The notes under the pieces were generated by a model that did no database searches, was not told the origin of the DNA, and saw only the letters and a program-made list of their open reading frames with translations. Shown one piece after another: positions 1 to 60,487 of a stretch of DNA of 60,487 nt. The position numbers were made by a program, and so were the translations under genes. Position 1 is the first letter of the stretch. Every line of letters starts with the position of its first letter. The DNA is from an uncultured bacterium. GTDB lineage: Bacteria > Fidelibacterota > Marinisomatia > Marinisomatales > UBA1611. The stretch covers positions 1-60,487 of the forward strand of contig CAZYDX010000002.1 of NCBI GenBank assembly GCA_964646455.1. The letters run 5' to 3'.

Positions 1-43
1 AGAATATTGATTAATTATTTATGATGATTTCTAATGATGTAAG

Positions 44-1201
44 ATGAAAATTGCTCATATAAAATCCCCATTTTTGCCTCTTACTGAAACTTTCATTTAT
101 AATTACATTTCTTCATTAAAAAGATATGAACCTGTTATAATATCAGAGACCCAAATTAATGATAATATCTTTCCTGTAAAAAATATCATAGTCCAAAGAT
201 CAAAAGATTTTTATTTTGAAAATCTATTAAGGCATACAAGAAATTGGCTTTATGGAAAAATTCAAAAAGAAATATTTTTTAAAAAATTTTATACTAATGC
301 TTTAAATACAGCCAATTCTGATGTAGTACATATACATTTTGGCGCACCTGCTATTCTTTATTCAAAGATAGTTGAAAAACTCAAATTGCCCCTTATTGTT
401 TCTTTTTATGGATATGATTTGTCTTCATTACCATATACTTTAGGGAAAGACATATATATGAAAAATAATTTATTTGATATAGGACAAATTTTCACTGCGG
501 AAGGCGAATACGCATTGAATAAATTGGTAAATCTTGGATGTCCAAAAGAAAAAGTTCGTTTACTAAGGATAGGTATAAAAACAAAAAATTATAAGTTTTT
601 ACCTAGATCATTATCTACTTCGAAAAATATCAAGCTATTATTCTGCGGCAGGTTTGTTCCTAAAAAAGGACTTTTATTATTATTAAAATTAATATCATTA
701 GCTAGAAATGATGGTTTAAACATTTTTTGCAATGTTATCGGCTTTGGGCCTCAAGAAAAGGAGGCTAAAGATTTTGTCCAGGAACATAATATTCAACAAC
801 ATGTCAATTTTCTTGGAATTTTGAGTCAAAATGACTTCATAAAGGAGTGCTATAATAATCATATATTTGTTGCTCCTAGTCAAAAAGATGTATCAAATAA
901 TGAAACTGAAGGAGGTGCTCCTACAGTTATCTTAGAAGCATTAGCAACAGGTATGCCTGTAATAGGGTCTGATCACGCAGATATACCTAATATTGTTATT
1001 GATAAAAAAACTGGGATTATTTTTAAAGAAAAAGATTTAAATAGTTTTTATCAAGCATTGGTTGAAATGCTGGAGATGTATAAATATTGGGAAGTAATGG
1101 GAAGGGCTGGAAGAGGATTTATTGAAAAATACCATGACACGAATAAAGTCAACAATCTTCTTGAAAATTATTACGATGAGGCGCAAAGAATTAGTTTATA
1201 G
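44..1201 (+). CDS. Glycosyltransferase, GT4-like (GT-B fold)
   Basis: 385-aa ORF. The C-terminal 'ETEGGAPTVILEALATGMPVIGSD' matches the E-x7-E / EAxAxGxPV signature of GT4 retaining glycosyltransferases. Confidence 0.8.
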   Translation: MKIAHIKSPFLPLTETFIYNYISSLKRYEPVIISETQINDNIFPVKNIIVQRSKDFYFENLLRHTRNWLYGKIQKEIFFKKFYTNALNTANSDVVHIHFGAPAILYSKIVEKLKLPLIVSFYGYDLSSLPYTLGKDIYMKNNLFDIGQIFTAEGEYALNKLVNLGCPKEKVRLLRIGIKTKNYKFLPRSLSTSKNIKLLFCGRFVPKKGLLLLLKLISLARNDGLNIFCNVIGFGPQEKEAKDFVQEHNIQQHVNFLGILSQNDFIKECYNNHIFVAPSQKDVSNNETEGGAPTVILEALATGMPVIGSDHADIPNIVIDKKTGIIFKEKDLNSFYQALVEMLEMYKYWEVMGRAGRGFIEKYHDTNKVNNLLENYYDEAQRISL

Positions 1202-1281
1202 TTTAAATCATGAGATCAAAACAAGAAATTCCAACAATTCATTATTTTCCACTTTTTTCTATATAAATTAAAGTATAAAAA

Positions 1282-3204
1282 ATGTTTGATGATTTAAAAT
1301 TAGGATTGAAGATACGGGCTGTTGAAGAGGCCTTCCTTGATATATTTTCAAAAGGCCTTTTGAGTGGAACTGTTCATACATGTGTAGGCCAGGAATTATC
1401 AGCAGTAGCAGTTTCGAAGTATCTGAAAAAAAACGATTATGTTTTTAGCAATCATCGTTGCCATGGTCATTATATTGCATTTACAAATACTTACGAAAAT
1501 CTTATTGATGAGTTACTGGGCAAAGAATCCGGGTTAAGTGGAGGAATCGGTGGTAGTCAACATATTGCGCATAACAATTTTTTCTCTAATGGTCCACAAG
1601 GTTCGCTTTCTCCTGTTGCTGTGGGCGTTGCTGAAGGTTTAAAACGTAAATCTAAAAAACATATTTCAGTTTGTTTTATTGGGGATGGTACATTAGGCGA
1701 AGGCATAATTTACGAGTCTTTAAATTTAGCAGCCTTGTATAATCTTCCGATTCTATTTGCATGCGAGAATAATAAATATGCACAATCAACAAAAACATCT
1801 GAGAATTTATCTGGATCAATTTTTGAAAGAGCAAAATCATTTGGCTTAAATGTTTTTGAGTCAGATACATGGAACTATGAAAAACTTCTCAGTGCTGCAA
1901 ATAAAGCAATTATTAAAACAAGGAATAATGAACCAAGTTTTCTAATTATTAATACTTACAGATTAAAAGCTCATTCAAAAGGAGATGATGACAGAGATCC
2001 TGAAGAAATAAAAAAGTATGAAAAGCTGGATCTTCTAAACAAAGAGTTAAAAAATAATGAATCGTTAAATGAATTTTATTTAAAAATAAAAGGTGAAATA
2101 AGTGATTATATAGATGTCGCACTAAATAAGGTTGAGATGCCTAGTAAGAATTATCTTGGAAAAAAAATATCTGTAAATAATTTAAAATTGCAACATCATA
2201 ATATAGATATAAAAATCAAACAGGTTTCTCAGATTAATAAATTCTTTGATTTGACAATAAAAAATAATGATAAAACCATATTGATCGGCGAAGATATTAA
2301 AGATCCATATGGTGGAGCATTTAAGGTTACAAAAGGTTTATCCAGCAAATACAAAAATAATGTCATATCAACTCCAATTTCAGAAGCTGCCATTGTCGGA
2401 ATGGGTATCGGACTTTGTTTGATGGGCTATAAGCCATTTGTTGAAATCATGTTTGGAGATTTCATTAGTTATTCTTTTGATCAAATATTATCGAATGCTT
2501 CAAAATTTTACCATATGTATAATAAACAAGTAGCAATTCCATTAGTAATTCGTACGCCAATGGGAGGTGGCCGAGGATATGGGCCAACTCACTCTCAAAG
2601 TATTGAAAAGTTTTTCAATGGTATAAATAATATACAAATAATTGCATTAAATACATTTATTGATGCAAATAGATTGTATCAATCCATTTTTAATTACAAA
2701 CACACAACTATAGTCATTGAAAATAAGCTAGACTATGGTAGATTAAAAAATACTGTTCCCCAATCCGTAAACTATATTTACTCAAAATCAGACGACTTAT
2801 ATCCTATAATATTTTGTGCTCCCGATAATATAAATTCAACTCTAAGTATCATCACCTATGGTGGTTCAATACATCATGTAATGGAATCAATTGATTCCAT
2901 TTTTTATGAATATGAAACAATACCAAACATTATAATTTTGACAAAAATTTACCCAATCAATTTTAATGATATATTTGAATTGACCAAAGATTCAGAATAT
3001 ATTGTTACAGTTGAAGAGAGTAATGTAGAGGGAGGCTTTGGTTCTGAAATCATTTCCAGTCTTATAGAATTTGACAATTTGAAGAATAAAAAATATTTAC
3101 GAATTGGCTCAGAAAATATACCGATACCCTCTACGAAATCTTTGGAAAGTCAAATGTTAGTGTCATCAAAAATGATTGTTGAAAAAATGAAAAAAATATT
3201 ATGA
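1282..3204 (+). CDS. Single-chain fused E1 alpha+beta component of a TPP-dependent 2-oxoacid (pyruvate/acetoin/branched-chain type) dehydrogenase
   Basis: 640 aa. The N-half carries the TPP motif GDG-X26-NN ('GDGTLGEGIIYESLNLAALYNLPILFACENN'). The C-half is E1-beta-like ('ISEAAIVGMGIGLCLMGYKPFVEIMFGDFISYSFDQI'). Its stop overlaps the start of the next gene (ATGA). Confidence 0.8.
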   Translation: MFDDLKLGLKIRAVEEAFLDIFSKGLLSGTVHTCVGQELSAVAVSKYLKKNDYVFSNHRCHGHYIAFTNTYENLIDELLGKESGLSGGIGGSQHIAHNNFFSNGPQGSLSPVAVGVAEGLKRKSKKHISVCFIGDGTLGEGIIYESLNLAALYNLPILFACENNKYAQSTKTSENLSGSIFERAKSFGLNVFESDTWNYEKLLSAANKAIIKTRNNEPSFLIINTYRLKAHSKGDDDRDPEEIKKYEKLDLLNKELKNNESLNEFYLKIKGEISDYIDVALNKVEMPSKNYLGKKISVNNLKLQHHNIDIKIKQVSQINKFFDLTIKNNDKTILIGEDIKDPYGGAFKVTKGLSSKYKNNVISTPISEAAIVGMGIGLCLMGYKPFVEIMFGDFISYSFDQILSNASKFYHMYNKQVAIPLVIRTPMGGGRGYGPTHSQSIEKFFNGINNIQIIALNTFIDANRLYQSIFNYKHTTIVIENKLDYGRLKNTVPQSVNYIYSKSDDLYPIIFCAPDNINSTLSIITYGGSIHHVMESIDSIFYEYETIPNIIILTKIYPINFNDIFELTKDSEYIVTVEESNVEGGFGSEIISSLIEFDNLKNKKYLRIGSENIPIPSTKSLESQMLVSSKMIVEKMKKIL

Positions 3205-4253
3205 TGCCTTCAGAAGAAATTAAGATTCCTCAAGATAATGTAAATGACGAAGAGGTAATAATAACAAATATATACGTTAATAATGATCAAGAAATTGATA
3301 AGGATACACATGTCGCTGATTACGAGACCTCCAAGGCAAACTTTGAACTATATTCCAAATCAAAAGGATATGTTTTTTTAAAGTGCTCAAAGGGGGATAG
3401 TGTAAAAGTTGGCTCTACAATTATAGATATATTTGAAAAACCATTTTCTCCATCAATTGAAGATGAAAAATCTAATTTAAATGATCTCAAACAAAATATT
3501 AGTAAAAAAGCATTAGAAAAGATAAAAAAACATAATTTAGACATAAGTTTATTTGATGGAGGAATATTAGTTACAGAAAAAGTTGTAGACGAATATATTA
3601 ATAAAACATTGAAGAATAATCATGTGGAAAGAATTATTAATTTTAGTCAAATCAAACAAACTGAAATAGAAAATCTATTTGATGGTGCTAGGCTTGGTCT
3701 AGTTTCATCTGTTTCGAAAAGTTTCAATGTTGATACTGAAAAAATAAATCATTATCACACATATAAAGAATTTAAAGATTCAGTCTCAACTTTACTTATC
3801 GATGTTGCTTCAAAAATATTGTTGCAGGATAAATACAAACATTTAAATAGTTTTGTCCGAGACAAAACTGTAAATATCTACAAATCAGTGCATTTTGGAT
3901 TAGCATTAAATCTAGGTAATGGATTAAAGATTGGTGTTATTAAAGATTCTCAAAGTATGGATATTAATCAAATAGAATCTAGAGTAATTGAGCTTATTGA
4001 TGCTTACATTGATAATAAAATGAGTCTTGATGATGTTGAGGGTGCAACTGTTGTTTTGACTGATTTGACAGAACAAAACATAGATATATTTTCTCCATTA
4101 ATTTTAAAAAATAATACAATAATGTTTGGATTATCTGGTTCAAAAGGAAAAATTCAGACAATTACAATTGCTTTTGACCATAGAGTAAGTGATGGTCTAG
4201 AAATAGCTAATTTACTCAATGATATCATTCTTAAGATAACAGTAGATTTATAA
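3201..4253 (+). CDS. E2-type dihydrolipoamide acyltransferase (lipoyl domain, PSBD-like segment, catalytic domain)
   Basis: 350 aa. Lipoyl-lysine context 'DYETSKANFEL' (compare ETDKA). Subunit-binding-like 'ISKKALEKIKKHNLDISLF'. Catalytic 'AFDHRVSDG' (the DHRxxDG motif of 2-oxoacid dehydrogenase acyltransferases). Confidence 0.75.
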   Translation: MMPSEEIKIPQDNVNDEEVIITNIYVNNDQEIDKDTHVADYETSKANFELYSKSKGYVFLKCSKGDSVKVGSTIIDIFEKPFSPSIEDEKSNLNDLKQNISKKALEKIKKHNLDISLFDGGILVTEKVVDEYINKTLKNNHVERIINFSQIKQTEIENLFDGARLGLVSSVSKSFNVDTEKINHYHTYKEFKDSVSTLLIDVASKILLQDKYKHLNSFVRDKTVNIYKSVHFGLALNLGNGLKIGVIKDSQSMDINQIESRVIELIDAYIDNKMSLDDVEGATVVLTDLTEQNIDIFSPLILKNNTIMFGLSGSKGKIQTITIAFDHRVSDGLEIANLLNDIILKITVDL

Positions 4254-4254
4254 A

Positions 4255-4497
4255 ATGGTTGCTATAAGTAACGATCTAAAAGAGATTATTTGTAAATTCA
4301 TAAAAATTGATAAAGAAAGCTTATCTGATGATACAATAATTGACTCTTCCGTCCTGAGTGGTAGCGTTTTGTTTCATAGAATGATATCTAGAATTAATGA
4401 TTTATATGATATAGAAATTATTAACTATACTTTAATCAAAACATTCGGGGATTTAAAGAACCAGATTCGAGAAATTAAATCTGAGGATTTAAGTTGA
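4255..4497 (+). CDS. Acyl/peptidyl carrier protein-like (dedicated ACP)
   Basis: 80 aa, acidic, with helix-2-like 'LSGSVLFHRMISRINDLYDIEI'; the candidate Ppant serine is in the GS motif. It sits directly between E2 and a PPTase. There is no canonical DSL motif, so the call rests on size, context and pattern. Confidence 0.55.
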   Translation: MVAISNDLKEIICKFIKIDKESLSDDTIIDSSVLSGSVLFHRMISRINDLYDIEIINYTLIKTFGDLKNQIREIKSEDLS

Positions 4498-4814
4498 ATA
4501 TTGGTATTGATCTAATTAATGTAAATGAACTTCCCATTTATGATTCATTTTCTGAACAAAGGTTCTACTTTGATAATTTTTCAAAAAATGAAATTGAATA
4601 TGCAATATCAAAAAATAATAAGGATTCTATTTTTGCTTATCTTTTTTCAATAAAAGAATCCATTGTTAAAAGTGAAAAAAATTTAATTTATACTCCTTTT
4701 AATAAAATAGAAATTTCCATTATAAAAAATAAATTTTTTTATAAAAATTTTTTAATTACATGTTCATCTCTTGGAAAAAATTGGATTCTTGTATCAGTCA
4801 TTAATAAATATTAA
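4494..4814 (+). CDS. AcpS-type 4'-phosphopantetheinyl transferase (holo-ACP synthase family)
   Basis: 106 aa with a TTG start that overlaps the ACP stop (TTGA). 'IGIDLINVNEL' resembles the AcpS GIDIVEI motif, and 'FSIKESIVKS' resembles FAAKEAxxKA. Confidence 0.6.
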   Translation: MNIGIDLINVNELPIYDSFSEQRFYFDNFSKNEIEYAISKNNKDSIFAYLFSIKESIVKSEKNLIYTPFNKIEISIIKNKFFYKNFLITCSSLGKNWILVSVINKY

Positions 4815-6271
4815 TGTTATTTAATTCCTTAGAATTTTTTTTATTTCTTCCAATAGTTTTTTTTCTTTATTGGTTTTTTTTTAATAGAAATATACAATTA
4901 CAAAATATCTTATTATTAGTATGTAGTTATATTTTTTATGGTTGGTGGGATTGGAGATTTTTGTCATTAATTGCTGGATCAACAATTGTTGATTACTTTA
5001 TTGGTTTAAAAATCAATGGCGTTGATAATATAAAATATAAAAAATTTTTACTTTGGATAAGCATATCATTTAACCTCAGTTTATTAGGGTTTTTTAAATA
5101 TTTTAACTTTTTTATTGATTCATTTATCTATTTGGTTTCAGGTATTGGATTTGATTTTACTAGCTACTGGACTCTAAACATAATATTGCCTGTTGGAATA
5201 TCGTTTTATACATTTCAGACAATGTCCTATTCACTGGATATTTATTATGGGAAATTAAAACCCACAAAGAACTTTATTTCGTTCGCTGCATTTGTTAGCT
5301 TTCTCCCCCAACTTGTAGCTGGTCCAATTGAAAGAGCCTCTAACTTACTACCTCAGATTCAAAAATTACGAAAATTTAATTATAAGCAAGGAGTTCAAGG
5401 TCTGAGGTTAATATTGTGGGGAATGTTTAAAAAAGTAGTAATTGCAGATTCTTTAGCAGCAAATGTTGATTATATTTTTTCTAATTACGTCTATTATTCT
5501 GGAGGCATCCTTTTTCTTGGACTCTTATATTTTTCATTTCAAATATATTGTGATTTTAGTGGATACTCAGATATAGCAATTGGAGTTTCTAAGCTATTTG
5601 GTATTGAAATAATGTCAAACTTTAAATTTCCATATTTTTCAAGAAATATTGAAGAATACTGGAATAGGTGGCATATATCATTATCTTCTTGGTTCAGGGA
5701 TTATATTTACATCCCTTTGTTTAATAAAATTGATGATGATGATATTATTGACCAAAATTTGAATTATAAAATTCAAGGCATCAAAATAACATTAGTAACT
5801 TTTTTAATAAGTGGTTTATGGCATGGCTCAAATTGGACCTTTGTAATATGGGGGTTAATTCATTCTTTATTGTATTTACCATTATTTATTTTTGGTAGCC
5901 GTAATTATAGTACAGACAAAGTGTGGGATGGAAAAAAAATACCTTCTCTGTCACAATTTATTAAAAATGTTGCAACCTTTTTTTGCGTAATGATATCTTG
6001 GGTCTTTTTTAGAAGCGATAGTGTCTCAAATGGTTTTGAATATTTAAATCTAATGTTTTCAAATTTTTCTCTACCAGCAAGCCAGAGGTCAGGTATAATT
6101 TTTATTTTTATTTTAATATTGTTAGAGTATTTATTTAAAGATGATGAAAGGAATCCAATCAATTTTAAAATGAGATTTTTTAGATATTCAACTTATATAA
6201 TATTAGCATATTTTATCTTTTCCCATTTTAAATTAATTAACCTTTCTCAATTTATTTATTTTCAATTTTAA
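4814..6271 (+). CDS. MBOAT family O-acyltransferase (AlgI/DltB/PatA-like), copy 1
   Basis: 485 aa, polytopic. 'ISFYTFQTMSYSLDIY', 'FLPQLVAGPIERA', 'RWHISLSSWFRDYIYIPL' (conserved His), 'GLWHG', and a C-terminal 'FIYFQF'. Confidence 0.85.
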   Translation: MLFNSLEFFLFLPIVFFLYWFFFNRNIQLQNILLLVCSYIFYGWWDWRFLSLIAGSTIVDYFIGLKINGVDNIKYKKFLLWISISFNLSLLGFFKYFNFFIDSFIYLVSGIGFDFTSYWTLNIILPVGISFYTFQTMSYSLDIYYGKLKPTKNFISFAAFVSFLPQLVAGPIERASNLLPQIQKLRKFNYKQGVQGLRLILWGMFKKVVIADSLAANVDYIFSNYVYYSGGILFLGLLYFSFQIYCDFSGYSDIAIGVSKLFGIEIMSNFKFPYFSRNIEEYWNRWHISLSSWFRDYIYIPLFNKIDDDDIIDQNLNYKIQGIKITLVTFLISGLWHGSNWTFVIWGLIHSLLYLPLFIFGSRNYSTDKVWDGKKIPSLSQFIKNVATFFCVMISWVFFRSDSVSNGFEYLNLMFSNFSLPASQRSGIIFIFILILLEYLFKDDERNPINFKMRFFRYSTYIILAYFIFSHFKLINLSQFIYFQF

Positions 6272-6274
6272 CAT

Positions 6275-7255
6275 ATGAAAAATTTTTTAAAGAATACTCT
6301 CTTTTTCATTACGACCTTTGTTATTCTAATAATTTCAATTTATTATGTAAAAAACAAATCTTTATACATTGATTATGAGCGTTTTGAACCAAAAATATTT
6401 AACAAAAAGCTCGAAGTATTTAATAATTTTATAATAAAAAATAATTCAATAAATCTTATCCTCGGAAGCTCTGTTGTGGAACATTCGATAATTCCTGACT
6501 CAATTGGGCCTAAATGGTTTGCATTTGCCCATGGAGGGCAAAACATATACGAATCTTATAAATTCATAAATTACTTTAAAGAATATACAAAATTTGACTC
6601 TATCATTATTGGAATACAGCCATTTGATTTTCCATTTTCTTACATAAAAAATAGAGTTAATCAGCATCCATATACGAATGGAAATTTTCATATATTTGGA
6701 GAGGATTCTATAACTACTATTGATATGGATAGAAAAATAAAAAATATCCAAATTATTAAAGAAGAGAATTTTTTTAATATAAGTAATATTTTAGGTCAAG
6801 AAAAAAGAACTTCATTTATTAAGAATCAAGATGTTTGGTCTAAGCAAGGATATTCTGGCCTCAAATTTGATGAGCCTGTTGATTTAAGAAAGTTTTTTTA
6901 TGAAAACCCTTCAAATCTTAATAATTATTTAGGCCAATTTGTAAATTTCAAAAAAAATCCTAACCTATATTATTTTGAATTATTTGAAACTTTAATGAAT
7001 AACCTAGATATACATGTAATTTACATAATTATTCCAACACCAATTTACCGAATAGATATGATGGCCAAATATGGCCATGATAAATCTTGGTCAAGAGTTA
7101 AGAACATCCTAAAAGCAAAAGATATAATTTTCTGGGATTTCGAAAATATAAATATTCCATTCCCCTTAGAATTCATTGATGAAAATCATATGTCTTTTAA
7201 TAGTGCAAAAGATTTTACTCTTTTTATTAATTCTAAGTTAAATGAAGGCTCATAA
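6275..7255 (+). CDS. Membrane-anchored putative acyl-transfer partner of the MBOAT (DltD/AlgJ/SGNH-like)
   Basis: 326 aa with an N-terminal TM helix. 'LILGSSVVEHS' (GSS, DltD-like nucleophile context) and a C-terminal 'FIDENHMS' (DxxH). It starts 4 nt after the MBOAT. Homology was inferred by eye only. Confidence 0.35.
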   Translation: MKNFLKNTLFFITTFVILIISIYYVKNKSLYIDYERFEPKIFNKKLEVFNNFIIKNNSINLILGSSVVEHSIIPDSIGPKWFAFAHGGQNIYESYKFINYFKEYTKFDSIIIGIQPFDFPFSYIKNRVNQHPYTNGNFHIFGEDSITTIDMDRKIKNIQIIKEENFFNISNILGQEKRTSFIKNQDVWSKQGYSGLKFDEPVDLRKFFYENPSNLNNYLGQFVNFKKNPNLYYFELFETLMNNLDIHVIYIIIPTPIYRIDMMAKYGHDKSWSRVKNILKAKDIIFWDFENINIPFPLEFIDENHMSFNSAKDFTLFINSKLNEGS

Positions 7256-7257
7256 CT

Positions 7258-8625
7258 ATGTTTAAAAAAATTGAAATATGGATTTTATATCTTACTTTGG
7301 TATTTGTTTTAATATCATATATTATTTTTGGTAGTTTAGTAAGAAGAGAAATTATAAAAGGTGAATATATACCTGTAATTAGTACCATTTCAAAAATTGC
7401 TCTTTTCGTTGCAGAAATTCCATTTAATTTAAAAATGATATTTGATAGAAAAGTAACATCCCCTCATCTAAACGGAATAAATAGATTTGGAAATTCTAAT
7501 GGTTTTTCAGGAACTAAAGAAGACAATGAAAAATATCTACTTCTCTCAAGGTTTGATGGTGATTTAAATGACGGTGTAGTTGAACTTGTTGATTTAAGAG
7601 ATTTTAATGTTTTATTTAAATGGAATCCTGATATTGATGAATTTTGGGAAAAAATAGAGGATAAAAACAGTGAAAAATGGAGATATCTTAAGAGAGATAG
7701 AAATGATAAGAGATTTATATTGATCCATCCGCTATTCACTGATAATGGTTCTTTGATATTTAAATTTGGCTCTCCTTTGGTAAAAATTGATTATAATTCA
7801 AAACTAGAATGGATTTTAGATGATCAAATTTATCATCACTCGATTGAGGAAGATTATGAAGGAAACTTATGGGTATGTGTAAGCTATCATCCATATAAAA
7901 TTAGTAAAAAATATGTTGGCATAAAATATGATAACTATATTGATGATGGTGTAAGAAAACTTTCGCCTAATGGTGAAATACTTTTTGACAAATCTATTTC
8001 AGAGTTATTCATTGAAAATAAGATGGAGGAATTATTATTCACCAACACTGATAAATTTAAAAGAGATCCAATTCATTTAAATGATATCCAGCCTGTTGAA
8101 TATGATTCAAAATTTTGGAAGAGAGGTGATATTTTCATTTCATTAAGAAATGTATCAATAATTTTGCTTTATAGACCTTCAAATAATAAAATCATATGGA
8201 AATTTAATGGCAAAACTTTTAATCAACACGATGTTGATATATTAAATAGTAATACAATTTCTATATTTGATAATAATATGAAAATGTTTTATAGTGGTGG
8301 AAATGTTGATGGTAATAATAGAGTGGGAGTCTATAACTTTTTAAAAGATGAATATTTATTTTATTTAAACAAATCATTAATAAAAGAAGATGTTAAAACA
8401 GCTACTGGAGGCAGGAGTCAAATATTACCTAATGGTGATTTACTTGTGGAGGAAACTAATTATGGAAGATTATTATATTTTAATAATGATGGTTCTTTAA
8501 AATGGACTTATGTTAATAGTTCAAAAACAAATAATACTTTTGATCTTGGATGGTCAAGGATTTTATATGAGAATGAAGATTTAAAGTTGATTGCAAAATT
8601 TTTACAAAAAAAGGAAGTTAAATGA
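7258..8625 (+). CDS. Arylsulfotransferase (ASST)-like beta-propeller protein, N-terminally membrane anchored
   Basis: 455 aa with an N-terminal TM helix. His-rich motifs 'IYHHSIEEDYEGNLWV', 'DPIHLNDIQ' and 'NQHDVDILNSNTISIFDNN' are reminiscent of the Arylsulfotran_2/ASST families. Needs an HMM check. Confidence 0.4.
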   Translation: MFKKIEIWILYLTLVFVLISYIIFGSLVRREIIKGEYIPVISTISKIALFVAEIPFNLKMIFDRKVTSPHLNGINRFGNSNGFSGTKEDNEKYLLLSRFDGDLNDGVVELVDLRDFNVLFKWNPDIDEFWEKIEDKNSEKWRYLKRDRNDKRFILIHPLFTDNGSLIFKFGSPLVKIDYNSKLEWILDDQIYHHSIEEDYEGNLWVCVSYHPYKISKKYVGIKYDNYIDDGVRKLSPNGEILFDKSISELFIENKMEELLFTNTDKFKRDPIHLNDIQPVEYDSKFWKRGDIFISLRNVSIILLYRPSNNKIIWKFNGKTFNQHDVDILNSNTISIFDNNMKMFYSGGNVDGNNRVGVYNFLKDEYLFYLNKSLIKEDVKTATGGRSQILPNGDLLVEETNYGRLLYFNNDGSLKWTYVNSSKTNNTFDLGWSRILYENEDLKLIAKFLQKKEVK

Positions 8626-8804
8626 AATATATACTCATTCTATTTATATTAATATCTGATTTAATATATGGCTATATAGGGCCTGGTATGAGCAGTGGCC
8701 TAATTGCAACAATTATTGGGATATTAGGTTCTCTTTTACTTGCTATATTTGGTATAGTTTACTATCCAATAAAAAGAATATTAAAAAAGCGACAAAAAAA
8801 ATAA
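8622..8804 (+). CDS. Small membrane protein (2 predicted TM helices), unknown function
   Basis: 60 aa. Its ATGA overlap with the upstream stop suggests translational coupling. It has a hydrophobic core and a basic C-tail 'KRILKKRQKK'. Confidence 0.4.
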   Translation: MKYILILFILISDLIYGYIGPGMSSGLIATIIGILGSLLLAIFGIVYYPIKRILKKRQKK

Positions 8805-8811
8805 TTATTTT

Positions 8812-9183
8812 TTGTATTATTTTCTTAGCCCGCATTTAATCTTATTGATATGTTGCGTTATATCAGTTGAAATTATTTTAAACTTTAATTTTTTATCTTA
8901 TTTATATTTTTTTTCTTCCCTATTAAATAAAGTATTAAGGTTATTTAAATCAAAAAATATTAGTGACCATTGGAAGGAAAAAGTTATACTAGCTTACTCA
9001 TTTTTAATATTTAAAAATTCATTCAAATCTTTTCTCATAATTATTTTGATTTTTGCAATATTTTTAATTCCTTCTTTAATTTTCAAGCAGTTTTTTACAT
9101 ATATCATATCTATTTATGGGTTAATTGAATCTATTTTTTTGTGTTTTATTTATATCAAAGTAAGGAAAATAATTTTTGCATAA
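8812..9183 (+). CDS. Small polytopic membrane protein, unknown function
   Basis: 123 aa with a TTG start and 3-4 hydrophobic segments. It overlaps the start of the next gene. No recognisable motif. Confidence 0.35.
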   Translation: MYYFLSPHLILLICCVISVEIILNFNFLSYLYFFSSLLNKVLRLFKSKNISDHWKEKVILAYSFLIFKNSFKSFLIIILIFAIFLIPSLIFKQFFTYIISIYGLIESIFLCFIYIKVRKIIFA

Positions 9184-10135
9184 TTATACAATTTCACAAC
9201 AACTACTACATAGAATCGGATTGTCTTCAAAATTTTTAAGAGAAATGTATTTTGATTTTGAAAAATCTTTTTTCTATAATGATAATTGCAACACTAAAGA
9301 TAATCATGTTTTTATTGTTGGTATGGCTCGTTCAGGAACCACAATTCTTCTTAATGCTATTTATAGATCAGGTATGTTTGCATCTTATACTTATCAAGAT
9401 ATGCCATTCGTTTTAGCTCCGAATCTATGGTCTAAAATTAATAAGAATAGACCATCAATAGATAAAATTGAAAGAGCGCATGGAGATGGCATTCGGATTG
9501 ATACAGATTCACCCGAAGCATTTGAAGAAGTTTTTTGGCTTACTTTCAAAGATAAACACGAATATTTATTTGATGAATTTGATAAGTTAATACAAATGTT
9601 GTGTCAAAAGTATGATAAAACTAGATATCTGAGTAAGAATAACCAAAATATTAGAAGATTAGGAGAAATTATTAAATATTTTCCGTCCTCTAAGGTGATA
9701 ATCCCATTTCGCGAACCATTACAGCATTCATATAGTTTATTCAATCAACATATTAAATTTAATAAAATTCAAAAGGATAATAGTTTTATTAAATCATATA
9801 TGTCCTGGATTGGGCATAGTGAGTTTGGTCTAGACTATAGCCCATTTGTTAATAAAAAAATACTTTATGAAGATCATAACGATATAAATCATTGGTTAGA
9901 ACAGTGGCTATTATCATATGAGTATTTAATGAAATATAAAAAGACTCCAAATGTATTTTTTAATTGTTATGAAACTTTATGTGGTGATGTTGCATTTTGG
10001 GAATCCTTATTGGATTTTATTGATATTGAAGGGTATGAATTTGAGTTTAAAGAGTCAAAAAAAGAAGTATCAGAAACATATAATGAAAATTTATATAAAA
10101 AATGTTTAGAGTTATATAGGTCTCTTTTAAAATGA
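9176..10135 (+). CDS. PAPS-dependent sulfotransferase family protein
   Basis: 5'-PSB loop 'VGMARSGTTILLN' and a 3'-PB-like 'IPFREPLQHSYS'. The ORF-track start is TTG at 9176; an alternative ATG is at 9245. Confidence 0.7.
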   Translation: MHNYTISQQLLHRIGLSSKFLREMYFDFEKSFFYNDNCNTKDNHVFIVGMARSGTTILLNAIYRSGMFASYTYQDMPFVLAPNLWSKINKNRPSIDKIERAHGDGIRIDTDSPEAFEEVFWLTFKDKHEYLFDEFDKLIQMLCQKYDKTRYLSKNNQNIRRLGEIIKYFPSSKVIIPFREPLQHSYSLFNQHIKFNKIQKDNSFIKSYMSWIGHSEFGLDYSPFVNKKILYEDHNDINHWLEQWLLSYEYLMKYKKTPNVFFNCYETLCGDVAFWESLLDFIDIEGYEFEFKESKKEVSETYNENLYKKCLELYRSLLK

Positions 10136-10156
10136 TTGTTATAAGAATATTTTATA

Positions 10157-10852
10157 TTACAGCTTCTTTAAAATTATATTGGTGTACTCGTTCATTTCCA
10201 CTAATTCATTAAATATATTTTCTTTTTTAATTATATTTTCAGATATAGTAATACCATCAATGCAAAAGTTATTTTCTATACAAAATTCATTCACTGCACG
10301 CATGACACCATATTGTAACATTTCTTGATGACTAAAGTTAACATAATCATCAAGCATGATTAATCCATTTGGTTTTATTTTGTTTTTTGATATTAATAAA
10401 TCATTTTTAACAACTTCATAAGAATGGTCACCATCAATATACACCCAATCAAAAAATTGATCAGTGAATTGACTAAGCATATTATGTGAAAATCCATTGT
10501 GAATTACAACTTGCCCATCAGATATTTCTTTTTTAAATCTATTCTCACAATGATTTACAAAAGATGATGATAATTCTATCAAATGTAGGGATTTTGGTTT
10601 AATGTGTGTTAAAATATTTCTAGAAAAATCACCTTTAGCAATACCAATTTCTGCACAAATAGAACCACCCGGTATGTGTTTTTTTAACATGCTTAATCTG
10701 TCCGTATAGACTTTAGTATTTTTTAATAAATTAATTGGCAATGGAGGTATAGGGTTCGTATCAAATGATTTGATTAAAGTTTTTCTAGCTGATAACAATT
10801 TTTTATTGTTTACATAATATTTCAACCATTTGGATATCTTATTTGCTATCAT
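10157..10852 (-). CDS. Class I SAM-dependent methyltransferase (Methyltransf_24/CmcI/TylF-like)
   Basis: 231 aa. 'CAEIGIAKGDFS' (motif I-like), 'VYIDGDHSYEVVKNDL', 'GLIMLDDY'. It is the only minus-strand gene in the first 39 kb. Confidence 0.7.
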   Translation of the reverse strand: MIANKISKWLKYYVNNKKLLSARKTLIKSFDTNPIPPLPINLLKNTKVYTDRLSMLKKHIPGGSICAEIGIAKGDFSRNILTHIKPKSLHLIELSSSFVNHCENRFKKEISDGQVVIHNGFSHNMLSQFTDQFFDWVYIDGDHSYEVVKNDLLISKNKIKPNGLIMLDDYVNFSHQEMLQYGVMRAVNEFCIENNFCIDGITISENIIKKENIFNELVEMNEYTNIILKKL

Positions 10853-11096
10853 TTTATTTTAGTATGCTATTTTGTTTATTTTAACTATTTACAGTATGAA
10901 ATTTATTAATGATAATTGTATACATATATATAATAATTAATTAAAAATTGATTAAAACAATTGATGCAGGAAATCATAATTTATAAAAAGATGTTTTAAA
11001 AAATTTTGATTTGACAATATTTTAATAAAAATTTCAGAATCATTACTGAGTTATATAACTATATTAAAAAATTTATATTAATATTAAATATACAAT

Positions 11097-12332
11097 ATGA
11101 AAAAAATAATTTTATTCCAAAATTCTGCAGCTATCGGCGGAGCTACTATAAGTTTAATTGATAATGCATTACATCTAAAAAACAGAGGTTATAAAGTAAA
11201 AATCATATACTATCAAGATGGTCCAGTAATTTTAAAATCCATTGCTAAAGGTATAGACTCTGAATTACTATCAATTAACAGTGTTTTTGTTTATGGCACT
11301 CACGTCCCATTTAGTTTTATTATGCTTATAAAGTTTCTTTTTTATTTTCCTTTAGACTTTATAAAAATTAAAAATTTAATAAAAAAAGAAAACCCGGACC
11401 TTTTATTGTTCAACACATCGATTCACATTACTGCTGCAATGGCAAGCTATGGGATGGGAATTCCAACTATTTGGTATATAAGAGAATGTTTAGGGAAAAA
11501 TAAAATTATAAGATATATACATCAAAAAATGATTTACAAATTTTCTAGTAATGTAGTTTTAGTTAGTGATTATTTAAGAAAATATTTTAAAGAAAATAAA
11601 AAAATAGTAACTATATACAATGGTATAGATTTAGAAAAATTTAAAAATAATAATAGAGAGATTAATTCACATTATCGCTCAAGATTTGGTTTTAATAAAG
11701 ATGATTTCATTATATGTAAAATTGGAGGTATCCAAAATGTTAAAGGTGATATGTTATTAGTAGAAGTGGCTAAAGAAATATTTAAAAGCAAAAATAGGGT
11801 AAAGTTTTTAATTATCGGCGGACATTCCGATTATAAATTTAGCAAAAATACCATTTCAAAAATTAAATATATAATCAAAATATTTTTTAATCTTCCATTA
11901 AATAATTATGACAAAATGCAAAGGCAGATAAAAAAATATAATCTTGAAGACAAATTTGTTTTTACTAAACCCGACTATAAAATTAATGAAATTCTACCAT
12001 GTGTTGATTTATTATCCTTTTTATCGTTGGAGCCTGAGGGTTTTGGGCGTCCATTAATTGAGGCTATGGCAAGTAATATACCTATACTAAGTTTTGATAT
12101 TGGCCCAACAAGAGAAATAGTTGGTGCAAAATCTTGTTTTTTAATAGAAAAATCTGATCCAAAAGATATTGCTTGTAAAGTTTTATCTATTTATAAAGAT
12201 ATATTATGTAATGTGGATAGAAAATGGTTCAATGATCATAGGTTGAAAAATAATTTTAACAAAAATCTAAATTATAAAAAATTAGAAAAATTAATATCAA
12301 ATACAATTTCAAATTATATGGTTGATGTATAA
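11097..12332 (+). CDS. Glycosyltransferase, GT4-like
   Basis: 411 aa. 'EPEGFGRPLIEAMASNIPILSFDIGPTREIV' is the GT4 signature. Confidence 0.8.
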   Translation: MKKIILFQNSAAIGGATISLIDNALHLKNRGYKVKIIYYQDGPVILKSIAKGIDSELLSINSVFVYGTHVPFSFIMLIKFLFYFPLDFIKIKNLIKKENPDLLLFNTSIHITAAMASYGMGIPTIWYIRECLGKNKIIRYIHQKMIYKFSSNVVLVSDYLRKYFKENKKIVTIYNGIDLEKFKNNNREINSHYRSRFGFNKDDFIICKIGGIQNVKGDMLLVEVAKEIFKSKNRVKFLIIGGHSDYKFSKNTISKIKYIIKIFFNLPLNNYDKMQRQIKKYNLEDKFVFTKPDYKINEILPCVDLLSFLSLEPEGFGRPLIEAMASNIPILSFDIGPTREIVGAKSCFLIEKSDPKDIACKVLSIYKDILCNVDRKWFNDHRLKNNFNKNLNYKKLEKLISNTISNYMVDV

Positions 12333-13605
12333 AATGGTTTTATTTTTGGTAAACATTATTTTGGTATTTTTAATTGGAAAAATGATAATAAAAAACCCTG
12401 TCAATGGTTTAATAATAATGCCAGTATTGACCTATGTAATTCCTGAAAATTATGGTATTCTAAGATTTTACTTTTTATCTCCAGGATTAATTATTACAGC
12501 ATTAACATTGATTTCTATTTTATCTAATATTTCTTTAGTTGAAATAACTAAAAGGATAAATATCATTTTTAAAGTTGTTTTAATAATGTATATATTAAAT
12601 TTAATGCGAGCCGTAGGGGACGACAATTTTTCTAATTTGCTGATTTTTATACAAGGCCCCGTACCATTCATTCTTTTTTCTTTGGTGATTGATAATTACA
12701 AGGATGCTATCAGAGTTATAAGTTATTGGACAACATGTTATGGTTATTTTTGCTTTGTATATTTAATCAGAATATATTGGAACTCTAGAGCTTCAAGCTT
12801 GTTAACAGGTCTAGCAAATGCAAGAGGAATGGACACATTGATAGATAATGCACATAACACAAATGTTATAGCTTGGGTTGCTTTACTTTATCTTCCCCTT
12901 TCATTAATGATACTATCTAAACAAAAGACAATATTTTCAAAATTATTTTTTGGAACTTCTACTTTATCAATTTTTTTATTAATGATTTTTAGTCAATCAA
13001 GAGCCGGTTTGGTAGGAATTATTTTTACTGTTTTTCTTATCATAATCTTTCGTATTAAAGAAAATGGAATACGAAAATCATTGAATTACCTATTTGTGTT
13101 AGTTTTAGGATTTATCGGTATTTTTGTATTTTTAATTTGGGCTTTTAATCAAGGTCTGATGGGTCACTCAAGTTCAATTTTCCAAGTAGTCTTCATTGAA
13201 GAAATATATTATAGGGTTTTAAATATTTTTGTTTCAGTAGAGGAAAACCTTGATAAGATTTCCTGGTTTGGAAGTCATAATATTAATTATTATGGAACAC
13301 ACAGTACATTTGGTAAGACTTTAATTGAATATGGGGTCTTTTATTTTTTTTGTCAAATCTTTGTTTTAATATATGCCTCAGCTAATATATTCTTTCTATA
13401 TAAGAAAAAAATTATAAGTGAAGTTTATCAATTTGTATCAAAAATTTATATTGCATTTATAGTTGCGATACCTATTATGATGTTCGGAATAGCCTTTCAT
13501 ACAATTGAATACATTCAGACCTATCTATTAATGGCAGGTTTCAATATTATAATAATGAATATAATTCAAAAAGAAAGATTCTACCAAAAGATGAAAACTA
13601 TTTAA
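12322..13605 (+). CDS. O-antigen polymerase / O-antigen ligase-like (Wzy_C family) membrane protein
   Basis: 427 aa with at least 10 hydrophobic segments. 'FSQSRAGLVGIIF' matches the Wzy_C/O-antigen ligase core. A likely ATG start is at 12325. Confidence 0.65.
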   Translation: MMYKMVLFLVNIILVFLIGKMIIKNPVNGLIIMPVLTYVIPENYGILRFYFLSPGLIITALTLISILSNISLVEITKRINIIFKVVLIMYILNLMRAVGDDNFSNLLIFIQGPVPFILFSLVIDNYKDAIRVISYWTTCYGYFCFVYLIRIYWNSRASSLLTGLANARGMDTLIDNAHNTNVIAWVALLYLPLSLMILSKQKTIFSKLFFGTSTLSIFLLMIFSQSRAGLVGIIFTVFLIIIFRIKENGIRKSLNYLFVLVLGFIGIFVFLIWAFNQGLMGHSSSIFQVVFIEEIYYRVLNIFVSVEENLDKISWFGSHNINYYGTHSTFGKTLIEYGVFYFFCQIFVLIYASANIFFLYKKKIISEVYQFVSKIYIAFIVAIPIMMFGIAFHTIEYIQTYLLMAGFNIIIMNIIQKERFYQKMKTI

Positions 13606-13683
13606 TATGCAAAAGCAGGTAATGATAAAAATTATATAAGATGATGGTATAATGAAAATATGTAAGTTGCCCTAATGTAATCT

Positions 13684-14628
13684 GTGAAGTTATTAATACA
13701 AATACCATGTTATAATGAAGAGGAATCACTTCAAAAAACAATAAAAAATCTACCAAAATCTATAAATGGCATTGACGACATTGAAATATTAGTTATTGAT
13801 GATGGTAGCACTGATAAAACTCTAGAAATTGCCAAAAGATTAAATGTTGAACATATTGTATCATTCCCAAATAATCGTGGCCTTGCGCAAGCATTTTATG
13901 CAGGTATAGAGAAATGTTTGCTATCTGGTGCAGATATTATAGTAAACACCGATGCTGATAACCAGTATTTAGGTTCTGATATTGAAAAACTTGTGTTCCC
14001 AATATTAGATAAAAGAGCGGATATTGTAGTAGGAGATAGAGAAACAGATCATATCAAACATTTTTCTTTATTAAAAAAAATATTTCAAAAATTTGGTAGT
14101 TATTCTGTTCGAAAGCTTTCAAATACAAATGTCACTGATACTGTTAGTGGTTTTAGAGCCTTTACAAGAGAATCTGCAATGCATATTAATATATTCACAG
14201 ATTATTCATATACTATAGAGACATTAATGCAATTTGGTGCTCGAAAAGCTAATATAATTTCTGTTCCAATAAAGACCAATGAAACCTTAAGAAAATCAAG
14301 ACTTTTTAAAAGTATACCCTCTTTTATAGCTAATCAGTTTTTAACTATCATTAGAGCCTTTAGTAATTATCAAGCTCTAAAAGTTTTTATTTTTATAGGA
14401 CTTATAATTATTACACCTGGAATTTTTGGATTTACAAGGTTTTTATATTATTATTTTATAGATGGTGGGGAAGGGCATATACAGTCGCTAATTTTTTCAA
14501 CAGTTTTAATCAACATTGGTTTTATAGTTCTTATGTCAGGTATTCTAGCAGATTTAATTAGTAATAACCGTAAATTAATTGAAAATGTTTCTTTATTGAT
14601 TAAGAAAAAATATTATAAAAAATTTTGA
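13684..14628 (+). CDS. GT2 polyprenyl-phosphate glycosyltransferase (DPM1/ArnC/GtrB-like) with C-terminal TM helices
   Basis: GTG start. 'QIPCYNEEESL', 'VIDDGSTDKT', 'NTDADNQ' (DxD), and two C-terminal TM segments. Confidence 0.8.
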   Translation: MKLLIQIPCYNEEESLQKTIKNLPKSINGIDDIEILVIDDGSTDKTLEIAKRLNVEHIVSFPNNRGLAQAFYAGIEKCLLSGADIIVNTDADNQYLGSDIEKLVFPILDKRADIVVGDRETDHIKHFSLLKKIFQKFGSYSVRKLSNTNVTDTVSGFRAFTRESAMHINIFTDYSYTIETLMQFGARKANIISVPIKTNETLRKSRLFKSIPSFIANQFLTIIRAFSNYQALKVFIFIGLIIITPGIFGFTRFLYYYFIDGGEGHIQSLIFSTVLINIGFIVLMSGILADLISNNRKLIENVSLLIKKKYYKKF

Positions 14629-15040
14629 CAAGTATAATATATTTAAATCGGAATTATTTTTTTGCCTCTATTAAAAGCATAAGGCCGTGATTATTAATAA
14701 ATATTTTTCAATAATGCTCAAGGTTTTAGTGTTAATTTTATAAGTAATATTATTCTTTTAGTACCTTTATTAGACATTTTGCATAATTTTAAATTTTAAC
14801 TAAGTATTATTTTATAATAATAATCTCCATTTGAAAAAAATAAAAAAATACTCAAAACAAAATTTTATAAGAAATATAATTATATCATACATATTTCCAG
14901 TTTGGGTCCTTTTGATTGTTTTTTTATTTTTTTTACAATATGTCGATAATCTTGCTCTTCTATTAAAATAGATATGTTTCACGTATATACTTTCTTCGCT
15001 TTATTAGTAAAATTTATATACCAATAAATATATTCAATTA

Positions 15041-15964
15041 ATGGTTTATAAAAATCTAAATAAAATAGTTCGTCTTGTTGGGATCATTTTATTCATTATA
15101 TTTATATATTATTCAGATTATAGTCGTTTAATTTTACATTTCAGTTCTGTTAAAATAGATTTTATTTTCTATGCTATAATTATAACACCTATATTTTTCG
15201 TATTAAAAATTTTTCGTTGGTATTTTTTATTAAAATCTATAGGAATAAACTACAGCTTTGCTAATGCCACAATAACGTTCGGTGCCGGTTTATTTGCAGG
15301 TCAAATTACTCCGGGCCAGATTGGTGAGTTAATTAGAGGTGTTTTTCTTGGAAAGCGGGGATATGATTATGCCTTAGCAATTCAATCTGTGGTCATTGAT
15401 AGGTTATTAGATTTAACACTTTTATTTTTAATAACAATACCTGGAATTATATGGTATCTCAATACAAATATAAATACTATAATACACATAATAATAATAT
15501 CTATTTCAATTATTGGATGTTTTTATTTCATTTTCAAACTTTTAATAAAAACATATAGCTTTAATACAAAATCATTATTACACAAACAATTATTTAAATT
15601 ATCCCACTCTTTTAAATTATTTTACCAAAGTATAAAAAATTACAAAGTCGGATTTGTTCTCATAGGACTTACTGTAGCATCTCTCATTTTGAATCTTATC
15701 AGATTTTATTTTATCTTATTATCCTTAGATATAGATCTTCAAATATTACATTTTATTTTTGTGTCTACATTTGCAATGGTTGCGGGTTTACTACCTATCT
15801 CTATTGCTGGAATAGGCACTAGAGAAGCAGCGTATATACTTGTTTTCAATGATTTAGGATTTAGTAACGAACTCGCAATTTCTTATTCTGTTTTAATACT
15901 TATAATTTGTTATTTATTCAATGTAGTATGGGGTTTTCCTGCTTGGCTTTTGGAAACTAAATAG
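15041..15964 (+). CDS. UPF0104 / LPG-synthase-TM 'flippase-like' membrane protein
   Basis: 307 aa, polytopic. 'LPISIAGIGTREAAYILVF' is the hallmark GxGxRE motif of this family. Confidence 0.65.
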   Translation: MVYKNLNKIVRLVGIILFIIFIYYSDYSRLILHFSSVKIDFIFYAIIITPIFFVLKIFRWYFLLKSIGINYSFANATITFGAGLFAGQITPGQIGELIRGVFLGKRGYDYALAIQSVVIDRLLDLTLLFLITIPGIIWYLNTNINTIIHIIIISISIIGCFYFIFKLLIKTYSFNTKSLLHKQLFKLSHSFKLFYQSIKNYKVGFVLIGLTVASLILNLIRFYFILLSLDIDLQILHFIFVSTFAMVAGLLPISIAGIGTREAAYILVFNDLGFSNELAISYSVLILIICYLFNVVWGFPAWLLETK

Positions 15965-15975
15965 AAAGCATAAGT

Positions 15976-17874
15976 TTGTCTGCATTAACTACTTTAATCA
16001 TTTTAATATTTCTATTATCATCGCTGATTTTCATAGGACAGTGCATAATTCAATATTTTGAGATCCGGTTTAAATATACTTATGAAAGCGTTTTAGTATC
16101 ACTATGTTTTGGATACTTTATTATAAGCTACATTTTATTCTTTTTAGGAATTTTAGGATTTATAAATAAGAATTTATTTGTATTATTATTTGTTATTTTA
16201 ATAGTTTCAGGATTTAGTTATTTTTTCTTTAATTATAGAAATTTCAATCTTGGAAACATTTACTTTTCAATAAAAAATGTTTGGAATAGAAATAATTTAT
16301 TTGGATATGATTTACATATCATTTTGTTCTCTATTTTGTTTTCCTACACTTGTAGTATAATTAGTTCATTTTCATATCCTACCGAATCTGACTCGATCAC
16401 ATATCATTTGGCTTTACCCAAACTTTTTCTTGCTCATGGTCAATTCGTCTCAACACCTCTATATAAAGATTGGATGTCACCTTTTAGTGTAGAAACCTAT
16501 AATATATTCTTATTATCTATATCTACAGAATATGCAGCTGTAGTTTTCAATTGTCTAGTTCAAATATTATTGTCATTTTCATTATTCTTACTTATCTCAT
16601 CAAGGTTTTCTAAACAGGCTGGGATATTTGGAATTATTACATTTTATTTATGTCCTGATATGGTAATTCTGTTCAACAGTGCAAAACCTGATGGAATTTT
16701 ATTTGGGTTGATTTTCCTTTCTTTTCATTACTTATTTTTATGGTATGAAGGGAGTGAGAGGAAATATTTTTTCCTCGCATCAATTTTTTCTGGATTTGCC
16801 TTAGCTACAAAATACCAAGCATTATATTTTTTTGTAACAATATGTATAATTTGTTTTTTAATGGTCGTGTTTAAGCTCAAGAAGGAAAATATAAAGTCTT
16901 CTTTAAAATATTTATTTATTTTTGGGTTTATTGCTTCCGCCATCTCAAGTCCGTGGTATATAAAAAATTATATCCTTACAGGGGACCCAATATGGCCATT
17001 TGGGTTTGATATTTTCGAATCTAATTTTTGGTCGGAAAAACTAAATTTAAAATACAAAAATTGGAGCTTAGGTCCTGGGAAATCTACTTTTAATTATATT
17101 TTTGGATTTTGGAATATCACATTAGAGCAAGAAAATTGGAAATGGGGTTTATTAATTCCATATTTGCCTTATAATTTAGCTTTACTTCCTGGTATATTCT
17201 TTTTCAAAAGGTCTAATAATGAAAAATCAATAATTTTTTTTATATTGATTTCTGTTATAATATTTTATTCGATCTGGTTTAGTGGTTATCAGCAAAAAAG
17301 ATATTTATTACCAGCAATGGGGCTTTTGAGTGTCATTACTAGTCCTATCTTTGTTGAGATGTATAAGCATAGGTTAACAAAGTATGCTGCAAGGTTCTTG
17401 CTATATTCAGTTTTATTATTTTCTATCTTTTATACAGTCTTTTTTAATATTGGATTTTTTTCAAATGCATTCGGCTTTGAAACTAAAAATAGTTTTTTAA
17501 ATCGTAAAATTAACTTCTATGATGGTATTAAGTATATAAATGAAAACACTCCAGAGGATGCGGTTATTTTAGTTAACGATTTAAAAACATTTTACTTTAA
17601 TAGAAAGTGGGTATACATTCCTTTGTATGTCCAGGATGATTTCAATTTAGACTTAAACAAAGCTGTTAAATTTCTAAAAGATAACAAAATTACTCATATT
17701 TTTAATCCTTATAACCGAGAAAAAGAAAAAATTATAAATGAATTAATAAAAAATAAATTTATTGAGTCAATATATGAAAACCAATCTAGTAAAGTTATTT
17801 TAAGCCGAAGTTTATCAAAATATGGCACCACTAGTATTGTAATTTATAAGGTTAATCAAAAGCGATATAATTAA
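15976..17874 (+). CDS. GT-C fold glycosyltransferase (ArnT/PMT, GT39/GT83-like)
   Basis: 632 aa with a TTG start, more than 10 TM segments and a soluble C-terminal domain. Its position after the GT2 and flippase-like genes supports the call. Family assignment is by architecture and context. Confidence 0.55.
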   Translation: MSALTTLIILIFLLSSLIFIGQCIIQYFEIRFKYTYESVLVSLCFGYFIISYILFFLGILGFINKNLFVLLFVILIVSGFSYFFFNYRNFNLGNIYFSIKNVWNRNNLFGYDLHIILFSILFSYTCSIISSFSYPTESDSITYHLALPKLFLAHGQFVSTPLYKDWMSPFSVETYNIFLLSISTEYAAVVFNCLVQILLSFSLFLLISSRFSKQAGIFGIITFYLCPDMVILFNSAKPDGILFGLIFLSFHYLFLWYEGSERKYFFLASIFSGFALATKYQALYFFVTICIICFLMVVFKLKKENIKSSLKYLFIFGFIASAISSPWYIKNYILTGDPIWPFGFDIFESNFWSEKLNLKYKNWSLGPGKSTFNYIFGFWNITLEQENWKWGLLIPYLPYNLALLPGIFFFKRSNNEKSIIFFILISVIIFYSIWFSGYQQKRYLLPAMGLLSVITSPIFVEMYKHRLTKYAARFLLYSVLLFSIFYTVFFNIGFFSNAFGFETKNSFLNRKINFYDGIKYINENTPEDAVILVNDLKTFYFNRKWVYIPLYVQDDFNLDLNKAVKFLKDNKITHIFNPYNREKEKIINELIKNKFIESIYENQSSKVILSRSLSKYGTTSIVIYKVNQKRYN

Positions 17875-17930
17875 TAAAAACATAAATAATTAAATTCTTT
17901 ATTCTTCCTTCTAAATATTTTTAGTTCTTA

Positions 17931-19130
17931 ATGCATAATAAAATAGTACTGAAAAAAAATAAGTTGAAAAAAAATAAAAATGATATAATAATTTTATATG
18001 GGCCTCCTTGGTATGGCGCGTCTCAGATGAGTAAACATCATTTTGCAAAATTCCAGTCTATCAATAGGAATGTATTATATATTGAGGCACCAATAAATCC
18101 TTTATCTTTAATTACAAGGACAAAAATTGCTTTAAGTTCTTTGAAAGCATTTCTAATCAGACCAAACAAGGTTCAGGATAAATTATGGATTGCATCATAT
18201 TTTTATTTACTTCCATATAGGGGGAGTAAATTTTTTTTTGGAGCAAGATGGGTGAATAAACTTAATCAATGGTTCGTAGGTAAATTTTTATTCAAGGATG
18301 TCCAAAAACTTAAACTAAACAACCCTATTATATTTGTTGGTGGTGCTCATGGTTACGATTTATTACATTTATTCAAAGAAAATTTTATTATTTATCATTG
18401 TAGTGATGATTACACTTTTGTACCTAGTTTTCCTGATACATTCTCTAATTTGGAGCAGGACTTGTTTAAAAAGTGTAATGTAGTGATAACGACTGCTGAA
18501 GAACTGACAAATGCTAAATCCCATTTTAATTCAAATATTTTCACAGTGCCAAATGGAGCTGATATCGAGTTTTTTTTATCGACTCAGAATGATGACATTT
18601 TAATTGACAATCAAATTAAAAAATTTGACTCACCAGTTATCGGATATATTGGGTCTGTCTTTGATTGGTTGAACAAACCTTGGATTAAAAAAGCGGCTGA
18701 AAAATATAGAGACTGGAATTTTGTTTTTATAGGACCAATAGAAACAGATATATTAGAATTGGAGAATATTCAAAACATTCATTTTTTTGGGCCAAGAGAA
18801 TATAAATCCTTACCTAAATATCTAAAAGGTTTTAGCGTAGCAACTATACCATTTATTTTTAATAAAGTAACTTTAAGAGCTAGTCCAATAAAGTTTTATG
18901 AGTATCTTGCGTCAGGCATTCCAATAGTCTCCTCAAACTTGCCTGACTTAAAATTTTTTAAAAATTTTGCATTCTTAGTTGATGATTATGATAGTTATGA
19001 AAAGGCATTATATGATGCTGTGCATAATGATAATAGTGATTTCAAGAAGAAAAGAATGCAAATTTCAAAAAAGTATTCTTGGGACTCTAGATTTAAAATA
19101 ATAGATCAAATAATAGATGATAACTTATAA
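17931..19130 (+). CDS. Glycosyltransferase (GT-B, TuaH/Glyco_trans_1_2-like)
   Basis: 399 aa. The C-terminal 'SPIKFYEYLASGIPIVSSNLPDL' matches the KxxEYxAxGxPxV motif. Confidence 0.65.
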   Translation: MHNKIVLKKNKLKKNKNDIIILYGPPWYGASQMSKHHFAKFQSINRNVLYIEAPINPLSLITRTKIALSSLKAFLIRPNKVQDKLWIASYFYLLPYRGSKFFFGARWVNKLNQWFVGKFLFKDVQKLKLNNPIIFVGGAHGYDLLHLFKENFIIYHCSDDYTFVPSFPDTFSNLEQDLFKKCNVVITTAEELTNAKSHFNSNIFTVPNGADIEFFLSTQNDDILIDNQIKKFDSPVIGYIGSVFDWLNKPWIKKAAEKYRDWNFVFIGPIETDILELENIQNIHFFGPREYKSLPKYLKGFSVATIPFIFNKVTLRASPIKFYEYLASGIPIVSSNLPDLKFFKNFAFLVDDYDSYEKALYDAVHNDNSDFKKKRMQISKKYSWDSRFKIIDQIIDDNL

Positions 19131-19150
19131 ATATTTGAGATGATAAATAT

Positions 19151-20995
19151 ATGTGTGGAGTAGTAGGTCAAGTAGCCTTTAAAAGTCAAATAGATGAAAA
19201 AACATTAATTGAACTTAGGGATATGATAAATCATAGAGGGCCAGATGATAAAGGCATATATAAATCTCGTGATAAAATATGTTTTCTAGGTCATAGAAGA
19301 TTATCAATTATTGATCTTTCAAAAAATGCCCAGCAACCTATGACTAGCAAAGATGGTCGATTTTCAATTATTTTTAATGGAGAGATTTATAATTATTTAG
19401 ATTTAAAAAATAAATTAACTAAATCTGGTGTAAAGTTTAAATCAAGTTCAGATACTGAAGTTTTATTAGAATTATATATGAAGTATGGAGTTAAATGTCT
19501 TGACCGATTAAGAGGAATGTTTGTTTTTGCTGTCTGGGATGAACTCAAACAAGAATTATTTTTAGCAAGAGACCCTCTAGGTATAAAGTCTGTTTTTTAT
19601 ATTAAAACAAAGGATGGTATAATTTTTTGCTCAGAACTTCGGCCACTAAGAAAATTGAACTTGTGTGGGAATTTAAATTTTAAAAATATCAATACTTTCT
19701 TAAAGAAGGGGTCAATACCATCCCCAGACACAATTTTTGAAGGTGTAAAATCATTAGAACCAGGTAATTTTTTAGTTGTATCCAAAAATCAAAAGATTGA
19801 AAAGTTAAATTATTGGGAATTAAGCTCGTTAGAGCTTGATGAATTACAAGCCAATAATAGAAATGAAATAGTAGCGTTTACAAAAGAGAGTTTGTTAGAA
19901 TCTATGAAATCACATTTAGTAAGTGATGTGCCAGTTGGAGCATTTTTATCTGGAGGCATAGACTCTTCTGCTATTGTTTCCTTAATGAGACAATCTGGAC
20001 AAAATAAAATAGGTACGTTTTCCCTAGCTTTTGAAAATCAATTATTAGATGAATCTTTATATTCTAAGCATGTATCCGAGTTATTTGATACTGACCATCA
20101 TGAATTAGTTGTTACTAATGATAAAATTTCTAATTATATCGATAACTTTATTAAATCAATGGATCAACCAACTATAGATGGTTTAAATACTTATATAGTA
20201 TCTAAATTGGCTAAAAATAATGGTTATAAAGTAGTTACATCAGGTATAGGTGGCGATGAGCTTTTTAGAGGATATAATCTGTTTAAAATTTTACCAAAAA
20301 TTGATTCAATATTTAAGTATAGTCCCTCCTCATTTAATAAAATTTTAAGTTATCTAATTCAAAGACTAATTTCACAAAATAGAATTAATTCGAAATGGGG
20401 AAGGTTTTGTTCTGCAATATCTCCAAATTATTCATTTGTTAAATTATACGAGCAAAGTCGAGCTTTATTCTCTAATCAAGAAATAAGAAATATATTGAAT
20501 TTAGATTGTGAGAATTTTGAACAGAATGATGATCAAAGATTAATTGAAATTTTTAATACCCAAAATAGTCTCGAGAGTAAAATATCAATGATGGAAACAT
20601 ACAGATATCTTGGCTCGCAACTCTTATATGACTCAGATATTTTTAGTATGGCGAATTCTATCGAATTAAGAACTCCATTTATTGACAAAACTCTTTACGA
20701 AAAAATTTACAGTATAAAAAATGATGTATGGTTTAATGATAAAAAGTATAATAAATCACTTTTAGTTGATGCCGTTGGTGATTTGCCTCATGAAATATAC
20801 AATAGGCCAAAAATGGGATTTGTATTACCAAAGAATTTATTTTTAAAAAAAGAGATTTATGAAATAAAAAGTGAGATTTTAAATAAAGATTATTATAATA
20901 GTCTTGAAAAAAATTTTGTAGATGGTAAAATACATTATTCAAAAATTTGGTCAATTAGAATTTTGGATGAATATATATCAAGTGTTCAAAATTAA
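19151..20995 (+). CDS. Asparagine synthase (glutamine-hydrolysing) family amidotransferase, copy 1
   Basis: The 'MCGVVG' N-terminal Cys nucleophile (Ntn GATase II) and the PP-loop 'FLSGGIDSS'. 614 aa. Confidence 0.85.
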   Translation: MCGVVGQVAFKSQIDEKTLIELRDMINHRGPDDKGIYKSRDKICFLGHRRLSIIDLSKNAQQPMTSKDGRFSIIFNGEIYNYLDLKNKLTKSGVKFKSSSDTEVLLELYMKYGVKCLDRLRGMFVFAVWDELKQELFLARDPLGIKSVFYIKTKDGIIFCSELRPLRKLNLCGNLNFKNINTFLKKGSIPSPDTIFEGVKSLEPGNFLVVSKNQKIEKLNYWELSSLELDELQANNRNEIVAFTKESLLESMKSHLVSDVPVGAFLSGGIDSSAIVSLMRQSGQNKIGTFSLAFENQLLDESLYSKHVSELFDTDHHELVVTNDKISNYIDNFIKSMDQPTIDGLNTYIVSKLAKNNGYKVVTSGIGGDELFRGYNLFKILPKIDSIFKYSPSSFNKILSYLIQRLISQNRINSKWGRFCSAISPNYSFVKLYEQSRALFSNQEIRNILNLDCENFEQNDDQRLIEIFNTQNSLESKISMMETYRYLGSQLLYDSDIFSMANSIELRTPFIDKTLYEKIYSIKNDVWFNDKKYNKSLLVDAVGDLPHEIYNRPKMGFVLPKNLFLKKEIYEIKSEILNKDYYNSLEKNFVDGKIHYSKIWSIRILDEYISSVQN

Positions 20996-21004
20996 ATTAT
21001 TATT

Positions 21005-22150
21005 ATGAATATCGGAGTGGATGCTTCAGACCTATTATCAGGTGGGTCGATTACTCATTTAAAAGAGTTTTTAGCGTATTCTGATAAGTCAAAGCATTCG
21101 TTTAGTGCTATAACAGTTTGGGCTCCGAAGAAGTTAATAAAACAACTAACCAAAAAAGCTTTTATAAATTACATCGAAGTTAATTTTGATAGTAATGGTA
21201 TAAAAAAAATTATTTGGAAAAAATTTTTATTGGATCGAGAACTTGTCAATCATCAAATAGATATATTATTTGTTCCTGGTTCATTTTTCTTGGGTAGTTT
21301 TCGTCCATTTGTACAAATAGCAAGAAATTTACTTCCATTCGATAAGAAATTAGTTAATCTGTACCGTTATAGGATGCAGTATTTTCGTCTGCAGGTTTTA
21401 AAACTGCTTATGAAAAAATCATACACTAATTCAGATGGATTAATTATGCTATCTAAAACTCAAAAAAAAATAATGGATCAATTCATTCAAAACTTTAAAG
21501 GCCAGGTTGAAATTGTACCGCATGGTGTAAGTAAAATGTTTGACAAAAATAGAAATAATGAAAAAAATGTTCTGTTAGGAAATTCCAAAGTTTTGAGAAT
21601 CGGTTATGTATCAATAATTGATTTTTATAAAAATCAGATTAATGTTTTGAAAGCTGCAAAAATTTTAAAAGAAAAGGGCTATGAATTTTCTTTAGAATTT
21701 GTAGGAAATAAATATGAACCTGCATATAAATTATTTCACAAGCTATTAAATGAAATTGATCCTAAAAATAATTACATTAAATATTTAGGTATAATTAATC
21801 ATGACTTACTACAAAATTATTACAAAGAAATTGATATTTTTATTTTTGCTTCTAGCTGCGAGGCTTTCGGACAAATATTGACTGAAGCTATGAGAAGTGC
21901 ACTTCCTATTGCATGTTCAAACAAAAGCACTATGCCTGACACGCTTGGAGATTGTGGCGTATATTTTGATCCTGATGACATCTCATCCATAGTTCAAATC
22001 ATTGAGATATTAATTAATGATGAAAGTCTTAGAAAAAAAATATCAAAAAAAGCGTATGAAAGGTCAATGTCATTAAGCTGGGAATCAACAGTGGATAAAA
22101 CATATACACTCATTTCGGATGTTTCAAAAAAAAATAAAAAATTAAACTAA
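21005..22150 (+). CDS. Glycosyltransferase, GT4-like
   Basis: 381 aa. 'SSCEAFGQILTEAMRSALPIACSNKSTMPDTLGD'. Confidence 0.8.
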   Translation: MNIGVDASDLLSGGSITHLKEFLAYSDKSKHSFSAITVWAPKKLIKQLTKKAFINYIEVNFDSNGIKKIIWKKFLLDRELVNHQIDILFVPGSFFLGSFRPFVQIARNLLPFDKKLVNLYRYRMQYFRLQVLKLLMKKSYTNSDGLIMLSKTQKKIMDQFIQNFKGQVEIVPHGVSKMFDKNRNNEKNVLLGNSKVLRIGYVSIIDFYKNQINVLKAAKILKEKGYEFSLEFVGNKYEPAYKLFHKLLNEIDPKNNYIKYLGIINHDLLQNYYKEIDIFIFASSCEAFGQILTEAMRSALPIACSNKSTMPDTLGDCGVYFDPDDISSIVQIIEILINDESLRKKISKKAYERSMSLSWESTVDKTYTLISDVSKKNKKLN

Positions 22151-22244
22151 TTTTCCCTAATTTTTGCAGAGCATATGACTCATATATAGTCTTTAACTCA
22201 CCAAAAATTGTTATTTTAGAAATATATTAATTTAAGGAAATCTA

Positions 22245-23972
22245 ATGAGTGTAATTTTAGGCATTAACACTTTTCATGCTGGCTCTTCAGCAAGTATTGT
22301 TGTAGATGGTAAACCAATTTTTGCTGTTGCTGAAGAGCGATTAAATAGAAAAAAATATTATGCTGGATTTCCCGTTCTTTCTATCCAAGCATGTTTGGAT
22401 TATACTGGAATTAAAATTGGAGATATTGATTATGTAACTGTTGGAAGAGATTCAAATGCTAACCTTCAAGAAAAGGTTAAGTATACTATAAAAAACCCTT
22501 CAAGGTTATTAAATCTTTCAAAAATTAAAAGTGCTAGAAGTTCTTTGAATGACATTAAGAGTTTGATGTCATCAAAAATGGAGATTCCTATCGAAAAACT
22601 TAAATTTCAACAAATAAATGTAGAGCACCACTTAGCTCATATATCCAGTGCTTTTTTTATCTCTAAATGGGATCGTTCAGCAGGTTTATCCTGTGATGGA
22701 TCTGGGGATTTTGTTACTAGCATGATGGCGGATTGTTTTGATGATAAAATTGAAATTAAGAATAGGATTTATGTACCTCATAGTCTGGGTTCTTTCTATA
22801 CAATGATATCTGAATTTATAGGCTACAAAAAATATGGTGATGAAGGTAAAGTAATGGGCTTATCTGCATTAGGTGAAGGAGAATACATCGATGATCTTAG
22901 TGATATGGTTTTATTGAATGATGATGAGATGAAATTAAATCCAAAGTATTTTCTTCCATTTGGTTCAAATCAAGGTGTTCGTATAACAGATGAAGGTTCT
23001 ATGGCTATGACCAGACATTTTTCGGATGAAATGATAAAAGTTTTTGGAGAACCAAGAAATCCAGGAGATGAAATAACCAAAAGAGATAAAGATTTAGCTT
23101 TTTCAGTACAACATGTTTTCGAGAATGCATATTTGCATTTACTTAATCTGCTACATAAAAAAGTACCAAATGATAAAATAGCTATGGCAGGGGGGTGTGT
23201 ATTAAACAGTGTTGCTAATGGGTTGATTTTTGATAGGACACCATTTAGAGATACATGTATTCAGCCAGCAGCAGGAGATGATGGGCTATCTATTGGTTCA
23301 GCGCTCTATGCTAGTAATGTTATATTGAAAGAGGGTAAAAGGTTCGAGATGGTTGACTCTTACCTTGGACCGGAATATTCTGATAGTGTAATTAAATCAG
23401 AACTTGATAAAAGAGGCATAAAATATCAAAAATTGAATAAAAAAGACCTTATTGAAAAAACCTCAGAGGAAATTGCTAAGGGCAACGTTGTTGGATGGTT
23501 TCAAGGTAGAATGGAATGGGGTCCAAGAGCGCTAGGAAATAGGTCAATTTTATGTCACCCGGGTAAAAGCGATATGAAAGATATATTAAACTCAAGAATC
23601 AAACATAGAGAGTCTTTTAGACCATTTGCTCCTGCCATTTTGAAAGAACACCAAGATGAGGTCTTTGAAAAGAGTTATCCTTCACCCTTTATGCTGCACG
23701 TATACAAAATTAAAAAAGCATGGCAAGAAAGATTACCAGCGGTAAATCACCTTGATAATACTGGCAGACTGCAATCCGTAAGCAAACATGAGAATGCTTT
23801 ATATTATGAACTCATCAATTCATTTTATAAAAGAACAGGTATCCCAATTTTGTTAAATACAAGTTTTAATGAGAATGAACCCATTGTTTGTGAACCAAGT
23901 CAAGCTATTGACTGCTATAAAAGAACAAAAATGGATGTGCTTTCAATTGGCTCATATTTTTGTGTTAAATAA
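22245..23972 (+). CDS. NodU/CmcH family carbamoyltransferase
   Basis: 575 aa. N-terminus 'ILGINTFHAGSSASIVVDGKPIFAVAEERLNRKKY' and C-terminal 'LNTSFNENEPIVC', both typical of the carbamoyltransferase N/C domains. An SD-like 'AAGGA' lies upstream. Confidence 0.85.
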   Translation: MSVILGINTFHAGSSASIVVDGKPIFAVAEERLNRKKYYAGFPVLSIQACLDYTGIKIGDIDYVTVGRDSNANLQEKVKYTIKNPSRLLNLSKIKSARSSLNDIKSLMSSKMEIPIEKLKFQQINVEHHLAHISSAFFISKWDRSAGLSCDGSGDFVTSMMADCFDDKIEIKNRIYVPHSLGSFYTMISEFIGYKKYGDEGKVMGLSALGEGEYIDDLSDMVLLNDDEMKLNPKYFLPFGSNQGVRITDEGSMAMTRHFSDEMIKVFGEPRNPGDEITKRDKDLAFSVQHVFENAYLHLLNLLHKKVPNDKIAMAGGCVLNSVANGLIFDRTPFRDTCIQPAAGDDGLSIGSALYASNVILKEGKRFEMVDSYLGPEYSDSVIKSELDKRGIKYQKLNKKDLIEKTSEEIAKGNVVGWFQGRMEWGPRALGNRSILCHPGKSDMKDILNSRIKHRESFRPFAPAILKEHQDEVFEKSYPSPFMLHVYKIKKAWQERLPAVNHLDNTGRLQSVSKHENALYYELINSFYKRTGIPILLNTSFNENEPIVCEPSQAIDCYKRTKMDVLSIGSYFCVK

Positions 23973-24028
23973 AAATTTCTAAAACATCTAAAATATTAAA
24001 AACATTACAAATTCCTTCTGGTTTTGTT

Positions 24029-25033
24029 ATGGAGTGGGAGGAAGATGGTAGTTACCTATTATCTTGTAGAAACTCTTTGTTTTATGTAAATGATTTGGAT
24101 GAACAACCAATTCATTTGTTAGATTTTCCAGCACCTTTTATAAAAACTTGGATATGTAGATTTAGAATATTTCAAAGGCTTTTTCGTTTTATGTTTTATA
24201 ATGTAATAAAACTTAATGATGGAACAATTTTTATGACCTTTGGTAATGAACTTGCTACTTATAAGAATGGAAAAATTAAAATGATTGACACAAGTGGAAA
24301 ACGATTTAGAGTATTGAGGTCTGGTTGTGCATATGATAATAAACACTTTGTATTTTTTGGAGAATATTCAAAAAATGAAAATAAAGATCCAGTTAACGTT
24401 TACAAATATGATACAATAAATGATGAACTTGAAATTGTTTATACTTTTAAAAATGGTGTCATTAGGCATGTCCACGGAATATATTATGACAAATTTTCGG
24501 AAAAACTATGGTGTGTTACTGGAGATGATCTAAAGGAATGTAAAATGATTTGTACAAGTGATAGTTTTAAAACTATAGACATTATTGGAGAAGGTGATGA
24601 ATCATGGAGATGTGTTAGTCTAATTTTTACAAAAAAATATATTTATTACGGCACTGACTCTGAATTTCAGCAAAATTACTTGTATAAAATATGCAGAGAG
24701 TCTATGGATAGAAAAAAATTGTCAAAGGTAAATGGGCCAGTATATTACTCAAAATTAAAAAGTGATAATATTTTTTTTGCTACGACTGCTGAATTAAGAG
24801 AAGAAGATGAAGGTTCTGTTTATAAAGGCATTTCCCCAACTATATATGCAGTTCAAAGCGATGATATTGTAATTGAGGTTTTCTTTACAAAAAAGGATTC
24901 ATTTTCACCAATATATTTTATGCCGGGTTCAATCCATTTTAGTAGAGGTGTATCAAGCAGTGCTGAATTGTATTTTTACTGTGTTGGTGTTAAGAAATAT
25001 GATAATAAAGCTCTATCGTTATTAATTGAATAA
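24029..25033 (+). CDS. Hypothetical protein (possibly beta-propeller-like), unknown function
   Basis: 334-aa intact ORF, co-directional within the island, with no signal peptide or TM helix. 'IRHVHGIYYDKFSEKLWCVTGD' repeat-like strands. No family recognised. Confidence 0.45.
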   Translation: MEWEEDGSYLLSCRNSLFYVNDLDEQPIHLLDFPAPFIKTWICRFRIFQRLFRFMFYNVIKLNDGTIFMTFGNELATYKNGKIKMIDTSGKRFRVLRSGCAYDNKHFVFFGEYSKNENKDPVNVYKYDTINDELEIVYTFKNGVIRHVHGIYYDKFSEKLWCVTGDDLKECKMICTSDSFKTIDIIGEGDESWRCVSLIFTKKYIYYGTDSEFQQNYLYKICRESMDRKKLSKVNGPVYYSKLKSDNIFFATTAELREEDEGSVYKGISPTIYAVQSDDIVIEVFFTKKDSFSPIYFMPGSIHFSRGVSSSAELYFYCVGVKKYDNKALSLLIE

Positions 25034-25041
25034 TAGATAGA

Positions 25042-26445
25042 ATGTTATTTCAATCACAATATTTTATAATTTTTTTCATTTTTGTTTTTTCTATTCATTG
25101 GATTTTACCAAAGAAAAGAAATAGACATTTTTTACTTCTTTTATCTTCCTATGTGTTCTATATGTTCTGGAACATTAAACTAGTTTTCCTATTGATATTT
25201 TCATCATTGCTGGATTTTTATATAGGTAATAGGATTTATAAAAAAAGAAGTTTTCATTTAGTTTTTTTCAGTGTTGCAATGAACCTATCAATATTAGGTT
25301 ATTTTAAATATTATAATTTTTTCATAGAATCTCTTCATGCACTACTCTCACAAGTTTTTAATTACGATTCTAGTTTCTCTACACTAAACATAATACTTCC
25401 TTTAGGTATTTCATTTTATACTTTTCAGAGCATGAGTTACACAATAGACATTTATCGTAGAAAGTACAGACCTTATAATTCATTAATGAATTTTGCTCTA
25501 TATGTGTCATTTTTTCCGCAATTAATTGCAGGTCCGATAGTAAGAGCAGACTATTTTAAAAAGCAAATTGATAGAAAAGTTAATCTTAGTTTTAAACTAA
25601 TAAATACGGGTGTTAGCCTCTTCATAATAGGCTGTTTCAAAAAGATAGTTCTAGCAGATCAAGCTGCAGTTTTTTCAAATGAATTTTTTTCTAATCCTTC
25701 ATCGTATACATTTTTTATTTCTATTGTTGGTGTTATGGCATTCTCTTTTCAGATCTATTTTGATTTTTCAGGATATACAGATATGGCAAGAGGCCTTGGG
25801 TATCTACTGGGATTTAGGTTGCCAGAAAATTTTTTACATCCTTATGGAGCACTTGGGATAAAAGATTTTTGGCGAAGATGGCATTTATCCTTATCTAGTT
25901 GGCTAAGAGATTATCTTTATATCCCCCTAGGTGGTTCCAGAATAAGCGCTTCTCGGACAAAAATTAATCTTCTTATAACTATGTTACTTGGTGGTTTATG
26001 GCATGGCGCCTCATGGAATTTTGTTATTTGGGGCGGTATTCATGGTTTATTATTATCCTTAGAAAATTATATAACAAATGTGTTTAATTTTAATAATTTT
26101 AGTAAAGTCGCAAATTTAAGTTTTAAAGTTTTTACTTTTTTTGTAGTCTGTTTTACTTGGATATTTTTTAGAGCGGAAACTTTTAGTGACTCGATAGTCA
26201 TATTAAAATCATTTACTGTTATTAATATAAATGATTTTTTTCATCAATTGTATTTTTTTGGAATTAGAAATTGGATTTTCGGTTTTATTTTACCGTTTTC
26301 TATTATAATTATTGGAGCCTTTAAACCAGTTAATAAAACCTTTAAAAGTTATGAAGTTTATGGCCTCTTTGTAATATTAGTTTTGTTATTAACCATTTTT
26401 CTAGTTGGCGGAGGTGGAAATGAATTTATTTACTTTCAATTTTAG
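25042..26445 (+). CDS. MBOAT family O-acyltransferase (AlgI/PatA-like), copy 2
   Basis: 467 aa. 'ISFYTFQSMSYTIDIY', 'FFPQLIAGPIVRA', 'RWHLSLSSWLRDYLYIPLGGSR', 'GGLWHG', and a C-terminal 'FIYFQF'. Confidence 0.85.
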   Translation: MLFQSQYFIIFFIFVFSIHWILPKKRNRHFLLLLSSYVFYMFWNIKLVFLLIFSSLLDFYIGNRIYKKRSFHLVFFSVAMNLSILGYFKYYNFFIESLHALLSQVFNYDSSFSTLNIILPLGISFYTFQSMSYTIDIYRRKYRPYNSLMNFALYVSFFPQLIAGPIVRADYFKKQIDRKVNLSFKLINTGVSLFIIGCFKKIVLADQAAVFSNEFFSNPSSYTFFISIVGVMAFSFQIYFDFSGYTDMARGLGYLLGFRLPENFLHPYGALGIKDFWRRWHLSLSSWLRDYLYIPLGGSRISASRTKINLLITMLLGGLWHGASWNFVIWGGIHGLLLSLENYITNVFNFNNFSKVANLSFKVFTFFVVCFTWIFFRAETFSDSIVILKSFTVININDFFHQLYFFGIRNWIFGFILPFSIIIIGAFKPVNKTFKSYEVYGLFVILVLLLTIFLVGGGGNEFIYFQF

Positions 26446-27410
26446 TGATGGATAAAAAATATTTTTTAATATTCATTTTAAGTTTTTGTGTTGTAAATAT
26501 TGCAGTTTCTCTTCTGCCAAACGGTCCTTATATGTCGATGTTTAAAAACTCAATTAAATTATCTAAAAAATTTAGACAAGAATATGAAGTAATTCTATAT
26601 GGAGATTCAAAAGGGACTATGTTTAATAAAGATTACTTTGATAGGAAGATACTTTCTTTAGCTTGTGAAAATAATAGTATTCTTTTTTCAAAGTTTTTGC
26701 ATGATGGGATAATAAATAGCCAAAAAAAATCATTAAAAGTTGTAATTATATTTTTAGGACCAAATAACTATAATAAAAATGGCATTTTTGTTACCAGAGA
26801 TTTTGGGCTTAGACGATTGGCAAAATTAAGTGATATTCCTGCTATTATTGGATATGATAATGGATTTGATAATGCCTTAGAAATAATATCTAGTAAATTA
26901 ATTCCAATTTATGCTAGAAGGATGGAAATTCGTGATTTTGACATTGTTAAGAATATGGTATCATTAAAATATGAAAATTTGTTAACACAAGGAATGAGAC
27001 ATAATACAAAACAGGTTGATTTATTAAAAATTTCGGCAATAGATAAAAGTGCTGATCGTAATTATTTACTTACATATAAGAGGTCAGTATATAACAATTT
27101 TGAGTTGTCTCATTTACATACTCAGTTTTTATTGGAAATTATAAATGTTAACAGCGCTTTGGGTATAAGTACAGTCTTAATACAACTACCAATTAAAAAT
27201 GAAATGTTAGAATTGCAAAAAAGTTTAGTCAAACAAGGATTTGATGAGTTAATTGATAAAATTATAGAAAGTAATGATATTTTATATTTTGATCTAAGAA
27301 ATCAAAACTATGATTTTTCTGATATTAATCATTTAAGTAGTAAAGGAGCTTATGACCTAACTAAAAATTTTATTAATCCATTAATTGAAAAACTCATTCT
27401 ATCTAGGTAA
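26445..27410 (+). CDS. Membrane-anchored SGNH/AlgJ/PatB-like putative acyltransferase partner of MBOAT-2
   Basis: 321 aa with an N-terminal TM helix, 'ILYGDSKG' (GDS block I) and a C-terminal 'DFSDINHLS' (DxxH). Its start overlaps or abuts the MBOAT stop (GTG 26445 or ATG 26448). Confidence 0.4.
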   Translation: MMDKKYFLIFILSFCVVNIAVSLLPNGPYMSMFKNSIKLSKKFRQEYEVILYGDSKGTMFNKDYFDRKILSLACENNSILFSKFLHDGIINSQKKSLKVVIIFLGPNNYNKNGIFVTRDFGLRRLAKLSDIPAIIGYDNGFDNALEIISSKLIPIYARRMEIRDFDIVKNMVSLKYENLLTQGMRHNTKQVDLLKISAIDKSADRNYLLTYKRSVYNNFELSHLHTQFLLEIINVNSALGISTVLIQLPIKNEMLELQKSLVKQGFDELIDKIIESNDILYFDLRNQNYDFSDINHLSSKGAYDLTKNFINPLIEKLILSR

Positions 27411-27415
27411 TTAAT

Positions 27416-29173
27416 ATGTGCGGAATATTTGGTATTCATTCTAAAGGAAAGTTCAACATATCAAATAATATTTTGGAGCATAGGGGGCCTGATGGATGGG
27501 GTGTAAAATATTTTAAAGAAGAAGATGAGCATCTGACTTTTTTTCATTCAAGACTTGAGGTCATTGGTTTAGGTAATCAAGGAGAGCAGCCATTTAGTCA
27601 AGAGGGTTACAATTCTTTACTTACATATAATGGTGAAATATACAATTACAAAGAAATTAGAAATTATATTAAGAAAAAATTTAATTTTAATTTTCTGACT
27701 AAAACTGATACGGAAGTACTTTATGCATGTCTGAATAACGAAGGAGTTGAGAATACATTAAATATGATTAATGGTATGTTCTCTTTTGCTTTCTACACTT
27801 TGGATGACAAAAAAATTTATTTGTGCAGGGATAATCTAGGTATCAAACCAATGTATTATACTTCATTTGAGGACTGTTTTGCTTTTACTTCAGAAATAAA
27901 AGTTTTTTTTGAACATAATATTATAGAACCAGTTTTAAAAAAAGATATTTTAGGAGAGTACCTAGCAAATGGATGGGTTTATGAACCTGATACATTGTTT
28001 GCTGGTGTGTATAAGTTACAGTCTGCCAGTTATCTTGAGTATGATGTCAAATCAAAAAAAATTACTATAAATCAATATTGGCCCCTTGATAAAAAGAAAA
28101 ATGTTAGAGATCTTGACAAAATAATAAAATCTCAAACTGTCTCAGATGTGCCAGTTGGCATATACTTTAGCGGGGGTTATGATTCATCTCTTATTACATT
28201 AAGTTTATTAAACGAGAACATGACTCATTTTAATCTTGACTTAGATTCATCAGAAAATCAAGTCGTGGATTTAATAGAAAAAAAATATAAAATTAATATC
28301 AAGAGGATTAAACCTAATAATAGTAAGCTAGAATTATATGATAAGCTATTATTTCATATGGATGAGCCAATTTCTGACCCGGCAATTATTCCAGCTTATG
28401 AACTTGCAGCTATAGCAAAATCAAATGGACTTACCGTTATGCTTTCAGGAATGGGAGGCGATGAAGTAGATGGTGGATATACTAGGCATAGAATTATAAA
28501 TAACCTCGCTGTTGCTAGATTGATCCCAGATTTTATATTAAGATTGATTTTCAGAAAAAAGAAAAGAGATTATTTTCGTTTGAAGTCATTTCTTAATGAT
28601 CCGACTCCAAAAAATTATTTTTCACTCACATCTTATATGAATAAAGAAGATATTAATTCTTTAGTGGGATATTATTGGGAAGAAAAATATTATAAAAAGA
28701 TTGAATCACTTACAGATGGATTTAGTGAAAGAAAGAAATTCTATATACTCGATCTCAAAGGTTTTTTAGCTAGTCACAACCTTTTGTACATGGATAAAAG
28801 TTCAATGGCTGCCTCCATAGAAGTGAGAGTACCGCTTTTAGATAAGGACTTTGTATTGTTTATGTTATCAGATATTGAAAATAGGAATAAACTTGGATCA
28901 AAGCGTTTTATAAAAAAATTATTTAGAAAAAAAATAAAAGAGAAAATTCACATTAAAAAAGCAGGTTTTTCATATCCTATAAATGAATTTATTATTAATA
29001 AAATTAATTGGATTGAAATAATTAATTTTTTTAGTTCAAAAAATATTTTGGATACTAAAATTATTTCTAATTGGGTAAGTCAGGCAAAATCAGATGAAGA
29101 TTTAGTAGATATGAAACTTTGGCACATATACACTTTATACAGATGGCTTAAAATATTTAATGTTAATGTTTAA
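27416..29173 (+). CDS. Asparagine synthase family amidotransferase, copy 2
   Basis: The 'MCGIFGI' N-terminal Cys and the PP-loop 'YFSGGYDSS'. 585 aa. Confidence 0.8.
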   Translation: MCGIFGIHSKGKFNISNNILEHRGPDGWGVKYFKEEDEHLTFFHSRLEVIGLGNQGEQPFSQEGYNSLLTYNGEIYNYKEIRNYIKKKFNFNFLTKTDTEVLYACLNNEGVENTLNMINGMFSFAFYTLDDKKIYLCRDNLGIKPMYYTSFEDCFAFTSEIKVFFEHNIIEPVLKKDILGEYLANGWVYEPDTLFAGVYKLQSASYLEYDVKSKKITINQYWPLDKKKNVRDLDKIIKSQTVSDVPVGIYFSGGYDSSLITLSLLNENMTHFNLDLDSSENQVVDLIEKKYKINIKRIKPNNSKLELYDKLLFHMDEPISDPAIIPAYELAAIAKSNGLTVMLSGMGGDEVDGGYTRHRIINNLAVARLIPDFILRLIFRKKKRDYFRLKSFLNDPTPKNYFSLTSYMNKEDINSLVGYYWEEKYYKKIESLTDGFSERKKFYILDLKGFLASHNLLYMDKSSMAASIEVRVPLLDKDFVLFMLSDIENRNKLGSKRFIKKLFRKKIKEKIHIKKAGFSYPINEFIINKINWIEIINFFSSKNILDTKIISNWVSQAKSDEDLVDMKLWHIYTLYRWLKIFNVNV

Positions 29174-29298
29174 ATAATAAATTAATAAAAAAATAAGACT
29201 AAAATATTGTGTTTAATAAATATTTGATCATTTTATGATAAATAATATTTAATTTTTAAGCACTATTCTTTCATTCAAACTCACATTTAAGAAATAAT

Positions 29299-31476
29299 TT
29301 GAAACAGATATTCCAAGATTTAAAGACAAAAAAAATCAGCATTGAAGAATTGCCAGACATATCAATAAAAGAAGGATGTGTTTTAATACGAACTCATTAT
29401 TCTGTGATAAGTAGTGGAACTGAAAAAACAATAATTGATACAGCTTCCAAAAATTTATTGCAAAAAGCTCATGCTAGACCTGATTTAGTCAAACAAGTAA
29501 TAGCTAAAGTTAAAAAAGATGGTTTACTAGCGACCTATGACTCTGTCCTTGATCGACTTGATGCGCCTATACCCTTAGGCTATAGTGCCTCTGGAGTTGT
29601 ATTAAATGTTGGCGAGAAAGTAAATAATTTTAATGTAGGCGATCGTGTCGCTGTCGCTGGAGCAGGGTACGCTAATCACGCTACTATAAATTGTGTACCT
29701 GAAAACCTTGTTGTAAAAGTTCCTATAGAAGTGTCTTTGAAAGAGGCAGCCTATGCTACGATTGGAAGTATCGCAATGCAAGGAGTTAGAGTAGCAAAGC
29801 CTCAAATTGGAGAATATGTGGCTGTCTCAGGACTTGGTTTAGTAGGCCTAACAACAGCTATGATTTTGAAAGCTAATGGTTGTATGGTTTGTGGAATTGA
29901 TTTAGATCAAAAAAAGATTGATTTAGCAAAAACTTTAGGTTTAGATGTTTTAATTAATTTGAACAATAATAATGCTGGACAAATTATAAATGATTTTTCA
30001 AACGGTAGAGGTGTTGATCATACTGTCATTTGTGCCTCTACTGATAGTAACGCACCAATTTCACTTGCAGGTGATATAACAAAATCGAAAGGAGTAGTTA
30101 CCGTTGTCGGAACAGTGGGAATGGATATCCCTAGGCAGCCTTTTTATTTAAAGGAACTAGAATTAAGACTTTCAATGTCCTATGGGCCAGGGAGGTATGA
30201 TAAAAGTTATGAGGAGATGGGACTAGATTATCCTTATAATTATGTTCGTTGGACAGAAAATCGTAACATGTCTTCTATTTTAAATTTGATTGCTACTGAC
30301 AAATTAGATTTTTCTAAGATTACCACTCATGTTTTTAAATACGAAATGGCTATGGAAGCTTATAACACAATAAAAAGCGAAGAATTTTTTGTAGGTATCA
30401 TTCTTGATTATGATGTTAAATCATTAGAAGTCCCATATGAACCGCAATTAAGAAATTATCTTTCTAAACCATCATCGTTAATGAATAGAGATATAAAAAT
30501 AGGATTTATTGGTCTAGGTAATTACGCTTCATCAAAATTGATTCCTAGCCTAAAAAAAAATAACTTGGTTGAATTTGTTGGTTTAGCAAATGCCACGGGT
30601 ATTAGTTCAAAAAATAAAGCTAATAAGTATAAGTTCTCTTACTATTCCGCTAATTATAATGAAATTATTCTTAATAACGAAATTGATACTATTTTTATAT
30701 CAACTAGACATTCAAATCATTTTAAGTTATCCAAGCTTGCTATAGATAATGGTAAAAATGTTTTTGTTGAAAAACCTCCTTGCATTAATGAATTTGAATT
30801 GGATGAATTAATTAAGCTCTATGAAAATAATATTTGTTCCTCAAACGTAAAGTATATGGTTGGATTAAATCGACGTTTTTCACCACATGTTATGAAAATT
30901 AAAAATGAACTATCAAAAACCAAATCTAAAACTCAAATACTGTACAGAGTAAATGGTGGACCAATCCCATTGACTAGTTGGACTCATGAAATTAAACATG
31001 GCAGTGGCATGTTAATTGGTGAGATGTGTCATTTTATAGATACAATAACTTATTTAATAGGTTCTCAACCAAGAAAATTATTTGCCTACCAAGTGGATTT
31101 TTCTGATGAAAACACATACAAAAAATCCGATAATATAATTGTAAATTTGAAATTTGATAATGGCTCAGTCGCAACTTTATTTTACAACACTTTAGGAAAT
31201 AAAAATCTAGAAAAAGAGCATATTGAGATATATAGTGGAGGGCAAATCGGTGTAATTAAAGATTTTATTTCTTCAAAAATCACTACTGATTCCAAAAACA
31301 TCGTTAATAAAACTAATCGTCAAGATAAAGGACAAGACAATATGCTTATTAACTATATAGACTCAATTAAATACGATAAGCCTTCTCCAATATCCTTTGA
31401 AGAGATTTCAACAACAATGAGAGTTGTTTTTTCAATTAAAAAATCAATAGAATCTAATTTACCGCAAAATATATAA
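29299..31476 (+). CDS. Bi-domain oxidoreductase: Zn-dependent alcohol dehydrogenase (MDR)-like N-half fused to Gfo/Idh/MocA-like C-half
   Basis: 725 aa with a TTG start. The N-half has 'GDRVAVAGAGYANHA' and the Rossmann 'VSGLGLVGL'. The C-half has 'IGFIGLGNYASSKLIPSL' and 'VFVEKPPC' (the EKP motif of Gfo/Idh/MocA). Confidence 0.75.
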   Translation: MKQIFQDLKTKKISIEELPDISIKEGCVLIRTHYSVISSGTEKTIIDTASKNLLQKAHARPDLVKQVIAKVKKDGLLATYDSVLDRLDAPIPLGYSASGVVLNVGEKVNNFNVGDRVAVAGAGYANHATINCVPENLVVKVPIEVSLKEAAYATIGSIAMQGVRVAKPQIGEYVAVSGLGLVGLTTAMILKANGCMVCGIDLDQKKIDLAKTLGLDVLINLNNNNAGQIINDFSNGRGVDHTVICASTDSNAPISLAGDITKSKGVVTVVGTVGMDIPRQPFYLKELELRLSMSYGPGRYDKSYEEMGLDYPYNYVRWTENRNMSSILNLIATDKLDFSKITTHVFKYEMAMEAYNTIKSEEFFVGIILDYDVKSLEVPYEPQLRNYLSKPSSLMNRDIKIGFIGLGNYASSKLIPSLKKNNLVEFVGLANATGISSKNKANKYKFSYYSANYNEIILNNEIDTIFISTRHSNHFKLSKLAIDNGKNVFVEKPPCINEFELDELIKLYENNICSSNVKYMVGLNRRFSPHVMKIKNELSKTKSKTQILYRVNGGPIPLTSWTHEIKHGSGMLIGEMCHFIDTITYLIGSQPRKLFAYQVDFSDENTYKKSDNIIVNLKFDNGSVATLFYNTLGNKNLEKEHIEIYSGGQIGVIKDFISSKITTDSKNIVNKTNRQDKGQDNMLINYIDSIKYDKPSPISFEEISTTMRVVFSIKKSIESNLPQNI

Positions 31477-31487
31477 ATGAGTGGTAA

Positions 31488-32468
31488 ATGGGGATAATTA
31501 ATCGTTATAGTTACTTATCTAGAATAATTAAAGCATATCTCACACCTTCTGTTAGCCAACTATCCTTTTGGCATGGTAGGCCAGAAATAAATCACATTAA
31601 TAATATGGAAAAACCTATACCATATTATATGAAATTTAAATACAAGGCTAATTATAAAGGTAAATATGACTCTAGTGGTATTCCTCTTTTAAATTATCAT
31701 GGTAATATTGGTTTACAGTATAATCCAATAGCAATTGCACAATATGGTTTAGGTAATTATAATATATTTCTAGAAAATCATGATATTATAAGAAAAAATA
31801 ATTTCATTGTAGTAGCAGAATGGCTTTGTGATAATTTGATTGAAAACGATAACCAAGTACCAGTTTGGTTTCATGAATTTGATTTTGAATATAAAGAAAT
31901 ACTTAAGTCACCTTGGTATTCTGGCCTTGCTCAAGGAATGGGAATATCTTTACTATTAAGGGCCTTTGAATTAACAAAAGAAACAAAATATATAGACAAA
32001 GCTAAAATGGCATATATTTCATTTGAAAAAACTATTGATGAAGGGGGAGTAATCTACATCGATAAGAATGGTTTTAATTGGATTGAGGAATATATTGTTT
32101 CTGAACCTACACATATCTTAAATGGATTTATTTGGGCTCTTTTTGGTGTTTATGATATGTGGAAATTTAATCATAGCAAGCATGCTAAGAATCTCTTTAT
32201 GTGTTGTGTAAATACGTTGGAAAAAAATCTTGAAAGGTATGATGTGGGATATTGGTCTAGATATGAACTAACTGAATTTAATTTTAAAATGCTTGCCAGT
32301 CCTTTTTATCATGATTTGCATATCGTTCAATTACAAATTTTTTATAATATGACTAATAAATTTTTTTTTAAAGATTCTGCTGATAGATGGTCAAAATATA
32401 AATTATCTAAACTAAATAGATACCGGGCATTTATTGAAAAATCTTTGTTTAAAATTTGCTATTATTAG
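31488..32468 (+). CDS. D-glucuronyl C5-epimerase C-terminal domain (C5-epim_C)-like protein
   Basis: 326 aa. 'LQYNPIAIAQYGLGNYN' and 'SPWYSGLAQGMGISLLLRAFELTKE' closely resemble motifs I recall from animal heparosan-N-sulfate glucuronate 5-epimerase. Also 'HILNGFIWALFGVYD' and 'YHDLHIVQL'. Confidence 0.7.
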   Translation: MGIINRYSYLSRIIKAYLTPSVSQLSFWHGRPEINHINNMEKPIPYYMKFKYKANYKGKYDSSGIPLLNYHGNIGLQYNPIAIAQYGLGNYNIFLENHDIIRKNNFIVVAEWLCDNLIENDNQVPVWFHEFDFEYKEILKSPWYSGLAQGMGISLLLRAFELTKETKYIDKAKMAYISFEKTIDEGGVIYIDKNGFNWIEEYIVSEPTHILNGFIWALFGVYDMWKFNHSKHAKNLFMCCVNTLEKNLERYDVGYWSRYELTEFNFKMLASPFYHDLHIVQLQIFYNMTNKFFFKDSADRWSKYKLSKLNRYRAFIEKSLFKICYY

Positions 32469-32489
32469 TAAAAAATTCGAGGCATAATA

Positions 32490-33695
32490 ATGAAAATATT
32501 ATTTTTATCTTTTTATTTTCCGCCTGACTTTTGCGCTGGTTCGTTTAGAGCCAATGGTTTAAAAAATGCATTTCTAAAGAATGAAGATTTAACCAAGCTC
32601 TTAATTATAACGACATATCCACAAAGGTATGGACATATTAAAAACGTTCCTATAATTGAGGATACTCATAACTTCAGTATAAAAAGAATAAAAACTCCAG
32701 AACATAAAAATAAATTCTACAGACAAATATATAATTTTTTTGTCTTTAGTATTCATTCTTTGTTATTTGCATTAAAAAATAGAAAATCCTTTGATCATAT
32801 TTTTATTACTTCTTCAAGGTTCGGGACTGCCTTGCTTGGTTATTTAATAAGTATAATTGTTAATAAGCCTCTCCACACTGATATAAGAGATATTTTTTCT
32901 GATAGTTTAAATTCCATTACAAAATTAAAAAATCCACTTGGCAAAATAATCAAACACATAGTAAAAAAAACTGAAACATTAATATTGTCTAGATCTACAT
33001 GGGTAAATTTTGTTTCTCCAGGATTTCTTGATTATTTTAAACAAATTCCAAATTCAAAAGTGACTGTATTTACTAATGGCATTGATGATATCTTTTTAGA
33101 TAATTATTCAAAATTAGTTCAAGATTTTCCAAAAAAAGTTCAATTGCCTTTAAAGGTGATCTATACTGGGAATATAGGATTAGGTCAAGGGCTAGAAAAA
33201 GTAATTATACCTATTGCAAAACATTTTAAGAATAAAATTGAGTTTAAAATAATTGGTGATGGTAGCGCATTAGATTTATTATTGGAACATATCAATGATA
33301 ATAGATTACATAACATTATAATTATTCCTCCTATGAGAAGAAATAATTTGATTAAACACTATGATAAAGCAGATATTCTATTTTTGCATTTAAATGATAT
33401 CCCGGCATTTAAAAAAGTTCTGCCATCAAAAGTTTTTGAGTATGCAACTTATAACAAATATATTTTAGCTGGAGTGTCAGGCACAGCTCGAAAATTTCTA
33501 GTTGATAATTTAGATGGGGTTAATATTTTTGATCCTGGAGATTACAATAGTGCAATTATATTAATTGAAAAAATAATAAGCTCCTTACATGAGGAATCAA
33601 GAATTAATAACGAAGTATTTATCAAAAAATATGATAGAAAAGTTATTTCTGATAAAATGGTTAAATATTTTTTTAAGATAACTAAGGAGAATTAA
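32490..33695 (+). CDS. Glycosyltransferase, GT4 (WbuB-like)
   Basis: 401 aa. 'MKILFLSFYFPPDFCAGSFR' (Glyco_trans_4_4-like N-terminus) and 'PSKVFEYATYNKYILAG'. Confidence 0.75.
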   Translation: MKILFLSFYFPPDFCAGSFRANGLKNAFLKNEDLTKLLIITTYPQRYGHIKNVPIIEDTHNFSIKRIKTPEHKNKFYRQIYNFFVFSIHSLLFALKNRKSFDHIFITSSRFGTALLGYLISIIVNKPLHTDIRDIFSDSLNSITKLKNPLGKIIKHIVKKTETLILSRSTWVNFVSPGFLDYFKQIPNSKVTVFTNGIDDIFLDNYSKLVQDFPKKVQLPLKVIYTGNIGLGQGLEKVIIPIAKHFKNKIEFKIIGDGSALDLLLEHINDNRLHNIIIIPPMRRNNLIKHYDKADILFLHLNDIPAFKKVLPSKVFEYATYNKYILAGVSGTARKFLVDNLDGVNIFDPGDYNSAIILIEKIISSLHEESRINNEVFIKKYDRKVISDKMVKYFFKITKEN

Positions 33696-34595
33696 ATTAA
33701 TATTTTATTAGCAGGTGGGACAGGGTACATAGGCTCTAATCTTTTTAAATATTTAAGGAAAAAATATAATGTTTTTTCAACTACTAGAGATGACAAAAAT
33801 ATGATTGATAATCATATATATATTGATTTTAAAAACCCCGATTCATTTAAAAATATTTTAAAAAAAATTGATAAGATTGATATTTTAATATTCTTGATAG
33901 GTTTGGCCCACGATAAAGGCAAAAATTCTAAAAAAGAAAAATTTATTAATACAAATTATAGAACATTTGTTAATCTTATTGATTTCATGAATTCATCAGG
34001 ATCTTTGCCTAGAAAATTAATTTATGTAAGTACCATTTCTGTATATGGTGAAAAATTAAAAACTGATGTTTACAATGAAAATATTAATCCAGAACCTTGC
34101 ACTCCCTACGCAATATCCAAGCATATGGCTGAAAAATATTTGTTTGATAATTATAAAAGTGATTACTGGATTCTAAGGTTAGCACCAGTCTATTCAGATG
34201 AGTTTTTATTAAATATTGACAGAAGGACTAAAGTCTTAAATAGATTTTATCGGGTTGGTTCTGGCCAAAATAAATTATCGTTGTGTAATTTGAAAAATAT
34301 ATTTTCTAGTGTTGAAGGAATAGTACAAGGTAAAATTAAAAATGGCACTTACAATTTATCAGATAATGTTATTTACAATTATAATGATCTATTAAAAACG
34401 CAAAATGCACAAAGCACTATTCATATACCAATTTTTGTCGTAAAAATAATATATTATTTTGGGAAGTTGATAAAAAATAATTTTTTAATTGAGAATTCTA
34501 TAAAATTAATTTCTACAAACTTGTACCCCTCTGATAAAATGTGTGAATATTTAACTATTAATTATGATTTAAATGATTTGATAGATGTTAATTAG
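33696..34595 (+). CDS. NAD-dependent epimerase/dehydratase (SDR) family protein, probable non-canonical (ATT) start
   Basis: The ORF-track Met (33801) removes the Rossmann motif. In-frame upstream codons encode 'ILLAGGTGYIGSNL' (GxxGxxG) straight after the previous stop. A strong SD, AAGGAG (33684-33689), lies 6 nt before ATT 33696. The catalytic 'YAISK' (YxxxK) is present. Confidence 0.6.
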   Translation: MNILLAGGTGYIGSNLFKYLRKKYNVFSTTRDDKNMIDNHIYIDFKNPDSFKNILKKIDKIDILIFLIGLAHDKGKNSKKEKFINTNYRTFVNLIDFMNSSGSLPRKLIYVSTISVYGEKLKTDVYNENINPEPCTPYAISKHMAEKYLFDNYKSDYWILRLAPVYSDEFLLNIDRRTKVLNRFYRVGSGQNKLSLCNLKNIFSSVEGIVQGKIKNGTYNLSDNVIYNYNDLLKTQNAQSTIHIPIFVVKIIYYFGKLIKNNFLIENSIKLISTNLYPSDKMCEYLTINYDLNDLIDVN

Positions 34596-35139
34596 AAGGA
34601 CAATAGTAACTTTAGTTTTGATATCTTTATCTCCAATTATATTCATTGTATCATTAATTATTTTTTTTTCAGATGGTCTGCCAATCTTTTTTAAGCAAAA
34701 AAGAATAGGTATAAATAATAAATTATTTTTCCTCTATAAATTTAGAACTATGAAAAATAGCACGCCTGAATTAGCAACCGATTTGTTAGAGGACCATGAA
34801 AAATATTATATAAAATTTGGTAACCTAATTAGAACTCTAAGCATAGATGAAATTCCGCAACTATTAAATATTTTTAAAGGTGAAATGAATTTTGTAGGGC
34901 CTAGGCCAGCTTTTTATAAACAAGATGAATTAATCGATTTAAGAACAAAAAAGAATATTCATTCGTTAAGGCCTGGAATTACGGGTTGGGCACAGGTTAA
35001 TGGACGGGATAATATTTCACTAGAAAAAAAAGTTGAGTTAGATCAATATTATCTATGCAACGAAAACATATTTTTAGATTTAAAAATTATTTTTTTTACT
35101 TTATTAAAAGTATTACTAATTAAGGATGTAAAAGGATGA
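34585..35139 (+). CDS. Initiating undecaprenyl-phosphate sugar-phosphate transferase (monotopic PGT, PglC/WbaP C-domain type)
   Basis: 184 aa with an N-terminal re-entrant hydrophobic helix. 'PIFFKQKRIG', 'FYKFRTM', 'IDEIPQLLNIFKGEMNFVGPRP'. Confidence 0.85.
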   Translation: MLIRRTIVTLVLISLSPIIFIVSLIIFFSDGLPIFFKQKRIGINNKLFFLYKFRTMKNSTPELATDLLEDHEKYYIKFGNLIRTLSIDEIPQLLNIFKGEMNFVGPRPAFYKQDELIDLRTKKNIHSLRPGITGWAQVNGRDNISLEKKVELDQYYLCNENIFLDLKIIFFTLLKVLLIKDVKG

Positions 35140-36218
35140 GTAAAAACATTATTTCGATAATAGGTGCTAGACCAAATTTTATGAAAATGGCACCAGTAAT
35201 TAATTCATTGAAATCAATAGATGTAAATAATATTGTGGTTCATACTGGGCAGCATTATGACCAAAAAATGTCCAAGGATATTTTAAATGAATTAGGTTTT
35301 CAAGAACCTAAATACTTTTTGGGTGCAGGTGGCGGAACACAAGTGAACCAAATATATAAAATTATGAAACGTTTTGAGAAAATTTGCTTAAAAGAAAAAC
35401 CAGTACTAGTCATTGTCGCAGGTGATGTTAATTCAACTCTAGCTTGTGCTTTAGTCGCTGTAAAAATGGATATCAAAATTGCACATGTTGAAGCTGGTCT
35501 ACGTTCAGGTGATCTAGAAATGCCTGAAGAAATAAATAGAATATTAACTGATAGAGTATCTGAGTTACTTTTTACCACTGAGAAGAATGCTGAAAAAAAT
35601 CTTTTAAAAGAGGGTATTAGTCAAGAGAAAATTCATTTTGTTGGAAATTGTATGATTGACTCTGTAAATAAATTCATTTCAAAAGCTACTGATTTAGAAT
35701 TCTGGAAAAATTTAGGGTTTGGTAGGGAAGAATATTTATTGGCGACAATACATCGTCCCTCTAATGTAGATTCAAAAATTGACTTATCTATGGTAGTTAA
35801 AACTCTTAATGAAATCTCAAACAAATTACCAATTATTTTTCCGATACATCCAAGAACACGAAAAAAAATAGATGAATTTTCTTTAAAATTAAATAAATCT
35901 ATCATGCTTCTTGAACCTTTATCTTATATACCTTTTTTGAGTTTAATGTCTGAGTCAAAAATTATTCTTACTGACAGTGGTGGCATTCAAGAAGAAGCCA
36001 CCTTTTTAGGTGTTCCATGTATTACAATGAGAGAGAATACTGAAAGACCAATTACTACTGAAATTGGAACAAATATTTTAGCTGGGACAAAGTATGAAAA
36101 TATTATTTTAATATTTGATAAGATTGTGAAAAAGAAAAATTTTAAGTATAAAATTCCTCCTCTTTGGGATGGCTTTGCGGGCGAGAGGATAAAAGATATA
36201 ATTAAAAATGTAATATGA
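35136..36218 (+). CDS. wecB: UDP-N-acetylglucosamine 2-epimerase (non-hydrolysing)
   Basis: 360 aa. 'IIGARPNFMKMAPV', 'GDVNSTLA', 'HVEAGLRS', 'LTDSGGIQEEA'. Confidence 0.9.
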   Translation: MSKNIISIIGARPNFMKMAPVINSLKSIDVNNIVVHTGQHYDQKMSKDILNELGFQEPKYFLGAGGGTQVNQIYKIMKRFEKICLKEKPVLVIVAGDVNSTLACALVAVKMDIKIAHVEAGLRSGDLEMPEEINRILTDRVSELLFTTEKNAEKNLLKEGISQEKIHFVGNCMIDSVNKFISKATDLEFWKNLGFGREEYLLATIHRPSNVDSKIDLSMVVKTLNEISNKLPIIFPIHPRTRKKIDEFSLKLNKSIMLLEPLSYIPFLSLMSESKIILTDSGGIQEEATFLGVPCITMRENTERPITTEIGTNILAGTKYENIILIFDKIVKKKNFKYKIPPLWDGFAGERIKDIIKNVI

Positions 36219-37561
36219 ATTTGTCTTTCTCCAAAATATTTAAATTATTCTCGTTACAAATTATTCATTTTTATTATCTATTTGGATTCCAACCATTGGA
36301 TATAGAAATAATGAATTTTCATGATGAAATAGCAAATAATGATAGATTTTATTTTAAGGACTTACAACAAAGGAATTTGATAAAATCGGATTTAAATGAT
36401 TATGATTTGGTTTCAAAATTTATTTTTGGATCTGAGTTGAAGGAAGGCAATCCACTTAATTATTCAGATGTTCATTTTGAAGGTAAAATATCAAATTTTT
36501 ATTTTCATATCAATCCAACTTTTATCAATTCTAGAAATAAAGGATATATTGGTTCAAAATACTCTAGATCAAATATAAGTGCCAGATTTGAACATGCATA
36601 TTTGAAATATGAGCATGATAATTTTTACCTTAAAATTGGAAGATCTCCAGTTAATTGGGGTGAGGCTCATTCATATAGCATCATTCAGTCTGGTTTATCA
36701 CCTGGATATGATCATATTGGCTTTAATATTAATTTAGTCAATATTAATTATGATTTAATTATAGGGCAATTAAGCTCTGTTGAAGATGAACGATATGGAA
36801 GAATTAAACGTTTTGTATCAGCAAAAAAAATAACATTTACTCCAAATGACAAGTTATCATTTGGATTTGGAGATCAAATAATATACACCGGCCATAATAG
36901 ATCTATTGAACTGCATTATTTAAATCCTTTCATTCCATATTTTTTATCAGGTTTAGAGTATGAGGAAGACGAAACAGTGTTCGATAATGACAATTCTATG
37001 TTATTTTTATTCGGCAAATTTTCATATAAAAAATATCTTTCTTTTTTTGGAGAAGCACTGATTGATGACTTTCAAATAGATGAGACAAATAGACCAAATA
37101 AAATTGGGTTAAAAATTGGAATGAATGGTTATGTAACAATTATGAAAAACAAATTGTCCTTTTACATTGACCGTTCATTTATACAAGCATCAACATATAT
37201 TCATAATGGTCTTTATACTAATTGGGACAATTTAAATTATAACTTGGGTTCTGTTTTTGGGGCAGGTAGTAAAAATTACTTTGGGCAATTTGTATATCAT
37301 TTTTCCAAAAATATTAAATTATTACTTGAACTTAATCATCTTGAGAAAGAAAACTTTAATAATACAAACCTTGGAAATGATAATTATGAAAAAAATTTCA
37401 TTTTTTATGACTTTAGTATTATTAAAAAATACTCAAATAATTATTTAAAGATTGGTAGAAAGAATTTCGATATACCATACGGAATTAAAAAAAATTTTTA
37501 TCACCTAGGCCCAGATAAGTTTTATTTTTCCTATATGTATAATTTTAAGCTAAATTATTAA
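36215..37561 (+). CDS. Putative outer-membrane capsule-assembly protein (Wzi-like)
   Basis: 448 aa with a beta-strand-rich alternating pattern. 'IGRSPVNWGEAHSYSIIQSGLSPGYDHIGF' and 'GEALIDDFQ' resemble the Caps_assemb_Wzi family as I recall it. Ends in aromatic-rich strands. Confidence 0.4.
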   Translation: MNLSFSKIFKLFSLQIIHFYYLFGFQPLDIEIMNFHDEIANNDRFYFKDLQQRNLIKSDLNDYDLVSKFIFGSELKEGNPLNYSDVHFEGKISNFYFHINPTFINSRNKGYIGSKYSRSNISARFEHAYLKYEHDNFYLKIGRSPVNWGEAHSYSIIQSGLSPGYDHIGFNINLVNINYDLIIGQLSSVEDERYGRIKRFVSAKKITFTPNDKLSFGFGDQIIYTGHNRSIELHYLNPFIPYFLSGLEYEEDETVFDNDNSMLFLFGKFSYKKYLSFFGEALIDDFQIDETNRPNKIGLKIGMNGYVTIMKNKLSFYIDRSFIQASTYIHNGLYTNWDNLNYNLGSVFGAGSKNYFGQFVYHFSKNIKLLLELNHLEKENFNNTNLGNDNYEKNFIFYDFSIIKKYSNNYLKIGRKNFDIPYGIKKNFYHLGPDKFYFSYMYNFKLNY

Positions 37562-37639
37562 ATAAAGGACGGAATTTAATTAAAAAAAATATTTAGCTAT
37601 GAAATTTAAATATATATTAAGTTTAGTAATATAACTATA

Positions 37640-37664
37640 CATAAAATTATATATCGCACAAAAA
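37640..37664 (+). promoter_or_regulatory. Conserved 25-nt leader/promoter element, copy A (upstream of the capD-like gene)
   Basis: 'cataaaattatatatcgcacaaaaa' is the exact reverse complement of 41660-41684. It ends 41 nt before ATG 37706 and is followed by the -10-like 'tacaat'. Confidence 0.4.
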
Positions 37665-37705
37665 TACAATGCTAATAAAGGTACAATGGTATTTAAAACT
37701 GACAC

Positions 37706-39613
37706 ATGAGAAAAATAAGTAGTTTAATTAACAACAAAAACTTTATCCTTTTATTAGTCTCAGACGTTGGACTAATTCTATTTTCAGTTTTCCTTAGTTC
37801 TTTTATTCGTTATGAATTTCAGGTTCTAAATGAATTCATTTTATCTTTCAATCAGAACCATGTATTTATTTTCGTATTCCTAAAGATTCTTTCATTTAGA
37901 TCATTTGGGCTTTATAGAGGAATGTGGCGATACACAAGTGTTTGGGATTTATTTAATATTTTCAAGGCGAATACTTTGGCCACAATTTTAATTATCTTAT
38001 GTGTATATTTTTTTAGAGGTTTTAGCGGCTTATCTAGATCAGTATTTATAATTGATTTTATCTTATGTGCGGTATTAGTGAGTTTATCAAGGTTAGGTAT
38101 AAGAGTATTTTTTTCCCATATTCTGTCCTCAATCGAAGTGAATTATCAAGCATCGGTTAGAAAGAAAATTATATTGATTGGTGCTGGGGATACCGGACAA
38201 ATAATTCTTCGTCAAATTCTTGTTAAGCACAGGGGAAAATACGAAGTCATAGGCTTCCTTGATGATAATTTAAATAAAATTGGGTCTAGAATTCATGATG
38301 TCGAAGTATTAGACTCAATTAAAAATATTCAATCTATAAATAAATATTATGATGAGATTTATATTTGTATCCCTTCAGCTTCTACTGCTAAAATGAGGGA
38401 AATAGTTAATTTTTGCAAATTAACAGAAAAACCATTTAAAACACTCCCATCAATATCTGAGGTAGTTGAAGGGAAAATTTCTCTATCACAATTAAGAGAG
38501 GTCTCGTTAGTCGACTTATTGGGTAGAGATGAGGTCAGTCTTGATAAGAAATCAATAAATAGGTTCATTAAAGGGAAAAGAATATTAGTTACTGGAGCTG
38601 GAGGGAGTATAGGATCTGAGCTAGTCAACCAGTGTGTTAAATTTAATCCTTCCATCCTAGTAATGGTTGAAATAAGTGAGCTTAATTTGTTTGAAATTGA
38701 GCGTCGGGTATTGGCTGAAAGTTCTGATGTTCTATTTAAACCAGTTCTGTCCGATATAAGAGATTTAAAAACTCTAGATCAGATATTTCTAGAATTCCAA
38801 CCACAGATTGTCTTTCATGCAGCAGCCTACAAACATGTTCCAATGCAAGAATCATTTCCTTGGGAAGCTGTAAAAACTAACGTATTTGGAACAAATAATG
38901 TAGCTGAAATTTCCGTTAAACATGGTGTTGAAAAGTTTGTTCTTGTTAGTACTGATAAAGCTGTAAAGCCTACCAATGTAATGGGTGCTACAAAAAGATT
39001 GGCGGAAATAATATCTCAAAATTATAATAGAATTAGTCCGCAAACTGAATTTATGGCTGTAAGGTTTGGTAATGTTTTAGGAAGTTCGGGTAGTGTTATC
39101 CCTATTTTTCAGGAACAAATTAAAAATGGAGGTCCTTTAACAATAACTGATCCTGATATGGAGCGTTATTTTATGTCAATACCAGAAGCTAGTCAATTAA
39201 TTCTCCAAGCCGGCTCCATAGGAGTTGGTGGGGAAGTTTTTATTTTAGATATGGGTGACCCAATTAAAATTGTTGATATTGCAAGTGAACTAATCCGTTT
39301 GTCTGGTTATGAACCAGATTTAGATATACCTATAAAAATCACAGGCACTAGGCCAGGAGAGAAAAAAATTGAGGAGTTGTCGTTGCCCACAGAAAAATTA
39401 GATGGTACTAGACATGATAGGATATTTGTCTTAAATAATATTGAATCTAACCAGGAGCAACTTTCAAAGATTGTCAAAGATATAGAAAAATTAAAAGTAT
39501 TGACAGCGAATAGTAAACCAAACCAAATAAGATTATTATTGTCATCAGTACTACCTGAATATGAACCTGAAGATGACCCTATATTCTTAAATTTTAAAGG
39601 TGTAGAAGCATAA
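37706..39613 (+). CDS. Membrane-bound polysaccharide biosynthesis protein CapD/PglF/WbpM family (UDP-HexNAc 4,6-dehydratase)
   Basis: 635 aa with 4 N-terminal TM helices. 'VTGAGGSIGSEL', 'FHAAAYKHVP', 'STDKAVKPTNVMGATKR'. Confidence 0.9.
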   Translation: MRKISSLINNKNFILLLVSDVGLILFSVFLSSFIRYEFQVLNEFILSFNQNHVFIFVFLKILSFRSFGLYRGMWRYTSVWDLFNIFKANTLATILIILCVYFFRGFSGLSRSVFIIDFILCAVLVSLSRLGIRVFFSHILSSIEVNYQASVRKKIILIGAGDTGQIILRQILVKHRGKYEVIGFLDDNLNKIGSRIHDVEVLDSIKNIQSINKYYDEIYICIPSASTAKMREIVNFCKLTEKPFKTLPSISEVVEGKISLSQLREVSLVDLLGRDEVSLDKKSINRFIKGKRILVTGAGGSIGSELVNQCVKFNPSILVMVEISELNLFEIERRVLAESSDVLFKPVLSDIRDLKTLDQIFLEFQPQIVFHAAAYKHVPMQESFPWEAVKTNVFGTNNVAEISVKHGVEKFVLVSTDKAVKPTNVMGATKRLAEIISQNYNRISPQTEFMAVRFGNVLGSSGSVIPIFQEQIKNGGPLTITDPDMERYFMSIPEASQLILQAGSIGVGGEVFILDMGDPIKIVDIASELIRLSGYEPDLDIPIKITGTRPGEKKIEELSLPTEKLDGTRHDRIFVLNNIESNQEQLSKIVKDIEKLKVLTANSKPNQIRLLLSSVLPEYEPEDDPIFLNFKGVEA

Positions 39614-39615
39614 TT

Positions 39616-40290
39616 TTAACTCACAAAACGAGTTCGAAAAATCTTTAAAATTATATCGTAGCTGTCAGACATTTTTAATTTTTTACCTTGATTAATATTT
39701 CTGCGTTTATAACTAACAATCTCTTCTCTATAACTTAAGTTATTTAAAACTATTTTTGCCATTATCTCAACCTCAATGCTAAATCTATCACTATCAAGAT
39801 TAAATGATTTTATAGCTTCTGTATCTATAATTTTTAAACAACATAATACATCTGCAAAGTTTGTTTGATAAAAAATATTAAAAATACTATTAATAATAAA
39901 ATTTCCTATTCTGTTTATTTCAAATGGTAATTTATAATTTTTTCCCCATCGAGTACCTAATAATACGTCATCATTTGAATTTTCAAATCTTTTAATGATA
40001 ATAGGTAAATCACCAATATTTATTTCGAGGTCTCCATCCATTGTAATTATATTTTTACAAGATGCAAAATTTATTCCCTTCCTAATCGATGCACCCTTAC
40101 CAATATTATTATTGTTTTTTATTATATGAAATTTATCAGAATGTTTATTCAGTAAATCACTAGTCCCATCATAACTTCCATCATCAATAATGATTATTTG
40201 GATGTTTTTATCTAATTTTTGAAGTTCTTTTAATAGCTCTGGTAATACTATTATTTCATTGTATAAAGGTATTATTAAACTATATGTCAT
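39616..40290 (-). CDS. Glycosyltransferase family 2 (small, soluble)
   Basis: 224 aa. 'SLIIPLYNE', 'IIDDGSYDGT', 'MDGDLE' (DxD). Confidence 0.8.
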   Translation of the reverse strand: MTYSLIIPLYNEIIVLPELLKELQKLDKNIQIIIIDDGSYDGTSDLLNKHSDKFHIIKNNNNIGKGASIRKGINFASCKNIITMDGDLEINIGDLPIIIKRFENSNDDVLLGTRWGKNYKLPFEINRIGNFIINSIFNIFYQTNFADVLCCLKIIDTEAIKSFNLDSDRFSIEVEIMAKIVLNNLSYREEIVSYKRRNINQGKKLKMSDSYDIILKIFRTRFVS

Positions 40291-40297
40291 TTATATG

Positions 40298-41626
40298 TTA
40301 TAATTTTTTGTTAGAACCTTGACCTAGTCGTTTAATATGATTACTATCTTTATCTTTGAATACATTTCTTGTATCAATGATTAACTGACAACTATTATAT
40401 ATCAAGTCATAATCAATATCTGTATGATCTGTTACAACAATACATGCGTCATAATTTGATAAAACTTTCTTATTAAGAATTTTTTGGCCTATAATAGTTT
40501 CCTTATTCAAATTAAAACTTGGAATGTAGGGGTCAAAATAATCAATATTTGCACCGGAGTTTTTTAGTAGTAGAAAAATATCTAGTGCTGGAGATTCCCT
40601 AATATCATTAATATCTTTTTTGTATGCTACTCCTAATATTAAAAGGTTACTGCCTTTTAGTGTTTTTTGATTATCATTTAAATGCTCTGAGATTAAATTA
40701 AAAATGTGGTTTGGCATATTTGTATTTATATCACCAGCCAATTGTATGAACCTTGTATCATAATCTAGTTTTTTTAATTTCCATGATAGGTAGTGCGGAT
40801 CTATAGGAATGCAATGTCCACCTAGACCAGGTCCTGGAGTGAATTTCATAAAACCAAATGGTTTCGTAGCTGCAGCATCAATGACTTCCCACGCATTAAC
40901 ACCCAGTTTTTCACACATGATTGCTACCTCGTTTGCTAATCCAATATTTATAGCTCGGAATGTGTTCTCAAGCAATTTTACCATCTCTGCTGTTTCCGTT
41001 GTACTAACAGGAATTACACTTCTTATTATCTTTTCATAAAGAATCTTCCCAATTTTTGTACAATCATTAGTAACTCCGCCGATGACTTTTGGTGTATTAC
41101 TAGTATTGTATACTTTATTGCCGGGGTCAATTCTTTCAGGACTAAAGCATAAAAATATATCTTTACCTATAGAATGATTTTTTTCATTTATATGTGGTAG
41201 AATTAATTCACGGGTACTTCCTGGATACGTTGTACTTTCTAATGTAATTAGCATATTTTTGTGTAGGTAATTTTTAATCTGTTCCATTACTGATACTATA
41301 TATGAAATATCTGGATCTTTCTGCTTATTCAGAGGGGTAGGAACACAGATAGAAATAGCATCAAGGTGTTTTACTACATTAAAATTTCGCGTTGCTTTTA
41401 AAAGTTTTTGATTAACAGAATTTTTTAATATATCATCATCAACATCATTTATATAATTATTTCCAGAATTAATGGAGTCGACTTTATTCTTATCAATATC
41501 AATTCCTATAACTTTGTATCCTGCACTTACGAATTCAATAGCAAGTGGTAAGCCAACATACCCTAGGCCGATTACACCGATAGATGCGGTTTTATCTTCA
41601 ATTTTTTTTTTTAATTTCATCATCAA
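40298..41626 (-). CDS. Nucleotide-sugar 6-dehydrogenase (UDP-ManNAc/UDP-GlcNAc dehydrogenase, WecC/WbpA/TviB-like)
   Basis: 442 aa. 'IGVIGLGYVGLPLA' and catalytic 'GLGGHCIPIDP'. With wecB this suggests UDP-ManNAcA-type uronic acid supply. Confidence 0.9.
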   Translation of the reverse strand: MMMKLKKKIEDKTASIGVIGLGYVGLPLAIEFVSAGYKVIGIDIDKNKVDSINSGNNYINDVDDDILKNSVNQKLLKATRNFNVVKHLDAISICVPTPLNKQKDPDISYIVSVMEQIKNYLHKNMLITLESTTYPGSTRELILPHINEKNHSIGKDIFLCFSPERIDPGNKVYNTSNTPKVIGGVTNDCTKIGKILYEKIIRSVIPVSTTETAEMVKLLENTFRAINIGLANEVAIMCEKLGVNAWEVIDAAATKPFGFMKFTPGPGLGGHCIPIDPHYLSWKLKKLDYDTRFIQLAGDINTNMPNHIFNLISEHLNDNQKTLKGSNLLILGVAYKKDINDIRESPALDIFLLLKNSGANIDYFDPYIPSFNLNKETIIGQKILNKKVLSNYDACIVVTDHTDIDYDLIYNSCQLIIDTRNVFKDKDSNHIKRLGQGSNKKL

Positions 41627-41659
41627 TTTTAATTGTACCTTTATTTTGTCAGCATTTAG

Positions 41660-41684
41660 TTTTTGTGCGATATATAATTTTATG
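41660..41684 (-). promoter_or_regulatory. Conserved 25-nt leader/promoter element, copy B (upstream of the sugar dehydrogenase gene)
   Basis: Exact reverse complement of 37640-37664. It ends 33 nt before the first ATG at 41626 (minus strand) and is followed by the -10-like 'ctaaat'. Confidence 0.4.
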
Positions 41685-41761
41685 GACAGTTAGCAAATAT
41701 TATATTGGAATTAAATTTATATACTAAAATAATCAGTAAATTTAATAAACTTAATATATAT

Positions 41762-41950
41762 ATGTTTGATAAACTTGATAATAGAATCCGATATGCAATT
41801 GGAATCATATTTATTATAGGTTCAATATTTGGGGGATTAGTAGGCTATGATTTAAAAAATATCGGCCAACAGTATAACCACATATGGGTTCTTTCTATAA
41901 TTGCACTATATGCTGGAATTGATTGGATTTCAAAGGCAATGGATAATTAA
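41762..41950 (+). CDS. Small membrane protein (2 TM helices), unknown function
   Basis: The ATG at 41762 gives 62 aa, 'MFDKLDNRIRYAIGIIFIIGSIFGGLVGY...'. Its stop lies 1 nt before the aldehyde dehydrogenase ATG. The ORF-track TTG 41705 start seems less likely. Confidence 0.35.
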   Translation: MFDKLDNRIRYAIGIIFIIGSIFGGLVGYDLKNIGQQYNHIWVLSIIALYAGIDWISKAMDN

Positions 41951-41951
41951 T

Positions 41952-43325
41952 ATGCAACTAGAGTCAATCAATCCAAAAAATAATCAAATTATTAATTCTT
42001 GGGATATACATAGCCAGAGTAAAGTTGAGTCTATAATAAAAAATGCTCATTATGCATTTTTAGATTGGAGGAATACTAAGTTATCATTCAGGTTAAGCTG
42101 CTTAGAGAATATCTCAATGTTATTAAAAGAGAGATCGAAAGAATACGGTGTTTTAATGGCTGATGAAATGGGTAAACCTCTTTCTCAAGGTATTGCAGAG
42201 ATTGAAAAATGTGCTTCCCTATGTGACTATTATGCCCAGAATGCTTTTGAGTTTCTAAAACCCAAAAATATTGATACGGGTAATCATAAAAGTTTTATAA
42301 CCTTTCAACCAATTGGTCTTATTCTTGGTGTTATGCCATGGAATTTTCCGTTTTGGCAAGTTTTTAGATTTGCAGTTCCTTGTTTAACTGTAGGAAACGG
42401 TGCAGTGCTAAAACATGCTTCTAATGTTCAGGGTTGTGCAAGTGCAATACAAAATTGTTTTTCAGATGCTGGTTATTATGAAAATATTTTTAGTAACCTG
42501 AGTATCCCTGGAAATCAAGTTAGTTCTATAATTGAAAATTCTAAGATTTCCGCTGTTACACTTACCGGTAGTACTCCTGCAGGTAAAGCTGTAGCTAAGA
42601 AAGCAGGTGAGTGTTTAAAAAAAACTGTATTGGAACTAGGTGGAAGCGATCCTTATGTGGTTTTTGATGATGCTGAGATTAGTGTTGCTGTTGATGCTTG
42701 TATCGCTGGAAGAATATTAAACGCCGGCCAAAGCTGTATAGCGGCAAAACGTTTGATAGTAACAAAGAAGAATGTAGCTGAATTCACTGATAAACTAAAA
42801 AATAGATTATCATTAAAAATAATGGGCGATCCTTTAGATAATGTAGATATAGGCCCTATGGTTTCACGATCTGCACGAGATGAAGTTAATGACTTAGTCC
42901 AAAAGTCAATTTTAAAAGGAGCAGAACTTATACTTGGTGGAAAAATACCTGATGGTGAAGGCTCGTTTTATCCAATAACTATTTTAGTTGGAGTCAAACC
43001 TGGGATGCCAGCTTTTGATAAAGAAATATTTGGACCGGTTTTCACTGTTATAGTTGCTGAAAATGATGATGATGCAATTAGGTTGGCTAATAAAACAGAA
43101 TTTGGATTAGGTTCTGCAATATTTACTAATGATATTAAAAAAGGAGAGGAGATTGCAAAAGAGAGAATGCAATCAGGCGCATGCTTTGTCAATGATTTTG
43201 TCAAATCAGATCCTCGTTTACCTTTTGGCGGAATTAAAATGTCTGGTTATGGAAGAGAATTGTCTAACTATGGTATGATGGAATTTGTTAATATTAAGAC
43301 AGTTGTTATAAAAGTAAGTAATTGA
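41952..43325 (+). CDS. NAD(P)-dependent aldehyde dehydrogenase (succinate-semialdehyde dehydrogenase-like)
   Basis: 'VLELGGSDP' (catalytic Glu) and 'NAGQSCIAAKR' (catalytic Cys). The ATG at 41952 gives about 457 aa, the typical length. The ORF-track start at 41901 overlaps the upstream small ORF. Confidence 0.85.
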   Translation: MQLESINPKNNQIINSWDIHSQSKVESIIKNAHYAFLDWRNTKLSFRLSCLENISMLLKERSKEYGVLMADEMGKPLSQGIAEIEKCASLCDYYAQNAFEFLKPKNIDTGNHKSFITFQPIGLILGVMPWNFPFWQVFRFAVPCLTVGNGAVLKHASNVQGCASAIQNCFSDAGYYENIFSNLSIPGNQVSSIIENSKISAVTLTGSTPAGKAVAKKAGECLKKTVLELGGSDPYVVFDDAEISVAVDACIAGRILNAGQSCIAAKRLIVTKKNVAEFTDKLKNRLSLKIMGDPLDNVDIGPMVSRSARDEVNDLVQKSILKGAELILGGKIPDGEGSFYPITILVGVKPGMPAFDKEIFGPVFTVIVAENDDDAIRLANKTEFGLGSAIFTNDIKKGEEIAKERMQSGACFVNDFVKSDPRLPFGGIKMSGYGRELSNYGMMEFVNIKTVVIKVSN

Positions 43326-43826
43326 ATGATTAGGCAAAAATATATTATAATTTTTATTTTACATATGGTCACATTGTTTGGTCAAGAGAATAGATTGTTT
43401 TGGGATGGTCGAGAATGGAATAATATAAGGAAAACCTCAAACTATGATGATGCAATAGAGTATAAAATTAAAAGTACCTATATCAACGGTGTGTTAGATG
43501 GAAGACTTTATGGTTATCTGAAAACCTGGTCAAAAAATGCTACCCTTGCCAATGAGACATTTGGAGAAAGCGTTGATTATTTAACTGTCCGCGAAGTTAT
43601 TACAAGTTTAAATCATTTTTATGATGATCCTTTGAATAGTTATATCCCCATACCATCTGCGATTGTAATTGCAAATCTTTATGGTCAGAGAGTGCCTATT
43701 GATATTATAGAAAAATATATCAAAGAATCGCGGGACTGGGTTAATAGCCTAGTATTAGAACTGGATACCCTTGATTATAGTAAACTTATAAAAGAAAAAT
43801 ACTTAAAGCATAAAATAGATAACTAG
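43326..43826 (+). CDS. Secreted hypothetical protein
   Basis: 166 aa with the signal-peptide-like N-terminus 'IIIFILHMVTLFGQ'. No family recognised. Confidence 0.45.
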   Translation: MIRQKYIIIFILHMVTLFGQENRLFWDGREWNNIRKTSNYDDAIEYKIKSTYINGVLDGRLYGYLKTWSKNATLANETFGESVDYLTVREVITSLNHFYDDPLNSYIPIPSAIVIANLYGQRVPIDIIEKYIKESRDWVNSLVLELDTLDYSKLIKEKYLKHKIDN

Positions 43827-44227
43827 TCTATCCTTATAAAACCAATTTTATTATGCCAAGTAAATACCCTGGATTCACCGATAAATTTTATTTTAGATAT
43901 ATCAAATTCATACACATTCGGATTCTTAGTATTAACCATTGGGAAAGAAATACTTCTAGTCGTAGAGAATCCTGTTTGTAATGGAGGTTCATATCCATAG
44001 ATTAAAACAATTCTTTTCTCATCTACAAGTGTCTTATTGCTATCAATTTCACGAACAAAACCTTCAACATAGTCTAGTGGTTTATCAGTTAGATTAGTGA
44101 TTTGAATATTTACTAAGGTTATTGAATCATTAACTATTCTAGTTTTTAAATCGATCTCAAATGGTGTATCCACTTGTGCAATTGTAATTGCTGTTAGTGT
44201 AATAATAAATATGATTACTTTTCGCAT
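43823..44227 (-). CDS. Secreted hypothetical protein
   Basis: 134 aa with the signal peptide 'MRKVIIFIITLTAITIAQ'. No family recognised. Confidence 0.45.
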   Translation of the reverse strand: MRKVIIFIITLTAITIAQVDTPFEIDLKTRIVNDSITLVNIQITNLTDKPLDYVEGFVREIDSNKTLVDEKRIVLIYGYEPPLQTGFSTTRSISFPMVNTKNPNVYEFDISKIKFIGESRVFTWHNKIGFIRID

Positions 44228-44262
44228 AGTAAATAATAGATCAAATTAATACAAAAAATATT

Positions 44263-46626
44263 TTGAAAAAAATAAAGACCATAAAATTATTATTATTCAT
44301 TTTATTTATTTCATTAGGTTTTGCACAAGTAAATATTGGTAACTGGAATGCATTAACTTGTCCATTAGATATTAGAGATATTGTTCAAATGGGAGGTAAT
44401 ACATATTGCGCTACAGGAGGAGGATTAATGTCATATAATAATGGCAGTTCTGAGGTTTATACTACTGTGGATGGTCTCCATAAAGTAGATATTCTATCAA
44501 TCTCTAATGATTTATATAATAATATTTGGATAGGAGGTAAGTCTCCAAGTGGCTTTGTTCAAATTTATAATATTGACCAGGGCAATATTGACATTTTTGA
44601 TTATGGGCTTACTGAAATTACTGAATTTTGGATTGGTGATAATATTGCATTTGCTTCTTTTATTGACGGCCAAGATCTTGGTCTTATCAAGTGGGTGTAT
44701 TCTGGAGACGAATGGTCTTATAGGGACATTTATAGAAATTTTCCGATTGAATTGGAATCCATCAATGGCCTGGGATTGATAAAAAACTCAGTTTTTTTGG
44801 CCACTAATAATGGATTATTAACAGCAAATATCTCATCAAATCTAAAAGATCCAAATAATTGGGAAATAGCCTTTAATGAAATTAGTGGTTTAATAAGTAC
44901 TTTGTGTGAATTAGATAGCAGTATTCTTTTTAATCAAAATAATAGCATTTATAGGATATTTCATAATAGTTCGAATTTTCAATATGAACAATTAGATATT
45001 CAAACCCCTGTTAATTTTAAAGAAATGATTATTGATGATAATGGTTATCTCTGGGGTATAAATGGTAGTTATGTTTACAGTGAAAAAACAAATTTTGGAC
45101 CTATCTCAACTAGGAAGACCCTAAATAATATAATTTCTAATAATGAAGGGAATATAATTGTTGGATCAGAACTCGGTCTGATTATAATTGATAAAGATAG
45201 TTTTTTATCAACTAGATACGTACCAAATTCTCCAGTTACAGCAAAGTTTTCGGCTATTAAGGTAATGAATGATGGTAGGTTAATTGGAGCTAGTTCAAAA
45301 GGTTTAAGTATTAAAGATTTTGATGGGTGGAGAAATATTTTAGAAATAAAAAGTGAAAACACCAGTGTAGTACATTCAAATTATAATTACAATTCTTTCG
45401 TATCTGATACTATTGGGTATGATTTTGGAAACGCTGTTTCAGATATTGAAGAAGGCCCTGAAGGATTAATTTATTGTGCTATTGAAGGCACTTTTCCTCT
45501 TTTTAATAATCCTACGAGAATTGGAGGTGGGATTATTATTATTGATATTGATAATCCAGAAAATGTCACAGCAATTGATACTAGTATATTATCGTACTAT
45601 ACTTCTAGCTCTTCAGATAATCCGTATATGGTTGTAAAGGACATTCAATTTGACCAAGTTGGTAACCTCTGGGTTGCTAATGCTTATTCAACAAATAAAA
45701 ATTTGCCTATTCATGTAAGAGATAAAAATAATGAATGGAGGTCTTATGGATCCTCTGAAACTCCAGTTAAAATCAGTCAGTCTCCAATTTCTTTGACCTT
45801 TGACAATTGGTCTAGAGTCTGGGTTAGCGCATTTAAAGCTGAAGAAGCAAATATGGGAGTATACCCCAATGGTGGAATCTTTGTTCTTGAATACTCAGAT
45901 CATCCTGTAAATCCAACTTCATTTTCTTGGGAAAGTATAATTTATAATACAACTGTTTGGTCAATAGGGATGGGGAATAATAATAGATTATATTATCTTA
46001 CTCCAACTGGTCTCAACTATTATGATATAAATGCCGGACCTAGTCCAGTAATTAGAGAAAATTTATATTCATACTTTCCTAATATTTCATTTGGTGGAGG
46101 GTCAGAAATCAGTATTGATCTCCAAGGAAATATTTGGACTTTCTCTCCAACTCAAGGTGTACATGTTCTTCTTGAGAATACTACATATTGGCCAGATATC
46201 AATGGACTACGAGAAGGAAATAGTCCTCTTTTATCTGACGAGGTATATGACCTGGATTTTGATTATGAAAAAAAACTTGCTTACATCGCAACTAGTAAAG
46301 GAGTAAGCATATTAAGGATACCTTTTGGTGATAGTTATAGTAATTATAACAATATAAAAATATTTCCCAGTCCATTTATAATACCTGATAATGAAAAAAT
46401 GATAGTTGATGGACTAATGTATAATTCATTTATGAAAATAATGACATTAGATGGTTTAGTGATCAGGGATGTTAGTAGCAGAGGCTTAAGCGTGGATGGA
46501 GATCAGTTGAGTTGGGATGGGAAAGATAATAATGGGGTTTTGGTATCTAGTGGGGTATACTTATTATCAATAATGGATAATTCTGGTAATAATATTTTTA
46601 GTAAAATAACAGTGATTAATAAATAG
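44263..46626 (+). CDS. Secreted beta-propeller repeat protein with C-terminal FlgD-Ig/T9SS-type sorting domain
   Basis: 787 aa with a TTG start and the signal peptide 'LLLFILFISLGFAQ'. Repeated 'G.. GL' propeller-like strands. C-terminal 'LSWDGKDNNGVLVSSGVYLLSIMDNSGNNIFSKITVINK', typical of FlgD-Ig-like / Por secretion tail domains. Confidence 0.6.
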   Translation: MKKIKTIKLLLFILFISLGFAQVNIGNWNALTCPLDIRDIVQMGGNTYCATGGGLMSYNNGSSEVYTTVDGLHKVDILSISNDLYNNIWIGGKSPSGFVQIYNIDQGNIDIFDYGLTEITEFWIGDNIAFASFIDGQDLGLIKWVYSGDEWSYRDIYRNFPIELESINGLGLIKNSVFLATNNGLLTANISSNLKDPNNWEIAFNEISGLISTLCELDSSILFNQNNSIYRIFHNSSNFQYEQLDIQTPVNFKEMIIDDNGYLWGINGSYVYSEKTNFGPISTRKTLNNIISNNEGNIIVGSELGLIIIDKDSFLSTRYVPNSPVTAKFSAIKVMNDGRLIGASSKGLSIKDFDGWRNILEIKSENTSVVHSNYNYNSFVSDTIGYDFGNAVSDIEEGPEGLIYCAIEGTFPLFNNPTRIGGGIIIIDIDNPENVTAIDTSILSYYTSSSSDNPYMVVKDIQFDQVGNLWVANAYSTNKNLPIHVRDKNNEWRSYGSSETPVKISQSPISLTFDNWSRVWVSAFKAEEANMGVYPNGGIFVLEYSDHPVNPTSFSWESIIYNTTVWSIGMGNNNRLYYLTPTGLNYYDINAGPSPVIRENLYSYFPNISFGGGSEISIDLQGNIWTFSPTQGVHVLLENTTYWPDINGLREGNSPLLSDEVYDLDFDYEKKLAYIATSKGVSILRIPFGDSYSNYNNIKIFPSPFIIPDNEKMIVDGLMYNSFMKIMTLDGLVIRDVSSRGLSVDGDQLSWDGKDNNGVLVSSGVYLLSIMDNSGNNIFSKITVINK

Positions 46627-46682
46627 GATGAGCTATTTATTAAAAAAATCATTAATTAGAGTAGTAATTTATAATAAAAGAT

Positions 46683-47756
46683 TCATTTAGCCAGTGATTT
46701 TCCTGATGAGCCTAAGTCAAAAAAAGCTTCATCGAGTCTTTTCATCATACTCTGTTCGGCATTTCTTAAAATTTTTCGTGGGTCATATAGTTTTTTATAA
46801 GGCGTGCCATCTTCTGGATCAACTTGATACAAAAATGCTTTCGGGTTTTCATTAGTGTATTTTCCAATTGCTTTTGCAAAAGCAAATTGAGTATCAGTAT
46901 CGATATTCATTTTAAATACACCATAGCTGATAGCTGTTGTGATTTTATCTTTTTCCGATCCAGATCCGCCATGAAAAACTAAGTCTAATGGTTTAGGATT
47001 GGTGTTACAGGTATTTTGCACCAAGTCTTGAGAGTTTTTTAAAATTTCAGGACGTAGTTTTACATTACCTGGCTTATAAACTCCATGAACATTTCCAAAA
47101 GATGCTGCAAGACTAAAATGACCAATTGGAGAAAGCAATTCCCATGCTCTTAAACAATCTTCTGGTTGTGTATATAGAAGAGGATTGTCTGCACCAATAT
47201 CATCATCAGACCCGACACCATCTTCTTCTCCTCCAGTAACTCCCAATTCAATTTCCAAGCTCATTCCGATTGGATTCATCATTTCTAATAGTCTTTTACT
47301 TTCAGATAAATTAAAACCAATATCTTCAGCTGATAGGTCCAGCATGTGTGAACTAAATAACGGACTTCCAGTTTTCTCAAAATGATTTTCACTGAAATGA
47401 ATCAAGCCCTCAACCCATGGGATTAGAGCTTTATTAGCATGGTCAGTATGAAGCACCACGCAGATACCATATTTCTCAGCGAGTAGATGAATATGTTGCG
47501 CAGCTGATACGGTTCCTAAAACTTTAGCCTCAAAGCTATCTTCAAGTCCATACCCGGCAAAAAATTGGCCGCCACTATTTGAGAATTGAATTATAATATC
47601 TGAATTATTTTTTGCCGCTGCTTCCATAGCAGCATTCACTGAATTTGTTCCTACAACATTAACAGCAGGAAGGGCGTATTGCCCTTCTTTTGCAGCATTA
47701 ATTAACGTTTTATAATTCTCACCAGACACTACACCTGGTTCTAATGAAATTGACAT
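46683..47756 (-). CDS. fba: Fructose-bisphosphate aldolase, class II
   Basis: 357 aa. 'PAVNVVGTNSVNA', 'LHTDHA', 'LEIELGVTGGEEDG', 'FHGGSGS'. Confidence 0.9.
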   Translation of the reverse strand: MSISLEPGVVSGENYKTLINAAKEGQYALPAVNVVGTNSVNAAMEAAAKNNSDIIIQFSNSGGQFFAGYGLEDSFEAKVLGTVSAAQHIHLLAEKYGICVVLHTDHANKALIPWVEGLIHFSENHFEKTGSPLFSSHMLDLSAEDIGFNLSESKRLLEMMNPIGMSLEIELGVTGGEEDGVGSDDDIGADNPLLYTQPEDCLRAWELLSPIGHFSLAASFGNVHGVYKPGNVKLRPEILKNSQDLVQNTCNTNPKPLDLVFHGGSGSEKDKITTAISYGVFKMNIDTDTQFAFAKAIGKYTNENPKAFLYQVDPEDGTPYKKLYDPRKILRNAEQSMMKRLDEAFFDLGSSGKSLAK

Positions 47757-48254
47757 ATACGATCTCTTATTTTATATATTATAGAAAAATGATGGGTGTT
47801 AGCTTAGTATAAATTCTTATAGTTATTGAATAGTTTTTAAAGCTTTATATGAAAATATATAATTGATGATGTTATTTCAAATTCTATAAATAATATATGT
47901 GTTAATTATAATATAGCAGACCATTAATCTTTTTATTAATAAAATATTTGTCAAAATAAAATATGAGACTAACTTAATAAGCGTTTTAAATAATTAATAA
48001 ATTCGTTAGATAAAATATCGAGATATGTTTATGAGTCATACAAATAGCCAAAAAAGTAGTTTTAAAGCTTTTATTAGCATAAAGACTATTAAACATATTA
48101 TTATGATTATTAGCTACGCTGGACAGGCTACCTAGAGATAAAGGAAAATTTAATAGGTGGTTTGAATGGTGGTAAACTCCCCGTAAAGTTATAGCCCTAT
48201 ACATTTTCTAATTTGAAGCCTAATGAAAAATATCATGCATAAAAATATATTGAA

Positions 48255-49928
48255 ATGAGATCTGATTTAATTAAAAAAGGTTATGATAAGGCACCTCATA
48301 GGAGTCTTTTAAGAGCGACTGGGCAGATACGAAGTGACAGTGATTTTGAAAAACCATTTATTGGCATTGCAAATTCATATATCGATTTAATTCCTGGCCA
48401 TGTGCATTTGCAAAAATTTGGAGAGGTTGCAAAAAAAGCAGTACGCGCCGCGGGTGGAGTTCCTTTCGAGTTCAATACAATTGGCGTAGATGATGGTATT
48501 GCAATGGGTCATATTGGAATGAGATACTCTCTTGCTAGTCGAGAACTTATTGCCGATAGTATTGAAACAGTTGCTGAGTCTCATAGGTTAGATGGATTAA
48601 TATGCATATCAAACTGTGATAAAATTGTTCCTGGTATGTTAATGGCTGCAATGAGGATAAATATTCCAGCTGTATTTGTTTCTGGTGGACCGATGAAGGC
48701 CGGAGTAAATCAAAAGGGAGAAAAAATTGACCTGGTATCAGTTTTTGAAGGTGTGGGGAGATATAAAGCAGGTGAACTTAGTGATGATGGATTAAAAGAT
48801 TTAGAAGATAACGGATGTCCAACTTGTGGTTCATGTTCTGGTATGTTTACTGCAAATTCTATGAACTGTCTCATGGAGGTGCTTGGACTGGCACTGCCAG
48901 GAAATGGGACTATTCTTGCGACTGATCCTTCTCGACTAGACTTAGTCAAAAAAGCAGGGGGAATAATCATAGATCTAGTAGAAAAAGATATTAAACCTAG
49001 AGATATCATTGATAATGATACTATATTAAATGCTTTTGCTCTTGATATGGCTATGGGAGGGAGTACAAATACTGTTTTACATACAATAGCCGCAACAGTC
49101 GAGGGCGAATTATCTTTTGATTTATCAGAATTAAATACTCTTAGTAAAAAAACTCCGTATTTATGTAAAGTTAGTCCTGCAACGCCTAATGTGCACATGG
49201 AGGATGTTTTGAATGCTGGTGGTATAGCTGCAATTTTAAAAGAACTATCAAAAAAACAGGGAGTTCTTAATCTTGATCGACCAACTATCACAGGTAAAAC
49301 GCTAGGTGAATCAATAGAAAATGCAAAAAATCTAAACCCTGAAATAATAAGGTCGATAGATAATCCTTTTTCAAAAGAGGGCGGACTAGCAGTTTTATAT
49401 GGTAATATTGCTCCAAGTGGATCAGTCATAAAAACTGGTGCGGTAGATGAGAAAATGATGGTGCATGAGGGACCTGCTAGAATCTATGAATCACAAGAAG
49501 ACGCATTAAATGGGATTCTAAATGGTGAGGTCATACCTGGTGAAGTTGTTGTTATAAGATTTGAAGGACCTAAAGGCGGGCCAGGGATGCCTGAGATGCT
49601 AGCACCTACGAGTGCAATAATGGGAATGGGTCTAGGTTCAAAAGTAGCACTAATTACTGATGGAAGATTTTCTGGTGGAACTAGAGGAGCTTGTATAGGA
49701 CATATATCGCCTGAGGCCGCATCGGGGGGACCAATAGCCATTATCAAAGAGGGTGATATTATTTGTATTAATATAGAAAATAGATCTATTGATTTAAAAA
49801 TTGATGATGAATCGTTTAAAAAAAGAATGTTAGAACTTCAAGAGTTTAAACCAAAAATTAATTCTGGATATTTAGGTCGTTATGCAAGGTTAGTTACTTC
49901 GGCTGATACAGGTGCAGTTTTAAAATAA
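48255..49928 (+). CDS. ilvD: Dihydroxy-acid dehydratase
   Basis: 557 aa. 'PFIGIANSY', '[12 protein letters not shown]', 'GPMKAG', '[16 protein letters not shown]', '[10 protein letters not shown]'. Confidence 0.95.
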
Positions 49929-49942
49929 AAATAAGGTAAGTT

Positions 49943-51667
49943 ATGAATAAGAATAGACTAACTGGTGCTGAAATAATCTGGGAATGCTTAATCAGAGAAA
50001 AGGTTAATGTCGTTTTTGGATACCCTGGTGGGGCAATCCTTCCTACTTATGATGCACTGAGCAAATATGATGATAAAATCCATCATGTTTTATCTAGACA
50101 TGAACAAGGAGCAACTCATATGGCCGATGGGTACGCTAGATCAAGTGGGAAAGTTGGTGTTGCTATAGCCACCTCTGGGCCTGGTGCAGCGAATATGGTA
50201 ACAGGTTTGGCCACGGCGATGATGGATTCTATTCCAATAGTTTGTATAACTGGGCAAGTTCCTAGACCAGCAATCGGAAGTGATGCTTTTCAAGAAATGG
50301 ACATATCTGGCGCTGTTATTCCTGTGACAAAACATAGTTATCTTGTGATGGATATAAAGGACTTAGCAAAAATTATTAAAGAAGCATTCGCGATAGCTCG
50401 ATCTGGGAGGCCAGGACCTGTTCTTATTGATGTACCAAAAGATCTGCAGGCCGAGGAATTTGATTTTTTATACCCAGAAGACCCAATTCTTCTGCCTGGT
50501 GAGAATCCAGTGAAAAATGAATTTAAAGAAATGGACTTAATTAAAGTAGCAGAAATGATAGCTGAAGCAGATAAGCCTGTTATTTTAGCTGGTCATGGTA
50601 TATTATTGTCTGGTGCATCTGAGGAAGTAATAGCTCTATCAGAGAAAAGCAATATACCGTTAAGTTGGACTCTTTTAGGTTCAGGTGCTGTTCCAGCAAG
50701 CCATGATCTAAATATGGGAATGATGGGAATGCATGGTGAATTTGCAGCTAATAATGCAATTCAAAAAGCTGATCTTCTTATTGCTTGTGGAATGCGTTTT
50801 GATGATCGAGTAACTGGTGACACAAGCACATACTCTCCGGATTCAAAAAAAATACACATAGAAATTGATCCATCCGAAATTAATAAGAATGTCTCGGTAG
50901 ATATTGCATTGATAGGAGATTTGAAGTTAGTGTTAAATACTTTATTACCACATATCACAAAGAAGAAAAATAAAAAATGGTTAAATAAAATATTGAAATG
51001 GTCTATGGAATCTAAATCTAGAGATATTATTAATTCTGATACGGAAATGCTATATGGGGCTCAGGTAATAAGTGATATATGGAAAGAAACTAATGGAAAT
51101 GCTATTGTTGTGTCAGATGTAGGACAGCACCAAATGCTTGAGGCTCAATATTACAAACATGATGAACCGAATACTTTACTCACATCAGGAGGGTTAGGGA
51201 CTATGGGTTTTAGTTTACCAGCTGCTATTGGGGCAAGTTTTGTTGATCGGGGTAAAGATATATGGGTTATTGTTGGTGATGGAAGTATACAAATGACAAT
51301 CACAGAATTAGCGACGGCAGTTCAAGAGAATTCTAATATTAAAATAGCTATTATCAATAATGGTTATCTAGGTATGGTCAGACAGTGGCAACAATTATTT
51401 TATGATTCTAGGTATAATGAGACACCTATAAGTAGTCCTGATTATTTGAAACTTTCAGAGGCATATGGTTTAAAGGGATATAGAGTTAGTTCAAGAGAAA
51501 AAATTCCTAATGTTGTTAAAGCAGCACAAGAAGTAAATGGACCTGTTTTAATGGAGTTTGTTGTTGAACAACATGATATGGTATATCCTATGGTGCCAAC
51601 GGGTGCCGCTTTAGATGCAATGATAAGTCGACCTGTTCATAAACAATTTGAAGATGCGGAAATGTAG
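49943..51667 (+). CDS. ilvB: Acetolactate synthase, large (catalytic) subunit
   Basis: 574 aa. 'VFGYPGGAILPTYDAL', 'RHEQGATHMADGYAR', 'GPGAANMVTGLATA', TPP motif 'GDGSIQMTITELATAVQENSNIKIAIINNG'. Confidence 0.93.
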   Translation: MNKNRLTGAEIIWECLIREKVNVVFGYPGGAILPTYDALSKYDDKIHHVLSRHEQGATHMADGYARSSGKVGVAIATSGPGAANMVTGLATAMMDSIPIVCITGQVPRPAIGSDAFQEMDISGAVIPVTKHSYLVMDIKDLAKIIKEAFAIARSGRPGPVLIDVPKDLQAEEFDFLYPEDPILLPGENPVKNEFKEMDLIKVAEMIAEADKPVILAGHGILLSGASEEVIALSEKSNIPLSWTLLGSGAVPASHDLNMGMMGMHGEFAANNAIQKADLLIACGMRFDDRVTGDTSTYSPDSKKIHIEIDPSEINKNVSVDIALIGDLKLVLNTLLPHITKKKNKKWLNKILKWSMESKSRDIINSDTEMLYGAQVISDIWKETNGNAIVVSDVGQHQMLEAQYYKHDEPNTLLTSGGLGTMGFSLPAAIGASFVDRGKDIWVIVGDGSIQMTITELATAVQENSNIKIAIINNGYLGMVRQWQQLFYDSRYNETPISSPDYLKLSEAYGLKGYRVSSREKIPNVVKAAQEVNGPVLMEFVVEQHDMVYPMVPTGAALDAMISRPVHKQFEDAEM

Positions 51668-51679
51668 AAAGGTCCTATA

Positions 51680-52201
51680 ATGAAACAGACATTAATTTTA
51701 TTTATGCAGGATGAGCCAGGTGTTTTAAATCGTATTTCAAGCTTGGTTAGAAGACGAAATTTTAATATTGAGAGTATTGTAGCTGGTAGGACAGAAAAAG
51801 AGGGTATAACAAGGATGACACTTGTGGTTAATGAGCCCGACATTGCTAAGAGGAAAACTATTTATAATAATATTAAAGGTCTTGTTGATGTCTATGATGT
51901 TGTTGATGCAACTGGTGAAAATTGCCATGTAAGGGAGCATGCTTTGGTAAAAGTATCCGTTGAAGGTAAAGAAATTAAAGAAGTAGAGGAATTGGTCACT
52001 GCAGGAAACTGTAGAATATTAGATAATAATACAGAGACAATGATCTTAGAATTATCCGGGAATGAGGAAACTGTTGAGGATACTATTAAAATATTAGAAA
52101 ATTATAATATTCTTGAATTATTAAGATCGGGCAAGATGGCCATGATTTCTGGTAATGAAGAAAAAAATAAACCAAAATTGATAAAATCAGAACCTTGCTG
52201 A
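51680..52201 (+). CDS. ilvN: Acetolactate synthase, small (regulatory) subunit
   Basis: 173 aa. ACT domain 'LILFMQDEPGVLNRISSLVRRRNFNIESI', directly downstream of ilvB. Confidence 0.85.
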   Translation: MKQTLILFMQDEPGVLNRISSLVRRRNFNIESIVAGRTEKEGITRMTLVVNEPDIAKRKTIYNNIKGLVDVYDVVDATGENCHVREHALVKVSVEGKEIKEVEELVTAGNCRILDNNTETMILELSGNEETVEDTIKILENYNILELLRSGKMAMISGNEEKNKPKLIKSEPC

Positions 52202-52204
52202 TTT

Positions 52205-53272
52205 ATGAATAAATATATTGGAGATTCAATGAAAGAATTAAATATAAACGGCTTTAGAGAACAAATTATTGAAAGATCAGACTATCCGATAGAGGAATGT
52301 AGAAATATTCTTGAGGGTAAGTGCACAGCTATATTAGGATATGGTCCACAAGGGCGTGGGCAGGGACTAAATATGCGTGACCAAGGGTTTAATATAATCC
52401 TAGGCCTTAGAAAAGGAAATAGCTGGGATAATGCTGTAGAAGATGGATGGGTCGAAGGGGAGAATTTATTTGAGATTGAAGAAGCATCTAATCGTGGAAA
52501 TATTATTCAATTTTTACTTTCTGATGCTGGTCAAATTGAAGCCTGGCCAACAATAAAAAATAATCTAAATGATGGTGATACGCTTTATTTTTCTCATGGT
52601 TTTGGGATAATATTTAATAAAGAAACAAAAATAATTCCCCCTGAAAATATTAATGTTGTTCTAGTTGCACCAAAAGGAAGTGGATTAACAGTGAGAAATC
52701 ATTTTTTAGAAGGAAGAGGAATTAATTCTTCTTATGCAATATACCAAAATTATGATGGTAGGGCCAAAGAAATAGCCATTGCTACTGCTTTTGCTATTGG
52801 CTCTGGACATTTATTTGAAACGACATTCGAAAAAGAAGTACATAGTGATTTAACAGGAGAGCGTTGTGTCCTTATGGGCCTTATTCAGGGTGCTTTTCTT
52901 GCTCAGTATGAGGTGTTGAGAGAGAACGGGCATTCACCTTCAGAAGCATACAATGAAACCATAGAAGAGGGCCTACAGAGCCTATATCCTTTGGTTTCTG
53001 AAAAAGGTATGGACTGGATGTATAGTAATTGTTCAACAACTGCTCAGAGAGGGGCATTAGACTGGGCACCTAGATTTAAAGAAGTCTTAAAACCTGTTAT
53101 TAATGACTGTTATCAAAAAGTAATAAGTGGAGAAGAAGCAAAAAGAGCAATCTCTTCAAATTCTAAGCAAGACTATAGAAAAAAACTTCATGAAGAATTA
53201 GAAGAAATAAATAACCAAGAGATGTGGTTGGCTGGTAAGCAGTTAAGACCACTCAGGCCAGAAAACATTTAG
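52205..53272 (+). CDS. ilvC: Ketol-acid reductoisomerase (class I)
   Basis: 'ILGYGPQGRGQGLNMRDQG' Rossmann motif and 'FSHGF'. The alternative ATG at 52229 has the better SD (GGAG at -9) and may be the true start. Confidence 0.92.
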   Translation: MNKYIGDSMKELNINGFREQIIERSDYPIEECRNILEGKCTAILGYGPQGRGQGLNMRDQGFNIILGLRKGNSWDNAVEDGWVEGENLFEIEEASNRGNIIQFLLSDAGQIEAWPTIKNNLNDGDTLYFSHGFGIIFNKETKIIPPENINVVLVAPKGSGLTVRNHFLEGRGINSSYAIYQNYDGRAKEIAIATAFAIGSGHLFETTFEKEVHSDLTGERCVLMGLIQGAFLAQYEVLRENGHSPSEAYNETIEEGLQSLYPLVSEKGMDWMYSNCSTTAQRGALDWAPRFKEVLKPVINDCYQKVISGEEAKRAISSNSKQDYRKKLHEELEEINNQEMWLAGKQLRPLRPENI

Positions 53273-53438
53273 ATAATAATCTTATTCATTGTGTTTATGA
53301 TATAAAAGTGTTTTATTACTAAATAATTTATTGATGATTAATACCTAATTATAATTAAATTAATAGTCTTGAATAATTTATTCTTTTAGGAAAATGAGTC
53401 AATAATTATATAAAAGTTTAAATTAAATAAGTGAAATA

Positions 53439-54461
53439 ATGACCAGTATACAAAATAAAATAAATATAGCAATCTTCGGATTTGGGCGGATTGGTCGGAA
53501 TATATTTAGGCTGGCATATAATGACCCTCGTTTCAATATTGTTGCTATAAGTGAATTTGGTCATGCAGAGGGTTTACACTACCTATTGGTTCGTGACTCG
53601 GTACATGGAAAACTTAAAGATACGATAGAGCTAGTAGGCAATAACTTTGTCGTTGGCAACCAGAAAGTTGCTATTCTTCCGGGTGAAAAGCCTGGTGAAA
53701 TACCCTGGTCAACATTAGATGTTGATTTTGTCATCGATGCTACAGGTGCCTTTTTGAAAAAGGAAGAGTTAGATAAACATATAAGATCAGGTGCAAAGCG
53801 TGTAATCGTATCGAGAACTCCTGTTGACAAGATTGATCGAATGGTTATACATGGAATCAATGAAGGTTCAGTAGAACATTCCGATAAGATTATTTCTGCA
53901 ACTTCATCTACAACTCAAGTTTTCGGGTTGATGTTAAGAATTTTAGATAATCATTTTGGAGTAAAAAGATCAATGATGACGACTGTACATGCTTATACAG
54001 CTGATCAGCCTCTTACTGATGCAATAGGTTTAGATCTAAGAAGGAGTAGATCCGCAGTAGAAAATATTATTCCAAACACTACCAGCGCACCTCAAATTAT
54101 TGAAAAGTTAATGCCTGAGTTCAAGGGTAAACTGGACGGTATAGCATTCAATGTACCAGTGCCTAATGGTTCATGTGTGGATATGACAACTGAGCTTCAA
54201 AAAGTTCCTTCACCGGAACAGTTAAATAGTGTAATTAAAGAAGAATCCGAAAATAATTTTAATCAGTTAATTGGGTATACAGATGATCCGATTGTATCAA
54301 GTGACGTAATTGGTAGAGAAGAGACTATGGTGTTTGACGCTAAAGCTACGATGGTAACAGCTGAGAGCCTTATTAAAACTCTATGTTGGTATGATAATGG
54401 ATGGGGTTTTTCTAAGCGTATATTAGATACGATAGGCCTTTATCATGGGGAAAAACAGTAA
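53439..54461 (+). CDS. GAPDH-like paralog lacking the catalytic cysteine (probable non-phosphorylating or pseudo-enzyme)
   Basis: 340 aa. The NAD motif 'IFGFGRIGRN' and 'TVHAYT' His are retained. However, 'SATSSTTQ' replaces the SNASCTTN active site, 'TTSAPQII' replaces TGAAKAV, and 'AFNVPVP' replaces xRVPxP. Confidence 0.7.
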   Translation: MTSIQNKINIAIFGFGRIGRNIFRLAYNDPRFNIVAISEFGHAEGLHYLLVRDSVHGKLKDTIELVGNNFVVGNQKVAILPGEKPGEIPWSTLDVDFVIDATGAFLKKEELDKHIRSGAKRVIVSRTPVDKIDRMVIHGINEGSVEHSDKIISATSSTTQVFGLMLRILDNHFGVKRSMMTTVHAYTADQPLTDAIGLDLRRSRSAVENIIPNTTSAPQIIEKLMPEFKGKLDGIAFNVPVPNGSCVDMTTELQKVPSPEQLNSVIKEESENNFNQLIGYTDDPIVSSDVIGREETMVFDAKATMVTAESLIKTLCWYDNGWGFSKRILDTIGLYHGEKQ

Positions 54462-54464
54462 GCT

Positions 54465-55472
54465 ATGAAAATGCGTGTTGGCATTAATGGTTTTGGTCGG
54501 ATTGGAAGGTCTGTGTTTAGAGTTCTAAATTCAAGAGATGATTTAGAAGTAGTTGCGATTAATGATATCTTTGATAAAGAGGCCCTTACTTATTTATTAA
54601 AATATGATACGGTAATGGGGAGGTTTCCTGGTGAAATCTCTTTAGATGGAGATATATTAAATGCTGGAAAACAAACTGTCAAGTTAGTAGCAGAGAGAAA
54701 TCCTTCAGATTTACCTTGGGGTGATCTTGGTGTTGATGTGGTTATAGAATCAACAGGAATATTTAGGATGAGAGAGCAGCTAGAATCGCATCTTGATGCT
54801 GGAGGTAAAAAAGTAATTCTAACGGTTCCTGCGAAAGATGAAATTGATTACACAGTAGTATTAGGTGTAAATGACAGTGGTCTAAGACCAGAACATAAAA
54901 TAGTCTCTAACGCAAGCTGTACCACAAACTGTCTGGCTCCAATGGCTAAAGTATTAAATGAAAATTTTGGTATTGAGCTTGGTGTGATTAATACGATACA
55001 TGCCTATACAAATGATCAAAGGCTGGCTGATGTTCCTCATTCTGACTGGAGAAGAAGCAGGGCAGCAGCAGAAAATGTAATTCCGACAACTACAGGAGCA
55101 GCAAGAGCTGTAGGTGTTGTTCTACCAGAGTTAAATGGTAAGCTTGATGGTATCGCGATGCGGGTTCCAGTTCCAGATGGCTCAGTTGTAGATTTTAATG
55201 TTCAGCTTAATAATGATGTGACGGTTGATCAGATTAATGAAGTAGTTAGAGAAGCCTCTAGAAATGGACCTCTCAAGGATATACTGGAGTACTCTACTTT
55301 ACCCGTAGTTTCATCAGATATTATAGGCAATAGTCACTCTTCAATTTTTGATGCTCCTTTTACTAGGGTGATTGGTGGAAACTACGTTAAAACCCTAAAC
55401 TGGTATGACAATGAGTGGGGTTATTCAAATAGAGTCGTTGACCTAGTCTCTCTACTTGGAAGTGTCGGCTAG
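54465..55472 (+). CDS. gap: Glyceraldehyde-3-phosphate dehydrogenase, type I
   Basis: 335 aa. 'INGFGRIGR', canonical '[12 protein letters not shown]', 'TIHAYTNDQ', 'TTTGAARAV', 'MRVPVPDGS', 'WYDNEWGYS'. Confidence 0.92.
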
Positions 55473-55480
55473 ATTTCCAT

Positions 55481-56884
55481 TTGATAAAGAATAGAACTAA
55501 AATTATAGCAACCCTTGGGCCTAATTGTTCTGACCCGGAAATACTATCTTCTATGATTGATAGAGGTGTTAATTGTTTTAGGATAAATCTTTCACATGGA
55601 AACCAAGAAAATAAAAAATCCTATTTTGATCTAATTAAATTATTAGAAGGTTTTAGTAAAGAATCAAGACCTTCGATCTTAGCTGACCTTGCTGGCCCAA
55701 AAGCAAGAGTCAGAAAGATTGATAATCCTATTGTTCTAGAAAAAGGGCAGACTATTGTAATTAGTAGTGGAGAGCGAGCTGAGGGAGTTGTTCCAATATC
55801 TAAAAATTTGGTATTTAAAAATGTTGAGCAAGATTCAAGAATTATGATTAATGACGGAAAAATTTGTTTAAAAGTAATAAACCAATTGTCTGATCACTCT
55901 TTTGAATGTGAAACCATTATAGCCGGGAAAATCAAAAATAAAAAAGGAGTTAATTTTTTAGGTATTGAATTAGATGTACCTAGCTTGACACCTCAAGATG
56001 AAGATGATTTAAAGCTAGCGCTAGAAAATGGTGCTGACTGGGTCGCACTGTCCTTTGCCCGATCAAATGAAGATTATTTTTTAGTTAAATCTAAAATGAA
56101 GGCTCTAGGCTATGACGTTCCTGTCATAGCAAAAATAGAAAAATGGGAGGCTATAGAAAACCTAGACAGTATAATAACTGCCTTTGATGGGGTAATGGTA
56201 GCTAGAGGAGACCTAGGAGTTGAAATACCGCTTGAACGTGTACCAGTAATCCAAAAAGAAATTATTAAAAAAGCTCGATTATTCGGAAAACCTGCAATCA
56301 TTGCTACACAGATGCTTGACTCTATGATTAAAGAGCCTGTACCAACTAGAGCTGAGGTAAGTGATATTGCAAACTCAATTATAGATGGGACAGATGCTCT
56401 CTTAGTTACGGGTGAAACAGCGATGGGGGATTATCCTGAAGAAGTAATCAGTGTGCTATCAAAAGTAATAGAGCAGACAGAGAAATCTATTCGCTATAAT
56501 GGTAAAATAATTGATAATGATAAAGTTGTTAGTACTGCTCGTGCTATTAGTCATGCTGCCTGCAATATGGCAAAAGATCTTAATCTAAATATAATTGTTA
56601 CGATGACGCAGAGCGGTGGAACAGCTAGAATGGTATCTAGCTATCGACCATCCGCAAATATTTATGCAATGACGACAATGATAGAGACATATCGTGCTTT
56701 ATCAATTATATGGGGAGTTATACCTATATTAGTTGATAAGTATAACTCATCTGATGAAATACCTGACCTGGCAAAAAAGAAATTACAGGATATGGATATT
56801 ATAATATTTGATGAAAAATTTATTATTACCGGTGGTGTCCCTGTTAATATTCCTGGGACAACTAATTATATATCTGTGTTATAG
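55481..56884 (+). CDS. pyk: Pyruvate kinase
   Basis: 467 aa with a TTG start. 'TKIIATLGP', 'NCFRINLSHG', 'IAKIEKWEAIENLD', 'MVARGDLGVEIP', 'ATQMLDSM'. Confidence 0.92.
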   Translation: MIKNRTKIIATLGPNCSDPEILSSMIDRGVNCFRINLSHGNQENKKSYFDLIKLLEGFSKESRPSILADLAGPKARVRKIDNPIVLEKGQTIVISSGERAEGVVPISKNLVFKNVEQDSRIMINDGKICLKVINQLSDHSFECETIIAGKIKNKKGVNFLGIELDVPSLTPQDEDDLKLALENGADWVALSFARSNEDYFLVKSKMKALGYDVPVIAKIEKWEAIENLDSIITAFDGVMVARGDLGVEIPLERVPVIQKEIIKKARLFGKPAIIATQMLDSMIKEPVPTRAEVSDIANSIIDGTDALLVTGETAMGDYPEEVISVLSKVIEQTEKSIRYNGKIIDNDKVVSTARAISHAACNMAKDLNLNIIVTMTQSGGTARMVSSYRPSANIYAMTTMIETYRALSIIWGVIPILVDKYNSSDEIPDLAKKKLQDMDIIIFDEKFIITGGVPVNIPGTTNYISVL

Positions 56885-56895
56885 GTAAATAATTT

Positions 56896-58143
56896 TTAGC
56901 TTAGTCTTATATATATAAATAATAACCCAAAACTAATTAAGTAGACAATCCCTCCAATAGCTAGGTATCTAAGCCATGTAGGTGGTACGGAATCTTCATT
57001 GAGGTAAGGGAATGACACGAGCCTATAATTAGCAAGAGCTACCATTGGTGCAATCATAAAAGATATCGTTGTAGCAAGGTCTACTAGTTGTTTTAGTTTA
57101 CTTCCAAATAATAAGATAATTACTAATGAGCCAATCACTAAGACCCAGATTATTATATCATAGTATGTTTTGTTTTTATCATTTTGATTTTGAACCAATC
57201 TTATACATTCGCTAGCAGATCTTGCATACCCATCTAGAACAGCTACACAGGTTCCAAACATAATACTAAAGCCTGCTATTGCGATTATTAAATAACTCCA
57301 CGATCCGATTGAGTCAGTATATAATTTTATTACCTGGTTCGCAAATAGAGCGCTGCTGTTCGGGAATGTAGAATTTGTTCCATACATTAGATATGCTCCT
57401 AGTGTCAGAAAACATATTGAAAGAGCAGCAGAAAAGATATAGCCCATATTGAACTCAAATATTGTCTGTTTTAGAGTCGGTTTGAAATTTGTCTGTTTTA
57501 TTCTTTCAAGTGTCCAAAGACTATTCCAAGATGAAAGATCAACAGCTGTTGGCATCCAGCCCATAAGTGCTATAATGAATAAGATATCATTTTTATTATA
57601 CTCTATTATTGGAAAGAGTGTATTACTTACTGGGCCCTTTATAATTACTAGAATAAACGCTGCAAGCGTAGAAATTAGAAGTGTAAATCCGATTATTTTT
57701 ATTAGTCCATCAAGAGAATCATATTTACCAAAGGAAAGAATACCCCCACATATTGCAAATAAAATAATATGATTCCAGATTCCAATTTCGCTGGTCTTGA
57801 ATAAATTTTGCAAGAAACCGGATGTAACTGCTCCAACAGCAGACGTAATAAAAAACATTGATATAAGAGTTATTATCAAATAAGACCATAAAACCCAGCC
57901 TCCTAGTTTTTTATAACCATCAATAATGCTGGTTTCAGTAGCATTTGCAAAGCGAGAACCAAATTCAAAAAAAGGATATTTGAACAAGTTTGCGATAATG
58001 ATAAAAAAGAGCAAACCATAACCATAGCTAGCTCCTGCACGTGTTGATTGTACAAGGTGTGAGACACCAATAGCTGTGCTGGCAAATAGGATACCAGGCC
58101 CCAATGTTTTTTTTAGCCACTCTAGCTGATTTATTTTATTCAT
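56896..58143 (-). CDS. Nramp-family divalent metal cation transporter
   Basis: 415 aa with about 11 TM helices. 'GPGILFASTAIGVSHLVQSTRAGASYGYGLLF' resembles Nramp TM1/TM2 motifs. Confidence 0.7.
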   Translation of the reverse strand: MNKINQLEWLKKTLGPGILFASTAIGVSHLVQSTRAGASYGYGLLFFIIIANLFKYPFFEFGSRFANATETSIIDGYKKLGGWVLWSYLIITLISMFFITSAVGAVTSGFLQNLFKTSEIGIWNHIILFAICGGILSFGKYDSLDGLIKIIGFTLLISTLAAFILVIIKGPVSNTLFPIIEYNKNDILFIIALMGWMPTAVDLSSWNSLWTLERIKQTNFKPTLKQTIFEFNMGYIFSAALSICFLTLGAYLMYGTNSTFPNSSALFANQVIKLYTDSIGSWSYLIIAIAGFSIMFGTCVAVLDGYARSASECIRLVQNQNDKNKTYYDIIIWVLVIGSLVIILLFGSKLKQLVDLATTISFMIAPMVALANYRLVSFPYLNEDSVPPTWLRYLAIGGIVYLISFGLLFIYIRLS

Positions 58144-58298
58144 GATTCTACTTTATGCAGGCCACATATTTAGACTTCAAATAAAAGATAAACAATATTT
58201 TTTTAACAGGCCATTATAAACCTAATAAATATATTTATTTTTCTGTAGATAAAATGATGGAATGCATAATTTGTTTTATGAAATAGAGGTGCGAAATA

Positions 58299-58793
58299 AT
58301 GAATTCAGATAACATTATTTTAAAAGAAGCAACTTCTGAAGATGAAATTCAGATTGCTGACGTATTATTAGATTTTTATAATATGAATGACCGTGATGAA
58401 GCTATTAATACTTTTCTGTCAGAAATAGAAAAAGATTTCCATTACATAGTAGCAATAGAAGATAGCAAAATAATTGGTCTAGTGACTTGGTTAATGCACG
58501 GTCTGCCAAAACATGGTTTATTTGAATTAGATAGGATTTGCATTTTATCTGAATCAAGAGGAAAAGGAATTGGAGCAAAGCTTGTTAATAAATTGGTCGA
58601 AGATGCGAGTAGATGGTATAAAAAAAATGGTGAAAAAATTAGGAAACTATATCTTTTGACCCATGAAGATAATACAAACGCTCATTCATTTTATGAGAAA
58701 ATAGGCTTCGAGCATGAGACCACGTTAAAGGATCATTATTATAAAACTAAAGATGAGCGTGTTTACACTATGTTTTTTAAGGCTGATAAATAG
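58299..58793 (+). CDS. GNAT family N-acetyltransferase
   Basis: 164 aa. 'ILSESRGKGIGAKLVNKL' (the Q/RxxGxG/A acetyl-CoA loop) and 'AHSFYEKIGF'. Confidence 0.75.
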   Translation: MNSDNIILKEATSEDEIQIADVLLDFYNMNDRDEAINTFLSEIEKDFHYIVAIEDSKIIGLVTWLMHGLPKHGLFELDRICILSESRGKGIGAKLVNKLVEDASRWYKKNGEKIRKLYLLTHEDNTNAHSFYEKIGFEHETTLKDHYYKTKDERVYTMFFKADK

Positions 58794-58800
58794 GTAAAAA

Positions 58801-60487
58801 ATGTGTGGTATCGTTAGTTATATAGGTAAGTCAGATCCGACTCCCATATTATTAAAAGGCCTAAAACGATTAGAATATCGTGGATATGATTCTGCTGGAA
58901 TCGCTTTGCTTGATGGAAAGAATCTTAATCATGTAAAATGTGCAGGAAAGGTATCTGAATTACTTAAAAAAGTTGATATTATAGGTAGTTTCGGTATTGC
59001 GCACACGCGTTGGGCTACCCATGGCGAGCCAAATGATGTGAATGCGCATCCTCATTTAGATAAAACTGGGAAAATAGCTCTAGTCCATAATGGTATAATC
59101 GAAAACTATGAGGCAATCAAAAAAACGCTTATCGCACGAGGAGTTTCTTTTACGAGCGATACAGACTCTGAGGTACTTGTGCAGTTAATTTCTGAATTAT
59201 ATTATAATAATGAAGAAAAATTAAATTTTGAGGATTCTGTTAAAGCAGCTCTTCAGGAGGTTGTGGGTGCATATGGAATTGTTGTGATTTGTTCTGATGA
59301 ACCAGACACGATGATTGCGGCTAGAATGGGAAGCCCGCTTGTATTAGGTGTTGGAGAAGAAGAATTTTTAGTTGCTAGCGACGCTTCGCCTATTATTGAA
59401 TACACCAGGAATGTTATTTATTTGGATGATGATGAATTTGTAAAAATTCATAGGTCAGACTATTCAATTTCAAATATTAGTTCAAAAGAAATTATTACAA
59501 AAACCCTGACGAAAATTGATCTTACAATAGAAGAGATTGAAAAAGGTGAATTTCCACATTTCATGTTAAAGGAAATTCATGATCAAAAACATTCAATAAG
59601 TGATACAATGAGAGGGCGTTTGAACCTTGATGATGGTACATCAAACTTAGGAGGTATTCTAGACTATCTGCCAAATATATTAACTGCATCTAGAATTTAT
59701 ATTACTGCATGCGGTACTTCATGGCATTCTGGACTTATCGGGAAACATTTAATAGAAGAATATGCTAGAGTCCCTGTTCATGTTGAATACGCATCTGAAT
59801 TTCGATATCGAAATGCAATTATAGATAGCAATACGATTATTATTGCTATAAGCCAATCAGGGGAAACAGCGGATACCTTAGCCGCCATTAGAAAATCAAA
59901 AGAACTTGGTGCAATGACCTTTGGCATTTGCAATGTAGTCGGAAGTAGCATATCCAGAGAGACAGATGCAGGTATATTTACACATGCAGGACCAGAGATA
60001 GGAGTAGCCTCAACAAAAGCATTCACTGCACAGGTTACAGTGCTAATTATGTTAGCTTTGAAAATTGGTAGAAAAAAAGGTGTGTCTTTGGATAGAGGTA
60101 AAGCCTTAATTAAGGCGCTGAAGAATATTGATCATGATGTAACTGAAATACTTCAAAATATTGATAAGATTAAAAAAGTTGCTGTGGCGACAGCTACCGT
60201 TAATAATTATTTGTATCTAGGCAGGGGCATTAATTTTCCTATTGCTCTTGAAGGAGCACTAAAATTAAAAGAAATATCATACATACATGCAGAAGGATAT
60301 CCTGCTGCAGAAATGAAACATGGCCCTATAGCTTTAATTGATAAAGACATGCCAGTGGTGTTTATTGCTCCACAAGATGAGACATTTTTTAAGATTTTAT
60401 CTAATATTGAAGAGGTAAAGGCCCGTGGAGGGACAATTATCACGATCACAGATAAAGATAATAAATCACTTAATTCTTTATCAGATT
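58801..60487 (+). CDS. glmS: Glutamine--fructose-6-phosphate aminotransferase (isomerising), 5' partial (runs off the window)
   Basis: Not in the ORF track because there is no stop in the window. Translation from ATG 58801 gives 'MCGIVSYIGKSDPTPILLKGLKRLEYRGYDSAGIAL...HTRWATHGEP...', then the SIS domain 'ACGTSWHSGLIGKHLIEEYARVPVHVEYASEFRYR' and 'SQSGETADTLAA'. Confidence 0.93.
   Translation, partial: MCGIVSYIGKSDPTPILLKGLKRLEYRGYDSAGIALLDGKNLNHVKCAGKVSELLKKVDIIGSFGIAHTRWATHGEPNDVNAHPHLDKTGKIALVHNGIIENYEAIKKTLIARGVSFTSDTDSEVLVQLISELYYNNEEKLNFEDSVKAALQEVVGAYGIVVICSDEPDTMIAARMGSPLVLGVGEEEFLVASDASPIIEYTRNVIYLDDDEFVKIHRSDYSISNISSKEIITKTLTKIDLTIEEIEKGEFPHFMLKEIHDQKHSISDTMRGRLNLDDGTSNLGGILDYLPNILTASRIYITACGTSWHSGLIGKHLIEEYARVPVHVEYASEFRYRNAIIDSNTIIIAISQSGETADTLAAIRKSKELGAMTFGICNVVGSSISRETDAGIFTHAGPEIGVASTKAFTAQVTVLIMLALKIGRKKGVSLDRGKALIKALKNIDHDVTEILQNIDKIKKVAVATATVNNYLYLGRGINFPIALEGALKLKEISYIHAEGYPAAEMKHGPIALIDKDMPVVFIAPQDETFFKILSNIEEVKARGGTIITITDKDNKSLNSLSD

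What the first reader, a model, noticed from the sequence alone, without database searches (positions are those of the whole stretch)
1282..7255. Candidate new system: carrier-protein-dependent polysaccharide acylation fed by a 2-oxoacid dehydrogenase (E1alpha/beta - E2 - ACP - PPTase - MBOAT - DltD/SGNH-like)
Six co-directional genes are packed with 0-4 nt gaps or overlapping stop/start codons: 3201/3204 ATGA, 4253/4255, 4494/4497 TTGA, 4814 shared base, 6271/6275 and 7255/7258. They encode: (i) a single-chain E1 alpha+beta TPP enzyme with the GDG-X26-NN motif; (ii) a complete E2 with the lipoyl-Lys context 'ETSKA', a PSBD-like segment and catalytic 'DHRVSDG'; (iii) an 80-aa carrier protein; (iv) a 106-aa AcpS-type PPTase; (v) an AlgI/DltB-type MBOAT; (vi) a membrane-anchored protein with GSS...DxxH. 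Genes iii, v and vi follow the logic of the Dlt D-alanylation pathway (DltC carrier, DltB MBOAT, DltD), but no adenylating ligase (DltA) is present and an E1/E2 pair takes its place. My inference is that E2 passes the acyl group from its lipoyl arm to the phosphopantetheine thiol of the dedicated ACP, which is chemically equivalent to CoA-SH. The acyl-ACP would then donate to MBOAT-mediated trans-membrane O-acylation of the polysaccharide. The acyl group is unknown; it could be acetyl, propionyl or a branched short chain, depending on the 2-oxoacid. No E3 (dihydrolipoyl dehydrogenase) or lipoate ligase lies in the window, so housekeeping copies would have to be used. I know of no characterised pathway with this architecture, but I cannot query databases here.
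Basis: partly seen in the sequence, partly recalled or inferred. Interest (0 to 1): 0.85.

Follow-up and report, generated by a model that had tools for sequence, protein, structure and literature searches.

The report
Lipoyl-enzyme-fed carrier protein for glycan acylation
A marine Bacteroidota sugar-polymer locus holds a pyruvate-dehydrogenase-like enzyme pair that most likely loads a small acyl group onto its own carrier protein, which then probably feeds a membrane acyltransferase that decorates the polysaccharide; each part has a known precedent, but I found no report of them combined.

Summary
All six genes lie at the stated coordinates with the stated junctions. Profile, structure and motif tests confirm a fused E1alpha/beta, a lipoyl E2, an ACP (weak on its own, solid as a family), an AcpS-type PPTase, an MBOAT and an SGNH/DltD-like partner.

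The conserved core is E1-E2-ACP-PPTase:
- 72 distinct related loci were found, and 62 have a carrier protein and/or PPTase directly after E2.
- Every context examined is a glycan locus, apart from one PKS/NRPS cluster found through a fusion protein.
- Fusions occur: ACP-PPTase, E2-ACP-PPTase and E2-KS-DH-KR-ACP3.

This strongly supports transfer from E2 to the ACP. That step has a characterised precedent, the QncN/L/M glycolyl-ACP system.

The acyltransferase beside the module is either a WcaF-type hexapeptide transferase (most loci) or an MBOAT plus SGNH pair, as in the window and four other loci. The MBOAT ends in FIYFQF, the fused acyl-shuttle motif of PatA/AlgI-type enzymes, so it is not DltB-type.

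Close MBOAT-SGNH pairs also occur without any ACP, so the ACP-to-MBOAT step remains inferred. The acyl group is unknown; acetyl, glycolyl and others are possible.

Verdict: a real new variant built from known modules. Interest 0.66.

The parts
1282..3204 (+). Single-chain E1 (alpha+beta) thiamine-diphosphate enzyme, 640 aa. It belongs to a clade distinct from housekeeping E1.
   Evidence: Pfam E1_dh 1e-43, Transket_pyr and Transketolase_C. GDG-X26-NN at residue 134. It scores below every NCBIfam PDH cut-off (188 vs 394 bits). Identity is 62% to L003, 47% to Ferruginibacter L019 and 43% to the PKS-linked L115 E1, but only 28% to a housekeeping fused E1.
3201..4253 (+). E2 acyltransferase, 350 aa: lipoyl domain (Lys45 in DYETSKA), a degenerate PSBD-like linker, and a catalytic domain with DHRVSDG.
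   Evidence: Pfam 2-oxoacid_dh 3e-20 and Biotin_lipoyl 2e-6. PDB alignments to E2p and E2b. Family alignment A2 has invariant Y41, E42, T43, K45, A46 and F325, D326, R328, and H327 in at least 90% of sequences. 625 representative clusters score E<=1e-30 against the family profile.
4255..4497 (+). Dedicated acyl carrier protein, 80 aa, with the predicted phosphopantetheine site at Ser37 (LSGSVLFHRM).
   Evidence: Weak alone (Pfam E 0.059; NCBIfam E 0.0011). A family profile hits only ACPs in the PDB, with Ser37 aligned on the attachment serine. Homologues follow E2 in dozens of loci and are fused to the PPTase in Chitinophagaceae and in P0174.
4494..4814 (+). AcpS-type 4'-phosphopantetheinyl transferase, 106 aa, TTG start.
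   Evidence: Pfam ACPS 2e-8, above threshold. NCBIfam TIGR00556 8.7e-10, just below its cut-off. The start is supported by homologues that begin MNIGIDI at the same position. The IGID and FSIKES motifs are visible in the sequence.
4814..6271 (+). MBOAT, 485 aa, with the C-terminal acyl-shuttle hexapeptide FIYFQF (Tyr482).
   Evidence: Pfam MBOAT 4e-18. DltB is the nearest solved structure, E 4e-28, with WNRWH and WHG histidines aligned. The FIYFQF terminus is shared by all related MBOATs and fits the FXYXXF motif of PMC12148441. ACP-linked MBOATs form a clade with 172 of 200 bootstraps.
6275..7255 (+). Membrane-anchored SGNH/DltD-like acyltransferase partner, 326 aa: one N-terminal helix, GSS at 64-66, DENH at 302-305.
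   Evidence: No Pfam or NCBIfam hit. 51-sequence alignment A1 has invariant G64, S65, D108 and H305. AlphaFold pLDDT 90. Foldseek PDB matches: CgnD, DltD (6pfx, E 1.7e-4), PatB and GDSL esterases. One homologue hits Pfam DltD.
7258..8625 (+). ASST-type arylsulfotransferase-like protein. It is packed directly behind the cassette but absent from related cassettes, so it is probably a separate tailoring step of the same locus.
   Evidence: Pfam Arylsulfotran_2 4e-45. No homologue lies next to the cassette in the related loci scanned up to (L001-L114).

Best explanation
This is a dedicated acyl-ACP generator coupled to an MBOAT-SGNH glycan O-acyltransferase.

Proposed steps:
1. The fused E1 uses thiamine diphosphate to take a short acyl-equivalent from a 2-oxoacid or a ketose phosphate and reductively acylates the lipoyl-Lys45 arm of E2.
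2. The E2 catalytic domain passes the acyl group to the phosphopantetheine thiol of the adjacent 80-aa ACP instead of to CoA. The co-encoded AcpS-type PPTase has converted that ACP to its holo form.
3. A housekeeping E3 and the cell's own lipoylation enzymes, encoded elsewhere, re-oxidise and install the lipoyl group.
4. Acyl-ACP is the cytoplasmic donor for the MBOAT.
5. The MBOAT moves the acyl group to Tyr482 of its own C-terminal FIYFQF shuttle motif on the outer face of the membrane.
6. The membrane-anchored SGNH/DltD-like protein takes the acyl group on Ser65 and places it on a hydroxyl of the polysaccharide built by the surrounding locus.

Status of the evidence: domain identities, gene order and its conservation, and the fusions are shown here. 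Every transfer step is inferred. The acyl group is unknown. Because a cell would hardly build this machine to make an acetyl donor it already has as acetyl-CoA, a non-acetyl group such as glycolyl (as in the Qnc system) is a serious candidate.

E2 to ACP:
- 72 distinct loci carry this E2 family, and 62 have an ACP and/or PPTase directly after E2.
- Three further loci have a different ~80-aa ACP in that position.
- No locus shows an adenylating enzyme or acyl-CoA:ACP transacylase that could load the ACP. The exception is L115, which has AMP-binding and AT genes as expected for a PKS/NRPS line.
- Fusions: ACP-PPTase in about 40 loci, lipoyl-E2-ACP-PPTase in P0174, lipoyl-E2-KS-DH-KR-ACP3 in P0230, and lipoyl-E2-KR-ACP in P0225.
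- The E1 next to P0230 is 43% identical to the window's E1, against 28% for a housekeeping E1. That cluster also encodes LplA, LipA and an E3, which fits a working lipoyl redox cycle.
- Published precedent: QncN/L/M and SclQ1-4 plus SclP form glycolyl-ACP (PMC6335953; PMC13249901).

ACP to acyltransferase:
- An acyltransferase gene lies beside the module. In the MBOAT loci and in L116 it directly follows the PPTase.
- MBOAT follows with overlapping or abutting codons in five distinct loci: the window, L050, L057/L117, L002-4 and L066.
- A hexapeptide transferase follows the PPTase in L116.
- In Chitinophagaceae a WcaF-type transferase lies up to about 3 kb upstream of E1. It accounts for 19 of the 24 loci with long flanks. 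None of those 24 has both an MBOAT and a hexapeptide transferase.
- ACP-linked MBOATs form their own clade, with 172 of 200 bootstraps.
- The window has a second MBOAT-SGNH pair with no ACP. This fits two different donors.
- No other candidate acyl-ACP user was found in the window.

Shuttle mechanism:
- The FIYFQF terminus fits the FXYXXF acyl-shuttle motif shown for PatA (PMC12148441).
Against: - The sister clade of MBOAT-SGNH pairs, 58-66% identical, stands alone with no E1, E2 or ACP within 7-9 kb. A carrier protein is therefore not a general requirement of this MBOAT lineage.
- PMC12148441 reports that fused-shuttle MBOATs use acyl-CoA and lack carrier proteins.
- No E3, lipoate ligase or lipoyl synthase is in the window.
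- The ACP assignment is weak at the single-sequence level.
- Nothing here identifies the substrate of E1 or the acyl group.
- I could not model the E2:ACP or ACP:MBOAT complexes, and I could not obtain QncN/L/M sequences for a direct homology test.
- All evidence comes from genomic context and homology.
Confidence: 0.55

Rival explanations
1. Two independent modules sit side by side. E1-E2-ACP-PPTase makes an acyl-ACP for some other, unrecognised acceptor enzyme in the locus. The MBOAT-SGNH pair is an ordinary acetyl-CoA-dependent O-acetyltransferase of the PatA/PatB or AlgI/AlgJ kind.
For: Close MBOAT-SGNH pairs occur without any ACP module. The MBOAT has the fused shuttle motif typical of acyl-CoA users (PMC12148441). 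The E1-E2-ACP-PPTase core occurs without an MBOAT in most loci.
Against: MBOAT follows the PPTase with overlapping or abutting codons in five distinct loci whose flanks differ. Those loci lack the hexapeptide transferase that accompanies the module elsewhere. ACP-linked MBOATs form a separate clade. The window already has a second, ACP-less MBOAT-SGNH pair that could handle acetylation. No alternative acyl-ACP user was found in the window.
Confidence: 0.25
2. E2 behaves conventionally and makes an acyl-CoA. The dedicated PPTase then transfers the whole acyl-phosphopantetheine from acyl-CoA onto apo-ACP. The ACP is thus loaded by the PPTase and not by E2.
For: The PPTase is always adjacent to the ACP and is physically fused to it in about 40 loci. 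That is unusual for an enzyme needed only once per carrier molecule. From general knowledge, PPTases can accept acyl-CoAs in vitro.
Against: After one transfer the ACP would remain as holo-ACP with no way to reload, and no ACP phosphodiesterase is present. Fusions of E2 directly to KS and ACP domains (P0230, P0225) and the Qnc precedent point to direct E2-to-carrier transfer. Integrated PPTase domains are known in other synthases.
Confidence: 0.07
3. This is an ordinary catabolic pyruvate, acetoin or branched-chain 2-oxoacid dehydrogenase operon that happens to lie in a polysaccharide locus.
For: E1 and E2 have generic similarity to PDH and BCKDH components.
Against: No E3 is present. All scores are far below the NCBIfam equivalog cut-offs. 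E1 is only 28% identical to a housekeeping E1 from a related genome. An ACP and a PPTase are invariably attached. All 72 related loci that were characterised are glycan or PKS contexts.
Confidence: 0.02

Closest known systems
QncN/QncL/QncM, NapB/NapD and SclQ1-4 plus SclP: the glycolyl-ACP ('hydroxyethyl hijacking') system of Streptomyces tetrahydroisoquinoline and scleric acid pathways
   Same: The parts list matches: a ThDP E1 (alpha and beta parts), an E2 with lipoyl and acyltransferase domains, a small dedicated ACP and, in scl, a PPTase. The acyl group goes from the lipoyl arm to an ACP and not to CoA (PMC6335953; PMC13249901, citing Peng et al. PNAS 2012). A relative of the window's E1/E2 is fused to or adjacent to a PKS/NRPS line.
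   Different: Here the module sits in glycan loci of Bacteroidota and feeds, by inference, an MBOAT-SGNH pair or a hexapeptide transferase rather than an NRPS condensation domain. E1 is a single chain and E2 is separate, whereas QncL fuses E1beta to E2. The substrate and acyl group are unknown. Sequence-level homology to Qnc proteins could not be tested because no sequences were available.
Dlt D-alanylation pathway (DltA, DltC, DltB, DltX, DltD)
   Same: A carrier protein with a thioester is presented to an MBOAT. An SGNH-fold DltD-type protein finishes the transfer outside the membrane. DltB is the nearest solved structure to the MBOAT and DltD is among the best fold matches to the sixth protein.
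   Different: There is no DltA adenylating ligase. Loading is by E1/E2, so the group is an acyl rather than an aminoacyl. There is no DltX microprotein, because the FXYXXF shuttle is fused to the MBOAT C-terminus on extra helices. The MBOAT scores far below the NCBIfam DltB cut-off (156 vs 375 bits). The host is Gram-negative and the target is a polysaccharide, not teichoic acid.
MBOAT-SGNH O-acetyltransferase pairs (PatA/PatB, AlgI/AlgJ/AlgX, WssH/WssI)
   Same: The MBOAT has conserved histidines and a C-terminal FXYXXF tyrosine shuttle. A separate extracytoplasmic SGNH partner has Ser and His catalytic residues. PatB is among the fold matches (PMC12148441).
   Different: Those systems use acetyl-CoA and are stated to lack a carrier protein. 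Here a dedicated ACP, its PPTase and an E1/E2 loader are translationally packed in front of the MBOAT.
Canonical 2-oxoacid dehydrogenase complexes (PDH, BCKDH, acetoin dehydrogenase AcoABC)
   Same: Same E1 (alpha2beta2-type) and E2 folds, the ThDP motif, the lipoyl-lysine motif and the catalytic DHRxxDG.
   Different: No E3 in the locus. The PSBD is degenerate. Scores are below all equivalog cut-offs. The context is biosynthetic and the inferred acceptor is an ACP instead of CoA.

Membership tests
2-oxoacid dehydrogenase E1 (heterotetramer type, here fused) | ThDP-binding fold with the GDG-X(25-30)-NN motif, plus the pyrimidine-binding and C-terminal transketolase-like domains | tested here: met
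   Pfam E1_dh, Transket_pyr and Transketolase_C. GDG-X26-NN at residue 134.
2-oxoacid dehydrogenase E1 (heterotetramer type, here fused) | Equivalog-level match to a pyruvate, branched-chain or acetoin E1, which would indicate substrate assignment | tested here: not met
   The best NCBIfam matches are TIGR03182 at 188 bits against a cut-off of 394, and PRK09212 at 151 against 321.
2-oxoacid dehydrogenase E2 | Lipoyl domain with the conserved lysine, and a catalytic domain with DHRxxDG | tested here: met
   Biotin_lipoyl and 2-oxoacid_dh. ETSKA aligned on EGDKA and DHRV aligned in PDB hits. These residues are invariant or nearly invariant in the family.
2-oxoacid dehydrogenase E2 | A recognisable E3/E1-binding (PSBD) domain and a cognate E3 gene | tested here: not met
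   No Pfam E3_binding hit, only a conserved SKKA...F...VTE segment. No Pyr_redox gene among the window ORFs scanned.
2-oxoacid dehydrogenase E2 | CoA as the acyl acceptor | not testable with these tools
   This needs biochemistry. Context and fusions argue for a carrier-protein acceptor.
Qnc/Nap/Scl glycolyl-ACP system | Co-encoded ThDP E1, lipoyl E2 and a dedicated small ACP (plus a PPTase in scl) | tested here: met
   Gene order in the window and in 62 of 72 related loci. The parts list is compared with Table 1 of PMC6335953.
Qnc/Nap/Scl glycolyl-ACP system | Sequence homology to QncN/QncL/QncM closer than to primary-metabolism E1/E2 | not testable with these tools
   No Qnc or Scl sequences could be retrieved. 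As an indirect point, a PKS-fused relative (P0230/L115) groups with the window's E1 (43% vs 28% identity).
Qnc/Nap/Scl glycolyl-ACP system | Ketose phosphate donor and a glycolyl product delivered to an NRPS | not testable with these tools
   The substrate is unknown. The downstream enzymes here are glycan acyltransferases, not an NRPS.
Acyl carrier protein (PP-binding) | Four-helix carrier fold with a conserved serine at the start of helix II | tested here: met
   The single sequence is below Pfam's threshold (14.1 vs 20.8 bits). Family profile A3 has its five best PDB matches all to ACPs (best E 4e-4) with invariant Ser37 on the attachment serine. The ACP is fused to a PPTase in many loci.
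AcpS-type PPTase | ACPS domain of about 110-125 aa with the metal-binding Asp and Glu motifs | tested here: met
   Pfam ACPS 34.6 bits against a cut-off of 25. NCBIfam TIGR00556 38.8 against 45.35, just below. IGID and FSIKES are visible in the sequence.
Dlt pathway | DltA D-alanine-carrier protein ligase | tested here: not met
   No AMP-binding protein in the cassette or among the window ORFs scanned.
Dlt pathway | DltB equivalog lacking the shuttle motif, with a separate DltX microprotein carrying FXYXXF | tested here: not met
   TIGR04091 scores 156 bits against a cut-off of 375. The MBOAT extends about 85 aa beyond the DltB alignment and itself ends in FIYFQF.
Dlt pathway | DltD family membership of the SGNH partner | tested here: inconclusive
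   The window's protein has no Pfam DltD hit, and 1 of 51 homologues hits at 3e-7. DltD structures are among the top fold matches but with TM-scores of 0.34-0.44.
Bacterial MBOAT-SGNH acyltransferase pairs | MBOAT with conserved catalytic His and a C-terminal FXYXXF acyl-shuttle motif | tested here: met
   WNRWH and WHG are aligned to DltB. The FIYFQF terminus is conserved in all 10 related MBOATs examined. The motif is as defined in PMC12148441.
Bacterial MBOAT-SGNH acyltransferase pairs | Adjacent extracytoplasmic SGNH-fold partner with a catalytic Ser and His | tested here: met
   Invariant S65 and H305, D302 in 45 of 51, an N-terminal helix and an SGNH-like fold.
Bacterial MBOAT-SGNH acyltransferase pairs | Acyl-CoA donor with no carrier protein, as stated for the non-Dlt members | tested here: inconclusive
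   A dedicated ACP and PPTase directly precede the MBOAT, but the donor itself cannot be determined computationally. Sister-clade pairs lack an ACP.

The most novel reading that the evidence does not exclude
The window belongs to a widespread, undescribed clade of ThDP/lipoyl E1-E2 enzymes whose natural acceptor is a carrier protein rather than CoA. The family profile finds 625 representative clusters at E<=1e-30. In Bacteroidota this clade would serve glycan tailoring by delivering a non-acetyl C2-C5 acyl group, for example glycolyl taken from a ketose phosphate or hydroxypyruvate. Delivery would go either through WcaF-type hexapeptide transferases or, as here, through the first carrier-protein-dependent MBOAT-SGNH system outside the Dlt pathway. 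In that system a fused-shuttle MBOAT accepts acyl-ACP.
Probability: 0.35. Interest if true: 0.8.

Novelty: new variant of a known kind. Interest (0 to 1): 0.66.

Why it matters
- **MBOAT-SGNH donors.** Fused-shuttle MBOAT-SGNH systems are currently described as acyl-CoA users without carrier proteins, with Dlt as the only carrier-dependent case (PMC12148441). A fused-shuttle MBOAT fed by a dedicated ACP would break that split. It would also give a tractable system for asking how MBOATs recognise their cytoplasmic donor.
- **Reach of the Qnc-type route.** The lipoyl-to-ACP route would extend from a few actinomycete alkaloid pathways to surface-glycan decoration in Bacteroidota from marine, soil and freshwater samples.
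- **An unknown decoration.** The module predicts an acyl substituent on these polysaccharides that has not been identified. That bears on marine polysaccharide degradation, phage and grazer recognition, and glycan chemistry.
- **Experimental access.** Cultured carriers of the core module exist (Ferruginibacter sp. SUN002 and Segetibacter sp. 3557_3), so the prediction can be tested directly.

Tried and rejected
- Single-sequence AlphaFold of the sixth protein gave pLDDT 36 and was unusable. Repeating it with a 51-sequence alignment solved this.
- Pfam and NCBIfam on the sixth protein, and its family profile against PDB sequences, gave nothing. Only fold comparison worked.
- The primary Qnc paper (PMC3365175) is not held, so the precedent is cited through PMC6335953, PMC9268379 and PMC13249901. 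Qnc, Nap and Scl sequences could not be obtained, so direct homology and phylogeny with them were not tested.
- Four literature searches for an E1/E2/ACP module in polysaccharide, O-antigen or capsule loci, or for carrier-dependent MBOATs other than Dlt, found nothing relevant. One further search failed on term length.
- tRNA and Rfam scans of the window were empty.
- I considered whether the ASST-like gene at 7258 belongs to the cassette and rejected it, because no related cassette has it.
- I considered an acetoin or PDH catabolic operon and rejected it on context and score grounds.
- I considered predicting E1 substrate from active-site residues and dropped it, because I know of no reliable sequence rule for this.

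Full report
**1. The observation**

The junctions are as described: ATGA overlap at 3201-3204, a 1-nt gap before 4255, TTGA overlap at 4494-4497, a shared base at 4814, and gaps of 3 nt and 2 nt. The sequence shows GDG-X26-NN in E1, DYETSKA in E2 and DHRVSDG in E2.

Profile searches confirm most assignments.
- E1: E1_dh, Transket_pyr and Transketolase_C.
- E2: Biotin_lipoyl and 2-oxoacid_dh. PDB alignments put Lys45 on the lipoyl lysine and DHRV on the catalytic motif.
- PPTase: ACPS, above Pfam's threshold.
- MBOAT: Pfam MBOAT. Its nearest solved structure is DltB, E 4e-28, with both conserved histidine motifs aligned.

Two assignments needed more work.
- The 80-aa protein is sub-threshold alone. 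A 24-member family profile has its five best PDB matches all to acyl carrier proteins, and its invariant Ser37 falls on the attachment serine.
- The sixth protein has no family hit. Across 51 homologues G64, S65, D108 and H305 are invariant and D302 is present in 45. An alignment-based AlphaFold model (pLDDT 90) matches DltD, PatB, CgnD and GDSL esterases.

The packed gene string continues beyond 7255 into an ASST-like sulfotransferase and further ORFs.

**2. The setting**

The window from 44 to about 41.6 kb is one large surface-polysaccharide locus. It encodes the following:
- glycosyltransferases of families GT1, GT2 and GT4
- an initiating sugar transferase
- Wzi and a CapD/PglF-like protein
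- UDP-glucose dehydrogenase
- UDP-GlcNAc 2-epimerase
- a D-glucuronyl C5-epimerase
- two AsnB-like amidotransferases
- a carbamoyltransferase
- methyltransferases and two kinds of sulfotransferase

A PorZ-like gene and the related loci point to Bacteroidota. No E3, lipoate ligase or lipoyl synthase is in the window; the 48-58 kb part holds ilv, gap and pyk genes. The same contig recurs in several marine metagenomes.

**3. What is conserved**

An E2 family alignment was used to scan species-representative genomes and metagenomes. All six cassette proteins were then searched against every locus.
- 72 distinct loci carry this E2 family.
- 62 of them have an ACP and/or PPTase directly after E2. 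Most of the rest are truncated.
- Three have a different ~80-aa ACP in that position.

In the marine relatives the ACP and PPTase are separate genes, as in the window. In about 40 loci, mostly Chitinophagaceae (Ferruginibacter, Segetibacter, Flavitalea), they are fused into one ~250-aa protein. The conserved unit is therefore E1-E2-ACP-PPTase.

Every context I characterised is a glycan locus. The one exception is the PKS/NRPS cluster L115, found through the fusion protein P0230 (section 4). The family is not small: a full HMMER pass over 1.84 billion representatives finds 625 clusters at E<=1e-30.

**4. Evidence that E2 hands the acyl group to the carrier protein**

- The glycan loci contain nothing else that could load the ACP.
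- Fusion proteins in the same E2 family include lipoyl-E2-ACP-PPTase (P0174), lipoyl-E2-KS-DH-KR-ACP3 (P0230) and lipoyl-E2-KR-ACP (P0225).
- P0230 sits directly after a fused E1 that is 43% identical to the window's E1. A housekeeping fused E1 from a related genome is only 28% identical.
- The P0230 cluster also encodes an NRPS module, LplA, LipA and an E3.
- The chemistry has a characterised precedent. QncN/QncL/QncM, and their homologues SclQ1-4 with the PPTase SclP, convert a ketose phosphate into a glycolyl unit carried on an ACP (PMC6335953; PMC9268379; PMC13249901; all citing Peng et al., PNAS 2012).

The donor need not be a 2-oxoacid.

**5. Evidence on the step from ACP to MBOAT**

For the coupling:
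- In five distinct loci (the window, L050, L057/L117, L002-4/L062 and L066) the MBOAT gene follows the PPTase with overlapping or abutting codons. An SGNH-like gene with GSS...DxxH follows it, although the flanking genes differ.
- In the other loci the neighbouring acyltransferase is a hexapeptide-repeat enzyme. It lies directly after the PPTase in L116 and within about 3 kb upstream of E1 in Chitinophagaceae. There it is a WcaF-family EPS acetyltransferase scoring above the NCBIfam cut-off.
- Among 24 loci with long flanks, 19 have only the hexapeptide enzyme, 2 have only the MBOAT, none has both and 3 have neither. Interchangeable acyltransferases beside one conserved generator are what a shared acyl-ACP donor would predict.
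- ACP-linked MBOATs form a clade with 172 of 200 bootstraps.
- The window also has a second MBOAT-SGNH pair without an ACP (25042-27410). This fits two donors for two decorations.

Against the coupling:
- The sister clade of MBOAT-SGNH pairs, 58-66% identical, stands alone in Marinimicrobia and other marine contigs.
- All these MBOATs, including the window's, end in FIYFQF. This is the FXYXXF tyrosine shuttle shown for PatA and described as typical of acyl-CoA-using MBOATs that lack carrier proteins (PMC12148441).

The MBOAT is thus mechanistically of the PatA/AlgI kind, not the DltB-plus-DltX kind. Its use of acyl-ACP remains an inference, which I rate at roughly 0.6.

**6. The acyl group**

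E1 is somewhat closer to pyruvate-type than to branched-chain E1s in the PDB but lies far below every equivalog cut-off. Acetyl is the default reading. However, a dedicated generator for something already available as acetyl-CoA makes little sense, and the only characterised relatives by architecture make glycolyl. I leave the question open between acetyl, glycolyl, propionyl and branched short chains.

**7. Comparison and novelty**

The system combines two known mechanisms: the Qnc-type route from ThDP through lipoyl to ACP, and the MBOAT-SGNH tyrosine-shuttle relay. I found neither a curated NCBIfam model nor a paper that describes their combination, or this E1-E2-ACP-PPTase module in glycan loci. 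It is not a Dlt system, because DltA and DltX are absent and the DltB equivalog score is not met. It is not a canonical dehydrogenase complex either. I rate it a new variant of a known kind, with overall confidence of 0.55 in the full mechanism and interest of 0.66.

Noticed in passing
window 25042-27410: There is a second MBOAT (467 aa, 43% identical to the first, also ending FIYFQF). A 321-aa SGNH-like protein (GDS...DINH) directly follows it, with no carrier protein nearby. The locus therefore has two MBOAT-SGNH systems, which probably add different acyl groups.
   Followed up: partly
window 7258-10135, 31488-32468, 40298-41626: The locus holds an ASST-type arylsulfotransferase with an N-terminal membrane helix, a cytoplasmic-type sulfotransferase, a D-glucuronyl C5-epimerase and a UDP-glucose dehydrogenase. 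Together these suggest a sulfated, uronic-acid-containing, glycosaminoglycan-like polysaccharide in a marine Bacteroidota.
   Followed up: no
L001, L013, L055-L061, L116 and many hits: E2 relatives of about 399-440 aa carry a C-terminal tail of roughly 45 residues with CxxC...CxxC (zinc-ribbon-like). The window's 350-aa E2 lacks it. Its role is unknown; docking or a redox function are possible.
   Followed up: no
L115 (P0230), P0225, P0174, P0168: Fusion proteins occur in the same E2 family. P0230 is lipoyl-E2-KS-DH-KR-ACP3, in a PKS/NRPS cluster that also encodes a fused E1, LplA, LipA and an E3. P0225 is lipoyl-E2-KR-ACP. P0174 is lipoyl-E2-ACP-PPTase. P0168 is lipoyl-E2 fused to a CMD/AhpD-like domain, which might re-oxidise the lipoyl arm.
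   Followed up: partly
P0043 (contig in JGI 3300072015); L091 3-699: In P0043 a lipoyl domain 43% identical to the window's is fused to a NeuD/PglB/VioB hexapeptide sugar acyltransferase. It sits beside NeuC- and NeuB-like genes and downstream of a truncated large ORF. In L091 a lipoyl-only ORF is followed by a GNAT. These suggest variants in which the lipoyl arm feeds a sugar N-acyltransferase directly, with no ACP.
   Followed up: partly
L019, L023 and about 40 other loci (Chitinophagaceae): The ACP and the AcpS-type PPTase are fused into one ~250-aa protein. The module lies next to a WcaF-family acetyltransferase in EPS loci. L019 also has an exosortase-like gene and CpsB.
   Followed up: partly
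L001 70-11749: In a 583-kb Bacteroidota MAG contig the split-E1 version of the module (E1alpha, E1beta, E2, ACP, PPTase; no MBOAT) lies about 3 kb downstream of an LplA, fused E1, E2 (with PSBD) and LipA cluster that looks housekeeping.
   Followed up: no
L056 4380-7217: Directly after the PPTase come a polysaccharide deacetylase, a methyltransferase and a FemAB/PEP-CTERM-associated acyltransferase-like protein. This suggests a third type of downstream user, or a deacetylate-then-reacylate route.
   Followed up: no
window 19151-20995, 27416-29173, 22245-23972: Two AsnB-like glutamine amidotransferases and a carbamoyltransferase lie in the same locus. They indicate amidated and carbamoylated sugars in addition to acylation and sulfation.
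   Followed up: no
window 53439-55472: Two glyceraldehyde-3-phosphate dehydrogenase genes sit in tandem, next to pyruvate kinase and an ilvD-ilvB-ilvN-ilvC block.
   Followed up: no

Follow-up and report, generated by a model that had tools for sequence, protein, structure and literature searches.

A minimal Glce-family relative with intact catalytic residues in a glycan island of an uncultured SAR406 bacterium

The gene at 31488..32468 and its protein product

The window analyzed here is a stretch of 60,487 nucleotides from an uncultured ocean bacterium of the Marinimicrobia (SAR406). It carries on the forward strand (31488..32468) an open reading frame with an ATG start, which encodes a single-domain protein of 326 aa that we assigned to the Glce family (PF06662) of uronyl C5-epimerases. 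When this protein was compared with Pfam, the C5-epim_C profile matched aa 126-302 over profile positions 6-187 of 188 (E 3.8e-48, 163.9 bits; gathering score 23.3) and judged from these values the match is far above chance. A phmmer search against PDB sequences returned the zebrafish and human Glce (4pw2, 6hzz) with an E-value of ~4e-26. Residues 1-326 were all covered by homologues and thus, the full-length reading frame is supported. There was no NCBIfam model for the epimerase, no paralogues were found elsewhere in the window and scans for promoters and terminators gave matches that were no better than in shuffled sequence.

A previous sequence-only reading had recognized two motifs of the protein as conserved blocks of the animal enzyme's C-terminal domain. 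For PWYSGLAQGMGISLLLRAFELTKE (aa 142-165) this assignment holds, since 14 of its 24 residues are identical with the corresponding block of human GLCE. The Pfam match to the C-terminal domain does not extend to the other motif (YNPIAIAQYGL, aa 78-88). This motif pairs weakly (7 bits alone) with YPIQIAQYGL at chain positions of about 105-134 of human GLCE, and the ~180 human residues between this segment and the C-terminal match (chain 314-519) have no counterpart in the bacterial protein. Around this motif, Q77, Y78, N79, P80, I81, A82, Q85 and L88 are invariant in the bacterial clade.

The AF2 model of the protein (pLDDT 90.4, pTM 0.90) is an alpha/alpha barrel. Here, we found that Foldseek aligned it with the human (6i01, 6hzz) and zebrafish (4pw2) Glce structures at E-values between 6e-13 and 3e-12, with rmsd values of 1.7-2.1 A and 29-31% identity over 212-216 columns (6i01: E 6e-13, rmsd 1.8 A). 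The next fold matches, which involve GH76, GH88/GH105-type hydrolases and a polysaccharide lyase, were weaker by ~9 orders of magnitude. The AlgG-type epimerases and the NAD-dependent nucleotide-sugar epimerases were also considered as family for the protein, but both were rejected because of its alpha/alpha barrel fold. The catalytic residues of human GlcE are given as E499, Y500, N510, Y560 and Y578 (PMC13308652; second-hand, also PMC12834895). They correspond to E201, Y202, N212, Y259 and Y274 of the bacterial protein, and this numbering was verified via the Y578F mutant chain. None of the five residues varies among 48 homologues. The gene encodes a minimal Glce-family relative in which every catalytic residue is kept. 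Taken together, the profile search, the structural comparison with vertebrate Glce (E ~1e-12, rmsd ~1.8 A) and the conservation of the active-site Tyr and Glu residues, three checks that the sequence-only reading had proposed, bear out its claim of homology to the animal enzyme in profile, sequence and fold. By analogy with the human enzyme, Y274 (human Y578) would act as base and E201 (human E499) as acid, with Y202, N212 and Y259 assisting. The protein presumably uses Glce chemistry, which is proton abstraction and re-addition at C5 of the bound uronic acid.

Beyond the shared Pfam domain, the barrel (~30% identity) and the catalytic residues, the two proteins differ. Animal Glce comprises about 600 aa and is Golgi-lumenal; it carries a membrane anchor and has a three-domain layout of beta-hairpin, beta-sandwich and alpha-helical domains (PMC13308652). 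The 326-aa protein lacks the anchor, the N-terminal beta-hairpin dimerization domain and the beta-sandwich domain. Hydropathy and inspection indicated neither a signal peptide nor a transmembrane segment (maximal 19-residue hydropathy 1.15) and the enzyme is therefore predicted to be cytoplasmic. The architecture, anchor and lumenal location of a strict animal-type heparan sulfate Glce (EC 5.1.3.17) are thus not found here and the substrate of the bacterial protein is probably not N-sulfated heparosan. For the N-terminal helix (aa 3-18) the hydrophobic moment is 0.44 (mean of the protein 0.23), at most a hint of a membrane-associating amphipathic helix.

Gene neighbours and their conservation in related loci

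The epimerase gene is tightly flanked on both sides, and the genes described next, up to the 4,6-dehydratase, are encoded on the forward strand. A 725-aa two-domain oxidoreductase (29299..31476), in which Pfam and NCBIfam recognize an N-terminal Zn-ADH/MDR-like and a C-terminal GFO/IDH/MocA domain, stops 11 nt before the epimerase start. A GT4-type glycosyltransferase (32490..33695; Pfam Glycos_transf_1, weak NCBIfam match to the WcaI family) follows 21 nt downstream. Further upstream lies an AsnB-type glutamine amidotransferase (27416..29173) with Pfam Asn_synthase and GATase domains; it exceeds the cut-off of TIGR01536, matches the NCBIfam XrtA/PEP-CTERM amidotransferase model below threshold and is a candidate for amidation of a uronic acid carboxyl. 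A second AsnB-type amidotransferase was identified by Pfam and NCBIfam at 19151..20995. Between these two genes we found a NodU-like carbamoyltransferase (22245..23972; Pfam Carbam_trans_N and Carbam_trans_C), which may O-carbamoylate a sugar, and a beta-propeller protein of 334 aa (24029..25033; AF2 pLDDT 94.9). For this propeller no match was obtained in Pfam, NCBIfam or PDB sequences and Foldseek led to generic propellers only. An MBOAT gene and its 321-aa partner gene (25042..27410; Pfam MBOAT E 1.7e-33) sit inside this conserved cassette; homologues of the pair are absent from the 76 other loci introduced below and the pair is a lineage-specific insertion.

On the downstream side, an SDR-type NAD epimerase/reductase of 264 aa (33801..34595; Pfam Epimerase) is followed by a small Bac_transf phosphoglycosyltransferase (34585..35139; Pfam E 3.3e-53), which would initiate a lipid-linked repeat unit, and by WecB, the non-hydrolysing UDP-GlcNAc 2-epimerase that leads to UDP-ManNAc (35136..36218; TIGR00236 330.5 bits, cut-off 210). 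Next come a Wzi-like capsule assembly outer-membrane protein (36215..37561; Pfam Caps_assemb_Wzi E 8.6e-14) and a Polysacc_synt_2 (WbpM/PglF-type) UDP-HexNAc 4,6-dehydratase (37706..39613; Pfam E 7.6e-116). On the opposite strand (40298..41626) there is an NDP-sugar 6-dehydrogenase (TIGR03026, 436 bits) that is nearest to the UDP-ManNAc dehydrogenases of the WecC type. Two models of the latter gave 292 and 261 bits, compared with 211 for TviB and 195 for Ugd, all of them below the equivalog cut-offs. This enzyme probably supplies the uronic acid. Two Pfam sulfotransferase matches (Arylsulfotran_2 at 7258-8625 and Sulfotransfer_3 at 9176-10135) lie 21-24 kb upstream of the epimerase gene in the same low-GC glycan island. 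The dehydrogenase, WecB and the sulfotransferases had all been named by the sequence-only reading, and Pfam and NCBIfam confirmed that these genes are real.

The island encodes at least eight glycosyl- and phosphoglycosyltransferases. Among the window ORFs of at least 100 aa, the Pfam glycosyltransferase matches were only generic ones (GT1/GT4, GT2, PMT_2, Bac_transf) and there was no annotation of a GAG synthase (heparosan, hyaluronan, chondroitin) or of an NDST-like protein, with several of these ORFs lacking any Pfam match.

For comparison we used 77 non-redundant loci (the window and 76 others), drawing on a metagenome scan with an alignment query, and the gene calls in these loci were chosen by conservation-score ranking. 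A single-protein scan of genome contigs yielded at least one partial locus (L001, Auribacterota). In the 77-locus comparison, no neighbour of the epimerase was as well conserved as the GT4 gene, which came directly after it in 54 of 71 loci; the two frames usually overlapped or were separated by 10 nt or less. The beta-propeller was the commonest gene immediately upstream (position -1 in 31/65 loci) and the carbamoyltransferase was present in 27/77 loci, in 21 of them at position -2. We observed the two-domain oxidoreductase in 30/77 loci and in 12 of the 22 loci whose upstream sequence exceeded 8 kb. It lies directly upstream of the epimerase in most marine low-GC loci and also in Chloroflexi and Deltaproteobacteria loci. 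The AsnB-type amidotransferase family is recurrent upstream of the epimerase and soil loci typically show the order AsnB-GT2-AsnB. Every one of the 22 loci that extend over 8 kb upstream carried at least one of the oxidoreductase, beta-propeller, carbamoyltransferase and AsnB genes.

Other parts of the island are shared more narrowly. In almost every marine low-GC locus WecB lies at a distance of 1-3 genes from the epimerase, the SDR is conserved in marine loci, and the phosphoglycosyltransferase occupies the same position in two of these (L011, L018). The syntenic locus L003 has the same NDP-sugar dehydrogenase gene as the window and, like L022 and L070, a Wzi-like gene. In most related loci, especially those from soil, an NDP-sugar 6-dehydrogenase was absent within 10 kb and WecB was often absent too, so that the uronic acid may differ by lineage or may come from distant genes. 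A search of the 76 other loci for homologues of the window sulfotransferases found none at a distance of up to 10 kb from the epimerase. One Chloroflexi locus (L006) carries an unrelated Sulfotransfer_1 gene 6 kb upstream. The sulfotransferases are not conserved partners of the epimerase.

Known relatives, possible substrate and stage of action

PF06662 is a large family (4623 clusters at 50% identity) and its prokaryotic members, including V. cholerae and other candidates, were catalogued by Raedts et al. 2011. The protein described here is another member of this group of prokaryotic Glce homologues, which has been known since 2011, and its existence is unsurprising. As the sequence-only reading had stated, few bacterial members have been studied. 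The sole characterized one is RED65_08024 of Bermanella marisrubri, which was assayed on GlcA in a desulfated heparin-type polymer. The O-antigen of E. coli O112ab contains L-IdoA, and the listed PF06662 homologues include a 323-aa protein of this serotype. Like our protein, the Bermanella enzyme, Gae of E. coli O112ab and S. boydii 15 and the candidates of Raedts et al. 2011 belong to PF06662, and the prokaryotic proteins are short (about 300-450 aa) and encoded in surface-polysaccharide clusters beside glycosyltransferases. The clade of the window protein is very widespread, consists of ~326-aa proteins and has its own conserved cassette; it is on these features that we set it apart from the Bermanella and E. 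coli proteins.

We consider it highly probable that the protein is a uronyl C5-epimerase that acts on a glycan intermediate, although a lyase with the same first step would look alike at the sequence level. It would turn a D-uronic acid residue into its L-configured C5 epimer. The site of action would be the cytoplasmic membrane face, which we infer from the lack of a signal peptide or membrane span and from the tight coupling to the GT4 gene, and the enzyme would work on an undecaprenyl-diphosphate-linked repeat-unit intermediate rather than on the finished extracellular polymer. The phosphoglycosyltransferase, the many glycosyltransferases and the Wzi-/Wza-type export give the locus the appearance of a pathway that builds lipid-linked repeat units. 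Since the protein has no export signal, this resemblance makes a lipid-linked oligosaccharide the likelier substrate, and we regard action at the lipid-linked cytoplasmic stage as fairly probable. As for the sugar, the likeliest target is a ManNAcA residue, which WecB and the WecC-like dehydrogenase would produce and the neighbouring GT4 would attach before its epimerization to L-GulNAcA. This specific reaction is a tentative assignment, for which we have less than even confidence. After this step the residue would receive an amide from the AsnB-type enzymes, a carbamoyl group or both. As a whole, the account of a minimal Glce-type epimerase working on the uronic acid of a lipid-linked repeat unit appears reasonably likely.

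There are precedents for this working logic. In the V. cholerae VPS pathway, ManNAcA is moved onto lipid-linked glucose and C5-epimerized there to L-GulNAcA, the carboxyl of which is then amidated (PMC13463779; PMC3901696). Enzymes of the WecB/WecC type provide the VPS sugar, and V. cholerae VpsJ and Halobacterium Agl32 both carry out the C5 epimerization on the cytoplasmic side, after the uronic acid has joined the lipid-linked oligosaccharide. However, VpsJ and Agl32 are described as unlike Glce in fold or active site (AGE/2-epimerase-like), and the comparison with our protein is one of working logic. Amidation also differs, as VPS employs a CapK-like glycine ligase whereas the window locus carries AsnB-type amidotransferases. 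The alginate enzymes AlgG and AlgE1-7 likewise convert a D-uronic acid to its L-epimer within a glycan, but they are periplasmic or secreted, act on the finished polymer and are unrelated in fold. Mannuronan C5-epimerases of the AlgG/AlgE type form a right-handed beta-helix, in contrast to the alpha/alpha barrel without signal peptide described here.

The sequence-only reading had placed the epimerization at the polymer level, in a sulfated GAG-like surface glycan, the analogy being the conversion of heparosan to heparan sulfate. Homology to Glce, which acts on polymers, the two sulfotransferase genes in the same low-GC island, the sulfotransferase gene upstream of the Chloroflexi relative and the basic character of the protein (pI 8.7), which would suit an anionic substrate, are in line with this idea. 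However, without a signal peptide or membrane span the protein would probably not meet a polymer that is put together in the periplasm, and it has neither the beta-hairpin nor the beta-sandwich domain of Glce. No GAG synthase is annotated in the window, and the many glycosyltransferases together with the phosphoglycosyltransferase suggest a repeat-unit pathway; the number of transferases in the island points to a complex heteropolysaccharide. Thus, the claims of polymer-level action and of a GAG-like glycan are weakened. Of the proposed link to sulfation, the presence of sulfotransferases in the island stands, but these genes are distant from the epimerase and are not found beside it in other loci. 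We consider a polymer-level epimerase improbable. Action on a nucleotide sugar before glycosyl transfer (for example UDP-ManNAcA to UDP-L-GulNAcA) would fit a small soluble protein encoded among nucleotide-sugar genes (WecB, SDR, dehydrogenase) and devoid of the extra Glce domains. Since known family members act on sugars already in the chain and since the epimerase gene is coupled most strongly to that of a glycosyltransferase, with frames that often overlap or abut, this route is still less probable.

Epimerases and lyases share the step of C5 proton abstraction, and the weaker fold neighbours of the model include hydrolases and a lyase. Alternatively to an epimerase role, the protein might just happen to share the alpha/alpha-barrel fold and work as a lyase, as a trimming enzyme of hydrolase type or as a glycan-binding subunit without catalytic activity. 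The invariance of the five Glce catalytic residues, the large distance between the Glce fold match and any hydrolase or lyase match, and the biosynthetic, cytoplasmic setting all argue against such a role and make it very improbable. A more serious alternative keeps mechanism and stage and replaces ManNAcA by another substrate, either GlcA, with L-IdoA as the product, as has been inferred for Gae of E. coli O112ab, or a different uronic acid such as GlcNAcA or GalNAcA. GlcA to IdoA conversion is the only activity demonstrated in the family, the O112ab serotype combines L-IdoA with a homologue of similar size, most soil loci have no nearby WecB and the window dehydrogenase remains below all equivalog cut-offs. 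On the other hand, WecB and the epimerase are closely linked within the marine clade that includes the window, and the dehydrogenase scores best against the UDP-ManNAc dehydrogenase models. For the window we regard such a substrate as unlikely, though clearly less so than polymer-level action, and retain ManNAcA as the working assignment.

A conserved cassette in soil and ocean bacteria

The fresher point is not the epimerase itself but the conserved, unstudied cassette around its gene. Our literature search found no paper describing a cassette of oxidoreductase, beta-propeller, carbamoyltransferase, AsnB and GT4. In its boldest form, which we advance as speculation and think rather unlikely, these genes and the C5-epimerase would constitute one undescribed module that builds an L-configured, amidated and/or carbamoylated hexosaminuronic acid on a lipid carrier in Marinimicrobia (SAR406), Acidobacteriota-like soil bacteria, Chloroflexi and Deltaproteobacteria. 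The beta-propeller and the oxidoreductase would then be new partners of the epimerase and the marine product would also be sulfated and acylated. If this were true, an abundant uncultured ocean bacterium would possess a truly GAG-like sulfated capsule.

Apart from this scenario, the present data place a complete minimal Glce-type enzyme with intact catalytic residues in SAR406/Marinimicrobia. The members of the widespread clade of ~326-aa proteins to which it belongs are small, soluble and probably easy to express, which makes them attractive for chemo-enzymatic work on L-uronic acids. The cassette, including two proteins without assigned role, provides a testable lead to an exopolysaccharide that is apparently common in soil and ocean metagenomes.

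Family assignment, fold and active site of the epimerase

The open reading frame at window positions 31488-32468 (+) starts with ATG and encodes a 326-aa protein, and homologues aligning over residues 1-326 back this start. A sequence-only reading had recognized the protein as a homologue of the animal heparosan-N-sulfate-glucuronate 5-epimerase (Glce), and our searches confirmed this assignment. The protein matched the Pfam profile PF06662 (C5-epim_C) with E 3.8e-48 (163.9 bits; gathering score 23.3) over profile positions 6-187 of 188 (aa 126-302), and when all PDB sequences were searched the sole significant matches were Glce of zebrafish (4pw2, E 3.6e-26) and of human (GLCE; 6hzz and 6i01, E about 4e-26 to 1e-25). 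NCBIfam holds no model for it. Two peptide blocks had been attributed to the C-terminal domain. For the block at aa 142-165, which shares 14 of 24 residues with its human counterpart, this was correct, but YNPIAIAQYGL (aa 78-88) is located outside the Pfam domain. It aligns with YPIQIAQYGL of human GLCE and is invariant across the bacterial clade in the homologue alignment. In the human enzyme about 180 residues separate this segment from the C-terminal domain match, and they are absent from the bacterial protein.

An AlphaFold2 model of the epimerase (48 homologues as input) reached a pLDDT of 90.4 and a pTM of 0.90. When we compared it with the PDB by Foldseek, the top eight matches were human and zebrafish Glce (E 6e-13 to 3e-12; rmsd 1.7-2.1 Å over 212-216 columns, 29-31% identity), while other alpha/alpha-barrel enzymes (GH76, cellobiose 2-epimerase, YteR) scored no better than E 7e-4. 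Human GlcE has E499, Y500, N510, Y560 and Y578 as catalytic residues (PMC13308652), with Y578 acting as base and E499 as proton donor (PMC12834895). According to the alignment the human residue number equals the chain index plus 90, and the Y-to-F difference between 6hzz and 6i01 falls exactly at 578. The five residues align with E201, Y202, N212, Y259 and Y274 of the epimerase, which are invariant in the 48-sequence alignment. Thus, the profile match and all five catalytic residues, the lack of either of which had been named as an argument against the assignment, are present; homology to Glce holds and, as judged from the sequence, so does the predicted catalytic competence.

Animal Glce has additional beta-hairpin and beta-sandwich domains, but the epimerase lacks both and is a minimal form of this enzyme. 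Its highest 19-residue Kyte-Doolittle value of 1.15 is too low for a membrane-spanning segment, nothing at its N-terminus resembles a signal peptide and the helix at aa 3-18 near the N-terminus shows only moderate amphipathicity. These properties suggest a cytoplasmic protein, which may be soluble or peripherally membrane-associated.

Related proteins are abundant. A word-indexed protein search with the epimerase returned 3968 proteins at E<=1e-5; top matches were 50-80% identical and nearly all 323-330 aa long, and many homologues are already annotated by JGI/NCBI as "heparosan-N-sulfate-glucuronate 5-epimerase" or "D-glucuronyl C5-epimerase family protein". When 1.84 billion representatives of 50%-identity clusters were searched exhaustively, 4623 clusters matched at E<=1e-3 (3131 of them at E<=1e-10 and 432 at E<=1e-30), and the best 150 of the 4623 were mostly 280-350 aa long. 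Prokaryotic members of PF06662 encoded within polysaccharide gene clusters have been catalogued before (Raedts et al., 2011), including a 323-aa protein of E. coli O112ab/S. boydii 15, the O-antigen of which contains L-iduronic acid. The bacterial enzyme RED65_08024 of Bermanella converts GlcA to IdoA in vitro and was still termed the sole identified bacterial example as of 2026. With this catalogue, the assayed Bermanella enzyme and the large family size, this kind of protein was already known, and the epimerase adds to an existing family of prokaryotic Glce homologues.

The surface-glycan island

The epimerase gene lies in a low-GC (25-30%) surface-glycan island, which extends from position 1 to about 41.6 kb and is followed by housekeeping genes of 33-37% GC (aldehyde dehydrogenase, FBA, ilvD/B/N/C, two GAPDH genes, pyruvate kinase). 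The same GC ranges separate positions 1-47000 with the island from the adjacent ilv and glycolysis genes at 48000-60487. The GAPDH genes are tandem paralogues (340 and 335 aa; 53439-55472, +) directly upstream of pyruvate kinase. Among the housekeeping proteins, KARI falls into one 90% cluster with a protein named Candidatus Marinimicrobia/Neomarinimicrobiota, and by this single name the organism is probably a marine bacterium of the SAR406 type. The whole window has a positive GC skew, and nearly all genes are on the + strand.

Upstream of the epimerase and on the same strand we found genes for an AsnB-type amidotransferase (19151), a GT1 glycosyltransferase (21005), a carbamoyltransferase (22245), a 334-aa protein without family match (24029), an MBOAT and its partner (25042 and 26445), another AsnB-type amidotransferase (27416) and a 725-aa fusion of Zn-ADH-like and GFO/IDH/MocA domains (29299). 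Downstream follow a GT4 glycosyltransferase (32490), an SDR-type epimerase/reductase (33801), a Bac_transf phosphoglycosyltransferase (34585), WecB (35136; above the equivalog cut-off), a Wzi-like protein (36215) and a Polysacc_synt_2 dehydratase (37706), all on the + strand, and then a GT2 glycosyltransferase (39616) and an NDP-sugar dehydrogenase (40298) on the - strand. The dehydrogenase scored best with UDP-ManNAc dehydrogenase sub-models (292 and 261 bits) versus 211 bits for TviB and 195 bits for Ugd, all sub-models remaining below their equivalog cut-offs.

WecB, this dehydrogenase and sulfotransferases had been read as a toolkit for epimerization plus sulfation. The components are indeed present, but both sulfotransferase genes (7258 and 9176) are 21-24 kb upstream of the epimerase, and their homologues were found within 10 kb of the epimerase in none of 76 other loci, a limited comparison given that the pair lies beyond this distance in the window itself. 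No obvious PAPS-synthesis genes were detected in the window. The pair (7258-10135, +) encodes a 455-aa protein of the Arylsulfotran_2 family and, next to it, a 319-aa Sulfotransfer_3 protein, separated solely by a 123-aa reading frame without family match (8812-9183). An apparent operon at 1282-7255 (+) encodes a fused E1 TPP-dependent 2-oxoacid dehydrogenase (640 aa), an E2-like lipoyl/acyltransferase, an 80-aa reading frame (4255-4497), an ACPS-type phosphopantetheinyl transferase, an MBOAT and a 326-aa protein of no family. The 80-aa product had no Pfam match, although it is positioned where a carrier protein is expected. The operon resembles a Dlt-like route from carrier protein to MBOAT, and its predicted role would be the O-acylation of an extracytoplasmic glycan, the acyl group being an unusual one.

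Conservation of the epimerase cassette

Homologues on long contigs (six look-ups) and an alignment-based metagenome scan (587 relatives found, 80 loci retained) together gave a non-redundant set of 77 loci including the window. Genes were called as conservation-ranked open reading frames and grouped into families by blastp clustering. Immediately downstream of the epimerase a GT4 gene is present in 54 of 71 loci, usually with a gap of <=10 nt or an overlap. A Poly_export (Wza-type) gene on the opposite strand occupies position +2 (33/53) and a WecA/MraY-type Glycos_transf_4 gene position +3 (23/45). The commonest gene directly upstream (31/65) encodes the 334-aa protein (24029-25033, +). The 725-aa oxidoreductase occurred anywhere in the locus in 30 of 77 loci (12 of the 22 with >8 kb upstream sequence), the carbamoyltransferase in 27, a GT2 family in 20 and AsnB in 17, and all 22 loci with >8 kb upstream carried at least one of these partners.

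The canonical soil order is AsnB, GT2, AsnB, oxidoreductase, carbamoyltransferase, 334-aa protein, epimerase, GT4, Wza (opposite strand) and WecA-like, after which GAF/PilZ/Sel1 proteins follow. In two soil metagenome loci (L076 and L078) the region some 5-9 kb beyond the epimerase on its downstream side encodes a radical-SAM protein besides PilZ-GAF-Sel1 and GAF proteins. This gene content suggests c-di-GMP-linked control of the exopolysaccharide. Marine low-GC loci share a tighter core (oxidoreductase, [WecB], epimerase, GT4, SDR, Bac_transf), with WecB no more than 1-3 genes away from the epimerase in nearly all of them, and the window combines both gene sets. It additionally carries an inserted pair (25042-27410, +), consisting of its second MBOAT and a 321-aa partner, within the otherwise conserved cassette; none of the 76 other loci has such a pair, and the partner is only faintly similar (blastp E 4e-4) to the protein encoded after the first MBOAT. 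Named relatives belong to Chloroflexi, Deltaproteobacteria and Auribacterota, and one Deltaproteobacteria locus has a CapK-like ligase gene where AsnB otherwise stands.

The 334-aa protein had no Pfam match even at E 10 and no NCBIfam or PDB-profile match, and its 183 homologues are all named "hypothetical protein". Its AlphaFold2 model (pLDDT 94.9) is a beta-propeller, which resembles generic Kelch or WD40 propellers only (TM 0.5-0.6). Many Arg, His, Asp and Glu residues are invariant, which suggests a putative active or binding site. The oxidoreductase (29299-31476, +) adjoins the epimerase across phyla. Its best NCBIfam matches, all sub-threshold, were inositol 2-dehydrogenase for the C-terminal and scyllo-inosose 3-dehydrogenase for the N-terminal domain (Zn-ADH/MDR-like), and such a domain pair would suit the inversion of a sugar hydroxyl by oxidation and subsequent reduction.

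Proposed site of action and substrate

The Glce-type fold and active site, the lack of an export signal and the tight GT4 coupling suggest that the epimerase would work on the cytoplasmic side of the membrane, with a lipid-linked intermediate of the repeat unit as its substrate, in which it would invert a D-uronic acid residue at C5 to the L-epimer. This residue may then be amidated and carbamoylated, and carboxyl-modifying enzymes (AsnB or CapK-like) and a carbamoyltransferase are recurrent partners, joined by WecB in the marine clade. The best candidate reaction would be ManNAcA to L-GulNAcA, with WecB and a dehydrogenase closest to UDP-ManNAc dehydrogenases encoded in the window. Most soil loci have no dehydrogenase within 10 kb of the epimerase and many lack WecB there, so the uronic acid may vary among lineages or be made by genes located elsewhere. 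The main alternative would be GlcA as substrate and IdoA as product, as inferred for E. coli O112ab. The same logic of epimerization and carboxyl modification has recently been described for the VPS exopolysaccharide of V. cholerae (PMC13463779; PMC3901696), which involves the C5-epimerase VpsJ, described as distinct from Glce, and a CapK-like glycine ligase.

Taken together, the observation made from the sequence alone was confirmed, and its interpretation was borne out in part: neither the predicted localization nor the comparative context supports a polymer-level, glycosaminoglycan-like, sulfated glycan. Prokaryotic members of the enzyme family have been known since the list of Raedts et al. 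(2011), but the cassette is uncharacterized, and the interest of these data lies mainly in this conserved cassette and in its occurrence in a marine lineage that is abundant and uncultured.
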